Assembly: GCF_000195755.1 (NCBI RefSeq)
Contig: NC_002937.3
Span: 2,340,001-2,372,000, forward strand
Direction: 5' to 3'
Source of the DNA: Nitratidesulfovibrio vulgaris str. Hildenborough
GTDB lineage: Bacteria > Desulfobacterota > Desulfovibrionia > Desulfovibrionales > Desulfovibrionaceae
DNA: 32,000 nucleotides
Part shown: positions 1-32,000 of the stretch, piece after piece
Position numbering within the stretch: position 1 is the first letter of the stretch
How the letters are laid out: each line of letters begins with the position of its first letter
Notes under the pieces: model-generated
The model's database searches: none
Told to the model about the DNA's origin: nothing
Seen by the model: the letters and a program-made list of their open reading frames with translations, nothing else
Made by a program: the position numbers and the translations under genes

Positions 1-148
1 GCAATCTGCCATAGAAGGGTGTCACCACCGCCGTGGGCACGCCCATGCGGTGCAGGGCAAGGGGCAGCGCACCAAGCACATCGCCCAGCCCCCCGCTTTT
101 GGAGAAGGGGTACATCTCCGATGTGGCGAACACGACCTGCCGTTGCAT
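1..148 (-). CDS. glgA: Glycogen synthase, N-terminal fragment (gene runs off the left edge)
   Basis: The minus-strand frame starts at ATG 146-148, with GGAGA about 8 nt upstream. It reads [49 protein letters not shown]. The E-x-x-PF-x-K-x-GGL-x-DV-x-GALP block is the N-terminal signature of bacterial glycogen/starch synthases. It is too short to appear in the supplied ORF track. Confidence 0.75.
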
Positions 149-176
149 GATGGCTGTCTCCACGGATGCCGGGGCA

Positions 177-644
177 TCACACCGCACCGCGGTTGCGGCG
201 CAGAAAATCGGCGATGATGGTCGCATGATCGAAGGCAATGGGCTGCGGCAGTGCGTCCGGCGAAAAGAACCGTGCCTGCGCCGCGTCATCGCCCGCATGG
301 GGTTCGGAACCGGTGCCCTTGGCGATGCGCGCCGCGTAGACCACGCTCATGGTGTGATGCCGCGGGTCGCGGGCCGGGTCGGAGTAGACCCCGACCAGCC
401 CCTCCAGCGTCACCGCAAGTCCCGTCTCTTCTCTGGCCTCGCGCACGGCGGCGTCCTCGGCCGATTCGCCGTAGTCGATGAAGCCGCCGGGCAACGCCCA
501 GCCGTGCGGTTCATTCCGGCGTTCGACCAGAACGATGCCCCTGCCGGGGGCATGGATGACCACGTCCACGGTGGGGGCGGGATTGCGGTACATGACCACC
601 TGACCGCCGCAATGCGGACAGGGTATGTTGTGCGTCATCCTCAT
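177..644 (-). CDS. Nudix hydrolase with N-terminal CxxC
   Basis: This is the inner part of track ORF 177..1001. The start [14 protein letters not shown] lies at 642-644. The Nudix box [23 protein letters not shown] matches G-x5-E-x7-R-E-x2-E-E-x-G. The upstream 119 codons of the ORF are Arg/Cys-rich junk. Confidence 0.85.
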
Positions 645-1386
645 ACTCCCCACGAATGACCGTCCTGCACGGGCGGAAAGATGCCCGAGTCTGAAGAATA
701 CGCAACAGCCCGCCACAAGACAAGCATCTGCGGCCTCCCCCTTGCTCAGAGGCGCCTGCCCCTGACGTCGCACATGGTATGGACCGCATTGGGATGCGAC
801 ACCCATGGTGACGGCACGATGCCATCCGCGTGACACGACGGCGCAGGCACGGTTCACACAGGCCGGGCACAGGCAATGATGTCGCCTCGCCCGCAGGTAT
901 CTGCAGGTGACAGGCTTCTGGCTGCCAGCAGCCCAGTGGAGAACCGGACGGAGGAGGCTCGCACGTCCGGGCGGGCGGGCCGACAACGCAGCATGTCGCA
1001 CACCTTCTGACGCGCGTCTTCCGGGGCATGCCCGAGGCCGACACTTGAGGCCCGGCGCTCAGTCAGACGTCCGACCTCCCGTTCGACCCGGCATACGGTC
1101 AGGCTTCCGGCGAAGCGCCTGACCGAACATCGTCCGAGCATCGCCCGAACGTCGGCCAAGCGTCGACCAGACGTCCCGCCCCCTGCCAGCCCGACTCCAG
1201 ACAAGGCTTCCGACCAGACTTCCGGCCAGAGTTCACGGCTGACACACGGCCATGTGCACCGGATACCCGGCCATGTTCCGCGCCAGAAGCACAGTCGGGC
1301 GACAGGTGCGACGGCACGCCCCGTCACCCCGCCAGAAGCCCCCGTGTACTGCGTCAACCTGCGTGCCTTCCGCCCGCGTCCGCAGG

Positions 1387-1623
1387 TTATGCCCGCTTGA
1401 CCTCCAGCGTGGACTCTCCGGCCGTGAGAAGGTAGTTGCCTGAAGGGGTCTCAAGCAGGTACTCCGCACCGGGGAAGAGTTGCGCACGCGCGCTCCATTC
1501 ATCATTGATGAACACGTCGCGCGCACCGCCGCTTTCTTCGAAGCGAACCTGCGTTCCATCGGACAGCACCACGACCTCGGCCTCGTTCAGGGAAAGGGGA
1601 AGATCCCGTTCGGTGTATTCCAT
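1387..1623 (-). CDS. Small hypothetical protein (78 aa)
   Basis: ATG lies at 1621-1623 with a GGAGG Shine-Dalgarno sequence 6-7 nt upstream. The product MEYTERDLPLSLNEAEVVVLSDGTQVRFEESGG... has a protein-like composition. I recognise no family. Confidence 0.5.
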   Translation of the reverse strand: MEYTERDLPLSLNEAEVVVLSDGTQVRFEESGGARDVFINDEWSARAQLFPGAEYLLETPSGNYLLTAGESTLEVKRA

Positions 1624-1712
1624 GACGTACCTCCAAAAAGGACTCTGTTGGCACACACCTCCACACCGGAGGATATTGCCATCCTTCTACACCCCAACCG
1701 AAGATACCACAA

Positions 1713-3884
1713 GTGACTGAAACGATTCCACACGACTCTGTCGCACATCGCCTCGCCGCCGACTTGGGCATCACGACCGCACAGGCAAGTGCGGCACTCA
1801 AGCTTTTCGACGAGGGGGGCACCATCCCCTTCGTGGCCCGCTATCGCAAGGAGGCCACTGGCGGCCTCGACGAGGTGGCCCTCACCGCCTTGCGTGACGG
1901 CTGCGAACGGCTTCGTACGCTGGACAAGCGACGTGACGCCATCATCGCCTCCATGACGGAGCGCGAACAGCTTACCCCCGACCTCGCCAAGGCCCTCCAT
2001 GCGGCGACCACTCTCACCGCGCTGGAAGACATCTACCTGCCCTTCCGCCCCAAACGGGTGACAAGGGCCGCCAAGGCGCGTGAACGTGGCCTCGCCCCCC
2101 TTGCTGAACGGCTGCTCGAACAACGCGGCGCACAGGCGGGGCAGCTTGCCGCCCCGTTCGTCGACGAGGCCAAGGGGGTTCCCGACACGGCAGCCGCCCT
2201 TGCAGGGGCACGTGACATCATCGCCGAGACAGTGAGCGAAGACAGGGCCACACGCGCCACCCTGCGCGACATCTTCGTCCGCCGTGCGACGCTGCGTTCG
2301 AAGGTCGCACGTGGCAAGGAGGAACAGGCCGCAACCTATCGCGACCACTTCGACCGCAGCGAACATGCAGCCGCCGCCCCGGCGCACAGACTGCTCGCCA
2401 TGTTCCGTGGCGAACGCGAAGAGCTTCTCGACGTGCGGGTGCGGCCCGATGACGACATTGCCGTGGGGGCCCTTCACCGTCGCTGGCTGAAAGGGCGTGC
2501 ATCTTCAGCCGGGACGGATGCGGCTGAAGTGGCCACGGCCCTGACCGACGCATGGAATCGTCTTCTGGCCCCGTCACTCGAGAACGAGTTCAGAACCGCC
2601 CTGCGCGAACGGGCCGAAGCGGAGGCCATAGCCGTCTTCGCCGCCAACCTTCGGGAATTGCTACTGGCCCCGCCGATGGGGCCACGACGCACACTCGCAC
2701 TCGACCCCGGCTGGCGCACCGGGGCCAAGCTTGTATGCCTTGACGCGCAAGGGGCCCTGCTGCACCACGAGGTCATCCACCCCCTCACCGGTGGAGACCG
2801 GGCGACCCGCGCCGCCGCCACCCTGCGTGAACTTTGCACACGGCACGGCATCGAAGCGGTGGCCGTCGGCAACGGTACAGCGGGGCGCGAGACCGAAGCC
2901 TTCGTCAAGTCGGCCGGGCTTCCACCTCATGTGACGGTGGCCCTCGTGGATGAGCGCGGGGCCTCGGTCTACTCCGCCTCCGAGGTCGCCCGCGCAGAAT
3001 TCCCCGACCACGACGTCACCGTGCGCGGCGCCATATCCATCGGGCGCAGGCTCATGGACCCGCTGGCCGAACTCGTCAAGGTCGACCCCCGCTCTCTGGG
3101 CGTGGGCCAGTACCAGCATGATGTCGACCAGAACGCCCTGCGTCGCGCCCTCGAAGAGGTCGTGGCGTCGTGCGTCAACGCCGTGGGAGTGGATGTCAAC
3201 ACCGCCAGCCCCGAATTGCTCGCCTACGTCTCGGGCATCGGCCCCGCGCTGGCGAAAGGCATCGTGGCATTGCGTGCCGTCAACGGTCCGTTCCGTACAC
3301 GGCGCGACCTTCTCAAGGTGCCGCGCCTCGGCCCCAAGGCCTTCGAACAGGCTGCCGGCTTCCTGCGTGTGCATGGCGGCCCCGAACCTCTCGATGCAAG
3401 TGCCGTCCACCCTGAAAGCTATGCCGTCGTGCGACGCATGGCAGAGGATACCGGGTGCAGCGTGCCCGACCTCATGCGCGATGCCACCCGGCGCGAGGCC
3501 CTGCGGCTGGAACGCTATGTGGACGACCGGGTAGGTCTGCCCACGTTGCGCGACATCATGTCGGAACTTGCGCGACCGGGCCGTGACCCGCGTCCGGCTT
3601 TCGAGGTCTTCGCCTTTGCCGAAGGTGTGAACAAGGTCGATGATGTCCAGCCCGGCATGGAGCTTCCCGGCATCGTCACCAACGTCACCAAGTTCGGTGC
3701 CTTCGTTGACATCGGCGTCCACCGTGACGGTCTCGTGCATGTGAGCCAGCTGGCCGACCGTTTCGTACGCGACCCTGCCGAGGTCGTGGCGCCGGGACGC
3801 AAGGTGCGGGTACGGGTGCTCGATGTGGACAGGCAGCGTGAACGCATCAACCTCACGCTCAAAGGGGTTCCGCAGCAGGATTGA
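1713..3884 (+). CDS. tex: Tex-like transcription accessory protein (YqgF/HhH/S1 domains)
   Basis: 723 aa with a GTG start. The N-terminus LFDEGGTIPFVARYRKEATGGLDE is the Tex signature. The centre is YqgF-like and the C-terminus has the S1 domain GIVTNVTKFGAFVDIGVHRDGLVHVSQL. Confidence 0.93.
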   Translation: MTETIPHDSVAHRLAADLGITTAQASAALKLFDEGGTIPFVARYRKEATGGLDEVALTALRDGCERLRTLDKRRDAIIASMTEREQLTPDLAKALHAATTLTALEDIYLPFRPKRVTRAAKARERGLAPLAERLLEQRGAQAGQLAAPFVDEAKGVPDTAAALAGARDIIAETVSEDRATRATLRDIFVRRATLRSKVARGKEEQAATYRDHFDRSEHAAAAPAHRLLAMFRGEREELLDVRVRPDDDIAVGALHRRWLKGRASSAGTDAAEVATALTDAWNRLLAPSLENEFRTALRERAEAEAIAVFAANLRELLLAPPMGPRRTLALDPGWRTGAKLVCLDAQGALLHHEVIHPLTGGDRATRAAATLRELCTRHGIEAVAVGNGTAGRETEAFVKSAGLPPHVTVALVDERGASVYSASEVARAEFPDHDVTVRGAISIGRRLMDPLAELVKVDPRSLGVGQYQHDVDQNALRRALEEVVASCVNAVGVDVNTASPELLAYVSGIGPALAKGIVALRAVNGPFRTRRDLLKVPRLGPKAFEQAAGFLRVHGGPEPLDASAVHPESYAVVRRMAEDTGCSVPDLMRDATRREALRLERYVDDRVGLPTLRDIMSELARPGRDPRPAFEVFAFAEGVNKVDDVQPGMELPGIVTNVTKFGAFVDIGVHRDGLVHVSQLADRFVRDPAEVVAPGRKVRVRVLDVDRQRERINLTLKGVPQQD

Positions 3885-4004
3885 ACCTGCGACCCGCCCG
3901 TTCCGCGCGCCCCGGCATGATAGGGATATGGCAGGGCTACGATAGATGCACAGCAGGGCGCAAGCCCCCGCTGCCGAAGGCCCCGCGCAGCCCCGGACAG
4001 GACA

Positions 4005-4038
4005 AAGCCCCCGCACACCTTGCAGTGTGCGGGGGCTT
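4005..4038. terminator. Bidirectional hairpin between convergent tex and ahpC
   Basis: AAGCCCCCGCACAC-cttgca-GTGTGCGGGGGCTT forms a 14-bp perfect stem. It is flanked by TTCATGTG on the plus strand and TTTGTCC on the minus strand. Confidence 0.6.
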
Positions 4039-4056
4039 CATGTGTCGTTGCAAAGG

Positions 4057-4671
4057 CTACAGGTTGGCAGCCGACTCCGCAAGGTACGACGCCACACCGT
4101 CAGCGGTGGGCTTCATCCCCTTCTTGCCCTTGTTCCAGCCTGCCGGGCACACTTCTCCGTGCTTTTCGGTGAACTGAAGGGCGTCCACAACGCGCAGCAT
4201 CTCGTCGATGTCACGCCCCAGAGGCAGGTTGTTCACCACCTGATGCTGCACCACGCCAGCCCTGTCGATGAGGAACGACCCACGGAAGGCCACGCCCCCC
4301 TCACTCTCCACATCATAGGCACGCGCCAGTTCATGCTGGATGTCTGCCACAAGCGGGTACCCCACAGGGCCGATACCGCCCTTGTCGACAGGCGTGTTTC
4401 GCCATGCGGCATGTGTGAACTGGCTGTCTATGGAAACACCGATGACCTCGACATTGCGCTGGCGGAACGCTTCAAGCCTGTGGTCGAAGGCGATCAACTC
4501 CGACGGGCACACAAAGGTGAAGTCCAGCGGATAGAAGAACACCACGGCATACTTGCCCTCGGTCACCTTGGCGAAATCGAAGTCATCCACAACCTCGCCA
4601 TTGCCGAGGACAGCTGAAAAGGTCTTGCCACCTTCGAAGAACGGGGCCTTCTTACCTACGAGTACTCCCAT
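4057..4671 (-). CDS. ahpC: 2-Cys peroxiredoxin (AhpC/Tsa family)
   Basis: The start MGVLVGKKAPFF lies at 4669-4671 with GGAG upstream. The peroxidatic motif DFTFVCPSE and the resolving GEVCPAGW are both present. 204 aa. Confidence 0.93.
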   Translation of the reverse strand: MGVLVGKKAPFFEGGKTFSAVLGNGEVVDDFDFAKVTEGKYAVVFFYPLDFTFVCPSELIAFDHRLEAFRQRNVEVIGVSIDSQFTHAAWRNTPVDKGGIGPVGYPLVADIQHELARAYDVESEGGVAFRGSFLIDRAGVVQHQVVNNLPLGRDIDEMLRVVDALQFTEKHGEVCPAGWNKGKKGMKPTADGVASYLAESAANL

Positions 4672-4764
4672 GTCCAACTCCTTGCGCTGTATCAACCCGT
4701 GCGCCGGGTACGTGTTCATCATGACTTCCGGGACGTGGGTGACGCCCCGCTTTCCATGTCGAGA

Positions 4765-4792
4765 AAGATAACAGGAATCATTCCTGTGTCAA
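4765..4792 (-). promoter_or_regulatory. ahpC sigma-70-type promoter with an embedded perfect palindrome (candidate peroxide-repressor operator)
   Basis: The minus strand reads TTGACA-CAGGAATGATTCCTGT-TATCTT, with a 16-nt spacer. The 17-bp perfect palindrome ACAGGAATGATTCCTGT (4771-4787) fills the spacer. Confidence 0.55.
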
Positions 4793-4890
4793 TGGCTTTC
4801 TAGGATCTCCCTGTCTCCTCCAAGCCATGCCTTTTAGCCATGCATACCGCCGCAGCCCTGACAGGTCGTGGCAGAAAACGGAACAGCCAG

Positions 4891-4927
4891 CAAAAGCCCC
4901 CCGTATGTCGGAAGACACACGGGGGGC
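4891..4927 (-). terminator. Rho-independent terminator of the acyl-CoA synthetase gene
   Basis: The minus strand reads GCCCCCCGTGTGTC-TTCC-GACATACGGGGGGC followed by TTTTGCTGGCTGTTCCGTTTTC. Confidence 0.6.
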
Positions 4928-4951
4928 TCGTTCGGCCGAAGCTGCAAACGG

Positions 4952-6607
4952 CTATGCGCTCTTTTCGCTATCGCGCTGGCGTATTTCGGCGCGTTTGATC
5001 TTGCCGCTGATGGTCTTGGGCAACTCTGCCACGTACTCGACGATGCGGGGGTACTTGTAGGGAGCGGTGACCTTCTTGACGTGGTCCTGCAACTCCTTCG
5101 TGAGCACCTCGCCCGCCTCGTAGCCTGCGGCAAGCACGATGGTGGCCTTCACAGCCTGCCCGCGCAACGGGTCGGGCACGCCGGTGACGGCGGCCTCGAC
5201 GACGGCAGGATGGGCCACGAGGGCGCTCTCGACCTCGAAGGGCCCGATGCGATAGCCCGAACTCTTGATGAGGTCGTCCACACGCCCGAGGAACCAGAGG
5301 TAGCCGTCCTCGTCCATCCACGCCTTGTCGCCGGTGTGGTAGTACCCGTCGAACATGACCGATGCGGTCTTCTCGGCGTCCTCCACATAGCCCCGGAAAA
5401 GCCCCACAGGCAGTCCGTCGCTGATGCGGATGCAGATTTCGCCCTCTTCGCCCGTCGGACATTCCTTGCCCTCGTGGTCGAGAAGCGTGATGCCCCACCC
5501 CGGCATGGGGCGCCCGATGGAACCGGGCTTGGCCTCCATGCACGAGAGCGTGGCAATCTGCAACGTGGTCTCGGTCTGGCCGTATCCCTCGTAGATGGAA
5601 AGGCCCGTTGCGGCCTTCCACCCGTGGAACACGCTCTCGTTGAGCAGTTCACCTGCCGTTGTGCAGTGGCGCAGCTTCGAGAGGTCGTAACGCGAAAGGT
5701 CGGCCCGCACGAGAAAGCGGTACACGGTGGGCGGGGCGCAGAAGGTGGTGACGCCGTTCTTCGCGACGACATCGAGCAACGCTTCGGGGTCGAACTTGCC
5801 GCGGAAGTCGTAGACGAAGACGGCTGCCCCCGCCATCCACTGCCCGTAGAACTTGCCCCACACGGCCTTGCCCCAACCCGTGTCGGCCACGGTGAGGTGC
5901 AGGTCGCCGGGGCGCAGGTCGTGCCAGTACATGCCCGTCACGAGGTGCCCGAGGGGGTAGGTGTGCACATGTTCCACCATCTTCGGCATGCCCGTGGTGC
6001 CGGACGAGAAGAATATGAGCAGCGGGTCTTCGCCGCAGGCAAGTTCGTCGGGTGCTGTCGGGCGCGGGAAAGAGGGCGAGGCATCCGCACAGAGGGCCTC
6101 GTAGTCGCACCAGCCATCGGGCAACGGTGTCCCGCCGCACTGCACGAGCACTGAAAGGGTCGGACAGTCGGGACGCGCGGCCTCGATACGGTCGGTGATG
6201 CCGTCGTCGACGATGACGGCACGAACCTGCGCGCGTTCGACGCGGAACACGATATCCTTGGGGGTCAGTTGCGCTGGGGCGGGAATGGCTACCGCGCCGA
6301 GACGATGCAATGCCAGCATGGAGACCCAGAATTCGATACGCCGGTGCAAGACCAGCATGACCCGATGGCCCTTGCGCACACCTCTGGCCTTGAGCGCGTT
6401 GGCAAGCCGCGCAGAAGCGTCGGCAAGCCATGCGAAGGTGTAGTCGCGCCGCACCCCGGCGTCATCGACGTGGGCAATGGCGAGCCTGTCGGGAGTCTCG
6501 TTGGCCATGGCATCGAGAACGTCGAAGGCGAAATTGAAGGTCTCTGGCGCATCCAGCGAGAAGACACGCAAGAACTCGTCGTAGCTGGCAAAGGTGAGCT
6601 TATCCAT
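4952..6607 (-). CDS. AMP-forming acyl-CoA synthetase/ligase (medium-chain/acetyl-CoA synthetase-like)
   Basis: The start MDKLTFASYDEF lies at 6605-6607. The adenylation motifs FFSSGTTGMPK, YGQTE, GDKAWMDEDGYLWFLGRVDDLIKSSGYRIGPFEVE and PKTISGKIKR are all present. Confidence 0.9.
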   Translation of the reverse strand: MDKLTFASYDEFLRVFSLDAPETFNFAFDVLDAMANETPDRLAIAHVDDAGVRRDYTFAWLADASARLANALKARGVRKGHRVMLVLHRRIEFWVSMLALHRLGAVAIPAPAQLTPKDIVFRVERAQVRAVIVDDGITDRIEAARPDCPTLSVLVQCGGTPLPDGWCDYEALCADASPSFPRPTAPDELACGEDPLLIFFSSGTTGMPKMVEHVHTYPLGHLVTGMYWHDLRPGDLHLTVADTGWGKAVWGKFYGQWMAGAAVFVYDFRGKFDPEALLDVVAKNGVTTFCAPPTVYRFLVRADLSRYDLSKLRHCTTAGELLNESVFHGWKAATGLSIYEGYGQTETTLQIATLSCMEAKPGSIGRPMPGWGITLLDHEGKECPTGEEGEICIRISDGLPVGLFRGYVEDAEKTASVMFDGYYHTGDKAWMDEDGYLWFLGRVDDLIKSSGYRIGPFEVESALVAHPAVVEAAVTGVPDPLRGQAVKATIVLAAGYEAGEVLTKELQDHVKKVTAPYKYPRIVEYVAELPKTISGKIKRAEIRQRDSEKSA

Positions 6608-6939
6608 GATGTCGTCAATCCTCGTGATCAATCCTGACGGTATTGAGATGCACAGGCAGCAGCGGGCACAGGCGGGATTCGCCCGTCCGGAGACCCGGAG
6701 ACTGTGCTCGGCTTGTCGCCGGCACATTCCCGTAGCCTGCACTCCACCCGGCAACGACGCTGCCGATGGTGGCGCAAGCCCTGTCCGGGGCTGCCATCTA
6801 TCCGTGGATGCCGTGGCATCCGTTCCATTCTGTCATGCCCTGCCCTTATGGGCTTCGGGCTTCGTCAGGTGCGGGCGCGTCGTGCGCTGCGGATTCAGTC
6901 ACGCAGCCATCCCCGCCGGGACGGGGCACACGGCGCACC

Positions 6940-7500
6940 CTAGCTAATCACGTCGAGGAACACCGCATCCGCCCCGTCGAGACCACGAAGGGCGTGGGGT
7001 ATGCGCGAACTGAAGTACATGCTGTCACCGGGTTCGAGCACGTGCACCTTGTCGCCGAGGCGCACCTCCATCCTTCCTTCGAGGATGTAGATGAACTCCT
7101 GACCGCGATGATAGTTGAAATTCAGTTCGGATTCATCCTTGGCAGGGACGCGGACGATGAACGGTTCCATGCGCCGGTTGGTGAACCGCGAGGCAAGGTT
7201 CCAGTAGTCGTAGTCCTTGCGCCGCTGTACGCTGAGACCCTGCCCCTTGCGTACGATGGTGAAGTCCTGCAGGTGGGCGTCTCCGCCCGAGATGAGCGCG
7301 GTGAGGTCGACACGGCATTCACGCGCCACATCGGTGAGATAGCTTACCGGAATCTCCACTTCGCCACTCTCGTAGCGAAGCACATCCGCAGCCGTGACCC
7401 CGACCTTGGCTGCCAGGTCATCGGGCGAAAAGCCCACGGCATCGCGCAATCCCGCAAGCCGGGGGGCAATCTCCTTGTAGGGCTTGTCCTGCGTACTCAT
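6940..7500 (-). CDS. XRE-family HTH regulator with C-terminal cupin domain
   Basis: 186 aa with AGGAGG upstream. The N-terminal HTH is LRDAVGFSPDDLAAKVGVTAADVLRYESGE. The C-terminal cupin is HRGQEFIYILEGRMEV...GDSMYFSSRIPHA. Confidence 0.88.
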   Translation of the reverse strand: MSTQDKPYKEIAPRLAGLRDAVGFSPDDLAAKVGVTAADVLRYESGEVEIPVSYLTDVARECRVDLTALISGGDAHLQDFTIVRKGQGLSVQRRKDYDYWNLASRFTNRRMEPFIVRVPAKDESELNFNYHRGQEFIYILEGRMEVRLGDKVHVLEPGDSMYFSSRIPHALRGLDGADAVFLDVIS

Positions 7501-7639
7501 ACTGCCTCCTTGAGGGTCGCGTCCGCACGCGACGTTTCATACTGGATGAGAGCAACGCTCCAAAACCCTGAAGTCATCGTAATAGCCTGTACGCCTTCGT
7601 TTGCCTAGCCCCGCCCCCCGCCAGCGGAGTGGGCAGGAC

Positions 7640-7670
7640 AAAAAAAACGCGGCCCCCGGACGGGGACCGC
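7640..7670 (-). terminator. Rho-independent terminator of dnaA
   Basis: The minus strand reads GCGGTCCCC-GTCC-GGGGGCCGC followed by G and eight T residues. Confidence 0.75.
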
Positions 7671-7716
7671 GCACAGATGCGTCATGACGCCGACCGCCAT
7701 GCGGCGGCGTACCCCG

Positions 7717-9192
7717 TCAATGCCGGGCGTGCGTAATTCGACCGTTGCGTTCGAGCAACGATATGGTGTTGGCGACCTGACGTCCGAGAGGCGTCTCGCG
7801 GTTCATCTCGCGCTCCAGCGCGGTGATACCCTTGAGCACCGTGGAGTGCCGACGATTGAAACGGTCGCCAATCTCTTTCAGCGAAAGGTCGGTGTGCTTG
7901 CGTGCCAGAAGATAGGCCGCGTTGCGCGCCACGACATACTCACGCTTGCGGCTGCGCGAATTGAGCTGCTCAGGGGAAAGACCGAAGCCCTCGCACACCA
8001 TGCGGACGATGCCCTCAAAATCGAGCTGCGTCTCGGCCTGTGCATAGTTGCCGATGATCTCGAACGCCATCTCAAGGGAAATCTGCCTGTTGAGCAGTTT
8101 TGCCTTGAGAATGAGGTTATGCAGGCAACTTTCGATCTGACGAACGTCGGTGCTGATGCGTTCGGCAAGCAGGTCGGTCACGTTGTCGGGCAGCATCACC
8201 TGATAGATGCGGGCCTTCTCACGCAGGATACGGCGGCGGGTGTCGAAGTCCGGACGTTCGATACCGGCGAGGAAGCCGGAACAGAAACGCGAGACGAGCT
8301 GGTTGTCGACGTTCTTGAGGTCACGCGCCGCGAACGAACTGGAGAAGACGATGCGGCTGCCGCGCGACTGCAGGGCCTTGACGGTGGCGAGCACCTCGTC
8401 CTGCATCTTCTCCTTGCCTTGCAGGAAATGGACGTCTTCAAGCAGCAGCACGTCGACATCGCGATATCTGGCCTTGAAGCGTTCAACGTCACGCGCCTTG
8501 AGCGCGGCGATGAGACGCGAGGCGAACTCCTCGGCGGTGAGGTAGGCAACGTTGGGGTTGCTGCGATTGCTCGACTCGCACAGCGACCTGCCCACGGCAT
8601 GCAGCAGGTGGGTCTTGCCGAGGCCGGGCCCGGAACTCAGGAACAGCGTATCGGTCATGAGACCGTCGCGGCACATGCCACGCGCAGCGGCACAGGCAAG
8701 TTCGTTGTTGGGCCCGACGATGAAATCATCGAACGAGAAACGCCAGTTGGTGCGACTCTGCGGGACGGGAGCCCAGTCCAGAGGCAGTCCGAGCTGTTCC
8801 TGCGCCTGCTGCGTCTCCGCAGACAGACGCCGGGGGGCATGTCCCGAGGGACGCGCCTCGACGGCAGGGACGACGGACGGTACGGGCGCGGCAGTTGGCA
8901 CGACCTCGACCACTGCGGGCCGGGGTGCCAGCACGGGGCGCGGCGCAGCGGCAGCGGGAGCGCCGGCAGTGACGACGACCTCGACGGTGTCGCCGATAAC
9001 GCCACAAGCGGCGGTACGGATGTCTTCGAAAAGACGGTCACGCACCCAGCCGGCCACGAACTCGTTGGGGGCCTCGACGCGAAGAGTCGACCCGTCCACC
9101 TCACCGGCGAGCGGCGAGATCCAGACTTTGAACAGTCCGGGAGCGAGCGTGTTCTGGAGGATATGCTGAATTTGGCCCCAAATCGATGTCAT
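7717..9192 (-). CDS. dnaA: Chromosomal replication initiator DnaA (full four-domain architecture)
   Basis: The start [12 protein letters not shown] lies at 9190-9192. Domain I is present, followed by a long Pro/Ala-rich linker. The AAA+ module has Walker [11 protein letters not shown] and LLLEDVHFL. Domain IV has [35 protein letters not shown]. Confidence 0.93.
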
Positions 9193-9370
9193 ACGCGGGT
9201 CTTTACGTTTCTCGCCTTCATGATGCAACACGCGAAATCATCCTATACGGGCGTCTCCTGCAGAGGCCCGTTCCCCAACACCATACAAATTGCAACATGC
9301 TGATTTACATAGGGATGTCCCGATGCACCACGCTCTGCCTCCATACCCTGACAGCGTTGTCTGGCAAGGG

Positions 9371-9424
9371 TTTCCACAGGGAGACAGACAACTTTTCAAC
9401 ATGCATGAGAACAAGTTTTCCACA
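9371..9424. promoter_or_regulatory. Two DnaA-box-like sites upstream of dnaA
   Basis: gTTTCCACA lies at 9370-9378 and TTTTCCACA at 9416-9424, in the same orientation about 46 bp apart. Against the TTATCCACA consensus, the second has one mismatch and the first has two. Confidence 0.35.
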
Positions 9425-9444
9425 GGCAAAAGACGTCTTATCAG

Positions 9445-9488
9445 CTAATATCAAAGACAGGGCACCATCAGTACACTGATGTGCCCTG
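9445..9488 (-). terminator. Hairpin downstream of thyX (end of the ruvA-ruvB-thyX unit)
   Basis: CAGGGCA(C)CATCAGT-AC-ACTGATGTGCCCTG forms a 14-bp stem with one bulge. On the minus strand it is followed by TCTTTGATATTAGC. Confidence 0.5.
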
Positions 9489-9511
9489 CAGCATTTACGT
9501 TTTTCAGTGCA

Positions 9512-10249
9512 TCAGGGCATCGACTGACGGAGCGGATACCTCCCGCAGGTGAAGCGTTCACCCTCGGGGCAATAGCCGAGCCTCTCGCATTTTGCACCGG
9601 CATGCGCGAAAAGTTCAGGGAGCACCTCCCGGCAAAGACCGAGCATGACGTCTGCCACCGCGCGAATCTCCCACTGCGCCCTCATGCAACAGCGTTCTTC
9701 GAAGAAGTGCACAAGTGCACGGCAGTTCATGGTGACCACGATCTTGCTTGCGGCAGCCTGCGGCAGGACGAAGCGGGCATCCTCGTTCGCGCGGCTGCCC
9801 GTACGACCGTCCTGTTCGAGCAATGCCTTGATGTCGCGGTACGCGCTGCCCACATCCTCCATGAACTGCTCGAAACGCGCCTTGGCAGCGGCGTTGCGGG
9901 CGATGGCGGGCGGCATCACGTAATCGAAATGACTGCCGTCGACATAGCGCTGACTCTGCTGTGAGAACGACGCGATGCGATGGCGCACCAACTGGTGCGT
10001 GAGTGCCCGCGAGACCCCCTCGATGGCGAAGGTGAACGACACATGCTCGATGGGACTCGAGTGCCCCGATTCGAGAATGGACGCGATGAAGGCACCCTGC
10101 TTCTCCCGCTCAATCTCGCCGGACAACAGGCGCGGCCACATGTCGGCCACGAAACCGGCGTGGTAGCACTGCCTGAAAGCGGCATAGAGAAGCGAAAGGG
10201 GTTCCGGCGTATGGGCGAGCAGTTCCACACGGGGTTCTGTTCTGGGCAT
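9512..10249 (-). CDS. thyX: FAD-dependent thymidylate synthase ThyX
   Basis: The start MPRTEPRVELLAHTP lies at 10247-10249. The ThyX motif RHRIASFSQQSQRY matches RHR-x7-S. The C-terminal tail has three Cys (CERLGYCPEGERFTCG). Confidence 0.92.
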   Translation of the reverse strand: MPRTEPRVELLAHTPEPLSLLYAAFRQCYHAGFVADMWPRLLSGEIEREKQGAFIASILESGHSSPIEHVSFTFAIEGVSRALTHQLVRHRIASFSQQSQRYVDGSHFDYVMPPAIARNAAAKARFEQFMEDVGSAYRDIKALLEQDGRTGSRANEDARFVLPQAAASKIVVTMNCRALVHFFEERCCMRAQWEIRAVADVMLGLCREVLPELFAHAGAKCERLGYCPEGERFTCGRYPLRQSMP

Positions 10250-10266
10250 GGTTCTATCCTTGATGG

Positions 10267-11229
10267 TCAACCGAGAAGATTCAGATGTCTGTAGGCCTTG
10301 GCCGTGGCTACCCGACCACGCGGCGTACGCTTCAGGAAGCCGCACTGGATGAGATAGGGTTCATAGATGTCCTCGATGGTGCGCACTTCTTCGGCACAGG
10401 CGACGGCCAGCGTCTTGATGCCCACGGGGCCGCCGCCGTAATGCTCGATGAGCACCTCAAGCAGCTTGCGGTCCATCTGGTCTAGCCCGCTCTCGTCCAC
10501 TTCCATGCGACCGAGGGCCTCGCTGGCGAGGTCGGCCGAGATGACCCCGCCCGCGTGGACGGTGGCGAAGTCGCGCACGCGTCGCAGCAGACGGTTGGCG
10601 ATGCGCGGTGTGCCACGGGCACGACGCCCTATCTCTATGGCACCCTCTTCGGTGAGATTGGCCCCTATGATGCGGGCGGTGCGGGCGACGATGCGCGCGA
10701 GGTCGGCCGGCGTGTAGTATTCAAGACGACTGATGATGCCGAACCGGTCGCGCAACGGCGACGAGAGCAGTCCTATGCGCGTGGTGGCTCCCACCAGCGT
10801 GAAGGGCTCGACATCGATCTTGACCGTACGCGCTCCCGGCCCCTGCCCTATGACTAGGTCGAGCTTGAAGTCCTCCATGGCGGGGTAGAGCACCTCCTCC
10901 ACGGCGATGGGCATACGGTGGATCTCGTCCACGAAGAGCAGGTCGTGCCTGCCGAGATTGGTGAGGATGGCGGCGAGGTCCCCGCTGCGCTCCAGCACGG
11001 GCCCTGAAGTGGAGACGAGGTTCACCCCGAGTTCACCCGCCATGATCTGCGCCAGCGTGGTCTTGCCAAGGCCGGGGTTGCCGTAGAACAGCACGTGGTC
11101 CATGGCCTGACCGCGCTCGCGGGCGGCGTCGAGATAGACGCGCATGTTGGCGCGCAATTCGTCCTGTCCGATGAAGTCGTCGAGCAGGCGCGGGCGTACC
11201 GATTCGTCGAGGCACACGTTGGCGGTCAT
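10267..11229 (-). CDS. ruvB: Holliday junction branch migration ATPase RuvB
   Basis: 320 aa. Motifs include [11 protein letters not shown], Walker [20 protein letters not shown] and a C-terminal winged helix. Confidence 0.97.
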
Positions 11230-11838
11230 CTAGCGTCCCCTCGCCAGAGCGCGCAATGCGGCGCGCAACGCGCCCCCCACGTCGAGGTCCGGCTCGCCGT
11301 GGAGCACATCCTTGAGCACGTGTGAGGCCTCTTCCTCGCCGTAGCCGAGGTTCGCAAGACCCGCCAGCGCGTCGCGGAAGACACCGCCGGGGGCACCGCC
11401 CGTGACAAGGGGCGCGGCTGCGGGCAGGTCCTCGACCTTGAGCTTGTACTTGAGTTCGAGAAAGATATGCTGCGCCGTCTTCTTGCCGATGCCGGAGACG
11501 CGAGTGAGTGCCAGCACATCGTCTTCAACCACCAAACGCCGCAGGTCGTCCGGCCTGAATTGCGAGAGGATGGCAAGCCCGGTCTTGGCACCGACCTTGG
11601 AGATGGACGTGAGCACGATGAACGTCTGCCGCTCGTCCCATGTGGCGAAGCCGTAGAGTTCAAGCGCATCTTCGCGCACTTCGGTGCTGATGAAGAAGCT
11701 GACCCGCCCCCCCTTGTCGGGAAGACGCGCAAGCGTGTGCCCCGGCACGAAGACCTCGTACCCCACCCCGCCGTCGGTGACGACGACACAGGCGTTGCCC
11801 GCGACTTCGGCCAGACGGCCTTCGACATACGCTATCAT
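11230..11838 (-). CDS. ruvA: Holliday junction DNA helicase subunit RuvA
   Basis: 202 aa. Motifs include MIAYVEGRL and the HhH segments LTSISKVGAKTGLAIL and LTRVSGIGKKTAQHI. The TAG stop (11230-11232) directly abuts the ruvB ATG (11227-11229). Confidence 0.95.
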   Translation of the reverse strand: MIAYVEGRLAEVAGNACVVVTDGGVGYEVFVPGHTLARLPDKGGRVSFFISTEVREDALELYGFATWDERQTFIVLTSISKVGAKTGLAILSQFRPDDLRRLVVEDDVLALTRVSGIGKKTAQHIFLELKYKLKVEDLPAAAPLVTGGAPGGVFRDALAGLANLGYGEEEASHVLKDVLHGEPDLDVGGALRAALRALARGR

Positions 11839-12211
11839 GCTTCAACCTCGTGCGTTTCCATGAATGGAGGTGCAGCCTACACCAAAAGCCGCGCACCTGA
11901 AAGAGAGGCACGCAGGGGCGGGCAGGCGAAGGGGCCTACGCCTTCACATGCCAGAGTACAAGACACAAGGGGCACAAAGGGCATGAAGGGCACTGTCATC
12001 CGCAACAGGCCGGCGTCAAGGCATTCAGCAGACACCGCGGGCCGACCTCCACGATGAGGTCAGGCGCCCCGGACTTGCGTCCGGCCCAATGCCCCCGATG
12101 CACCGGGCGTTAACCCTGACTCGGCACAACAGGTGGCGCTCCGCAACTGCCCCTCACCCGGGCAGGCACCACGCCCGATATGGGCGAGCGCACTGCCCCG
12201 CCCTTATTCTA

Positions 12212-12712
12212 TCAGGCTAACCCCGCCAGACGCGTCAGGCGCCGCTGGTTCAGATGGCAGATGGCTGCGGCAAGGGCATCACCGGTGTCGAGTTTCCAGT
12301 CGGGTCGCACGCCAAGCACCTGCCCGACCATGTAGCCCACCTGTTCCTTCTCTGCCCTGCCCGTACCGACCAGTGCCTTCTTGATGACCGACGGCCTGTA
12401 GTCGATGACCGGCACACCGTGCGCGGCACACGCAGCCACGACGACCCCGCGCGCCTGCCCCAGCTTGAGGGCCGTAGCCACGTTCTGCGCCGCATGGACG
12501 TCTTCGACCGCCGCCTCGTCGGGGGTATGGGCGCGGACGACATCGGCAAGCTGACGGTAGAGGTCACCGAGGCGCGCAGCGAAATCGCCGCCTTTGGGGC
12601 GAATGGCCCCGCAATCGACGAGCGTGAGCACGCCCGAAGCCTCGCGCACGATGCCCCAACCCGTACACTGCGAACCGGGGTCTATGCCTATGACCGTGAC
12701 GGAAGCCGCCAT
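12212..12712 (-). CDS. ruvC: Crossover junction endodeoxyribonuclease RuvC
   Basis: 166 aa. The sequence VIGIDPGSQCTGWGIV contains the catalytic Asp, and the family length is typical. Confidence 0.95.
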   Translation of the reverse strand: MAASVTVIGIDPGSQCTGWGIVREASGVLTLVDCGAIRPKGGDFAARLGDLYRQLADVVRAHTPDEAAVEDVHAAQNVATALKLGQARGVVVAACAAHGVPVIDYRPSVIKKALVGTGRAEKEQVGYMVGQVLGVRPDWKLDTGDALAAAICHLNQRRLTRLAGLA

Positions 12713-12754
12713 GCGTCCCCCTGCCCCGCCATGCGGCAGGGCGGCGTAAATGAA

Positions 12755-12778
12755 GGAGCCCGCCGTACGGCGGGCTCC
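12755..12778 (-). terminator. Hairpin between yebC and ruvC (terminator or attenuator)
   Basis: GGAGCCCGCC-GTAC-GGCGGGCTCC forms a perfect 10-bp stem. On the minus strand it is followed by TTCATTTACG. Confidence 0.45.
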
Positions 12779-12786
12779 GGAACAGT

Positions 12787-13530
12787 CTAGCCCAGTTCGG
12801 CGAGCAGTTCGTCCGGCAGGTCGAAGTTGGCGTGCACGTTCTGCACGTCGTCGTTGTCTTCGAGGGCGTCCACAAGCCTCATGAGCTTGCGGCCCGTCTC
12901 CGCGTCGACTTCTATCTCGTTCTGCGGAACCATGGTGAATTCGGCGGACTGCATCTCCACGCCAGCGGCTTCGAGGGCTTCGCGCACGGCGTTGAAATCG
13001 GCAGCGGCGGTCACCACTTCCCAGCTTTCGCCTTCATCGGTCACGTCCTCGGCACCGGCTTCGAGCGCCACTTCCATGAGCTGCTCTTCGGTGTACTTGT
13101 CCTTCTCGAGGGTGATGACGCCCTTGCGGTCGAACATCCACGCCACGCACCCCGACTCGCCCATGGAACCGCCGTGCTTGCTGAGGATGTGACGCACTTC
13201 GGCCACGGTGCGGTTCTTGTTGTCGGTAGCCACTTCGACGATGAGTGCCACACCGCCGGGGCCGTACCCTTCGTAGGCCATTTCAAGGATGTCGCCACCG
13301 GCAAGTTCGCCCGTGCCTTTCTTGATGGCGTTCTCTATCTTGTCCTTGGGCAGGTTGATGGCCTTGGCCGCAGCAATGGCGGCACGCAGACGCGAGTTGC
13401 CGACGGGGTCACCGCCTGCCTTGGCTGCGATGATGATTTCCTTGGCGGCCTTCGTGAACATCTTGCCCCGCTTGGCGTCCTGACGGCCCTTGCGGTGCTG
13501 GATGTTTGCCCATTTGCTGTGTCCTGCCAT
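12787..13530 (-). CDS. yebC: YebC/PmpR-family DNA-binding regulator
   Basis: 247 aa. [27 protein letters not shown] is the invariant family N-terminus. Confidence 0.95.
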
Positions 13531-13583
13531 GCGTCCTCCTTATATGCACGAGGGAAGGCGACGCAGCCCTCCCCCTCGGGGAA

Positions 13584-14198
13584 TCACTTGTCGGTGTCCG
13601 ATGTCTCCACCCCGCGGTAGCCGAGGCAGACATAGAACGTTTCCTTGCTTTCAGCCCGCGAACTCTTGGGCTTGAACGACTTGACGGCACTGAACCTCTG
13701 GCGCATCGCCTGTACCAGTTCCTGCACGTCAGGCCCCATGAAAATCTTGACCACGAAACTGCCGCCCTTTATCAGGCAACGGTCGGCCACTGCAAGTGCC
13801 TCAAGGCACAATTCCAGCGACCGCGCCTGGTCGGTGAAGCGCGTTCCGGTGGTGCGGGGGGCCATGTCGCTGATGACCACGTCGAAGGGTGCTATCTCGT
13901 CAAGCAGGTTCTCGAACGCCTCTGAACGCTCGAAGACGTTCTCCTGCATGAAGGTGACGTTGTCCGGGAAGACGGTATCCGTCTCCTGAAGGTCGCAGGC
14001 CAGCACGCGCCCGCGTGGCCCCACCTTCTCGGCCGCGCCAAGAGACCACGAGCCGGGGGCGGCACCGAGGTCGAGCACCTTCATGCCCTGACGGAATATC
14101 TTGAATCTGTTGTCGATTTCCTTAAGCTTGTAGACAGACCGGGCGGGATAGTTCTCCTGCTTGGCCTTGAGAAAGTAATGGTCGCGGTATTTCTTCAT
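13584..14198 (-). CDS. rlmE: 23S rRNA (uridine-2'-O)-methyltransferase RlmE/FtsJ
   Basis: The start [29 protein letters not shown] lies at 14196-14198. The SAM motif [12 protein letters not shown] and VVISDMAP are present. Confidence 0.92.
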
Positions 14199-14253
14199 GC
14201 ATTCACCTGCGGCACCTTGTAACCGAAAGGGCGTCGAACGCCAAGAGGCCATC

Positions 14254-16068
14254 ATGCCACGTCCGCAGAGAAGCCGCATCACCGGCGAAGACGGTTCGCA
14301 ACGCACCCTCGCAAGCGGCCCGGACGCCTACGACTGCATAACCATGCCACAGGCGAACGCCGCCGCACCGGGTGTTCTCGTGCTGGGACTCGGCCCGGTA
14401 CCGGCTGACGTCATGGCTGTGGTCGAAAGGCTCATGGCGGGGCGCGGGCATTCCATCCGAGACAACGCAGACACCACCGGCCCCGCCCCCTGTGGCACCG
14501 ACGGCGACATCCTCCGAGGCCACAACGCCCACTTCGCCCACCTCGCCCACCTCGCTGAGACCTCCAGCCCCAGCCCACAGGCTACCGCGCCCCGACACAC
14601 TGCACCGACCACAGGTGACGACCCCACGTTACCCATCGGCGATGACGGCAGGGCTGCCACTTCCGCCACAGCCCGAATCATCTACATCGAATGCGACGCC
14701 TTCGCCGCAGTCATGCCCCCCGCATGGCACGCTGCCATTCCCGGACACTGGCTGCGGGCGCACCCCGACGACCTTCAGACGCTCTTGCGCCATGTCGGGC
14801 ACGTCGTCACCTTCCGGCAGGCGGCAAGGCTCTTCCCTTCGTTCTGGGGGCCGATGCTTGGAAGGGTCATGGCGGCACGCATCGCGCCTCGCACACCGCA
14901 AGGGAGCTCGCGCACCGTCCTCCTGCCGGGCACCGAACGTTCGCTGCTTCTGCCTGAAATCGAAGCCGCCCTCATCGACGAGGGATATACCCCCCTGCGC
15001 GTCGCACCCGACGACCTGAACACGCGGCTGCCGCGCATCCTTGCCGATGAACGCCCGACCATGCTGCTGTCGGTCAACCTACAAGGGCTTGATGCCGCCG
15101 GAGAACGCTTCCGTCTGCTACAGGCATGCGGCGTGCCCGTGGCCCTGTGGTGCGTGGACAACCCGTGGCATCTGCTTTCGGCCCTGCGCACCCCGTGGTG
15201 GCGCGAGACCCTGCTGTGCGTGACCGACGCCAGCTTCATCCCCGCCCTCCGTGCCCACGGCGCGCAACACGTCCTGCATCTGCCGCTGGCCGCCAGCCCG
15301 CACCATTTCGCCCCTGTCGAAGTGAACGCGCAATGCCCCCCAGCCGCGTATGACGACACGTCCGGGACGCCTCTCCAGACGATTCTCTTCGTCGGACGCT
15401 CCGGCTTTCCCGACAAGGCACGCTTCTTCGCCGGATGCCGTGTCTCCGACGACGACCTCGCCGCCGCGCGCGACCTGCTGGACGCCGCCGACGCCCCACG
15501 CCAGCCCGACTTCCACTGGTGGACAGAACGGCAGGGGCTGACGAGGCTGTGGCCCGACAAGACTGTACGCACCGCCGGGTATGGCGCCGAATCGTGCGCC
15601 CTGCTGCGCCGCATTCGCTACCTTGAGGCCGCGTGCGACGTGGGTCTCACCGTAGTGGGCGATACGGCATGGCGCGACCATCTCCCGCGCCTGCACGACC
15701 TGCGTCCTCCGGTGGACTATTACGGCACGCTGCCACGACTCTACCGGCAGGCACAGCTGACGCTGAACGTCACCAGTCTGCTGCTGCCCGCCGGACTGAC
15801 GCAACGGCACTTCGACGTATGGATGGCGGGCGGCTTCTGCATCACCGATGCCACCCCCGGACTCGACATCTTCCCGAAGAGACTCGCCGCAGAAGTGAGC
15901 ATGTCCCACCCCTCTGCCCTGCCAGTGCTGTGCCGTCGGCTGGAAGACGACGCCACACTGCGTGGGGACCTTGCCGCTGCATGGCGAACCTGCATCACCG
16001 AAGCGCACACCTACAGCCACAGACTCCTCACTCTCTTCGCGGCACTGGACGCCCTCGACAGAACATAG
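14254..16068 (+). CDS. Hypothetical protein with CgeB-like/DUF3880-type glycosyltransferase-fold C-terminal half
   Basis: ATG 14254 has AAGAGG 7 nt upstream; alternative starts lie at 14197 and 14344. The C-terminal 380 aa ([10 protein letters not shown]...[10 protein letters not shown]...[16 protein letters not shown]...[31 protein letters not shown]) resembles CgeB-family proteins from memory. The N-terminal third is low-complexity. Confidence 0.6.
14530..14556 (+). repeat. Imperfect 9-bp tandem repeat x3 inside the CgeB-like CDS
   Basis: The sequence is CACTTCGCC CACCTCGCC CACCTCGCT, encoding HFAHLAHLA. Confidence 0.6.
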
Positions 16069-16096
16069 CCTTCACGACAGAAATGCGCGTCCACCG

Positions 16097-16125
16097 TTGA
16101 CAGCCAAACGCACCGGGAGTATACG
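16097..16125 (+). promoter_or_regulatory. Sigma-70-type promoter of tRNA-Ala
   Basis: TTGACA (16097-16102), a 17-nt spacer, then TATACG (16120-16125). It lies about 40 nt upstream of the tRNA 5' end. Confidence 0.5.
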
Positions 16126-16164
16126 ACGTTCTCGCGTTCGGCGGCCCTGTCCGCCACGCCCGAT

Positions 16165-16240
16165 GGGGATGTAGCTCAGCTGGGAGAGCGCAGCGTTCGC
16201 AATGCTGAAGTCAGGGGTTCAATCCCCCTCATCTCCACCA
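16165..16240 (+). tRNA. tRNA-Ala (anticodon CGC), CCA encoded
   Basis: 76 nt. The fold is acceptor GGGGATG/CATCTCC with the G3:U70 Ala identity pair, D arm GCTC-AGCTGGGA-GAGC, anticodon stem CAGCG/TGCTG with loop TTCGCAA, and T arm AGGGG-TTCAATC-CCCCT. Confidence 0.95.
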
Positions 16241-16250
16241 CGCAAGCAAA

Positions 16251-16282
16251 GGCTCATGGTTGTCAGACCATGGGCCTTTTTG
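16251..16282 (+). terminator. Rho-independent terminator of tRNA-Ala
   Basis: GGCTCATGGT-tgtcag-ACCATGGGCC forms a 10-bp stem with one G-U pair, followed by TTTTTG. Confidence 0.7.
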
Positions 16283-16525
16283 CATAGCTCCCCACAAGTC
16301 ATATGTGCCACATGTGTTGTGTGTGCTGAGCGAGTCATTACCTGACAGTTACCCCTTCAAGATGGTGTATCATGCCGTGCCTGAATAGGTAGTGATGAGG
16401 TTCCAAAGCCTCGTGAATCATCAGAAAGTATAACGCCCGTTCTCTTCAGTTCTTTCTCGCGAGCCTACCCGTCTGTCCGGCTCACCAGTGCCCTTCATGT
16501 TGTTGTCCAGATTCTCCAGAGACAA

Positions 16526-16557
16526 GAAAGTGGGCGCATGCCACTGCATGCGCCCAC
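16526..16557 (-). terminator. Strong hairpin downstream of the autotransporter gene
   Basis: AAGTGGGCGCATG-ccactg-CATGCGCCCACTT forms a 13-bp perfect stem. On the minus strand it is followed by TCTTGTCTCT. Confidence 0.5.
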
Positions 16558-16695
16558 TTCAAATCAAAACAGGTCGCTACCCTATGGATTCATCAGGATG
16601 CTGATAGCGGCCATGTTTTATACCGGGTCTGCTTTTCAGCAGAGATGCCCAGACTGCGAACCGTGCCTTTCGCCATCACGCAGCCGTGCACGGCA

Positions 16696-18633
16696 TCAGA
16701 ATTCATACATCAGTGAGAGGTTGCCTCCTACGCCCTCACGTATGCCGGTGTAGCCCTGTGCGCCAAGATCAATAGAAAAGCCCGTGTCTGGCAGAGGCTT
16801 CCATGTGACCCCCACCTCGCCCAAGCCCGTGCCACCCTTCAGGCTTGGCGCGGGAGCGTCAACTCCGGCCACCACGCTGTGCGCCGTACCATCGAACTCG
16901 TATTCCCACGCCGCACCGAAGTACGGCGCGATGCATTCATTCAGCGAGTAGCCGAAACGCGCCCCAAGGCGGGTACGATGCGAATCCACGTCATCAAGGG
17001 TCACTGCGTCACCCAGTATGCTCACGTCCGCCCCGTTTGTGTGCGTCCAGAAATACTTGGCGTACACGTCAATCCAAGCCTGCTCTGTGATGTTCCAGAT
17101 GTACCCCAGGCCCGTGTGCGCACCGTAATAGGCAACACTGATGTCGTACTCGGCCTCGCCCAGCGTCGGGTTCAGGTCATCGCTTCTGTAGTCGGAACGA
17201 AGCCTGCCCGCACGCACCGTCGCTTCGGCATACAGCCCACGCGCTACACCCTCGGTGACTTCCACCCGGCCAAGGAGACCGCCGCCCACAGAACGGCTAT
17301 CGCCCTGCGCCGTGATACTGTCGCCCGCAGCCGTTTCGTTGTGGCTGTCGTAGGAACCGATGCTTGTCTCAAAGAACCCTCCCACAAGCAGGTCTACGCC
17401 GCTTACGGGCAGGCGTTTGGCAAGACCGGTCATGAGGGCAACACTCTGCATGTCCACGTGAGACCCCGTTGCATAGCGAGAGGTCGCGCCGGACGTGGCG
17501 CCGAAGCCCGACCAGCCTGCCTGCGCCATGTTGTCCGCGCCAAGTGAGGCTGCCGCACGCGCATTGCCCATACCCGGCCCGGCAGCAAGGTCCGCGCCTT
17601 GCGTCACAAGGGCGATGCTTGCCGTCTTGCCTTCGGACGGGGATTTGCGGACACTTTCATCCGTCTGTTCGATGCTGATCACGCGGGCCACCAGACTGTT
17701 GAGGGTTGTTTCCAGACCGAAGGTGTAGAGGCTCGAAATGCCCGCCATGCCCGAGACATTGTTGGTCATGCCCGTGTCGGCGTATAGTCGTGAGGTGCTT
17801 TTGATAAGGGTAACGGTGTCATTGACAGCCAGCGGGGTTCCGCTGCCCATGATGCCCACGCCCACGGTGGTGGGGGCGATGGAAGGGCCGGATGAGGGAG
17901 TTTCGATCACAACCCCGTTATCCACGGTGAGCACCGTGTCGCCGGCCCGCACCGTTCCGGGCAGATAGAAGCGGAAATGCTGGAAATTTTCGATGCCCAG
18001 AGTCTGAAGGTTCAGGGTATGGATTTCCAGTGTGTTGTCGGTGCGCGCGTCCCGCGCCGGGTCACCCGAACCGACCTCTGCGCGACCGCCCATAAGGGCT
18101 GTTCTGCTCAGGTCAGGATTGCCGAAGATACGCAGGGTATTACCGGTAGCGATGCCCCCCGTAGAAAACCCACCAAATACGCCGAGGGGACTTAGCGTGC
18201 CGCCGGTTATGATCACCGTATTATTGCTGGCGTTACCGCTGCCGGAATCATCGCTGAAGCCACCGTATAACCCTTCACCAGCATATGTGCCGCTGGTTAT
18301 TGTCACCTGATTGCCGTTGGCGTTGCCGCCATCGCTGTAGCCACCGATGATGGGGCCGCTGATGTTGAGGTCGGTAATATCGGGGTCAAAAATGACGTTC
18401 CCGCCCGTGACACCCGTGGTGTCGGACTTATAGATACCAACGTAGCCGGGATTCGCGAAATTCCAGCTAGGCAGGTTTTCGGTGGTGCCACCAAAGTTGG
18501 CAGCCCACAGAGGCGCGGCAAGTGCGAACAATGCAAGAAAAAGCAGTGTTGCTGCAACGCGCGCGGAATGGCTGTGCGCGCGCCACGGAATTGTGGTAGC
18601 CTGTGGGGGCCGCAGACGCATAGGTAATAACAT
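16696..18633 (-). CDS. Autotransporter outer-membrane protein (Gly-rich passenger plus C-terminal beta-barrel)
   Basis: The start MLLPMRLRPP lies at 18631-18633 with GGAAGGG upstream. There is a long signal peptide ending LFALAAPLWA-AN. The passenger has repeated GG(Y/F)S..GN..N.V.I motifs. The C-terminal ~270 aa alternate in beta-strand pattern and end in the OMP terminus NLSLMYEF. Confidence 0.85.
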   Translation of the reverse strand: MLLPMRLRPPQATTIPWRAHSHSARVAATLLFLALFALAAPLWAANFGGTTENLPSWNFANPGYVGIYKSDTTGVTGGNVIFDPDITDLNISGPIIGGYSDGGNANGNQVTITSGTYAGEGLYGGFSDDSGSGNASNNTVIITGGTLSPLGVFGGFSTGGIATGNTLRIFGNPDLSRTALMGGRAEVGSGDPARDARTDNTLEIHTLNLQTLGIENFQHFRFYLPGTVRAGDTVLTVDNGVVIETPSSGPSIAPTTVGVGIMGSGTPLAVNDTVTLIKSTSRLYADTGMTNNVSGMAGISSLYTFGLETTLNSLVARVISIEQTDESVRKSPSEGKTASIALVTQGADLAAGPGMGNARAAASLGADNMAQAGWSGFGATSGATSRYATGSHVDMQSVALMTGLAKRLPVSGVDLLVGGFFETSIGSYDSHNETAAGDSITAQGDSRSVGGGLLGRVEVTEGVARGLYAEATVRAGRLRSDYRSDDLNPTLGEAEYDISVAYYGAHTGLGYIWNITEQAWIDVYAKYFWTHTNGADVSILGDAVTLDDVDSHRTRLGARFGYSLNECIAPYFGAAWEYEFDGTAHSVVAGVDAPAPSLKGGTGLGEVGVTWKPLPDTGFSIDLGAQGYTGIREGVGGNLSLMYEF

Positions 18634-19064
18634 AAACCCTTCCTGAAGTTGTAACGTGGTGTTTCCCCTGACGTGTTGCGGATGCAAATATGCCCGGTGC
18701 AGCGGGTGCTGACATCGGGCATGGATACGGCCTCATTCAATAGAGGCTATATCTGCAATACAGGTAATAATAACAGTATGTTTTTGTTATGTAAACAGTA
18801 TATACCACCTATCTACAGTGTGTGAGGACATTCGACGCATCACCGAAAAACAACGATGCGGCCTTCGGAATGAGTGGCCAGAGCGCACACATCAGCACCA
18901 TATTGCCGCTCATGCCTTCGCGCCTGCCTATATAGCACGATGTCCCAAAACCATGTCGAAGGGCATGGCCAGAGACAATGAAGCTTCACGGAAGATTCTA
19001 TAATGCCGCAGATAGAGACCATCTCCGGCCGCGAAGCCTGAATTCGCCTTCCACAACGAACGAA

Positions 19065-19104
19065 TGGCCTTTCTCCCTTGAAATGCTTCTGAGGAGAAAG
19101 GCCA
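19065..19104 (-). terminator. Hairpin downstream of the Cys-type HesB-like gene
   Basis: TGGCCTTTCTCC-N16-GGAGAAAGGCCA forms a 12-bp stem. On the minus strand it is followed by TTCGTTCGTTGTGG. Confidence 0.45.
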
Positions 19105-19129
19105 GGATAACCTTATCCGCAGGAAGGCA

Positions 19130-19423
19130 TCATGCCTGTTCAGCGAAGAGCAGCACTTCGTTGTTGTCGTTGAACGACAGTGTGAACACCGTGCCGTACT
19201 TCACGAGAAAGTCCTTTTCGGCAATGAACGGCACGTCCTCGACGTCGACGCGGACATCCTCATCCATATCCTGTTCTTCCATTCCGAGGCCGAGGATGAC
19301 CTTCGAACTGCATCCCGACCCGTGCTTGTATTCGCGCAGGCGCACGCAGGTTCCGTCATCCTCTTCGGCAAGCATCGCACGTAGTTTGTCCAGCATGGCT
19401 GCGGGTACGGTAAGGGTGAACAT
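19130..19423 (-). CDS. Small HesB/IscA-like protein, Cys form (97 aa)
   Basis: ATG 19421-19423 has AAGGAG upstream. The product is MFTLTVPAAMLDKLRAMLAEEDDGTCVRLREYKHGSGCSSKVILGLGMEE... The R-L-R-x-x-x-x-G-x-G-C-S pattern resembles the first-Cys region of A-type carriers, but the C-terminal CGC is absent. Cys38 is encoded at 19310-19312. Confidence 0.75.
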   Translation of the reverse strand: MFTLTVPAAMLDKLRAMLAEEDDGTCVRLREYKHGSGCSSKVILGLGMEEQDMDEDVRVDVEDVPFIAEKDFLVKYGTVFTLSFNDNNEVLLFAEQA

Positions 19424-19647
19424 ATCCTATCTCCTTCTTGTGTTTCCCATGCCAGTCGTCCGGCATGGTGTTGTCTGACGGTTCGTCCGTTCGGATCGTC
19501 CGCGGTGAGGGGCACCCCTGCCTCACCCGTGAGCGTCGTTCGCAAGACGAATCCATGAGCAGCACGGTGCTGCCTTTCGGGTGACTTCTCCGGTGGTCTG
19601 TCGGCGCAATCGGGGGAACACGGCAAAAGTCCCTCCTCGCACCACCC

Positions 19648-19684
19648 GGAAAACGCAAAAGCCCCCTGTCGAGGCGACAGGGGG
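19648..19684 (-). terminator. Rho-independent terminator ending the GRE-activase-selenoprotein unit
   Basis: The minus strand reads CCCCCTGTCG-CCT-CGACAGGGGG followed by CTTTTGCGTTTTCC. It lies 40 nt after the TAG at 19725. Confidence 0.75.
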
Positions 19685-19724
19685 CGGCAATGGCGGTGAA
19701 CGCGGCACTCGCCGTGGGGCTTTG

Positions 19725-20018
19725 CTAGCCTTCCACGGGGCTGAGCACAACCTCTCTGTTCTCGCCGAACGTGAGGCTGTAGGCCGTACCGTATTTCACC
19801 AGAAAATCCTTGTTGGCGGAGAACGGTACGCCGTTCACTTCAATCTGCTCGTCCTCATCCTCGTCAAGTTCGTCCATGCCCAGACCGAGCACGATCTTGG
19901 CATGTCAGCCGCCGCCGACCTTGTACTCGCGCAGTCGCACGCAGGTTCCTTCATCTTCGTCCTCGAGCATGGCGCGCAGCCTGTCGAGCATCTCTTCCGT
20001 TACGGTGACAGTGAACAT
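19725..20018 (-). CDS. HesB/IscA-like selenoprotein candidate (97 aa; UGA-Sec at codon 38)
   Basis: ATG 20016-20018 has GGAGAA upstream and lies 20 nt after the activase stop. The frame reads MFTVTVTEEMLDRLRAMLEDEDEGTCVRLREYKVGGG, then TGA (19905-19907), then HAKIVLGLGMDELDEDEDEQIEVNGVPFSANKDFLVKYGTAYSLTFGENREVVLSPVEG, then TAG. The post-TGA part is collinear with the paralogue at 19130-19423, and the TGA aligns with that paralogue's Cys38. Confidence 0.7.
19875..19904 (-). promoter_or_regulatory. Candidate bacterial SECIS stem-loop immediately 3' of the UGA
   Basis: The mRNA reads UGA-CAUGCC-A-AGAUCG-UGCU-CGGUCU-G-GGCAUG. This is 6 bp, a 1x1 A/G mismatch, then 6 bp (one G-U pair), capped by a G-containing tetraloop that starts 14 nt after the UGA. 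Confidence 0.55.
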
Positions 20019-20038
20019 AGCTTCTCCGTTCCTAGTCG

Positions 20039-20932
20039 TTACACCATGACGGGCACGAGCCCGTGTTTCGCAAACCTGTCCAGAACAGCCGAAAGCTGCT
20101 CGGGAGTGTACTGGGGCATGTCGGGCGCGGGCAGGCCCAGCGCCACGTATTTGTTCCATCCGAAGGCATGGCACGGCATGACCTCCACCTTGTCGCGCCC
20201 GAATTCGCCAAGCAGGGCGGCGAGGGCGGAGAGGTTGGCGTCATCGTCGTTCATGCCGGGAATGAGCGGCATCCTCACATGCACTTCCTTGCCTGACGCC
20301 AGCGCGGCGCGCAGGTTGCGCAGAATCAGCGTATTGTCCTGCCCGGTCAGGCGGCGGTGCGCCTCCGGGTCGGTGTGCTTGCAATCGAAGAGGAAGAGGT
20401 CGGCAAGGGCGAGGGTACGGTCGAAGCGCTCTTCGGGACAGAAACCGCAGGTGTCGACCGTGACATGGATGCCCTCTTCATGCGCCGCCTTGACGAGGTC
20501 GAGAAAGAACTCGCCGCCGGAGGTGGGCTCACCACCGCCGAAGGTCACGCCACCGCCGGAATTCTCGTAGAAGAGCATGTCCTTGAGAACGACATCCATG
20601 ACCTCTTCGACGGTCATGAGGCGACCCGACATCTCACGCGCCTTGCTTGGGCACGAGGCCGTACACAGGCCGCAGTGGGTGCATTTCGCGATGGAACGGA
20701 TGACCTTGCCATCGACGATGCGCGCCGCCCCTTCGGGACAGACCTCCACGCACTTGCCGCAGCCGGTGCAGAGGTTCTCGAAGAACAGCATCTGGGGAAC
20801 GGCACTCTGCGACTCGGGATTGCTGCACCACAGACACCGCAGCGGGCAGCCCTTGAGGAAGACGGTGGTGCGCAGGCCGGGGCCGTCATGCACCGACATA
20901 CGCTGGATATTGTAGATCATTCCCTGTCGCAT
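20039..20932 (-). CDS. Glycyl radical enzyme activating enzyme (radical SAM with two extra ferredoxin-type clusters)
   Basis: 297 aa with GGAG upstream. The radical SAM motif is CPLRCLWCSNPE. Auxiliary cluster motifs are CTGCGKCVEVCP and CTHCGLCTASCP. The SAM-binding GGGVTFGGGEP is present. Confidence 0.93.
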   Translation of the reverse strand: MRQGMIYNIQRMSVHDGPGLRTTVFLKGCPLRCLWCSNPESQSAVPQMLFFENLCTGCGKCVEVCPEGAARIVDGKVIRSIAKCTHCGLCTASCPSKAREMSGRLMTVEEVMDVVLKDMLFYENSGGGVTFGGGEPTSGGEFFLDLVKAAHEEGIHVTVDTCGFCPEERFDRTLALADLFLFDCKHTDPEAHRRLTGQDNTLILRNLRAALASGKEVHVRMPLIPGMNDDDANLSALAALLGEFGRDKVEVMPCHAFGWNKYVALGLPAPDMPQYTPEQLSAVLDRFAKHGLVPVMV

Positions 20933-20990
20933 CGAAGGCTCCGCAATGTTGCCGCTGTGCCGTGCAATACAGGCGCAGGTCGGGCGGTGG

Positions 20991-21029
20991 ATGAAAAGAA
21001 GAAGGCGGGAGCCGGGTTCGGCCCCCGCC
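20991..21029 (-). terminator. Intercistronic hairpin plus T-tract between the GRE and activase genes (probable partial terminator)
   Basis: The minus strand reads GGCGGGGGCCG-AACC-CGGCTCCCGCC, an 11-bp stem with one G-U pair, followed by TTCTTCTTTTCAT. Confidence 0.55.
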
Positions 21030-21043
21030 AGTCGATCATGCCA

Positions 21044-23497
21044 TTAGTTCTTGTATTCTGTGCGCTTGATGATCTCGTTCTGCACACCCTTGTCGAGGCG
21101 GGTGAAGTAGGCGCTGAAGCCTGCCACGCGCACGACGAGGTCGGCGTATTCCTGCGGCTTGCACTGCGCGTCCTTCAGGGTATCGGAGCTCACGCAGTTG
21201 AACTGGATGTGCGAACCGCCGAAGTCGCAGTAGGTCTTGATCAGCGACACGAGGGTACGGGCACCGGCAGGCCCTTCGATCACCGAGGGGTTGAACTTCA
21301 CGTTGAAGTGGTTGGCCCCGTAGCGCACGGTGTCGATGGCTTCGGCACCGGACTTGATGAGGGCGGTGATGCCTTCATGGTCGGTACCGGGCATGGCGGA
21401 GACGCTACCGTCGGTGAGTGCCACGCCAGCCTTGCGGCCGTTGGGCAGTGCGCCCATGAGCGAACCGAAGTAGTTGTGGTACGACAGCGAGTAGGCGTCC
21501 AGCGGGGTGCGGTAGCCGAAGCAGTCCGGGCCCTGCGCACTGTGGATGGCGTCCACGTCGCGGTAGAAGCGCTGCACGAAGTGCTCCACTTCGGGGTAGT
21601 CGTTACCGTGCTTGGGCGCCTCGAAGCACATCTTGCGGATGTCTTCGTAGCCTTCGAAGTTGGCCTTCAGGGCTTCAAGCAGCTTCTCCATGGTCACCTG
21701 CTTCGTTTCGAAGACAAGGTACCTGATGGCCAGCAGCGAGTTGGCGGCGTCGATGCCTGCGGTCATGATGGGGTTGACCTGCGGGTAGCGCGTACCACCG
21801 GCCTCTTCGCACATGCCCTTGTCGATGCAGCCGTCGTACATGGCCGAACGGAAGACGCTGGGCACAACCTGAAGCCGGGCCATCTGGCTGAGGTCGGAGT
21901 GCTTGCGCGAGATGTTGAAGAGATGGTCGAGTTGCTTCTTGGTGGCTTCGTACACTTCCTCGAAGGTGGTGAAGGTGGTCGGGTCGCCGGACTCGACGCC
22001 CACCTGCTTCTTGGTCACAGGGCACTTGCCGTTGTTGAGCATGAGCTCGACGACCTTGGCGAGGCAGGGCTGGTCTTCCTGCGTGATGAAGCTGCCCTTG
22101 CCGCAGATGCCGGTGGACACGCACCCGTAGTTGCCGCAGTTGCGGGCGTCTTCGAGGGTGATGCCGCCTTCGTACTGCGCGAAACGGGCGAGGTTGCGCT
22201 GGATGACCACGTTGTTGTTGAGGATCTGGGGCTGGCCGGAGCCGCCGCGGATGCACTCCACAACCTTCTTCATGTACGAGTCCTTCAGCTTCGGATGGTA
22301 GAGCAGGGTCAGCGTGGGCTGGATGTTCTTCATCTGAATCTGGGTGTCGAGCAGCACCTCTTCGAGTTCGGTGCTTGCGTCGTCACCGTTGGCGTCGACA
22401 CCGCCGATGGTGATGGACTGACCGGTGTGACCGGACAGGGTCATGGCGTAGGAGGCCCCCTGGTACTCGCCCAGTTCGAGGTGCTTGATCCACTGGAACT
22501 TCAGCAGGGTGAGCACCTGTTCGCGGGTGAGGTTCCCCTCTTCGATGTCCTTCTTGTAGAAGGGGTACATGTACTGGCCGTAACGACCGGGCGAGGTGGC
22601 GCAGGCCATCTGCTCGGTCTCGATGGCGAGGTGGATGAACCAGAAGGACTGGATGGCTTCGCGGAAGTTGCGGGCCGGGTATTCAGGCACGCGGCGGCAT
22701 ATCTCGGCGATCTCGAGCAGTTCTGCCTTGGCCTTGGGATCGCTCTCTTCGGCGGCGGTCTTCTCGGCGAGTTCGGCGTAGCGATGCGAATGGGCGATGA
22801 CAGCCTCGAACGTCACCAGCATGGCGCGGTAGAGGTCATGCTTCTCCTTGTTCGCAAGGGTGGTGGGGCAGGCTTCGAAACGTGCGCGCACGTCGTCGGC
22901 GAGCCAGCGCAGGCCCTTGTTGAGCACCAGCGGATAGTCGGCGATGCCCGAGCCGCTGGCGACGCTGACGTTCTCGTAGTACATGCCCGCCTTGGCGAAG
23001 GGCGCGGGGTTGATGCCGTACTTCTCCTTGAACATCTTGTTGTTCAGGTCGATGCAGGTGCGGCCCTTCCACAGCTTGTAGGTCTTCTCGAGAAGCTCTT
23101 GCGTCTCCTGCGGGATCTTCATCTCGCCAAGAGAGGCCATCTTGGCCATCTGCATCTCTTCCTTGATCCACGAGACGTTCCATTCGGGGTAGGCGTACAC
23201 GCCAGCGCGCACACCGGTGAGGGTGCCCACGATGGGGTTGCCGTCGAGGAATATCTTCTTGCGGAGGAGCACCCGCTCAAGCAGCTTGGCGCGGATGTAG
23301 ACGACGGGCTCGCCCTGGAATTCGTCGTAGACGTCGAGAAGGCACTGCAGACGTTCGGGGTCCATCACCTGCGGCGCGGCAAGAAGAAAGTCCTTGAGTT
23401 CCTTGACGCGCGATTCGGCGGTATCCCAGTTGATGCCGTAGCCCTTGTTTGCAGGGGTCTGGCCTTCGGTGTTCGATGCGGAAGAAAGAGCAGCCAT
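21044..23497 (-). CDS. Glycyl radical enzyme, PFL2/glycerol-dehydratase-like architecture, substrate unknown
   Basis: I prefer ATG 23495-23497 because AGGAG lies 7 nt upstream; the track ORF begins at a GTG 12 codons earlier. 817 aa. The C-terminal glycyl radical motif is LVVRVAGFSAYFTRL (Gly codon 21119-21121). The Cys loop is NYGCVSTGICGKG (Cys codon 22121-22123). Confidence 0.93.
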   Translation of the reverse strand: MAALSSASNTEGQTPANKGYGINWDTAESRVKELKDFLLAAPQVMDPERLQCLLDVYDEFQGEPVVYIRAKLLERVLLRKKIFLDGNPIVGTLTGVRAGVYAYPEWNVSWIKEEMQMAKMASLGEMKIPQETQELLEKTYKLWKGRTCIDLNNKMFKEKYGINPAPFAKAGMYYENVSVASGSGIADYPLVLNKGLRWLADDVRARFEACPTTLANKEKHDLYRAMLVTFEAVIAHSHRYAELAEKTAAEESDPKAKAELLEIAEICRRVPEYPARNFREAIQSFWFIHLAIETEQMACATSPGRYGQYMYPFYKKDIEEGNLTREQVLTLLKFQWIKHLELGEYQGASYAMTLSGHTGQSITIGGVDANGDDASTELEEVLLDTQIQMKNIQPTLTLLYHPKLKDSYMKKVVECIRGGSGQPQILNNNVVIQRNLARFAQYEGGITLEDARNCGNYGCVSTGICGKGSFITQEDQPCLAKVVELMLNNGKCPVTKKQVGVESGDPTTFTTFEEVYEATKKQLDHLFNISRKHSDLSQMARLQVVPSVFRSAMYDGCIDKGMCEEAGGTRYPQVNPIMTAGIDAANSLLAIRYLVFETKQVTMEKLLEALKANFEGYEDIRKMCFEAPKHGNDYPEVEHFVQRFYRDVDAIHSAQGPDCFGYRTPLDAYSLSYHNYFGSLMGALPNGRKAGVALTDGSVSAMPGTDHEGITALIKSGAEAIDTVRYGANHFNVKFNPSVIEGPAGARTLVSLIKTYCDFGGSHIQFNCVSSDTLKDAQCKPQEYADLVVRVAGFSAYFTRLDKGVQNEIIKRTEYKN

Positions 23498-23711
23498 TTC
23501 AATCTCCTGTGTTGTGAACGTCGTTGTTGCCACTACGTTTCATTTCGTCGGGTCACGTTGCGCCATGTGCCGCCCCGTGCATGAGGGCTTCGGCATCCGG
23601 CATCATGTCCATGCCTCCCGGCATGGAGTCCGGTCAGCATCGCGGGATGGGTAGCGGCGTCACGCCTTTCATCGTGTGCGTCCGTGCCCGCCCTCTCTGC
23701 TTGCCCTTTTC

Positions 23712-23727
23712 TGCACAAGCCATGCCA
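23712..23727 (-). promoter_or_regulatory. Sigma-54 (-24/-12) promoter of the GRE operon
   Basis: The minus strand reads TGGCAT-GGCTT-GTGCA, with correct GG-N10-GC spacing against the consensus TGGCAC-N5-TTGCW. It lies about 215 nt upstream of the GRE ATG. Confidence 0.65.
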
Positions 23728-23906
23728 CGGCCCTTTCACAGCCGCCCGACGTTGCCAACACTACGGAATGCCCTTCCCTTCTCGCCTTTTTTCACAATCT
23801 CCGCCGACCATTTTTTATCGATTGAGAAAAAAACTTTCTTTTCACAAAGAAATCTTCTAGGTTCCCTTCCCGACCACACCATGAGCCTTCCGTGCGAGGA
23901 CCCCCC

Positions 23907-25445
23907 ATGATGCCCCTAGACAGCAGCACTTTCGCCGACGTAAGCCGCGCAGCCGTTCTCACGCCGGCCATGCAGACCATATGGGAAAGTATGGGGGTGG
24001 GGGTCGCCGTGGTGGACGGAGAGGGCATATGCCGCTTCATGAACACCATCCAGCGGCGTGTGGACGGTTTCAGCCGCATTTCCGTGGTCGGGCGGCACAT
24101 CACGAGTCTCTATGTACCGCACGAACTCGAATGCATCCCCACCATCGAGTGTCTCCGCAAGGGCGAACCCATCCTGAAGAAGGCGTACTGGTACAAGACC
24201 ACCAACAACTACCTTGCCAGCACAGTCACGGACTTCATCCCCCTCTATGACGCGGGACGTAAGGACGGGGTCATAGCCTTCACCATCTGGACGGGAACGA
24301 CAGCCTTCGCCGAAGGGCGCAAACGCCAGCCCCGCCCGCCGCAGCCCAAAGGGGCGGCCTATGACTTCTATACGTTCGACAGCATCGTGGGACAGGACGC
24401 CAACCTGCGCGAGGTCATCGCCGAAGCGCGTACGGCAGCCGCAACCTCTTCGCCGGTGATGATCTGGGGGGAAAGCGGCACGGGCAAGGAGGTGTTCGCG
24501 CAAGCGATCCACTCCGAGAGCGACCGCAGACAGCGACCGTTCATCCCCGTGAACTGCGCCGCCATTCCCGAGAACCTGCTCGAAGGCATCCTCTTCGGCA
24601 CGGTCAAGGGCGCGTACACGGACGCCGCCGACAAGCCCGGGCTCTTCGAAGAGGCCGATGGCGGCACCCTGCTCTTCGACGAGCTGAACTCCATGCCGCT
24701 GGGTTTGCAGGCCAAGCTGCTGCGCGTATTGCAGGAGAAACGCGTGCGCCGCCTCGGTTCGCATACGGAAGTCCCGGTAGACGTGCGCATCATGAGCATC
24801 CTCAACGAAGAACCGTTGCAGGCCGTGGAACATGGCGTCCTGCGGCGCGACCTCTTCTACCGTCTCGCCGTGGTGGGCATCTCCGTGCCGCCCCTGCGCG
24901 AACGCAGGAACGACATCCCGCTTCTCGCCCGCATGTTCATCGACCGTTCAGAATTGGCGACGCGCCCCGGTGGGCCGGGGACAGTCGGCGTCAACGACGA
25001 TGTACTGCACATGTTCATGCACTACGACTGGCCGGGCAACATCCGCGAACTCCTGCATGTCGTGGAGGGCAGCCTCGCGCTTCTGGGTGATGGCCCGGAG
25101 ATATGCCCCGCATGTCTGCCGCGGCACTTCCGGGAGGCATGCCATGCGACGGGGAGCACTCCCGCAACGGTTTCGGACATCGTGACGCAGGCCCCCACCC
25201 TCCCCGCCCCCGCGGCCGCTGCCGGCGAGACCGGCGATGCGGGCCTCTACTACGACTACCGGAACATCCGCAAAAGCCACGTCGTCCCGCTCAAGGGATG
25301 CCTGCAGAAATACGAGACCCAGTGCATCTCCAACGTGTTGCGGGTCACGGGGGGGAATGTGGCGAAGGCCGCCCGCATCATGCAGGTCACTGGGGCGGGA
25401 CTGCGTTACAAGATGAAGGCCCTCGACATCTCGGACGAGGATTGA
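23907..25445 (+). CDS. Sigma-54-dependent enhancer-binding protein (PAS sensor, AAA+, Fis-type HTH; no receiver domain)
   Basis: ATG 23907 has GAGGA 6 nt upstream. The N-terminal PAS-like module is MGVGVAVVDGEGICRFMN... The AAA+ module has Walker A GESGTGKE and a GAFTGA-position loop reading GAYTDA, plus GGTLLFDEL, KLLRVLQEKRVRRLG and WPGNIRELLHVVE. The C-terminal HTH is ISNVLRVTGGNVAKAARIMQVTGAGLRYKM. Confidence 0.92.
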   Translation: MMPLDSSTFADVSRAAVLTPAMQTIWESMGVGVAVVDGEGICRFMNTIQRRVDGFSRISVVGRHITSLYVPHELECIPTIECLRKGEPILKKAYWYKTTNNYLASTVTDFIPLYDAGRKDGVIAFTIWTGTTAFAEGRKRQPRPPQPKGAAYDFYTFDSIVGQDANLREVIAEARTAAATSSPVMIWGESGTGKEVFAQAIHSESDRRQRPFIPVNCAAIPENLLEGILFGTVKGAYTDAADKPGLFEEADGGTLLFDELNSMPLGLQAKLLRVLQEKRVRRLGSHTEVPVDVRIMSILNEEPLQAVEHGVLRRDLFYRLAVVGISVPPLRERRNDIPLLARMFIDRSELATRPGGPGTVGVNDDVLHMFMHYDWPGNIRELLHVVEGSLALLGDGPEICPACLPRHFREACHATGSTPATVSDIVTQAPTLPAPAAAAGETGDAGLYYDYRNIRKSHVVPLKGCLQKYETQCISNVLRVTGGNVAKAARIMQVTGAGLRYKMKALDISDED

Positions 25446-25459
25446 GCCGCGAAACGGCA

Positions 25460-25489
25460 ACGCCCCGCACGTGCAACACGGCGGGGCGT
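25460..25489. terminator. Hairpin between the convergent EBP and TauE-like genes
   Basis: ACGCCCCGC-A-CGTG-caa-CACG-GCGGGGCGT. No strong T-tract follows on either side. Confidence 0.45.
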
Positions 25490-25526
25490 ACGATGCGCAT
25501 CGGCAGGGCTGGTTGATGCTGGAGCG

Positions 25527-26261
25527 TCACGCCACAGCGCGCCACAGGCACACAAGCCCGGCCAGCACGATGACCCCCATGAGCATGCGCCGGAACGTCC
25601 CCACGTTGATGAGGCGTACCACCGGAAAGGCACAGACCGTACCGATGATGGTGGCCGGGATGCCGTACATGGCGTAGTCGATGACGGCCTCGGTGTAGAG
25701 TCCTGCCCCGGCCTGCAACAGGCAGGTCATGGTACCGCGAATGACGAAGAAGACGCCCAGCGTCCCCAGGAACACCCGTGGCGACCAGCCCGCATACAGT
25801 CCATAGGCCCCGACGGGAGGCCCGTCGAAGGAGATGGCCGTCCCAAGCAGTCCGGCACCGAAACCGGCAGCGCCGCCGAAGCCCCACGACTCGCGGCCCG
25901 GGCCTCTGACGCGGAAGGTACGTTGCCAGTAGACGTAGTAGAGAAGCAACACCCCCACGGCCCCCTGCAGTACCGTGCCGGGCAGGACGGTGAGGATGTA
26001 CAGCCCCGCGAGGGCACCGGGAATGGAGCCCGCCAGCATGGGCCACATGGCGGAGACACGGCAGTGCCGGTAGTGCATCAGCGCGATGCAGCCGTCCATG
26101 ACCACGTTCATGATGCAACTCAGGGGCACGAGTTCGTGCATGGGAATGACCGTCGCCGCCACGGGCACAGCCACCATGGCCCCGCCGATGCCACTCACGC
26201 CAGAGACGAAACCACCTACCAGCCAGGCGAAGAATACGAGCAACGACGTGGTATCAGGCAT
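25527..26261 (-). CDS. TauE/SafE (TSUP) family anion exporter-like membrane protein
   Basis: The start MPDTTSLLVFFAWLVGGFVSGVSGIGGAMVAVP lies at 26259-26261. About 8 hydrophobic segments carry the Gly-rich G-x-GG-x-x-x-x-P signature in both halves. The ATG overlaps the upstream gene's end by 8 nt. Confidence 0.85.
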   Translation of the reverse strand: MPDTTSLLVFFAWLVGGFVSGVSGIGGAMVAVPVAATVIPMHELVPLSCIMNVVMDGCIALMHYRHCRVSAMWPMLAGSIPGALAGLYILTVLPGTVLQGAVGVLLLYYVYWQRTFRVRGPGRESWGFGGAAGFGAGLLGTAISFDGPPVGAYGLYAGWSPRVFLGTLGVFFVIRGTMTCLLQAGAGLYTEAVIDYAMYGIPATIIGTVCAFPVVRLINVGTFRRMLMGVIVLAGLVCLWRAVA

Positions 26262-26871
26262 CGGCGCCCCCATTTGCGCCCCCGCCTGAACCCTCGTCTG
26301 GCCCCTTGCCGGGGCACTCGCCCCTATCCGGCGCACCGGGCTGCAAGGGGGCACGCCCAAGCTTCCGCATGAGCAGGTCGTAGCGTTCAAGCACGAGGTT
26401 GCGTCCCGCATGCCGTGCCGAGTCCACGCAGTCAGCATAGGCCGTGAGTGCTTCAGGGGAATAGGTCTGCAACTCGCAACCGAGGTAGCGGCGGAAGCCC
26501 TCCTCCCCGTCCGCCCCGATGATGTCGGGGTGCTGCGCGGCGACCTCTGCCCGCCATGTTGATTCGACGGCGACGATGTCCTCGATGCGCGGGTCTTGGG
26601 CCTTCGTCTGCAGAAGGCCCTCCATGAGTGCGTACTTTTCGGTCATGAGATTGCGGCCCGCCTCTGCGGCCTTGCGCAGGTCGTCACGATAGGCTTCGAG
26701 AAACGGCAACGCCAGAACCCCGTGGGTCATCTCACGCATGATGCGGAACGTTCCCGGCAACTCCTGACAGGGTGAAACGCCCCCCCGGTTACGGACGGCG
26801 AGGAACATGGCGAGTTCGGCCTGCACAATGTCCTCTACAAGGGCCTCACGGCGATCAGTCGTCATGGTCAT
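26254..26871 (-). CDS. Soluble helical hypothetical protein (reminiscent of DUF4125, unverified)
   Basis: 205 aa with AGGAG upstream. It has two similar helical halves, each with an RNL(M/V)xE(K/R)Y(A/D)L(M/L) motif (AGRNLMTEKYALMEG and AGRNLVLERYDLLMR). The tail is Gly-rich and low-complexity. Confidence 0.7.
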   Translation of the reverse strand: MTMTTDRREALVEDIVQAELAMFLAVRNRGGVSPCQELPGTFRIMREMTHGVLALPFLEAYRDDLRKAAEAGRNLMTEKYALMEGLLQTKAQDPRIEDIVAVESTWRAEVAAQHPDIIGADGEEGFRRYLGCELQTYSPEALTAYADCVDSARHAGRNLVLERYDLLMRKLGRAPLQPGAPDRGECPGKGPDEGSGGGANGGADA

Positions 26872-26928
26872 GGTCTCCTTGGATATATACGAAAAGAGGT
26901 TGCCATACGCCGCACGGCAGCTTTCACG

Positions 26929-27780
26929 CTACTCGGCGGCAAGGGTCATGCCTGCCGAGGCTGCGACGACGGAGGCTATACCGCCCCACTGCCCCGCGGA
27001 CAATTGCTCGTCCAGCCAGAAGCAGCCCATGAGGGCCGCCACAGCCGGGGCAAGACTCATGAGCGTACCGTAGACTTTCGGCGTGATGCGCCGTAGTGCC
27101 TGCATCTCGAGAAGGCAGGGTACGGCTGCGGAAGAGAGGGCCAGCAGCAGCCCGAAGAGCAGTGAAGACGATTCGAGCAGTGCGCCCCCCACGGTGACGA
27201 GCGACAGGGGCAGGGTCGCCACCCCCCCTGTGAACATGGCAAGCGCCAGTGCCGCGCAGCAGTCTCGGGCACAGGCCGCCTTGCCGAACCAGATGTACAT
27301 GGCCCAGCACCCCGCCGCCGCCCCGGCAAGGGCGACGCCGCGCATGTCCACCAGCCCGACGGCGTCGGGGCGCAACAGCAGCCAGATGCCCGCTGCGGCA
27401 AGGCCCACCCATGCGAAGTCCCGCGGACGGCGCGACGCGGCAAGGGCGATGACCAGAGGCCCCAACATCTGCACGCCCACGGATATGCCAAGCGGAACAT
27501 ACCGGATGGCAGCATAGGAAAAGAGGAACATGCCCCCCAGCCCGACGCCGAACAGCAGGTGGGGCCTCCACTCATCGCGCGGAATGGGCTTCTGCCAGGG
27601 ACGCGAAACCAGCGCGAGTACGGCGGCAGAGAAAAAGAGCCTGTACGTGGTGACGCCCTCGGCACCTACGACAGGAAAGAGATGCTTCGCCCAGCTGGCG
27701 CTGCAATAGATGAGCACCTCGGCACAGAGGACGAGCAACACGGCGAGATACGACGACGAAGAAGGGGCTGACTGCTGCAT
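26929..27780 (-). CDS. DMT superfamily (EamA-like) transporter
   Basis: 283 aa with GAGGA upstream. About 10 hydrophobic segments form two EamA-like halves. Confidence 0.85.
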   Translation of the reverse strand: MQQSAPSSSSYLAVLLVLCAEVLIYCSASWAKHLFPVVGAEGVTTYRLFFSAAVLALVSRPWQKPIPRDEWRPHLLFGVGLGGMFLFSYAAIRYVPLGISVGVQMLGPLVIALAASRRPRDFAWVGLAAAGIWLLLRPDAVGLVDMRGVALAGAAAGCWAMYIWFGKAACARDCCAALALAMFTGGVATLPLSLVTVGGALLESSSLLFGLLLALSSAAVPCLLEMQALRRITPKVYGTLMSLAPAVAALMGCFWLDEQLSAGQWGGIASVVAASAGMTLAAE

Positions 27781-27818
27781 GACGCATCCTCGGGAAAAGG
27801 TTCACGAGTGTGCGCATG

Positions 27819-27834
27819 TGCAAAGCTGATGCCG
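27819..27834 (-). promoter_or_regulatory. Sigma-54 (-24/-12) promoter of the DMT / hypothetical / TauE operon
   Basis: The minus strand reads CGGCAT-CAGCT-TTGCA with correct spacing. It lies 38 nt upstream of the DMT ATG. Confidence 0.55.
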
Positions 27835-28118
27835 CTTGCCATGACGAAGCCGGAATGGCCCCGTAACGCCTTGCCGCAGGGCATGTCGGAACCCCAGCGG
27901 CCCATCAAGAGAAAGATGATCTCTTTATTCACCTGAAACAACACACCAATTTGACAAAGGCCCCAGCAAGGCACGGCATGTGTGCGGACAGCCGCCGCAC
28001 ACAAAGAAAACTTCACTTGATGCCCATTTTCTACCTGAATAGTAAGTTTTCTTTCTCACGCTAATAGAAACTATTAATAACAATGACATTCATTAATCAT
28101 TGTGCCCCAATGGAGACA

Positions 28119-28134
28119 TGTGAAGGACTTCACA
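28119..28134. repeat. Palindrome TGTGAAG-GA-CTTCACA abutting the permease -24 element
   Basis: 7-bp perfect arms with a 2-nt spacer, ending 4 nt before TGGTAC. It shares the TTCACA core with three sites in the GRE control region. Confidence 0.5.
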
Positions 28135-28138
28135 TCGC

Positions 28139-28154
28139 TGGTACGCTTGTTGCT
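28139..28154 (+). promoter_or_regulatory. Sigma-54 (-24/-12) promoter of the APC permease gene
   Basis: TGGTAC-GCTTG-TTGCT lies about 115 nt upstream of ATG 28269. It is preceded by an AT-rich tract of about 200 bp. Confidence 0.6.
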
Positions 28155-28268
28155 GTTCCGGGCTCATCACGCGGTTCCTTGTCTCCGGTTGATGTTCCCG
28201 CGTGGGGCTGCGGCTAACGACCGTCGAGCCGGGAACATCCTCTTCAGCAACCCTTTGTGAGGTTCATC

Positions 28269-29777
28269 ATGTCCGAACAGTTTGAACTTGAAAAAACCCT
28301 GTCCCCGATGCAGGTGTGGGCCCTCGCTCTGGGCTCCATCGTCGGCTGGGGCTGCTTCGTGCTGCCCGGCGACATGTTCCTGCCGCAGGCTGGCCCCGTA
28401 GGGACGCTCACAGGCTTCCTCATCGGTGCCTTCCTTCTCAGCTTCGTGGCTGTCTGTTACAGCTACATGGTCAAGTACGTACCTGTTGCAGGTGGCGCAT
28501 TCGCCTATGCCTATGTCGGCTTCGGCCCGACAGCGGCCTTCATCTGCGGCTGGGCGCTCGTTCTGGGCTACATCGCCATCGTCTGCATCGACATCGCGGC
28601 CCTTGCGCTCATCTTCAGGTTCCTCTTCCCGGGGGTCTTCGAGTTCGGCCCGTTGTACTCCATCGCCGGGTGGCAGGTGTACACGGGTGAAGTGATGCTG
28701 ATGACCTTCGGCACCCTCGCCTTCGGCTGGATGAACTATCGCGGCGTGAGCTTCGCGGGCAAGTTGCAGGTCGTTCTCGCCTACATGCTGACCATCGGCA
28801 TCGTGGCGCTCTTTGCGGGCACCGCCTCCCTTGAATCGGCCCACATGAGCAACCTCATGCCCATGTTCGCCGAACATCGCACGCCGCTTTCCTGCGTGCT
28901 GATCATCTTCGCCATCTCGCCCTTCCTCTTCGTGGGCTTCGACACCGTGCCGCAGGCCGCTGAGGAGTTCGCCTTCGACCCCGCGCGCTCCCGCAGGATC
29001 ATGATCCTCGCCATCTTCATGGGCGTCATCCTGTACAGCCTCGTGGCCCTTTCCGTGGCCATCGTGATGCCCTACCCCGAAATGCTCGCCAAGATGGAAG
29101 CCCTGCGCGCCAGCGGCGGCACAGCATGGGCCACCGGCGACGCCGCCACCATGGCCTTCGGCAAGTTCGGCGCCATCGTGCTGGCCTGCGCCGTTCTCGG
29201 CGCCGTCTGCACCGGCATCAACGGCTTCTACATCGCCACCTCGCGCCTGCTGCTCAGCATGGCTCGCGGCCGCATCCTGCCTTCTTGGTTCGGCGACATC
29301 CACCCCAAGTACCGCACTCCCTACAAGGCCATCCTCTTCACCATCGCCATCGTACTGCTGACTCCCTTCGCCGGTCGTTCCGTGGTGGTATGGATCGTGG
29401 ACATGAGCTCGGTGGGAACCGGCATCGGCTACCTCTTCACCTGCCTTGCCGCCCGCCGCGTGCTTCTGGGTACTCCCGGCGTCGGCAACAAGAGCCTCAG
29501 CATCCTCTGCTGCAACATCGGCACGCTCACTTCCGTCATGTGCATCGTCCTGCTGCTGGTGCCCGGTTCGCCCGCCTACATCAGTGAAGCATCCCGCTGG
29601 TGCATGGTCGCGTGGGTAGTGATGGGCTTCTTCTTCTACTACTCCAACAAGTCCGTATGGGCCCAGTTGCCTGAGATGACGATCCGCTCGAGCATCCTCG
29701 GCAGCTGCGACATCCCTGTCTTCTTCAAGGGCAACACCTCTGGGGTGAAGGCCGCGGCCGAAGCCGCCTCGAAGTAA
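28269..29777 (+). CDS. APC-superfamily amino acid/organocation permease
   Basis: ATG 28269 has GAGG 7 nt upstream. 502 aa with about 12 TM segments. The N-terminus LSPMQVWALALGSIVGWGCFVLPG and the GGAFAYAY motif are typical of the APC family. Confidence 0.9.
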   Translation: MSEQFELEKTLSPMQVWALALGSIVGWGCFVLPGDMFLPQAGPVGTLTGFLIGAFLLSFVAVCYSYMVKYVPVAGGAFAYAYVGFGPTAAFICGWALVLGYIAIVCIDIAALALIFRFLFPGVFEFGPLYSIAGWQVYTGEVMLMTFGTLAFGWMNYRGVSFAGKLQVVLAYMLTIGIVALFAGTASLESAHMSNLMPMFAEHRTPLSCVLIIFAISPFLFVGFDTVPQAAEEFAFDPARSRRIMILAIFMGVILYSLVALSVAIVMPYPEMLAKMEALRASGGTAWATGDAATMAFGKFGAIVLACAVLGAVCTGINGFYIATSRLLLSMARGRILPSWFGDIHPKYRTPYKAILFTIAIVLLTPFAGRSVVVWIVDMSSVGTGIGYLFTCLAARRVLLGTPGVGNKSLSILCCNIGTLTSVMCIVLLLVPGSPAYISEASRWCMVAWVVMGFFFYYSNKSVWAQLPEMTIRSSILGSCDIPVFFKGNTSGVKAAAEAASK

Positions 29778-29810
29778 GACCACGCTATCGTAGACACATC
29801 CCGGACAGGC

Positions 29811-29841
29811 AGCCCCCCGCAGGAACATCCTGCGGGGGGCT
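29811..29841. terminator. Bidirectional hairpin between the convergent permease and histidine kinase genes
   Basis: AGCCCCCCGCAGGA-aca-TCCTGCGGGGGGCT forms a 14-bp perfect stem. Confidence 0.65.
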
Positions 29842-29932
29842 CATCGCATGTCTTTCAGACCCTTTGCCGTGCAAAGGTGCGCCTGACGCCCCATCCACAC
29901 CGCGCCCTGCTCACCCTCACCGGGAACACTCT

Positions 29933-32000
29933 CTACCCGCCGTCCGTCACACCCGTCCTTCTCGCACGCAGCAGAGGGATATGACGCAGCACTTCGCCAA
30001 GGGCATGCATGGAAATGGGTTTGGCGAGATAGGCATCCATGCTGGCATCGAGAAAACGCTCCCGGTCTCCGTTCATCACGTACGCCGTGAGCGCCACGAC
30101 CGGAACATCGGCATTGGCACAGTGCGAGGCACGCAACAGCCCCACGGCGGTCATCCCGTCCATCTGGGGCATCTGGATGTCCATGAGCACACAGTCGAAC
30201 GGCGCGCCTACAAGCACGGCCAGTGCCTGTTCGCCGTCAGTGGCCGTCCTCACGGTGTGTCCCATTCTTTCGAGCATGGCGCGCACTGTGAACAGGTTCA
30301 CGGGGTCGTCCTCTACCACGAGCACCCGAAGCCCCTGCGGGTCCTCCTGCGGCGGGTTCACCTCGGGCGCGGCGGCCTTGGCGTCGCCTGCCGCCAGTGG
30401 CAGACAGAGGGTGAGATACACCGAAGTACCGACGCCGACCTGCGAATCGACCGTGAGCGTACCGTCATACGCATGTACCAGCGTGCGCGTTATGGCCAGA
30501 CCGAGTCCTACTCCCTGATACCGCTTGGTGAGCGGGGCCTCGACCTGCGTGAAGGGCTCGCAGATGGACCCCACCTGTTCTTCCGGGATACCGCAGCCGG
30601 AGTCGTGCACCATGAACAGGATGCGCGCCCGCCCATCGGGCATGGGCAAAAGGGTCTTCACCTCGAGTTTCATCTGCCCCCTGTTGGTGAACTTCATGGC
30701 ATTGCCCACAAGGTTGAGCAGTATCTGGCGCACCCGCACGGCATCGCCCAGAAAGGGCCCCGGGACCGCATCGAGGGCGAACTCAAGCGGGAGTCCCTTC
30801 TCGCGGGAGAGGGGTGCGAAGGTCTCACGAATGGATGCAAGGACATCGGAAAGTGTGAACGGCTGTTCGGCAAGCACGAGTTTGCCCGCCTCGATGCGCG
30901 AAAGATCGAGGATGTCGCCCAAAAGGTCGGTGAGCCTGCGCCCGGAACGTCTCGCCATGCCGAGATATTCGGCCTGACCGGCATCAAGGCCCGTGGCCTC
31001 GAGCAGGTCGAGCATACCGAGAAGGCCATTGAGCGGCGTGCGGATCTCATGGCTCATGTTGGCGAGGAACGCGCTCTTGGCCGCGTTCGCGTTATCGGCC
31101 TTCTCCTTGGCCTCACGCAGATGGAGATTGGAGTCCTCAAGCAGGGCCGTTCGTTCAGCGACACGCGTCTCCAGTTCATTGCGTGCCCGTTCCACCGCAT
31201 TGCGGGCCGCCACCTCCTGCTGGAGGGCACGCCGCAGGGAGCGCGACGACAACGCCGTGAAGACCACAAACGCGACGACGATGACGGCCACATAGGCGGC
31301 ATTGCGGAACCACGGCTGTATGGCGTCATCAAGCGCCAGTCCCACGACCACCCAGAACGGATGGTGCCCCACCTTGCGATACGAGAATATCTTCTCAAGC
31401 CCCCCCACATGGGACACTGTTCGCACCACACCCGCCTCACTGCCTCCCTGAATGGCTTCCCGCACCGGCTGTGCTCCGAATCTTCCCGGTGTGACATCCA
31501 TCTCCGGCGGCAGGGGCGGCACACGGGTGAGCATGATGAAGCCCTGGCGCAAGAACGAGATGTGACCATTGGGGCCGATGTCTATGCCCTGAAACAGTTG
31601 GCTGAACCGCTCCAGCGGAATGGTAGCCAGCACCACCCCCATGAAGACGCCGTCACCATCGGTGACCCGACGTGCAACACTGATGACCCTCTTGCCACTC
31701 AGGCGCCCCTCGATGGGTTCCGAGACCTCCATGCGAGTCGCCCCTGCACGCAGGTTCCTGAAATAGACACGATCTCCGATATGCACCCGCTGCTGTAACA
31801 GCCCGTTGCAGTCGAGCACGACCTCACCCGAGGCGTCCGCATAGAGCAGGTTGTCCACAAGGGGCAGATGATCGATGAACCGGCTGAACACGTCGGGCAG
31901 TGCCTGCCTTGCGTTGTCCCCCTCATGGCGCCGGGTCTCCCCGGCGAGTCCCAGCAACCCCACATCGAGCGTGTCGAGGTAGCCGCCGATGCGTTCAGCC
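29933..32000 (-). CDS. Hybrid sensor histidine kinase/response regulator with periplasmic Cache-like domain (5' end beyond the window)
   Basis: The frame stays open to the right edge (...[21 protein letters not shown]). It has a Cache-like sensor, then a TM segment [17 protein letters not shown]. The HisKA motif is [15 protein letters not shown]. The HATPase has [10 protein letters not shown] and GVGLGLAI. The C-terminal receiver has [10 protein letters not shown]...[12 protein letters not shown]...KP. Confidence 0.9.

Follow-up and report, generated by a model that had tools for sequence, protein, structure and literature searches.

Gene organization of the locus

The stretch of DNA analysed here (the window) comprises 32,000 nucleotides of the genome of Nitratidesulfovibrio vulgaris str. 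Hildenborough (hereafter D. vulgaris; contig NC_002937.3, positions 2,340,001 to 2,372,000). It carries a glycyl radical enzyme (GRE) gene, the gene of a GRE activating enzyme (activase) and, behind these, two small paralogous genes that we denote the Sec form and the Cys form. The features of the locus are as follows.

19130..19423, minus strand: Cys paralogue, 97 aa, with Cys38 encoded by TGC at 19310-19312; NF033940; ribosome-binding site AGGAG at 19431-19435
19651..19685, minus strand: intrinsic-terminator-like hairpin and T-run 3' of the Sec gene, from a terminator scan (11-bp stem, 9 G-C pairs, TTTTGCGTTT)
19725..20018, minus strand: putative Sec gene, 97 codons including UGA-Sec at codon 38, delimited by translation, NF033940 and orthologues
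19875..19893, minus strand: predicted SECIS hairpin CGUGCUC-GGUCU-GGGCAUG, 7 bp, with a 5-nt loop at 19882-19886, starting 11 nt after the UGA
19905..19907, minus strand: UGA codon 38, aligned to Cys38 of the paralogue and almost certainly read as selenocysteine
20024..20027, minus strand: ribosome-binding site GGAG of the Sec gene, read from the sequence, 5 nt 5' of the ATG
20039..20932, minus strand: GRE activating enzyme with radical SAM domain and two ferredoxin-type 4Fe-4S motifs (TIGR02494, 380.8 bits; PF04055; Fer4), identical to AAS96744.1
21044..23497, minus strand: glycyl radical enzyme, 817 aa as deposited, with the ORF extending to GTG 23533 (PF02901, PF01228), identical to AAS96745.1
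23713..23727, minus strand: sigma-54-type -24/-12 motif TGGCAT-N5-GTGC upstream of the GRE gene, a pattern match with 2 mismatches that is not significant alone
23892..25445, plus strand: divergent sigma-54 enhancer-binding protein (EBP; PF00158, 203 bits; HTH_8)

The frame of the Sec gene runs from the ATG at 20018-20016 through the TGA at 19907-19905, which is codon 38, to the TAG at 19727-19725. At this ATG, the residues MF(T/S) are found in all orthologues. The stop codon of the activase gene (TAA 20041-20039) is followed after 20 nt by the ATG of the Sec gene, the distance given in a preliminary description of this DNA; all coordinates of that description proved correct, including those of the mechanically called ORF 19905..20174 and of the 97-codon frame from ATG 20018 to TAG 19725. 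In translation, residue 38 belongs to the motif UHAK, and no Cys occurs after it.

The gene order EBP, GRE, activase, Sec form and optional Cys form is constant wherever the contig extends that far upstream. The EBP gene is syntenic in nearly all loci, the GRE orthologues are 77-88% identical and occupy the same place in every contig that includes this stretch, and the Sec gene lies directly behind the activase gene in every genome examined; the family adjoins one orthologous GRE/activase pair only. For the DVU2272 operon, a sigma-54 promoter and a DVU2275 binding site have been predicted (Kazakov et al. 2015, PMC4641369). The earlier view of a sigma-54-driven GRE/activase operon with the Sec/Cys pair at its end is upheld.

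The GRE fell below every NCBIfam equivalog cut-off. Because of a TauE neighbour, isethionate sulfite-lyase (IseG/IslA) was suspected; this candidate was rejected, since the match to 5ymr reached no better than E = 5e-100 and all equivalog cut-offs were missed. The GRE is not IseG, the isethionate lyase already characterised in D. vulgaris. The neighbourhood of the GRE gene contains TauE-family and amino-acid permease genes, and the Cys loop of the enzyme reads GCVS, compared with GCVE in eliminases.

The Cys paralogue and the intergenic spacer

The Cys paralogue is deposited as AAS96740.1 under the NCBI name 'ErpA-related iron-sulfur cluster insertion protein'. BLASTP aligned it with the Sec form at 59/92 identities (64%) with 0 gaps (E = 6e-45), and the alignment covers both sides of the TGA. 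This match is far beyond chance and agrees with the gapless end-to-end similarity previously put at ~60% by eye. Opposite the TGA, the paralogue has a Cys codon (TGC 19312-19310, codon 38), as had been reported, and TGC or TGT likewise occupies codon 38 in 16 further Cys forms.

The Sec form comes first in all 14 of 14 Sec/Cys pairs. In D. vulgaris, the Cys form follows behind a terminator of its own (stem 19685-19661, then a T-run in the scan) and a ribosome-binding site (AGGAG 19435-19431), exactly as described before, but this arrangement does not extend to the family. The terminator is lineage-specific: among the 14 pairs it separates the two genes only in D. vulgaris and Desulfobaculum, and the spacer in most species is 47-131 nt long and devoid of one. 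In a neighbor-joining tree, the Sec forms did not separate from the Cys forms as a clade of their own; sequences of this length are too short to tell repeated duplication from gene conversion.

Conservation of the in-frame UGA codon

An in-frame TGA occupies codon 38 in 24 of 27 species-level Desulfovibrionaceae genomes and in 2 metagenome contigs. Each of the 27 Sec-form loci (26 besides D. vulgaris) contains exactly one stop, at codon 38; with the 17 Cys forms, which include the tandem paralogue, homologues were seen to carry either in-frame TGA or Cys at this residue. In the Sec forms, the codons upstream of the TGA have a pN/pS ratio of 0.25 and those downstream a ratio of 0.29. Purifying selection is equal on both sides, and the conservation past the TGA that a selenocysteine reading entails is present.

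The genetic code of D. vulgaris is 11, and the organism possesses SelA, SelB and SelD together with other selenoproteins (Zhang et al. 2006, PMC1794560), which accounts for three of the four components (selA, selB, selC, selD) that the preliminary description had wished to see confirmed in the genome. No selA, selB or selD gene was found within the window.

A conserved hairpin downstream of the UGA codon

The hairpin at 19875-19893 was recovered independently as the RNAalifold consensus. Across the Sec forms, 99.4% of cells are paired and 2 pairs show compensatory changes, a result that was matched by 0 of 500 shuffles. Synonymous sites are frozen in codons 43-47 only, and in the Sec forms only: codon entropy there amounts to 0-0.43 bits in Sec forms versus 0.97-1.75 bits in Cys forms, and pS is 0.28 versus 0.67-0.79 elsewhere. 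Similarly, the mean hairpin energy is -7.1 kcal/mol for Sec forms versus +1.5 kcal/mol for Cys forms; the Cys paralogues are without the SECIS hairpin.

The predicted element has the same 11-nt spacer after the UGA as the verified E. coli fdhF SECIS. Since GGUCU is located at nt 22-26 in both, G23 and U24 share one register with fdhF. The two elements differ in that the D. vulgaris hairpin lacks the bulged U17 and consists of a 5-nt loop on a 7-bp stem, and in that nothing conserved in the D. vulgaris family corresponds to the lower stem of fdhF. The outcome of the SECIS search suggested earlier for 19860-19910 was divided: RNAalifold yielded the conserved hairpin, but no Rfam covariance model matched, as searches of the whole window at gathering threshold and of 19820-19940 at E <= 10 returned chance matches only and no SECIS family.

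Two other folds were considered. For the 66 nt that follow the TGA, the minimum-energy structure was unconvincing (z = -1.8). Folding of 38 nt yielded a 12-bp hairpin immediately behind the UGA (-18.2 kcal/mol, z = -4), which was rejected as SECIS because only 81.8% of it is paired across orthologues, which equals the shuffle mean, and because it shows no covariation. This 12-bp hairpin is the minimum-energy fold in the D. vulgaris sequence alone, which was counted against the SECIS reading; it is not conserved.

The conserved TGA, the equal pN/pS on its two sides, the hairpin specific to Sec forms and the Cys twin converge on the interpretation that had been offered at the outset: in this gene for a small IscA/HesB-like protein, the TGA at codon 38 almost certainly encodes selenocysteine. 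An ordinary stop, with a 37-aa peptide and a remainder that is decayed or separately translated (a pseudogene or split gene), is what GenBank and UniProt imply (37-aa hypothetical protein, AAS96743.1 / Q729S9), and gene callers do return fragments of 37 aa and 50-55 aa for the locus; such fragments, however, are an artefact to be expected of any caller that uses the standard code, and it is highly improbable that a split would have lasted in 27 loci over several genera without a second stop or a frameshift, with a downstream pN/pS of 0.29 and a conserved hairpin with compensatory changes at the place expected for a SECIS. We judge equally remote a readthrough of the UGA that does not insert Sec, for example by near-cognate Trp or Cys or by other recoding: in the output of some pipelines the codon appears as Trp (P0007, P0015), but at the DNA level these W positions read TGA, the W being due to the genetic code that the caller applied, the host has code 11 and Sec machinery, the fdhF-type spacing and GGUC loop of the hairpin are SelB-specific, and the homologues without TGA carry Cys at the site.

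Family membership and predicted fold

Both proteins are members of the NCBIfam family NF033940 (ErpA-related; cut-off 65 bits), which they matched with 136.6 bits (Sec form, U replaced by C) and 137.4 bits (Cys form). In the family profile, the segment GGGC, which contains residue 38, is aligned with the ligand Cys of HI1723/IscA. An AF2 model of the Cys paralogue has a pLDDT of 90, and its Foldseek matches are IscA (1s98, TM 0.73), SufA (2d2a, 0.73) and HI1723. The model thus predicts an A-type Fe-S carrier fold, in which the Sec would take the position of the first ligand Cys. The HesB/IscA-like nature claimed for the pair is thus upheld by the IscA fold, the alignment of GGGC with the ligand Cys and the NF033940 match.

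The likeness to IscA, SufA and ErpA (PF01521) comprises the predicted fold (TM 0.73 to E. coli IscA 1s98), the GGG-C/U loop at the first cluster ligand and the NCBI name ErpA-related. In contrast to these proteins, the NF033940 proteins lack the C-x-C ligands that complete the cluster site, and with 22.8 and 19.5 bits they remain below the PF01521 gathering score of 26.3; moreover, IscA, SufA and ErpA are housekeeping proteins, whereas the D. vulgaris pair is operon-specific. The absence of a C-terminal C-G-C, previously stated for both proteins, holds for the whole family: no member has a C-terminal CxC, and of the three Cys ligands (C-x(n)-C-x-C) the first alone is present. A proposed pairing of C26 with residue 38 (C-x11-[U/C]) fared less well. 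Residue 38 is the sole invariant Cys/Sec, C26 is replaced by Tyr or Arg in some members, and in the model of the Cys paralogue C26 lies at the far end of the β-hairpin that bears residue 38 at its tip.

Relation to known selenoproteins and annotation

The HesB-like selenoproteins (TIGR01911/NF038090; Kryukov & Gladyshev; Zhang et al. 2006, PMC1794560) resemble the Sec form in their length of ~100 aa, in belonging to the HesB/IscA superfamily and in the position of Sec at the first ligand Cys after G-G; they too occur in Desulfovibrio and other anaerobes and have Cys homologues. The two groups differ in motif, which is GGGUH[A/S/C]K in NF033940 and UxGP in the HesB-like selenoproteins (UxGP is also given in a 2026 review), in the C-terminal Cys/Gly/Ser-rich tail, which the NF033940 Sec protein lacks, and in the strict linkage of the NF033940 Sec gene to a GRE activase. 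The HesB-like selenoprotein family named in the preliminary description is not the one to which the pair belongs: besides having neither UxGP nor a Cys-rich tail, the proteins missed the NF038090 cut-off of 85 bits (23.5 and 19.2 bits) and gave no TIGR01911 match at E <= 0.01. A different gene encodes the published HesB-like selenoprotein of D. vulgaris (MFELTDNARK...GGUSGPRL...; Zhang et al. 2006, PMC1794560). Judged from the sequences, a superfamily that already holds one selenoprotein family almost certainly gains a second with the Sec form.

GenBank, UniProt and many metagenome gene calls cut the Sec gene into a 37-aa 'hypothetical protein' and a fragment of ~50 aa. Neither the D. vulgaris selenoproteome of 2006 (Zhang et al., PMC1794560) nor a 2026 inventory covering 119 families includes the gene. 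Since it is missing from both lists and split in the databases, the selenoproteome of this model sulfate reducer is probably undercounted by one. A search of NCBI proteins with the full-length Sec form bearing X at codon 38 returned no match, and the published D. vulgaris HesB-like selenoprotein, used as a control, was not returned either; because the control did not retrieve itself, this collection is without U-containing records, and the missing match carries no information. Literature searches on DVU2269-2272, NF033940 and 'ErpA-related' yielded, for the small genes, the 2015 operon prediction and nothing else.

Proposed function

We propose the following scheme. The Sec gene would be the last or second-to-last gene of a sigma-54/EBP-controlled operon of GRE, activase, Sec form and Cys form. 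On the comparative sequence evidence, translation would start at ATG 20018; the 19-nt hairpin (19875-19893), 11 nt past the UGA, would recruit SelB with Sec-tRNA(Sec), so that Sec is inserted at codon 38 and translation continues to TAG 19725. In the product, Sec would sit on a flexible loop at the place of the first cluster-ligand Cys in IscA, SufA and ErpA, with no C-terminal CxC. As a dimer, or complexed with its neighbour, the Sec protein might then serve the GRE activase, an enzyme with three clusters, by delivering or repairing its [4Fe-4S] clusters, and the downstream Cys paralogue could act as a selenium-independent backup or partner. For the main reading, that 19725-20018 on the minus strand is one NF033940 selenoprotein gene in which Sec is inserted at UGA codon 38 by means of the downstream hairpin, our confidence is high. 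The specific function, in which the protein supplies the activase with Fe-S clusters or repairs them and the Cys form is a selenium-independent backup or partner, we infer only tentatively, and give it somewhat less than an even chance. Counted against the Fe-S function were the lack in both proteins of the C-terminal CxC, which is required in bona fide A-type carriers, the single invariant Cys/Sec with C26 replaced in some members, and the PF01521 score below the gathering threshold.

Somewhat unlikely, in our estimate, is that the protein is a genuine selenoprotein but no Fe-S carrier. Sec/Cys38 would then be a redox or chalcogen-relay residue, serving as a dedicated reductant, to scavenge a reactive product of the GRE or as S/Se carrier, or the protein would only bind clients as an adaptor, in the manner of NfuA with its degenerate A-type domain. 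The Cys-less A-type domain of NfuA has a role in client binding. The missing CxC, which leaves a single invariant Cys/Sec, fits the reading as a non-carrier. The TauE-family and amino-acid permease neighbours suggest sulfonate or amino-acid chemistry, the GRE Cys loop is GCVS instead of the eliminase GCVE, and bacterial selenoproteins are mostly redox proteins (2026 review). Against this, the Sec coincides exactly with the Cys that ligates the cluster in the IscA fold, there is neither a CxxC/CxxU-type motif nor a second conserved thiol to resolve a selenenylsulfide, and the strict adjacency is to a three-cluster activase.

Returning to the proposed link with the activase, a stronger version of it is unlikely: that the GRE system depends on a dedicated selenoprotein, whose Sec ligates an Fe-S cluster or hands it over to the activase, or joins GRE turnover. 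If true, it would represent the first selenoprotein in glycyl-radical enzymology and a selenolate-ligated Fe-S carrier. It would also provide the first functional handle on HesB/IscA-type selenoproteins, for which, to our knowledge, ~20 years of genome surveys have assigned no function. The NF033940 Sec family offers an unusually clean genetic handle, with one GRE/activase pair only, the Sec form always first and the Cys twin often next.

Sec/Cys isoform pairs are also formed by the Methanococcus hydrogenases Fru/Frc and Vhu/Vhc. In D. vulgaris, selenium-dependent switching of hydrogenases is described in PMC11097638. These pairs and the NF033940 proteins have in common that a Sec form and a Cys form of one protein occur in one genome. 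The NF033940 pairs, known from their gene arrangement, differ in being encoded by adjacent tandem genes, usually in one operon and with the Sec form first.

The Sec gene and its Cys paralogue

The features of the gene pair are listed in window positions.

20018 (ATG) to 19725, minus strand: open reading frame of the selenocysteine (Sec) form, 97 codons, closing at TAG 19727-19725
19907-19905, minus strand: in-frame TGA at codon 38, the frame being open beyond it to the TAG
19893-19875, minus strand: predicted SECIS hairpin (RNAalifold consensus), loop at 19886-19882
19685-19661, minus strand: terminator between the Sec and Cys genes, found by a scan
19423-19130, minus strand: Cys form, 97 codons, TGC at codon 38

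The ATG of the Sec form lies 20 nt downstream of the TAA of the gene for the radical-SAM activating enzyme (activase), with GGAG 5 nt upstream. BLASTP aligned the Sec and Cys forms without gaps on both flanks of the TGA (59/92 identities, 64%; E = 6e-45). The coordinates and this alignment agree with the preliminary description of the locus, which had reported an in-frame TGA, a 97-codon read-through and a gapless paralogue with Cys38. ORF 19905..20174, present in the mechanical ORF list, is a frame merely open upstream of the true Sec-form ATG. The GenBank entries for the Cys form (AAS96740.1), the activase (AAS96744.1) and the glycyl radical enzyme (GRE; AAS96745.1) of D. vulgaris Hildenborough are identical to the products of the window; the Sec gene is represented in GenBank and UniProt only by a 37-aa 'hypothetical protein' (AAS96743.1, Q729S9). 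The same locus occurs in D. vulgaris strain DP4 (CP000527.1) and in other assemblies.

Conservation of the TGA codon

An ortholog survey that took a single genome from each species yielded 27 loci. The first copy carries TGA exactly at codon 38 in 24 of them, as the sole stop in frame and with the 59 codons downstream fully conserved; the species include D. piger, D. desulfuricans, Desulfobaculum, Halodesulfovibrio and Mailhella. Homologues carry in-frame TGA or Cys at residue 38, the TGC paralogue in the window being one of the latter. Two more metagenome contigs (P0007/L032 and P0015/L034) have TGA in the DNA and 'W' at residue 38 of the database protein; here the TGA=Trp code used by some pipelines masks the selenoprotein. 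A 677-nt metagenome scaffold (L033:369-662) has TTA (Leu) instead of the Sec TGA and an intact SECIS hairpin. Because a second G-to-T change lies close by (MDEDE to MYEDE), the TTA probably reflects an error in sequencing or assembly and not a natural Leu variant.

Among the Sec forms, mean pN/pS is 0.25 over codons 1-37 versus 0.29 over codons 49-93, with synonymous divergence near saturation in both segments (pS 0.67 and 0.79, respectively). Protein-level selection is therefore the same after the TGA as before it.

Searching 1.84 billion representatives with the family profile turned up many 37-aa N-terminal and ~50-aa C-terminal pieces, the pattern left by Sec forms that are systematically split. 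Two remote members (P0126 and P0138; 23-32% identity) have W at or adjoining the aligned Cys38 position and are candidates for additional hidden Sec forms; the remaining remote members include some with no Cys at all at that position. Many proteins of 500-5000 aa also match positions 33-70 of the profile in multiple stretches, which may reflect the low complexity of the acidic DEDEDE segment and not homology.

A predicted SECIS hairpin downstream of the TGA

The nucleotides following the TGA are almost invariant in the Sec forms, synonymous positions included, and pS drops to 0.28 in codons 39-48. Codon entropies at V43-L44-G45-L46-G47 are 0.43, 0, 0.25, 0 and 0.41 bits, compared with 0.97-1.75 bits for the same codons in the Cys paralogues and 1.2-1.75 bits for other Leu/Gly codons within the same Sec genes. 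RNAalifold, applied to 22 distinct sequences, yielded a 7-bp hairpin (CGUGCUC, loop GGUCU, GGGCAUG) that starts 11 nt past the UGA and places the loop at nt 22-26 counted from the U. On this hairpin 99.4% of cells are paired in the Sec forms, and two pairs show two-sided changes, one going from G-C to A-U in the D. desulfuricans group and the other from C-G to A-U and to U-A in two further lineages. The observed pairing and covariation were matched by none of 500 column shuffles, and pairing was lost when the partners were slid out of register. In the same columns of 16 Cys forms, 64% of cells are paired and no sequence is fully paired; the mean hairpin energy is -7.1 kcal/mol for the Sec forms versus +1.5 kcal/mol for the Cys forms.

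In the E. coli fdhF SECIS, whose reference sequence was verified against 5,419 of 5,426 E. coli genomes, the spacer is likewise 11 nt long and GGUCU likewise occupies nt 22-26; G23 and U24 of the fdhF element are SelB contacts. No Rfam SECIS model matched the hairpin in a scan of the whole window or in a relaxed scan around the TGA. A 12-bp hairpin in the 30 nt after the UGA (19875-19904, minus; -18.2 kcal/mol, z = -4) has the lowest energy when the window sequence is folded by itself and is mutually exclusive with the conserved hairpin in D. vulgaris; it was rejected because it is not conserved in orthologues.

D. vulgaris is listed as Sec-decoding, with eight selenoproteins, and its SelA and SelB sequences have been given (Zhang et al. 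2006, PMC1794560); the objection that the genome might lack Sec machinery therefore falls. The conservation of the TGA, the pN/pS values after it and the conserved hairpin bear out the earlier interpretation of a genuine Sec codon, and we regard SelB/SECIS-dependent Sec insertion at codon 38 as very highly probable on this comparative evidence.

Protein family, fold and conserved residues

Both proteins match NF033940, the NCBIfam 'ErpA-related iron-sulfur cluster insertion protein' (136.6 bits for the Sec form and 137.4 bits for the Cys form; cut-off 65). They score below the cut-off of 85 for NF038090, the HesB-like selenoprotein model (23.5 and 19.2 bits), neither matches TIGR01911 in the NCBIfam scan, and both fall under the gathering score of Pfam PF01521. 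In the family profile alignment, the GGG-C/U loop falls on the GGGC of the IscA/ErpA-type protein HI1723. The Cys paralogue was modelled with AlphaFold2 (pLDDT 90, pTM 0.81; confidence lowest at residues 31-40, the loop carrying residue 38), and in Foldseek the model retrieved E. coli IscA (TM 0.73), SufA and HI1723 with probability 1.0. None of the family members examined has the C-terminal CxC found in true A-type carriers.

Residue 39 is His in all Sec forms (UH) and H, R or S in Cys forms. The C26-x11-[U/C]38 pair proposed earlier is weak: one Sec form has Tyr and one Cys form has Arg in place of C26. Because C26 sits at the start of strand 25-34 in the model, the far end of which runs into the residue-38 loop, an intramolecular C26/U38 pair appears unlikely. 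In an NJ tree, Sec and Cys copies of one genome cluster together in L026, L010/L013 and L006 and do not form separate Sec and Cys clades, a hint that duplication with a change from Sec to Cys took place repeatedly or that gene conversion acted between tandem copies, the proteins being short and the tree weakly resolved.

The published HesB-like selenoproteins differ from this family: the D. vulgaris member listed by Zhang et al. 2006 (PMC1794560) is another gene, MFELTDNARK...GGUSGPRL..., with a Cys-rich tail, and it is the single HesB-like entry in their list for D. vulgaris. Among the 119 prokaryotic selenoprotein families inventoried in May 2026, HesB-like figures only as TIGR01911 (motif UxGP), and an ErpA-related/NF033940 entry is absent. 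The NF033940 number lies near those of NCBI selenoprotein models, a hint, not evidence, of existing Sec annotation. The Sec form is a second selenoprotein family within the HesB/IscA superfamily. That a HesB-type protein of Desulfovibrio carries Sec is unsurprising in itself; new are the strict linkage to the GRE activase and the conserved tandem of Sec form followed by Cys form, which provide a testable handle on function.

Operon context

Wherever the contig reaches far enough upstream, the order is a divergent sigma-54 enhancer-binding protein (EBP) gene, GRE, activase and Sec form. The Cys form follows in 13 loci and in the window, with the Sec form first in all. The GREs of other loci (Desulfovibrio, Mailhella, Halodesulfovibrio, Desulfobaculum) are 77-88% identical to that of the window. 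A sigma-54 promoter and control by DVU2275 have been predicted for the DVU2272-DVU2269 operon (Kazakov et al. 2015, PMC4641369); this prediction and the gene order with the divergent EBP support the sigma-54-controlled GRE/activase operon of the preliminary description. A TGGCAT-N5-GTGC motif lies at 23727-23713, weak evidence by itself. The terminator described before the Cys form is present in D. vulgaris and does not extend to a general trait: among the 14 Sec/Cys pairs only Desulfobaculum shares it, the other spacers being 47-131 nt long and terminator-free. Two bins (L027, Bulleidia sp.; L028, Odoribacter) carry two Cys copies and no Sec copy alongside the EBP, GRE and activase cluster (GRE 82% identical). 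As these contigs are binned outside the Desulfovibrionaceae, either they are mis-binned or the cluster has moved by horizontal transfer into hosts that do not use Sec.

The GRE (21044-23497, minus; DVU2272 orthologue) falls under every NCBIfam equivalog cut-off, and its Cys loop, YGCVSTG, is without the Glu of GCVE eliminases. Its identification as D. vulgaris IseG was rejected, the 5ymr match reaching only E = 5e-100. Genes for TauE-family, DUF4125 and amino-acid-permease proteins often adjoin the cluster, a context that suggests some sulfonate or amino acid as substrate.

Proposed function

In the activase, a radical-SAM domain is combined with two ferredoxin-type motifs. We tentatively propose that the Sec form may serve as a dedicated Fe-S delivery or repair factor for this three-cluster enzyme, its ligand sphere being completed by dimerising or by docking on the client. 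The fold, the placement of Sec where A-type carriers have their first ligand Cys, and the invariable position next to the activase gene all favour this reading. The main rival, that the Sec form would instead be a redox, chalcogen-relay or adaptor protein, we consider somewhat less likely. Most simply, the Cys twin would be a selenium-independent backup.

Flanking genes

The only RNA gene detected in the window is tRNA-Ala (CGC), at 16165-16240 on the plus strand. Just downstream of the Cys gene lies a gene for a 663-aa autotransporter beta-barrel-domain protein (16696-18687, minus). It is present in the window, L002 and L004 and absent in DP4 (L003) and L001, where a 74-aa gene is found instead; the autotransporter gene is a strain-variable insertion.

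What the first reader, a model, noticed from the sequence alone, without database searches (positions are those of the whole stretch)
19130..29777. System-level view: a sigma-54-controlled GRE / activase / Sec-protein module with three transporters, a candidate uncharacterised anaerobic catabolic locus
Within about 10.6 kb sit the following units:
1. A GRE, its activase, a HesB-like selenoprotein and a Cys paralogue.
2. A divergent PAS-type sigma-54 activator.
3. An operon of a DMT transporter, a soluble helical hypothetical protein and a TauE/SafE-type exporter, with the last two genes overlapping by 8 nt.
4. A divergent APC amino-acid-type permease.

Each transcription unit has a readable -24/-12 element, and the activator has a small-molecule-type sensor (PAS) rather than a receiver domain. 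That is the layout of a substrate-inducible pathway.

The APC importer suggests an amino or zwitterionic substrate. TauE/SafE proteins are named for proposed sulfite/sulfoacetate export during organosulfonate degradation. One testable idea is therefore radical C-S (or other C-X) cleavage of an amino-sulfonate-like compound. The non-canonical Cys loop means the chemistry need not resemble isethionate sulfite-lyase.

No aldehyde dehydrogenase, microcompartment shell or aminotransferase genes are visible in the window. Downstream metabolism must be encoded elsewhere, or the product is excreted.
Basis: inference. Interest (0 to 1): 0.8.

Follow-up and report, generated by a model that had tools for sequence, protein, structure and literature searches.

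The report
Radical enzyme with a selenoprotein partner
This is a real, conserved, jointly regulated gene module of sulfate-reducing bacteria (including common human gut species) built around an uncharacterised glycyl radical enzyme that always comes with a small selenocysteine-containing partner protein, so it probably does chemistry not yet described for this enzyme family.

Summary
Positions 19130-29777 encode a glycyl radical enzyme (GRE), its activase, a small selenoprotein with a Cys paralogue, a divergent sigma-54 activator, an EamA-DUF4125-TauE operon and a divergent APC permease.

- **Regulation:** three -24/-12 promoters (GRE operon, transporter operon, APC) are conserved in about 27 orthologous loci. 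The activator gene and the Cys paralogue have none.
- **What the GRE is not:** it is not pyruvate formate-lyase and not an isethionate-type eliminase. Its Cys loop is GCVS, so the CXE glutamate is missing. The positions of the IslA sulfonate triad hold Ala, Gly and Ser/Leu.
- **Main new result:** the GRE belongs to a clade (54-100% identity) that includes D. piger, Mailhella and Bilophila. The clade has an invariant extra active-site Cys299, at the position of HypD Asp278. It is always encoded next to an IscA-fold protein of family NF033940, whose only invariant functional residue is Sec or Cys38. That partner is found in 45 of 48 clade loci and 0 of 32 outgroup loci. A SECIS hairpin is kept only in the TGA copies.
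- **Prior work:** the regulon layout was predicted in 2015 for D. vulgaris DVU2275/DVU2272, annotated as "PFL". No substrate is known.
- **Best reading:** an inducible uptake and radical-conversion module that uses a thiol/selenol relay.
the amino-sulfonate C-S cleavage proposal is not supported, but it is not excluded.

The parts
19130..19423 (-). Cys-type paralogue of the small partner protein (97 aa, Cys38). It is a separate transcription unit.
   Evidence: NF033940 at 137 bits. The AF2 model has an IscA/SufA fold, TM 0.64-0.72. The gene lies downstream of a terminator. It has no conserved -24/-12 element.
19661..19685 (-). Intrinsic terminator that ends the GRE-activase-selenoprotein operon.
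   Evidence: An 11-bp stem with 9 G-C pairs, followed by TTTTGCGTTT, about 40 nt after the stop codon of the Sec gene.
19724..20018 (-). Sec-type small partner protein (97 aa). The UGA codon is at 19907-19905, which is residue 38.
   Evidence: The translation is interrupted only at codon 38, opposite Cys38 of the paralogue. NF033940 scores 136.6 bits with U replaced by C. The TGA is kept in 39 distinct homologous genes.
19876..19892 (-). SECIS-like hairpin GUGCUC-GGUCU-GGGCAU, 12 nt downstream of the UGA.
   Evidence: At least 5 of 6 stem pairs are kept in 36 of 39 TGA genes, against 8 of 28 Cys genes. The loop is GGUCU in 26 of 39. G-C to A-U exchanges keep one pair intact in 4 of 20 sequences.
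20039..20932 (-). GRE-activating radical SAM enzyme (297 aa).
   Evidence: TIGR02494 at 380.8 bits, above the cut-off of 174. Radical_SAM and Fer4 domains are present. The CPLRCLWC motif is visible in the sequence.
21044..23497 (-). Glycyl radical enzyme (817 aa from the ATG at 23497, which has an AGGAGA ribosome-binding site; an alternative GTG lies at 23533). Cys loop GCVSTGIC, Gly motif RVAGFSAYF, extra active-site Cys299.
   Evidence: No NCBIfam equivalog cut-off is reached, and the score is below the PFL2-3 subfamily cut-off (519 against 678).
23712..23727 (-). -24/-12 promoter of the GRE operon, TGGCATGGCTTGTGCA.
   Evidence: An equivalent element with 10-11 of 11 matches lies 54-100 nt upstream of the GRE in 27 of 28 orthologous loci.
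23825..23857 (+). AT-rich candidate activator-binding region: AGAAAAAAACTTTCT plus the shared 15-mer CACAAAGAAATCTTC.
   Evidence: The 15-mer occurs only twice in the window, once in each divergent intergenic region, where 0.03 occurrences are expected. Similar AT-rich GAAA..TTTC repeats lie 100-150 bp upstream of -24 in orthologues. An AT-rich palindrome was predicted for the DVU2275 site (PMC4641369).
23892..25445 (+). One-component sigma-54 enhancer-binding protein. It has a weak PAS-like N-terminus, an AAA+ domain with a GAYTDA loop, and HTH_8.
   Evidence: GAYTDA is shared with DVU2275 and with 15 orthologous loci.
25527..26261 (-). TauE/SafE (TSUP) family membrane protein, 244 aa.
   Evidence: PF01925 at 101 bits. 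The start codon overlaps the DUF4125 stop by 8 nt. Orthologues at 57-76% identity occur in most ortholog-group loci.
26254..26871 (-). DUF4125 protein. It is all-helical, with an invariant Cys35-Gln36 and two GRNLxxE[KR]Y repeats.
   Evidence: PF13526 at 162 bits. Alignment. The AF2 model has pLDDT 90 and finds no PDB fold match. The gene lies next to 20 of 48 clade GREs and 1 of 32 outgroup GREs.
26929..27780 (-). EamA/RhtA-like DMT transporter, the first gene of the operon in this genome only.
   Evidence: NF007823 at 214 bits, below its cut-off, and PF00892. No orthologue was found in other loci. D. piger has an unrelated EamA gene beside its APC.
27819..27834 (-). -24/-12 promoter of the EamA-DUF4125-TauE operon, CGGCATCAGCTTTGCA.
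   Evidence: Equivalent sites lie upstream of DUF4125 in 10 of the 11 other ortholog loci where DUF4125 was found.
28000..28014 (+). Second copy of the shared 15-mer, CACAAAGAAAACTTC. It lies between the two divergent promoters.
28139..28154 (+). -24/-12 promoter of the APC permease gene, TGGTACGCTTGTTGCT.
   Evidence: TGGCAY-N5-TTGCT with 10-11 of 11 matches lies upstream of the APC gene in all 17 other ortholog loci that hold it.
28257..29777 (+). APC-superfamily amino-acid-type permease (506 aa), the presumed substrate importer.
   Evidence: PF13520 and PF00324. The closest solved relatives are CAT and GkApcT amino-acid transporters. Orthologues at 67-79% identity occur in 17 ortholog loci.

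Best explanation
The region is one substrate-inducible regulon.

- **Induction:** a one-component sigma-54 activator (weak PAS-like sensor, GAYTDA loop) binds AT-rich sites in the two divergent intergenic regions. It switches on three -24/-12 promoters. These drive (i) the GRE, activase and selenoprotein genes, (ii) the EamA, DUF4125 and TauE genes, and (iii) the APC permease gene.
- **Transport:** the APC permease imports a small amino-acid-like compound. TauE and EamA move a product or co-solute.
- **Catalysis:** the activated GRE converts the substrate. The GRE belongs to a distinct clade that has lost the acid/base residues of the 1,2-eliminases. HypD His160, Asp278, Asp339 and Glu436 are replaced here by Gly184, Cys299, Gly359 and Ser461. 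The clade has gained a second active-site cysteine, Cys299.
- **Partner protein:** the clade is always encoded with an IscA-fold protein whose only invariant functional residue is Sec or Cys38. The most likely mechanism is that this protein docks on the GRE and supplies a selenol or thiol. Together with Cys299 it would act as a redox or group-transfer relay, for example re-reducing a Cys299 disulfide or selenosulfide. That would resemble thioredoxin-dependent class III ribonucleotide reductase and GrdA in glycine reductase. The overall reaction would then be a reductive or transfer-type cleavage, not an elimination.
- **Cys paralogue:** the separately transcribed Cys copy is a selenium-independent backup.

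Shown here: gene content, co-conservation, the promoters, the Sec recoding signal, the clade signature, and the correlation between Cys299 and the partner protein.

Inferred: the direction of transport, physical docking, the redox-relay role, and the identity of the substrate, which remains unknown.
For: - **Co-conservation:** GRE, activase, small protein, EBP, TauE and APC occur together in loci with >=80% GRE identity.
- **Conserved promoters:** -24/-12 elements sit at the three units across about 27 loci. A 15-mer is shared only by the two intergenic regions.
- **Regulator:** the GAYTDA loop and an AT-rich upstream site match the DVU2275 regulon predicted in D. vulgaris.
- **Cys loop:** it reads GCV[S/G/T/A] in the clade, against GCVE/GCVD/GCLD in outgroups.
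- **Active-site signature:** it is invariant across 54-100% identity.
- **Cys299:** it aligns with HypD Asp278, which lies 3.1-3.5 A from the substrate and is essential.
- **Partner association:** a profile search finds the partner in 26 of 27 and 19 of 21 clade loci. The three misses are truncated contigs. It finds the partner in 0 of 32 loci with <40% GRE identity.
- **Cys299 versus partner:** 46 loci have both, 34 have neither, 4 have Cys299 only and 1 has the partner only.
- **Sec or Cys38:** it is the only invariant Cys/Sec of the partner.
- **SECIS:** the hairpin is kept in TGA genes and decays in Cys genes.
- **Operon structure:** a terminator separates the Sec operon from the Cys copy.
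- **Fold:** the partner has an IscA fold, and its top structural match is YneR, a HesB-like protein modelled bound to pyruvate dehydrogenase E1 alpha.
- **Literature:** a June 2026 GRE review lists no such class or partner. A May 2026 selenoproteome review lists HesB-like proteins as being of unknown function.
Against: - No substrate, product or protein-protein contact is shown.
- No disulfide reductase or thioredoxin gene is conserved in the loci. The CCG/HdrD-like gene next to the Bilophila locus is not conserved elsewhere.
- Cys465 on the Cys loop and Cys26 of the partner are conserved only in the ortholog group. Any relay must therefore work with Cys299 and residue 38 alone.
- Fe-S proteins can also use Sec or Cys ligands, so residue 38 could be a metal ligand.
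- DUF4125 and C_GCAxxG_C_C proteins are frequent but not obligatory neighbours, and their roles are unexplained.
- The loci were retrieved through peptide patterns taken from this GRE, so the sampling of the clade is not unbiased.
Confidence: 0.5

Rival explanations
1. The GRE is a C-S lyase acting on an amino-sulfonate such as taurine, cysteate or homotaurine. The APC permease imports the substrate, and TauE handles sulfite or a sulfonated product.
For: - A TauE/SafE-family gene is co-conserved and co-regulated with the GRE in the ortholog group.
- The hosts are sulfate- or sulfite-reducers that gain from sulfite, and related GREs (IslA, IseG, HpsG) do this chemistry.
- A selenol or thiol partner could in principle accept a sulfur species.
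Against: - The CXE glutamate used by all known C-S lyases is absent.
- The positions of the Arg/Gln/Arg sulfonate triad hold Ala180, Gly184 and Ser670/Leu671.
- The HpsG and HpfG models score 459 and 392 bits against cut-offs of 1000.
- Sister lineages with the same invariant active-site signature lack TauE and use BCCT, SSF or TRAP transporters.
- A sulfite reducer has no evident need to export sulfite. D. piger does not use taurine as an electron acceptor (PMC6453916).
Confidence: 0.12
2. The GRE is an ordinary pyruvate or 2-ketoacid formate-lyase, as its D. vulgaris counterpart DVU2272 is annotated. The neighbouring genes are incidental.
For: - DVU2272, whose activator DVU2275 carries the same GAYTDA loop, is treated as PFL in the literature up to 2024.
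- The Cys-loop residue after Cys-Val is Ser, as in the PFL motif CCVS.
- A second active-site Cys exists, although on a different strand.
Against: - The PFL model TIGR01255 scores 68.5 bits against a cut-off of 994. E. coli PFL structures score 66 bits, against 420 for CutC and HypD.
- The Cys loop has one Cys, not the CC pair that only PFL and TdcE carry.
- The tight link to an amino-acid permease, a dedicated activator and a selenoprotein is not expected for central pyruvate metabolism.
Confidence: 0.03
3. The small protein is what its database name says, an A-type Fe-S cluster carrier. It matures or repairs the three [4Fe-4S] clusters of the activase, or of another partner, and plays no part in GRE catalysis. 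The GRE would then carry out a non-redox reaction of unknown type.
For: - NF033940 is named 'ErpA-related iron-sulfur cluster insertion protein'.
- The model has an IscA/SufA fold.
- The gene usually follows the activase gene.
Against: - Only one of the three cluster-ligating cysteines of A-type carriers is present, and the C-terminal CGC motif is missing.
- Activases of all other GRE clades manage without such a gene: 0 of 32 outgroup loci have one.
- The presence of the small protein tracks a change in the GRE active site (Cys299), not a feature of the activase.
- Keeping paired Sec and Cys isoforms is typical of catalytic redox residues.
Confidence: 0.15
4. The small protein is a structural or regulatory subunit of the GRE. 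It would be comparable to the beta and gamma subunits of benzylsuccinate synthase, the gamma subunit of HPAD, or the HesB-like PDH-binding protein YneR. [quoted passage not shown] Residue 38 would serve as a redox sensor and not as a co-catalyst.
For: - Small accessory subunits are known for some GREs.
- The top structural match is YneR in complex with PDH E1 alpha.
- The partner and the GRE are strictly co-encoded.
Against: - Known GRE small subunits are unrelated Fe-S or rubredoxin-like proteins.
- A purely structural role does not explain strict Sec/Cys conservation at a single residue or the upkeep of costly Sec decoding.
Confidence: 0.15

Closest known systems
DVU2275 regulon of Desulfovibrio vulgaris Hildenborough (Kazakov et al. 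2015, PMC4641369)
   Same: It has a one-component sigma-54 activator with the rare GAYTDA loop. The activator is divergent from a sigma-54-dependent 'PFL'-plus-activase operon, and an AT-rich palindromic upstream site was predicted.
   Different: That work was a regulatory prediction that treated the enzyme as pyruvate formate-lyase. It did not note the selenoprotein, the active-site signature, or the APC and TauE units.
GRE 1,2-eliminases and isomerases (CutC, HypD, GD, PD, IslA/IseG, HpsG, HplG, YbiW)
   Same: These are the best sequence and structure relatives, at 330-420 bits. They share the barrel, the Gly and Cys loops, and the ferredoxin-domain type of activase.
   Different: All of them keep the CXE motif. 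Here Glu is Ser, and it is Gly, Thr or Ala in sister lineages. HypD His160, Asp278 and Asp339 are Gly, Cys and Gly here. No microcompartment or aldehyde-processing genes are present.
Pyruvate formate-lyase / TdcE
   Same: It is a GRE with two catalytic cysteines and Ser after Cys-Val on the Cys loop.
   Different: The two PFL cysteines are adjacent on the Cys loop. Here the second Cys lies on a different strand, at position 299. Overall similarity is very low, at 66-68 bits.
Thioredoxin-dependent class III ribonucleotide reductase
   Same: It is the only known kind of GRE whose cycle consumes reducing equivalents delivered by a small thiol protein to active-site cysteines. This is the functional analogy proposed here.
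   Different: It belongs to a different branch of the superfamily. Its partner has a thioredoxin fold and is not an IscA fold with Sec. The analogy is an inference only.
Glycine reductase selenoprotein A (GrdA)
   Same: It is a small selenoprotein that acts as a mobile catalytic arm in the reductive cleavage of an amino acid in anaerobes.
   Different: Its fold and CxxU motif are unrelated, and its partner enzymes are pyruvoyl-dependent, not radical. No homology to the proteins here.
A-type Fe-S carriers (IscA/SufA/ErpA) and the HesB-like selenoprotein family TIGR01911
   Same: They share the fold, at TM 0.64-0.72. Sec or Cys sits at the position of the first conserved Cys of the HesB domain.
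   Different: The C-terminal CGC ligands are missing here. TIGR01911 scores only 18.8 bits against a cut-off of 66, whereas NF033940 scores 127-137.

Membership tests
Glycyl radical enzyme superfamily (PFL-like) | C-terminal glycyl radical motif RVxG[FWY], and a Cys-loop cysteine | tested here: met
   RVAGFSAYF and GCVSTG are present. PF01228 scores 101.7 bits and PF02901 scores 518 bits.
Glycyl radical enzyme superfamily (PFL-like) | Adjacent radical SAM activase with CX3CX2C | tested here: met
   TIGR02494 scores 380.8 bits against a cut-off of 174. CPLRCLWC and two ferredoxin motifs are present.
GRE 1,2-eliminases / isomerases | [quoted passage not shown] | tested here: not met
   The motif is C-V-S here and C-V-[S/G/T/A] in all 47 aligned clade members. 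Outgroups have E or D. The review states that all eliminases and isomerases keep CXE.
Isethionate / DHPS sulfite-lyases (IslA, IseG, HpsG) | Arg-x3-Gln on beta-1 plus a second Arg that anchors the sulfonate | tested here: not met
   Mapping by position through the HypD alignment (HypD Arg156 and His160, and the Thr645 region) gives Ala180, Gly184 and Ser670/Leu671. This mapping is indirect. No IslA sequence was available for a direct alignment.
Isethionate / DHPS sulfite-lyases (IslA, IseG, HpsG) | Score above the curated family cut-off | tested here: not met
   NF048011 (HpsG) scores 459 against a cut-off of 1000. The PDB IslA and IseG entries score 334 and 339 bits, below CutC and HypD.
Pyruvate formate-lyase | Cys-Cys pair on the Cys loop, and a score above the family cut-off | tested here: not met
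   The loop is GCVS with a single Cys. TIGR01255 scores 68.5 against a cut-off of 994.
A-type Fe-S cluster carrier (IscA/ErpA) | IscA fold | tested here: met
   The AF2 model has pLDDT 87. Foldseek gives TM 0.72 for 1s98 (IscA) and 0.69 for 2d2a (SufA).
A-type Fe-S cluster carrier (IscA/ErpA) | Three conserved cluster-ligating cysteines (Cys-x(n)-Cys-Gly-Cys) | tested here: not met
   Only Cys or Sec38 is invariant. There is no C-terminal CGC. Cys26 is limited to the ortholog group.
NF033940 'ErpA-related' family | Score above the curated cut-off | tested here: met
   Scores are 137.4 and 136.6 bits for the two window proteins and 126.7 for the Bilophila-type protein, against a cut-off of 65.
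HesB-like selenoprotein family TIGR01911 | Score above the curated cut-off (66.35) | tested here: not met
   There is no hit for the window protein and 18.8 bits for the Bilophila-type protein.
Bacterial selenoprotein | In-frame UGA aligned with Cys in homologues, plus a SECIS hairpin shortly downstream | tested here: met
   The hairpin lies 12 nt after the UGA with a GGUCU loop. It is kept in 36 of 39 TGA genes against 8 of 28 Cys genes.
Bacterial selenoprotein | selA/selB/selC/selD present in the genome | not testable with these tools
   Only 32 kb of the genome is available. The only tRNA in the window is tRNA-Ala.
Sigma-54-dependent regulon | Activator with an AAA+ sigma-54 interaction domain and a GAFTGA-type loop | tested here: met
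   PF00158 scores 203 bits, and the loop reads GAYTDA.
Sigma-54-dependent regulon | GG-N10-GC promoters at the target operons, conserved in orthologues | tested here: met
   Three sites are present in the window. They are conserved with 10-11 of 11 matches across orthologous loci.
Sigma-54-dependent regulon | Activator binding sites upstream of the promoters | tested here: inconclusive
   The two intergenic regions share a 15-mer where 0.03 occurrences are expected. AT-rich GAAA..TTTC repeats appear in orthologues. No binding data exist, and no formal motif model was built.
TauE/SafE (TSUP) transporters | Pfam PF01925 above the gathering score | tested here: met
   The score is 101.1 bits against a cut-off of 32.6. 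The substrate and direction of transport cannot be tested here.

The most novel reading that the evidence does not exclude
This clade would be a new class of glycyl radical enzyme. It would be the first outside the ribonucleotide reductases whose catalytic cycle depends on a dedicated protein selenol or thiol. An IscA-fold selenoprotein would insert Sec38 next to Cys299 and Cys459 to carry out a reductive or group-transfer cleavage of amino-acid-like or betaine-like compounds. In effect this would be a radical counterpart of the Stickland-type selenoprotein reductases. It would operate in sulfate reducers, including the dominant human gut species D. piger and Bilophila.
Probability: 0.3. Interest if true: 0.9.

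Novelty: new variant of a known kind. Interest (0 to 1): 0.72.

Why it matters
GREs drive several health-relevant gut reactions, including formation of TMA, H2S, p-cresol and skatole. Whole clades of the family still lack a function.

- **Where the clade occurs:** D. piger, D. desulfuricans, Mailhella and Bilophila, and many marine Desulfovibrionaceae.
- **Annotation problem:** the likely D. vulgaris counterpart, DVU2272, is still modelled as pyruvate formate-lyase, so metabolic models of sulfate reducers may contain an error. Orthology of DVU2272 to this GRE was not tested here.
- **Why the chemistry may be new:** the eliminase acid/base set is lost, a second active-site cysteine is gained, and a Sec/Cys partner is obligatory. 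Together these point to chemistry outside the seven GRE classes currently recognised.
- **A context for an orphan selenoprotein:** this small IscA-fold selenoprotein family, like the HesB-like selenoproteins known since the mid-2000s, has no assigned function; here it gains a concrete enzymatic context.
- **Database consequence:** many entries for the partner are 37-aa and roughly 50-aa fragments split at the UGA. Standard annotation therefore largely misses the association.

Tried and rejected
- **Plain PFL:** rejected on scores and on the Cys loop.
- **IslA-like C-S lyase:** the CXE motif and the sulfonate triad are absent.
- **Conserved disulfide reductase:** the CCG/HdrD-like gene beside the Bilophila locus occurs only there. 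C_GCAxxG_C_C is in 7 loci and a TPR gene is in 9 loci of the Bilophila type, so neither is universal.
- **DUF4125 fold search:** a confident model (pLDDT 90) found no PDB match (best E 0.66, TM below 0.25), so it gave no functional clue.
- **Reciprocal test from the small protein in metagenomes:**
  - The second scan was swamped by its acidic pattern and returned only 8 loci.
  - All 7 loci with usable flanks had the GRE and activase upstream, but all are close relatives.
- **Word-indexed search with the small protein:** it gave only 7 hits.
- **Riboswitch or RNA element in the long GRE leader:** no Rfam hit, and the fold z-score was -1.75.
- **Crude ORF clustering of sister loci:** too noisy in high-GC DNA, so it was replaced by annotated look-ups.
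- **Literature searches:** queries for GRE with HesB, selenoprotein or selenocysteine, and for DUF4125, D. piger PFL and DVU2272, found no functional study. Subscription-only papers are not covered.
- **Second GRE beside the Desulfobaculum locus:** it is an ordinary CutC-like enzyme with GCVEPQKSG and is not a paralogue of this clade.

Full report
**1. What is in the sequence**

The window has about 63% G+C. The rest of it carries housekeeping genes:
- Tex, a peroxiredoxin and an acyl-CoA synthetase.
- ThyX, RuvABC, YebC and FtsJ.
- A glycosyltransferase, tRNA-Ala and an autotransporter.
- A hybrid sensor kinase.

| Feature | Coordinates (strand) | Key evidence |
|---|---|---|
| GRE | 23497..21044 (-) | ATG preceded by AGGAGA; homologues are 814-817 aa |
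| Activase | 20932..20039 (-) | |
| Small gene with in-frame TGA | 20018..19724 (-) | TGA at 19907-19905 |
| Terminator | 19685..19661 (-) | strong stem and T-tract |
| Cys paralogue | 19423..19130 (-) | |
| Sigma-54 activator | 23892..25445 (+) | |
| EamA | 27780..26929 (-) | |
| DUF4125 | 26871..26254 (-) | |
| TauE | 26261..25527 (-) | overlaps DUF4125 by 8 nt, ATGCCTGA |
| APC permease | 28257..29777 (+) | |

**2. Regulation**

A search for TGGCAC-N5-TTGCW with up to 2 mismatches finds 23 sites in the window, where 19 are expected. The count alone therefore means nothing. Three of the sites, however, lie in the correct orientation upstream of the GRE, of EamA and of APC.

In loci whose GRE is at least 80% identical, the picture is consistent:
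- A GG-N10-GC element with 10-11 of 11 consensus positions lies 54-100 nt upstream of the GRE in 27 of 28 loci.
- The same holds upstream of the DUF4125 gene in 10 of the 11 other loci where that gene was found.
- The same holds upstream of the APC gene in all 17 other loci that hold it.
- The activator gene and the small genes have no conserved element.

Further points on regulation:
- The two divergent intergenic regions of the window share the 15-mer CACAAAGAAAWCTTC, which occurs nowhere else (0.03 expected).
- In orthologues, AT-rich GAAA...TTTC repeats lie about 100-150 bp upstream of the -24 element.
- The activator carries the unusual loop GAYTDA, as do the activators of 15 orthologous loci.
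- Kazakov et al. (PMC4641369) predicted that the D. vulgaris activator DVU2275 has GAYTDA and binds an AT-rich palindrome. They predicted that it controls the sigma-54-dependent "PFL" operon DVU2272-2269. The regulatory architecture has therefore already been predicted for what is very probably the same system.
- The PAS nature of the sensor rests only on sub-threshold hits.

**3. The enzyme is neither PFL nor a known eliminase**

- No NCBIfam equivalog cut-off is reached, and not even the PFL2-3 subfamily cut-off (519 against 678).
- The PFL model scores 68 against a cut-off of 994.
- The best solved relatives are CutC and HypD at about 420 bits. IslA and IseG score about 335 bits, and E. coli PFL scores 66 bits.
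- The Cys loop reads GCVSTGIC. Across 80 related loci, every GRE with at least 54% identity has C-V-[S/G/T/A]. More distant GREs have the canonical C-[VL]-[ED].
- A June 2026 review states that all GRE eliminases and isomerases keep the CXE motif. It also states that the C-S lyases add an Arg/Gln/Arg sulfonate triad (PMC13450708).

I mapped the active site through the HMMER alignment to HypD. The HypD structure paper, whose D278N primer sequence confirms the register, served as the check (PMC7077986). The four essential acid/base residues of HypD are replaced as follows:

| HypD residue | This GRE |
|---|---|
| His160 | Gly184 |
| Asp278 | Cys299 |
| Asp339 | Gly359 |
| Glu436 | Ser461 |

The IslA triad positions correspond to Ala180, Gly184 and Ser670/Leu671. 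This last mapping is indirect.

**4. A clade signature and an obligatory partner**

Fifty-seven positions are conserved within the clade and different outside it. Among them, Cys299 is present in 100% of clade members and in none of the sequences with less than 40% identity.

A set of probable active-site residues is invariant from 54% to 100% identity:
- G184, C299, Y306 and G307.
- H339, H357, T358 and G359.
- E564, E565 and D667.
- N675, Y676 and H730.

Substrate-proximal positions 180, 461 and 465 vary between lineages.

A profile search of six-frame translations, with TGA read through, looked for the small protein next to the GRE:

| GRE identity to this one | Loci with the small protein |
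|---|---|
| at least 80% | 26 of 27 |
| 54-79% | 19 of 21 |
| less than 40% | 0 of 32 |

The three misses within the clade are contigs that end at or inside the GRE. Comparing Cys299 with the presence of the partner gives 46 loci with both, 34 with neither, 4 with Cys299 only and 1 with the partner only. One to three tandem copies of the partner gene occur per locus. Usually the first copy is a TGA form and the following copies are Cys forms.

**5. The partner is a genuine selenoprotein with an IscA fold**

- The TGA aligns with Cys in the paralogues. Residue 38 is the only invariant Cys or Sec, since Cys26 is restricted to the ortholog group.
- Twelve nucleotides after the UGA lies the hairpin GUGCUC-GGUCU-GGGCAU. 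As I recall, E. coli fdhF has the same apical loop sequence.
- At least 5 of 6 stem pairs are kept in 36 of 39 distinct TGA genes, but in only 8 of 28 Cys genes. The loop is GGUCU in 26 of 39. A few double substitutions keep a pair intact.
- The protein belongs to NF033940 (127-137 bits) and not to TIGR01911.
- Its AF2 model (pLDDT 87) matches IscA and SufA at TM 0.64-0.72. The best match is YneR, a HesB-like protein modelled on pyruvate dehydrogenase E1 alpha. That match is a precedent for this fold acting as an enzyme-binding subunit.
- The protein lacks the C-terminal CGC ligands of Fe-S carriers.
- In 1.84 billion representative proteins the family has only about 110 clusters. Many of these are 37-aa N-terminal or roughly 50-aa C-terminal fragments, which is what gene callers produce when they stop at the UGA.

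**6. What varies**

TauE and APC accompany only the ortholog group with at least 80% identity. Sister lineages show other arrangements:

| Locus | Accompanying genes |
|---|---|
| L006 | BCCT transporter |
| L004 | SSF transporter |
| L005 | TRAP transporter |
| Bilophila type | no transporter; a TPR-DUF4125 pair |

DUF4125 is enriched but dispensable. It is found in 10 of 27 and 10 of 21 clade loci, against 1 of 32 outgroup loci. It has no solved structural relative.

The clade therefore probably performs one type of chemistry on a family of small polar, mostly zwitterionic substrates. TauE is a lineage-specific addition and not a clue to the core reaction.

**7. Interpretation**

I regard the following as established:
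- The region is a single sigma-54- and activator-controlled, substrate-inducible module.
- It is built around an uncharacterised GRE clade.
- The clade's hallmark is an extra active-site cysteine together with a dedicated Sec/Cys IscA-fold protein.

My preferred mechanism is a thiol/selenol relay. Sec38 of the docked partner would work with Cys299, either to deliver reducing equivalents or to accept a group. This would be analogous to thioredoxin-dependent class III ribonucleotide reductase and to GrdA. The mechanism is an inference.

Three rival readings of the partner or the enzyme remain open:
- The partner is an Fe-S carrier for the activase.
- The partner is a regulatory subunit.
- The enzyme is an amino-sulfonate lyase.

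A plain PFL is effectively excluded.

No paper in the searchable library links a GRE to a selenoprotein partner. Recent reviews of GREs and of prokaryotic selenoproteins list neither the class nor a function.

**8. Limits**

- No coordinates of predicted structures were available, so the proximity of Cys299 to Cys459 rests on homology to HypD.
- Nothing here identifies the substrate.

Noticed in passing
window 23498-23711 (-): The leader between the -12 element and the GRE start codon is about 214 nt here, against roughly 54-100 nt in orthologous loci. The extra G+C-rich stretch contains repeated GGCATG/CATGCC motifs. It has no Rfam match and is not unusually stable (z -1.75).
   Followed up: partly
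window 26937-26952 (-), inside the 3' end of the EamA gene: A second -24/-12-like element, AGGCATGACCCTTGCC, lies 66 nt upstream of DUF4125. The EamA gene is absent from all orthologous loci, so it looks like an insertion between the conserved promoter and DUF4125. The internal element may be a remnant or a second promoter.
   Followed up: partly
window 19130-19423 and 19661-19685 (-): The Cys paralogue of the selenoprotein lies behind a strong terminator and has no recognisable sigma-54 or sigma-70 promoter. Its expression, perhaps in response to selenium, is unexplained.
   Followed up: partly
window 26254-26871 (-), DUF4125: The protein has an internal duplication, seen as two GRNLxxE[KR]Y motifs, and a nearly invariant Cys35 followed by an invariant Gln36. 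Its confident all-helical model has no relative in the PDB. In Bilophila-type loci the gene is paired with a TPR protein.
   Followed up: partly
L002/L003 1715-4144 (-), Desulfobaculum bizertense: A CutC-like GRE (GCVEPQKSG) lies directly beside the orthologous module. It comes with its own PAS sigma-54 activator, a C_GCAxxG_C_C protein and a further Cys-type small IscA-fold gene. This makes two sigma-54-controlled GRE systems side by side.
   Followed up: partly
L001, L006, L015, L016, L092 (between the activase and the small gene): In marine members, a C_GCAxxG_C_C 'putative redox-active' protein is inserted into the GRE operon. This is another cysteine-rich accessory protein of unknown role.
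   Followed up: no
window 18700-18830 and 16696-18687 (-): An autotransporter-like gene (TIGR01414 beta-barrel) is preceded by a strikingly AT-rich stretch. The local G+C content is 54%, against 63% for the window.
   Followed up: no
window 29933-31963 (-): A hybrid sensor histidine kinase (dCache, HisKA, HATPase and receiver domains) is convergent with the APC gene. It is not conserved next to the module in the other loci examined.
   Followed up: no
protein database hits P0260-P0349: Many database entries of the NF033940 family are 35-40-aa or 45-56-aa fragments that end or begin at residue 38. This indicates systematic mis-annotation of the Sec forms.
   Followed up: partly

Follow-up and report, generated by a model that had tools for sequence, protein, structure and literature searches.

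The window analysed here, 32,000 nucleotides of Nitratidesulfovibrio vulgaris str. Hildenborough DNA (NC_002937.3, positions 2,340,001 to 2,372,000), carries on its reverse strand a gene for an 817-residue glycyl radical enzyme (GRE; 21,044..23,497 of the window, stop codon included). The translation matches Pfam PF02901 (PFL-like, E = 4e-155) and PF01228 (Gly_radical, E = 4e-29), GC3 in this frame is 0.86, an AGGAG ribosome-binding site lies 8 nt ahead of the ATG at 23,497, and the protein is a 100% match to cluster P0001. Both the barrel and the glycyl radical domain of the PFL-like superfamily are present, the predicted structure superimposes on the GRE fold with TM-scores of 0.83-0.89, and the radical motif R-V-A-G793-F-S-A-Y-F (21,104..21,130, reverse strand) keeps the glycine that is replaced by Ala, Ser or Thr in aminoacyl radical enzymes; 113 of 120 relatives share RVAGFS. 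In alignments, Cys459 falls on the catalytic cysteine of seven GREs, and a cognate radical SAM activase is encoded close by. Judged by its sequence, the gene encodes a functional GRE. An earlier note on this DNA had described the same 817-residue protein with the same radical motif and cysteine loop, which agrees with our translation of 21,044-23,497, and its codon positions for Cys459, Ser461 and Gly793 are arithmetically correct.

The activase gene (20,039..20,932, reverse strand) encodes a radical SAM CX3CX2C motif together with two ferredoxin-type CX2CX2CX3C four-cysteine motifs, and its product scores 381 bits on TIGR02494, above the cut-off of 174. The two extra clusters had been taken as a sign of novelty, an argument that fails: they are the norm for non-PFL activases and part of TIGR02494, IseH has been described in like terms (PMC6453916), and they say nothing about novelty. 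Between the GRE and activase genes, the consensus scan places a terminator-like GC hairpin with a T tract, a probable attenuator (21,004..21,029, reverse strand).

Two small genes of 97 codons lie further on along the same strand. The first (19,725..20,018, reverse strand) encodes an ErpA/HesB-like protein with an in-frame TGA (19,905-19,907), read as a predicted selenocysteine (Sec38), and the second (19,130..19,423, reverse strand) encodes its paralogue with Cys38. Both copies score 137 bits on NF033940 ('ErpA-related iron-sulfur cluster insertion protein', cut-off 65), the Sec copy being matched across the TGA. The UGA falls at a conserved cysteine, the frame is conserved past it, and at other loci 58 distinct genes have a TGA homologous to this one. 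Weaker support comes from a small hairpin 17-29 nt past the UGA, a candidate SECIS core (19,878..19,890, reverse strand) recognised by consensus and local folding; a consensus fold of 20 diverse loci has five pairs, three of them with compensatory changes, a pattern confounded by coding constraint. No Rfam family was found in the region, and the consensus scan places a terminator-like hairpin after the Sec gene (19,661..19,685, reverse strand).

Upstream of the GRE gene, a motif scan located a sigma54-type promoter (TGGCAT-N5-GTGCA; 23,712..23,727, reverse strand), and divergent from the GRE gene is a gene for a sigma54 enhancer-binding protein (23,892..25,445, forward strand, start codon uncertain; Pfam Sigma54_activat, AAA_lid_14 and HTH_8). 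Its N-terminus is a sensor of ~160 residues of no recognised type, and its best NCBIfam match, PrdR, is below cut-off. Beyond it, on the reverse strand, lie genes for an EamA/RhtA-like transporter (26,929..27,780; Pfam EamA, NF007823 below cut-off), a DUF4125 protein (26,254..26,871; PF13526) and a TauE/SafE-family anion exporter (25,527..26,273, presumed start; PF01925), preceded by a sigma54-like promoter found in the same scan (27,819..27,834, reverse strand). A further such element (TGGTAC-N5-TTGCT; 28,139..28,154, forward strand) precedes a gene for an APC-family amino-acid permease (28,269..29,777, forward strand; Pfam AA_permease and AA_permease_2), whose open reading frame opens with GTG at 28,257 and has an ATG at 28,269. 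The model of the DUF4125 protein (pLDDT 90.6) is all-helical, with the internal repeat GRNLMTEKYA occurring twice, and had no PDB neighbour (best E-value 0.76).

Because the 23 sigma54-like motifs in the window, against 19 expected, are no more than chance, only their conserved placement across loci carries weight. Among relatives with the G-C-V-S loop, all 15 loci have a TGGCAC-N5-xTGCx element 80-230 nt ahead of the GRE gene, the element upstream of the permease is conserved in 14 of the 15, and similar elements stand ahead of DUF4125 in other loci. Nearly every locus of this subgroup has the enhancer-binding protein gene in divergent orientation ~2.2 kb upstream; TauE/SafE genes (two copies in D. 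piger) and permease orthologues (58-82% identical, adjoining the module) are found in most, and EamA genes are present at the D. piger and D. desulfuricans loci too. In the G-C-V-S subgroup, predicted sigma54 promoters and one enhancer-binding protein thus tie the GRE-activase-selenoprotein operon to the APC permease and the DUF4125-TauE(-EamA) genes.

The catalytic loop of the GRE, N-Y-G-C459-V-S461-T-G-I-C464-G-K-G (N456-G468; 22,094..22,132, reverse strand; thiyl Cys459 codon 22,121-22,123, Ser461 codon 22,115-22,117), was read from the translation and placed by alignment. In HMMER alignments, the G-C-V-E of CutC, HypD, propanediol dehydratase, HpyG and HpzG falls on its G-C-V-S, and by BLASTP the C418-C419-V-S of E. 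coli PflB falls on G458-C459-V-S. The C-x-E rule given in the earlier note holds for every characterised GRE 1,2-eliminase and isomerase, in which the Glu is hydrogen-bonded to the substrate hydroxyl (PMC13450708). Adjacent cysteines are restricted to PFL and TdcE. The loop is no sequencing accident, since all 118 full-length relatives in the clade (56-100% identity) carry G-C-[VA]-[S/G/A/T]; position 461 is Ser in 43, Gly in 52, Ala in 11 and Thr in 10 of them, and the clade alignment has G458, C459, V460 and G463 as invariant, with [VA] at 460 across the 118. The case made from an unusual loop therefore stands in so far as the loop is neither C-x-E nor Cys-Cys, and is weakened by how common Glu-less loops are among uncharacterised GREs, many of whose 50%-identity cluster representatives have C-V-S, C-V-P, C-V-Q, C-V-H, C-V-T or C-V-G.

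A second catalytic position is also altered. The beta1 motif G182-S183-G184 (22,946..22,954, reverse strand) places Ser183 where the dehydratases have His, CutC has Asp216 and PflB has Arg176 (HMMER alignments, MAFFT of representatives and BLASTP to PflB), and the clade has Ser, Thr or Leu there. In eliminases this residue is polar (the dehydratase His, CutC Asp216, the Gln of IslA) and acts on the leaving group. Small residues thus stand at the two polar catalytic positions of an eliminase pocket, Glu being replaced by Ser461 and His or Asp by Ser183. Invariant and specific to the clade in the pocket region are Cys299, His357, Gln360, Asp667, Ser670, Ser672, His674 and Asn675. The AlphaFold model has an overall pLDDT of 85.5, with values under 50 for pocket loops 351-356 and 671-705, so that pocket geometry is not readable from it. 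Ser183, the selenoprotein partner conserved beside the GRE and the transporter module tied in through sigma54 are the features that tell most about the enzyme, and the earlier note had missed all three.

The GRE is 27-31% identical to any solved GRE, and no characterised GRE is closely matched. It passes no NCBIfam equivalog cut-off (HypD 501 bits against 1100, CutC 414 against 1050, HpsG 459 against 1000 (NF048011), HpfG 392 against 1000, PflD 391 against 1109) and also misses the subfamily model TIGR01774 (519 against 678); Foldseek with the GRE model favoured no characterised enzyme. Tight clustering with a characterised G-C-V-S enzyme, which would have undone the original claim, was looked for and not found. 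With neither C-x-E nor Cys-Cys, no equivalog cut-off reached and 27-31% identity, chemistry or a substrate beyond the characterised families is a fair inference, although the part of that argument drawn from the activase clusters falls away. Of 1.84 billion clusters, a single representative stands for the whole clade at ≥50% identity, and those that come next are ≤47% identical. The clade is large and mainly from Desulfovibrionaceae, including D. piger, D. desulfuricans, Bilophila and marine members of the family; the D. piger-type cluster holds 883 member sequences and the Bilophila-type cluster 872. The literature searched (DUF4125, HesB-like with GRE, selenocysteine with GRE, cysteate with GRE, TauE with GRE, and preprints of 2025-26) does not describe the clade; a DUF4125 match in a limonene operon (LrcL) and a benzene-cluster match were set aside as irrelevant to it.

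The best matches in sequence (E = 1e-124 to 1e-95) and in structure (TM 0.85-0.89) are the GRE 1,2-eliminases and isomerases (HypD, HpyG/HpzG, CutC, the glycerol and propanediol dehydratases, HplG and PflD/YbiW), with which the clade GRE has in common its length, a PFL2-type N-terminus and the three-cluster type of activase. Besides the two lost polar residues and the low identity, it differs from them in having G-R-Y-G-Q in place of G-R-x-D-Q, and we know of no eliminase with a Sec/Cys partner protein. PFL and TdcE have the identical C-V-S after the thiyl cysteine and, likewise, G-K a few residues on. However, PFL Cys418 corresponds to Gly458, leaving one cysteine, identity to PflB is 25%, the TIGR01255 score is 69 bits against a cut-off of 994, and the three-cluster activase is unlike PflA. 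The pyruvate-binding Arg176 and Arg435 of PFL align by BLASTP with Ser183 and a non-basic stretch; since these arginines are not conserved, a pyruvate or 2-oxoacid formate-lyase was ruled out. IslA/IseG and HpsG resemble the clade GRE in having no link to microcompartment genes, but they carry C-x-E together with the Arg/Gln/Arg triad defined for sulfonate binding in these enzymes (PMC13450708, PMC6453916), and the clade GRE has neither. No Arg or Gln occurs in its residues 176-188 or 667-676, the triad having been mapped by motif register rather than by direct alignment to IslA, and an IslA-like sulfonate pocket was ruled out on the absence of the triad.

The small protein (~97 residues) is encoded downstream of the GRE on the same strand in 66 of the 72 loci with ≥1.5 kb of flank, and at least 48 of these 66 carry an in-frame TGA copy at its one invariant cysteine; tandem Sec and Cys copies recur in many loci. 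In the G-C-V-S subgroup it follows the activase, and elsewhere (L005, L006, L039, L044 and L048-L057) it stands directly after the GRE even where 4-10 kb separate it from the activase or the activase lies on the opposite strand. A 47%-identical GRE relative also has it, and the relatives P0122, P0124 and P0126 do not. Conversely, a scan seeded with a narrower alignment of the small protein, the broad one being too divergent to seed a scan of the collection, returned 15 loci, with the activase directly upstream in all of them and the GRE too where the contig reaches; a homologue search with the 97-residue partner, limited by its word index, gave 7 hits.

The only invariant residues of the small protein are Arg28 and Cys/Sec38, the Sec lying in a Gly-rich G-G-G-U loop. 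Like the HesB-like selenoproteins of selenoproteome surveys, it has Sec at the first conserved cysteine of the IscA/HesB fold and occurs in anaerobic Deltaproteobacteria with Sec and Cys forms side by side; unlike them, it belongs to NF033940 and scores 19-24 bits on NF038090 (cut-off 85). The selenoproteome and HesB-like literature that we searched gives these selenoproteins no function and no linkage to GREs. Among known GRE accessory subunits, HPAD gamma, BSS beta and gamma and MASS beta, gamma and delta are, as in the clade, small proteins encoded with the catalytic subunit, but they are HiPIP-like [4Fe-4S] or rubredoxin-like with four cysteine ligands, whereas the clade partner is HesB/ErpA-like with a single Cys/Sec. 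X-succinate synthases are characterised non-eliminase GREs with HiPIP-like beta and gamma subunits; the only conserved small open reading frames in the clade are the HesB-like ones, and BSS and MASS are among its weakest GRE matches in sequence and structure. We consider it somewhat more probable than otherwise that the small Sec/Cys protein works together with the GRE itself, although its homology to Fe-S carriers means that it could instead serve cluster delivery or radical quenching.

GREs are the main route by which strict anaerobes achieve chemically hard bond cleavages, and each new assignment of a GRE clade has opened a pathway of medical or environmental importance, among them TMA, p-cresol and skatole formation and H2S production from taurine and sulfoquinovose. 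The present enzyme, oxygen-sensitive and conserved among sulfate reducers, probably performs a reaction not yet described for its family, because the acid/base residues of its characterised relatives are missing and a small selenocysteine protein is encoded alongside; that its chemistry is of a non-eliminase kind not yet characterised appears very likely. As a whole, the reading that we prefer, and to which we give even chances, is that it belongs to a large uncharacterised clade that is neither eliminase, isomerase nor formate lyase, works with an external selenol or thiol partner and acts on an imported amino-acid-like, possibly sulfonated, substrate. The permease would import an amino-acid-like organic anion, from which the Cys459 thiyl would take a hydrogen atom, and bond cleavage would follow with no hydroxyl being deprotonated. 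The small partner would bring its selenol or thiol into play at or near the GRE active site, either donating a hydrogen atom or electron for a net reductive cleavage, comparable to thioredoxin in some class III RNRs, or accepting the leaving group, and the exporters would remove an anionic product, possibly sulfite. Radical or reductive enzymes that need an external small thiol or selenol protein exist in the thioredoxin-dependent class III RNRs and in glycine reductase with its selenoprotein A; these are without sequence relationship to the module and serve as mechanistic precedents only.

More tentatively, the clade may be a new mechanistic class of GRE, one that has lost its internal acid/base pair and uses the Sec/Cys of a dedicated small protein as co-catalyst, which would make it the first selenoprotein-dependent GRE. 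If so, it could be a non-RNR 'GRE reductase' or a group-transfer enzyme, and the cleavage of C-S, C-N or C-C bonds in substrates without an activating hydroxyl would be open to sulfate- and sulfite-reducing bacteria, including D. piger and Bilophila of the human gut.

We see a rather smaller chance that the GRE is an ordinary lyase on an unrecognised substrate, with His357, His674, Asp667 or a substrate amine handling the proton transfers and the small protein acting only as Fe-S carrier or repair factor for the three-cluster activase. HMMER and Foldseek do place the scaffold nearest the eliminases, the pocket-region motifs include invariant His and Asp residues, and the small protein both passes NF033940, whose NCBI name points to Fe-S cluster insertion, and follows the activase in the G-C-V-S subgroup. 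A carrier role, however, sits poorly with a protein whose gene keeps its place immediately downstream of the GRE gene in loci where the activase gene is far off or on the opposite strand. Moreover, where A-type carriers have three cysteine ligands, including a C-terminal Cys-Gly-Cys, none of 38 full-length small proteins has a C-terminal cysteine motif and a single Cys/Sec is left; paired Sec and Cys isoforms are a usual trait of redox proteins with a catalytic role; and other GRE systems whose activases are of this kind, such as those at the E. coli pflD and ybiW loci, lack a gene of this sort.

It is improbable that the GRE is instead a decarboxylase, or another C-C cleaving non-eliminase, acting on an amino-acid-derived acid whose toxic product EamA and TauE would export. 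The exporter-rich module fits such a role, as does the clade's G-R-x-G-Q (not G-R-x-D-Q), common to P0230 and P0235, proteins of 877-878 residues that are IAD/HPAD-like by length and of unconfirmed family. There is also a precedent in PAD, a characterised non-eliminase GRE that depends on Gln484 and for which no acidic proton donor is known (PMC13450708). The NCBIfam IAD model, at 483 bits, scores comparably to the eliminase models, yet this is far below its cut-off of 1100, as is HPAD at 377 against 1150; in structure, no GREs match less well than HPAD and BSS, a HiPIP-like small subunit is missing, and nothing in the gene context points to arylacetates. A PFL-like acyl transfer is more improbable by far. 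Here the Sec/Cys of the small protein would enter the active site in the place of PFL Cys418 (Gly458) and take up an acyl or alkyl group in seleno- or thioester linkage, as in selenoprotein A. The alignment of G-C-V-S with the C-C-V-S of PflB, the space freed beside Cys459 by small residues at 183, 458 and 461 and the Sec in its Gly-rich loop would suit it; the unconserved PFL arginines and the distance from PflB and TIGR01255 noted above do not, the module has no phosphotransacetylase, kinase or CoA-linked gene, and the argument is purely one of analogy.

As to the substrate of the preferred non-eliminase reading, the genome of D. piger ATCC 29098, which we take to be the same strain as DSM 749, carries the module at 87% identity. 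DSM 749 did not grow with taurine as electron acceptor (PMC6453916), and taurine, considered as the leading substrate, is therefore disfavoured. A sulfonated amino compound such as cysteate or homotaurine is a doubtful candidate: a TauE-family 'sulfite exporter' is co-regulated with the GRE, but the Arg/Gln/Arg triad of IslA, IseG and HpsG is missing at the homologous positions. Proteins of the TauE family vary widely in function, and an organism that reduces sulfite does not have to export it. Substrates also differ within the clade, since other subgroups lack TauE and the permease and have MFS or TRAP transporters in their place.

The clade is abundant in human-gut sulfidogens and is without both of the catalytic residues that define the eliminases it resembles most. 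A conserved GRE-selenoprotein pair would give HesB-like selenoproteins a testable function and would widen the GRE superfamily by a further type of accessory subunit and possibly of reaction. Made up of a permease, the GRE, its activase, the partner, exporters and a single regulator, the module is compact and complete in itself, so that it can be tested directly in either D. piger ATCC 29098 or D. desulfuricans. DUF4125 genes also lie near distant clade members, including those of Bilophila and termite-gut Desulfovibrio, and a 43%-identical GRE relative adjoins a TauA/SsuA-type ABC transporter. Other thiol and redox genes near clade members encode C_GCAxxG_C_C proteins, a Fer4+CCG HdrD-like protein in Bilophila and Fer4-nitroreductase fusions.

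The GRE is encoded on the minus strand (21044-23497), with an AGGAG 8 nt 5' of its ATG, and translates to 817 aa that are matched by both the PFL-like and the Gly_radical domains of Pfam. Translation confirmed the Cys loop (N-Y-G-C459-V-S461-T-G-I-C-G-K-G) and the glycyl radical motif (R-V-A-G793-F-S-A-Y-F) as described in the earlier note, together with the codon positions given there. The next gene downstream encodes the activase (20039-20932, minus strand), which passes TIGR02494 and contains the radical SAM motif and two ferredoxin-type motifs. A strong GC hairpin with a T tract (21004-21029, minus strand) lies between the GRE stop and the activase start, and this terminator-like element could attenuate expression of the activase relative to that of the GRE.

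According to a review of the superfamily from June 2026 (PMC13450708), C-x-E is retained by the six C-O eliminases, by CutC, by the C-S lyases and by the three isomerases, and its Glu binds the hydroxyl group of the substrate; none of the characterised enzymes covered there combines an eliminase-like scaffold with a C-V-[S/G] loop. The same review names decarboxylases, X-succinate synthases, class III RNRs and aminoacyl radical enzymes as the remaining classes. In HMMER alignments, the G-C-V-S of our GRE falls on the G-C-V-E of the solved CutC, HypD, propanediol dehydratase, HpyG and HpzG. Identity to every solved GRE is 27-31%, no NCBIfam equivalog cut-off is reached and the PFL2 subfamily cut-off is also missed. 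HMMER E-values and Foldseek TM-scores are alike across eliminases and isomerases, so that no single family is favoured. The earlier suggestion of a chemistry or substrate outside the characterised families is reasonable, but the two extra clusters of the activase, which had been offered in its support, carry no weight. The missing Glu is real but it is not rare: in the same alignment that yielded the clade signatures below, other uncharacterised GRE representatives frequently have non-Glu loops (C-V-S, C-V-P, C-V-Q, C-V-H and others), so its absence alone is not exceptional in sequence space.

Stronger grounds for interest, new here, are that both catalytic positions have been lost and that a partner, mostly in Sec form, accompanies the clade as a whole. 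Relatives of the GRE at 56-100% identity (the best 120 of 442 in the homologue search) come nearly all from Desulfovibrionaceae and are annotated at source just as 'glycyl radical protein'; every full-length member among those listed has G-C-[VA]-[S/G/A/T] followed by T/S-G. Clustering at 50% reduces the entire clade to a single representative out of 1.84 billion, with the next representatives at no more than 47%. A scan of GTDB species genomes gave 80 loci, including an 87% identical homologue and a 54% paralogue in D. piger ATCC 29098 (which we take to be the same strain as DSM 749), a 58% homologue in Bilophila wadsworthia ATCC 49260, and others in D. desulfuricans, Mailhella, Halodesulfovibrio, Maridesulfovibrio and Pseudodesulfovibrio. 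When aligned with representatives, the clade has G-S183-G at the site of G-H in dehydratases, G-D in CutC and Arg176 in PflB, and therefore has small residues at both polar catalytic positions of the eliminase pocket. In the same alignment G-R-x-D-Q is replaced by S-P-G-R-Y-G-Q, L-S-G-H357-T-G-Q360 and D667-A-Y-S-L-S-Y-H674-N675 are conserved clade motifs, and Cys299 is invariant. That the GRE is a non-functional relic is excluded by conservation over hundreds of genomes. Desulfobaculum bizertense (CP090009.1; positions 1306-5926 of locus L002) has a second, paralogous GRE of 809 aa and G-C-V-T type adjoining the same permease, accompanied by a separate PAS-type sigma54 regulator, a Cys-type small protein and a C_GCAxxG_C_C protein but by no second activase.

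Two copies of the small partner, each of 97 aa, lie downstream of the activase on the minus strand. The Sec copy (19725-20018) has an in-frame TGA at 19905-19907, around which it reads K-V-G-G-G-U-H-A-K-I-V-L-G-L-G; its paralogue (19130-19423) has Cys at the Sec position. Because a terminator-like hairpin (19661-19685, minus strand) separates these tandem isoforms, the Cys copy may be separately transcribed, perhaps as a selenium-independent backup. Of the 72 loci flanked by 1.5 kb or more, 66 have a small-protein homologue downstream of the GRE and on its strand; a TGA copy is present in at least 48 of the 66, frequently followed by a Cys paralogue, and there are 58 distinct TGA-containing genes. 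A short hairpin 17-29 nt 3' of the UGA shows compensatory changes in three of five pairs, weak evidence since the region is coding. A 47% relative with the loop G-C-V-S-T (P0121) has a Sec small-protein copy followed by its activase, and the loci of the relatives P0122, P0124 and P0126 have no such gene. In a metagenome scan seeded with the small protein, the activase was immediately upstream in all 15 loci, as was the GRE where the contig extends that far. The accessory subunits of GREs listed in the review are HiPIP-like or rubredoxin-like only (PMC13450708); the small partner is ErpA/HesB-like. HesB-like selenoproteins are a known family for which the literature searched yielded neither a function nor a link to GREs; a clade-wide, mostly selenocysteine-containing partner of a GRE is new here.

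GRE and partner belong to a self-contained sigma54 module that is present in prominent gut sulfidogens. In the window it comprises an APC amino-acid permease (28269-29777, plus strand), EamA, DUF4125 and TauE in this order (27780-25527, minus strand), a sigma54 enhancer-binding protein (EBP; 23892-25445, plus strand), and the GRE, activase and Sec small protein (23497-19725, minus strand) followed by the Cys paralogue. The set of permease, DUF4125, TauE, EBP, GRE, activase and small protein recurs in Pseudodesulfovibrio, Desulfobaculum, Halodesulfovibrio, Maridesulfovibrio, D. piger (with two TauE genes and EamA), D. desulfuricans and Mailhella. TGGCAC-N5-TTGCT elements are located 5' of the GRE in 15 of 15 loci, 5' of the permease in 14 of 15, and 5' of DUF4125 in most loci that have it; those in the window are at 23712-23727 (minus strand, GRE), 28139-28154 (plus strand, permease) and 27819-27834 (minus strand, EamA-DUF4125-TauE). 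The GRE is thus predicted to be co-regulated via sigma54 with an amino-acid-type importer and with anion or amino-acid-type exporters. DUF4125 (26254-26871, minus strand) is internally duplicated, with the motif G-R-N-L-[MV]-x-E-[KR]-Y present twice. AlphaFold predicts for it, with confidence, an all-helical fold to which the PDB offers no structural neighbour; DUF4125 accompanies the clade across subgroups, at times with DUF4037 and a TPR protein. Directly past the permease is a hybrid histidine kinase (29933-31963, minus strand; dCache sensor, HisKA, HATPase and receiver).

Other subgroups retain the GRE and small protein, usually with DUF4125 and an EBP, and differ in their transporters. 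Termite-gut Desulfovibrio has MFS and TRAP transporters together with a TPR protein and DUF4037, the V-A-N-F-G-C-V-A-S-G subgroup has MFS or TRAP transporters with a Fer4-nitroreductase fusion, and Bilophila has TPR, DUF4125 and Fer4+CCG proteins. Several substrates are therefore handled within the clade, whose constant feature is the partner. On one Bilophila-type contig (L089, 11141-12436) a Fer4+CCG (HdrD/GlpC-like) gene adjoins the clade member, and ferredoxin-nitroreductase fusions occur in the D. piger paralogue group (L073, 13746-14564; L067, 14976-15890). On a metagenome contig (k141_2110; L109, 836-9199), one activase is followed by two GRE genes in tandem, each of 790 aa, which represent a 43% relative with the loop G-C-V-S-T. 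The adjoining ABC transporter has a binding protein of the NMT1/TauA/SsuA (sulfonate/taurine) type, and a gene for the small partner is absent.

Judged from its sequence and gene neighbourhood, this is a GRE with intact radical machinery, without the eliminase acid/base pair and with a dedicated Sec/Cys partner. After uptake of the substrate, H-atom abstraction by the Cys459 thiyl would be followed by a cleavage independent of hydroxyl deprotonation, in which the partner selenol or thiol would take part, either as H-atom or electron donor (a net reductive cleavage) or as leaving-group acceptor. The partner would be recycled by the products of recurring thiol/redox genes (C_GCAxxG_C_C, the HdrD-like CCG protein and the ferredoxin-nitroreductase). 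Alternatively, the enzyme might be an ordinary lyase with a substitute base, and the small protein an Fe-S carrier for the activase, a reading we consider unlikely but keep in view. Both copies score 137 bits (cut-off 65) on NF033940 ('ErpA-related iron-sulfur cluster insertion protein'), the match of the Sec copy running through the stop codon. The small-protein gene, however, directly follows the GRE also at loci that have the activase 4-10 kb off or on the opposite strand, which argues for a link to the GRE and not to the activase; Arg28 and Cys/Sec38 are the sole residues shared by all of 22 diverse aligned members, which lack the C-terminal C-G-C found in true A-type carriers.

That the GRE cleaves C-C bonds, as a decarboxylase or otherwise, seems decidedly improbable. 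It would be a considerable surprise if the GRE carried out PFL-like acyl transfer onto the Sec or Cys of the partner. In BLASTP its G458-C459-V-S aligns with C418-C419-V-S of E. coli PflB, and two Cys on the loop are found only in PFL and TdcE (PMC13450708).

For the G-C-V-S subgroup, a sulfonated amino compound is weakly indicated because TauE is in its regulon, because the clade is confined to sulfite-respiring lineages (the same reasoning earlier led others to IseG; PMC6453916), and because the 43% relative adjoins a TauA/SsuA-type ABC transporter. Counting against a sulfonate are the absence of the sulfonate triad from the GRE, the breadth of the TauE family, and the fact that D. piger DSM 749 does not respire taurine (PMC6453916). 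A sulfonate such as cysteate or homotaurine is accordingly a doubtful candidate for the substrate of the G-C-V-S subgroup.

Elsewhere in the window, upstream of the module, a DnaA-family gene (7717-9231, minus strand; DnaA_N, Bac_DnaA and Bac_DnaA_C) is situated amid the housekeeping genes thyX, ruvB, ruvA, yebC and ftsJ. A 663-aa ORF (16696-18687, minus strand) with no Pfam match has a signal-peptide-like N-terminus, Gly/Thr-rich repeats and the C-terminal residues SLMYEF, and resembles an autotransporter or a beta-barrel protein of the outer membrane. The stretch around it has lower GC (52-62%) and poor GC3 and adjoins tRNA-Ala (16165-16240, plus strand), so the segment may have been acquired.
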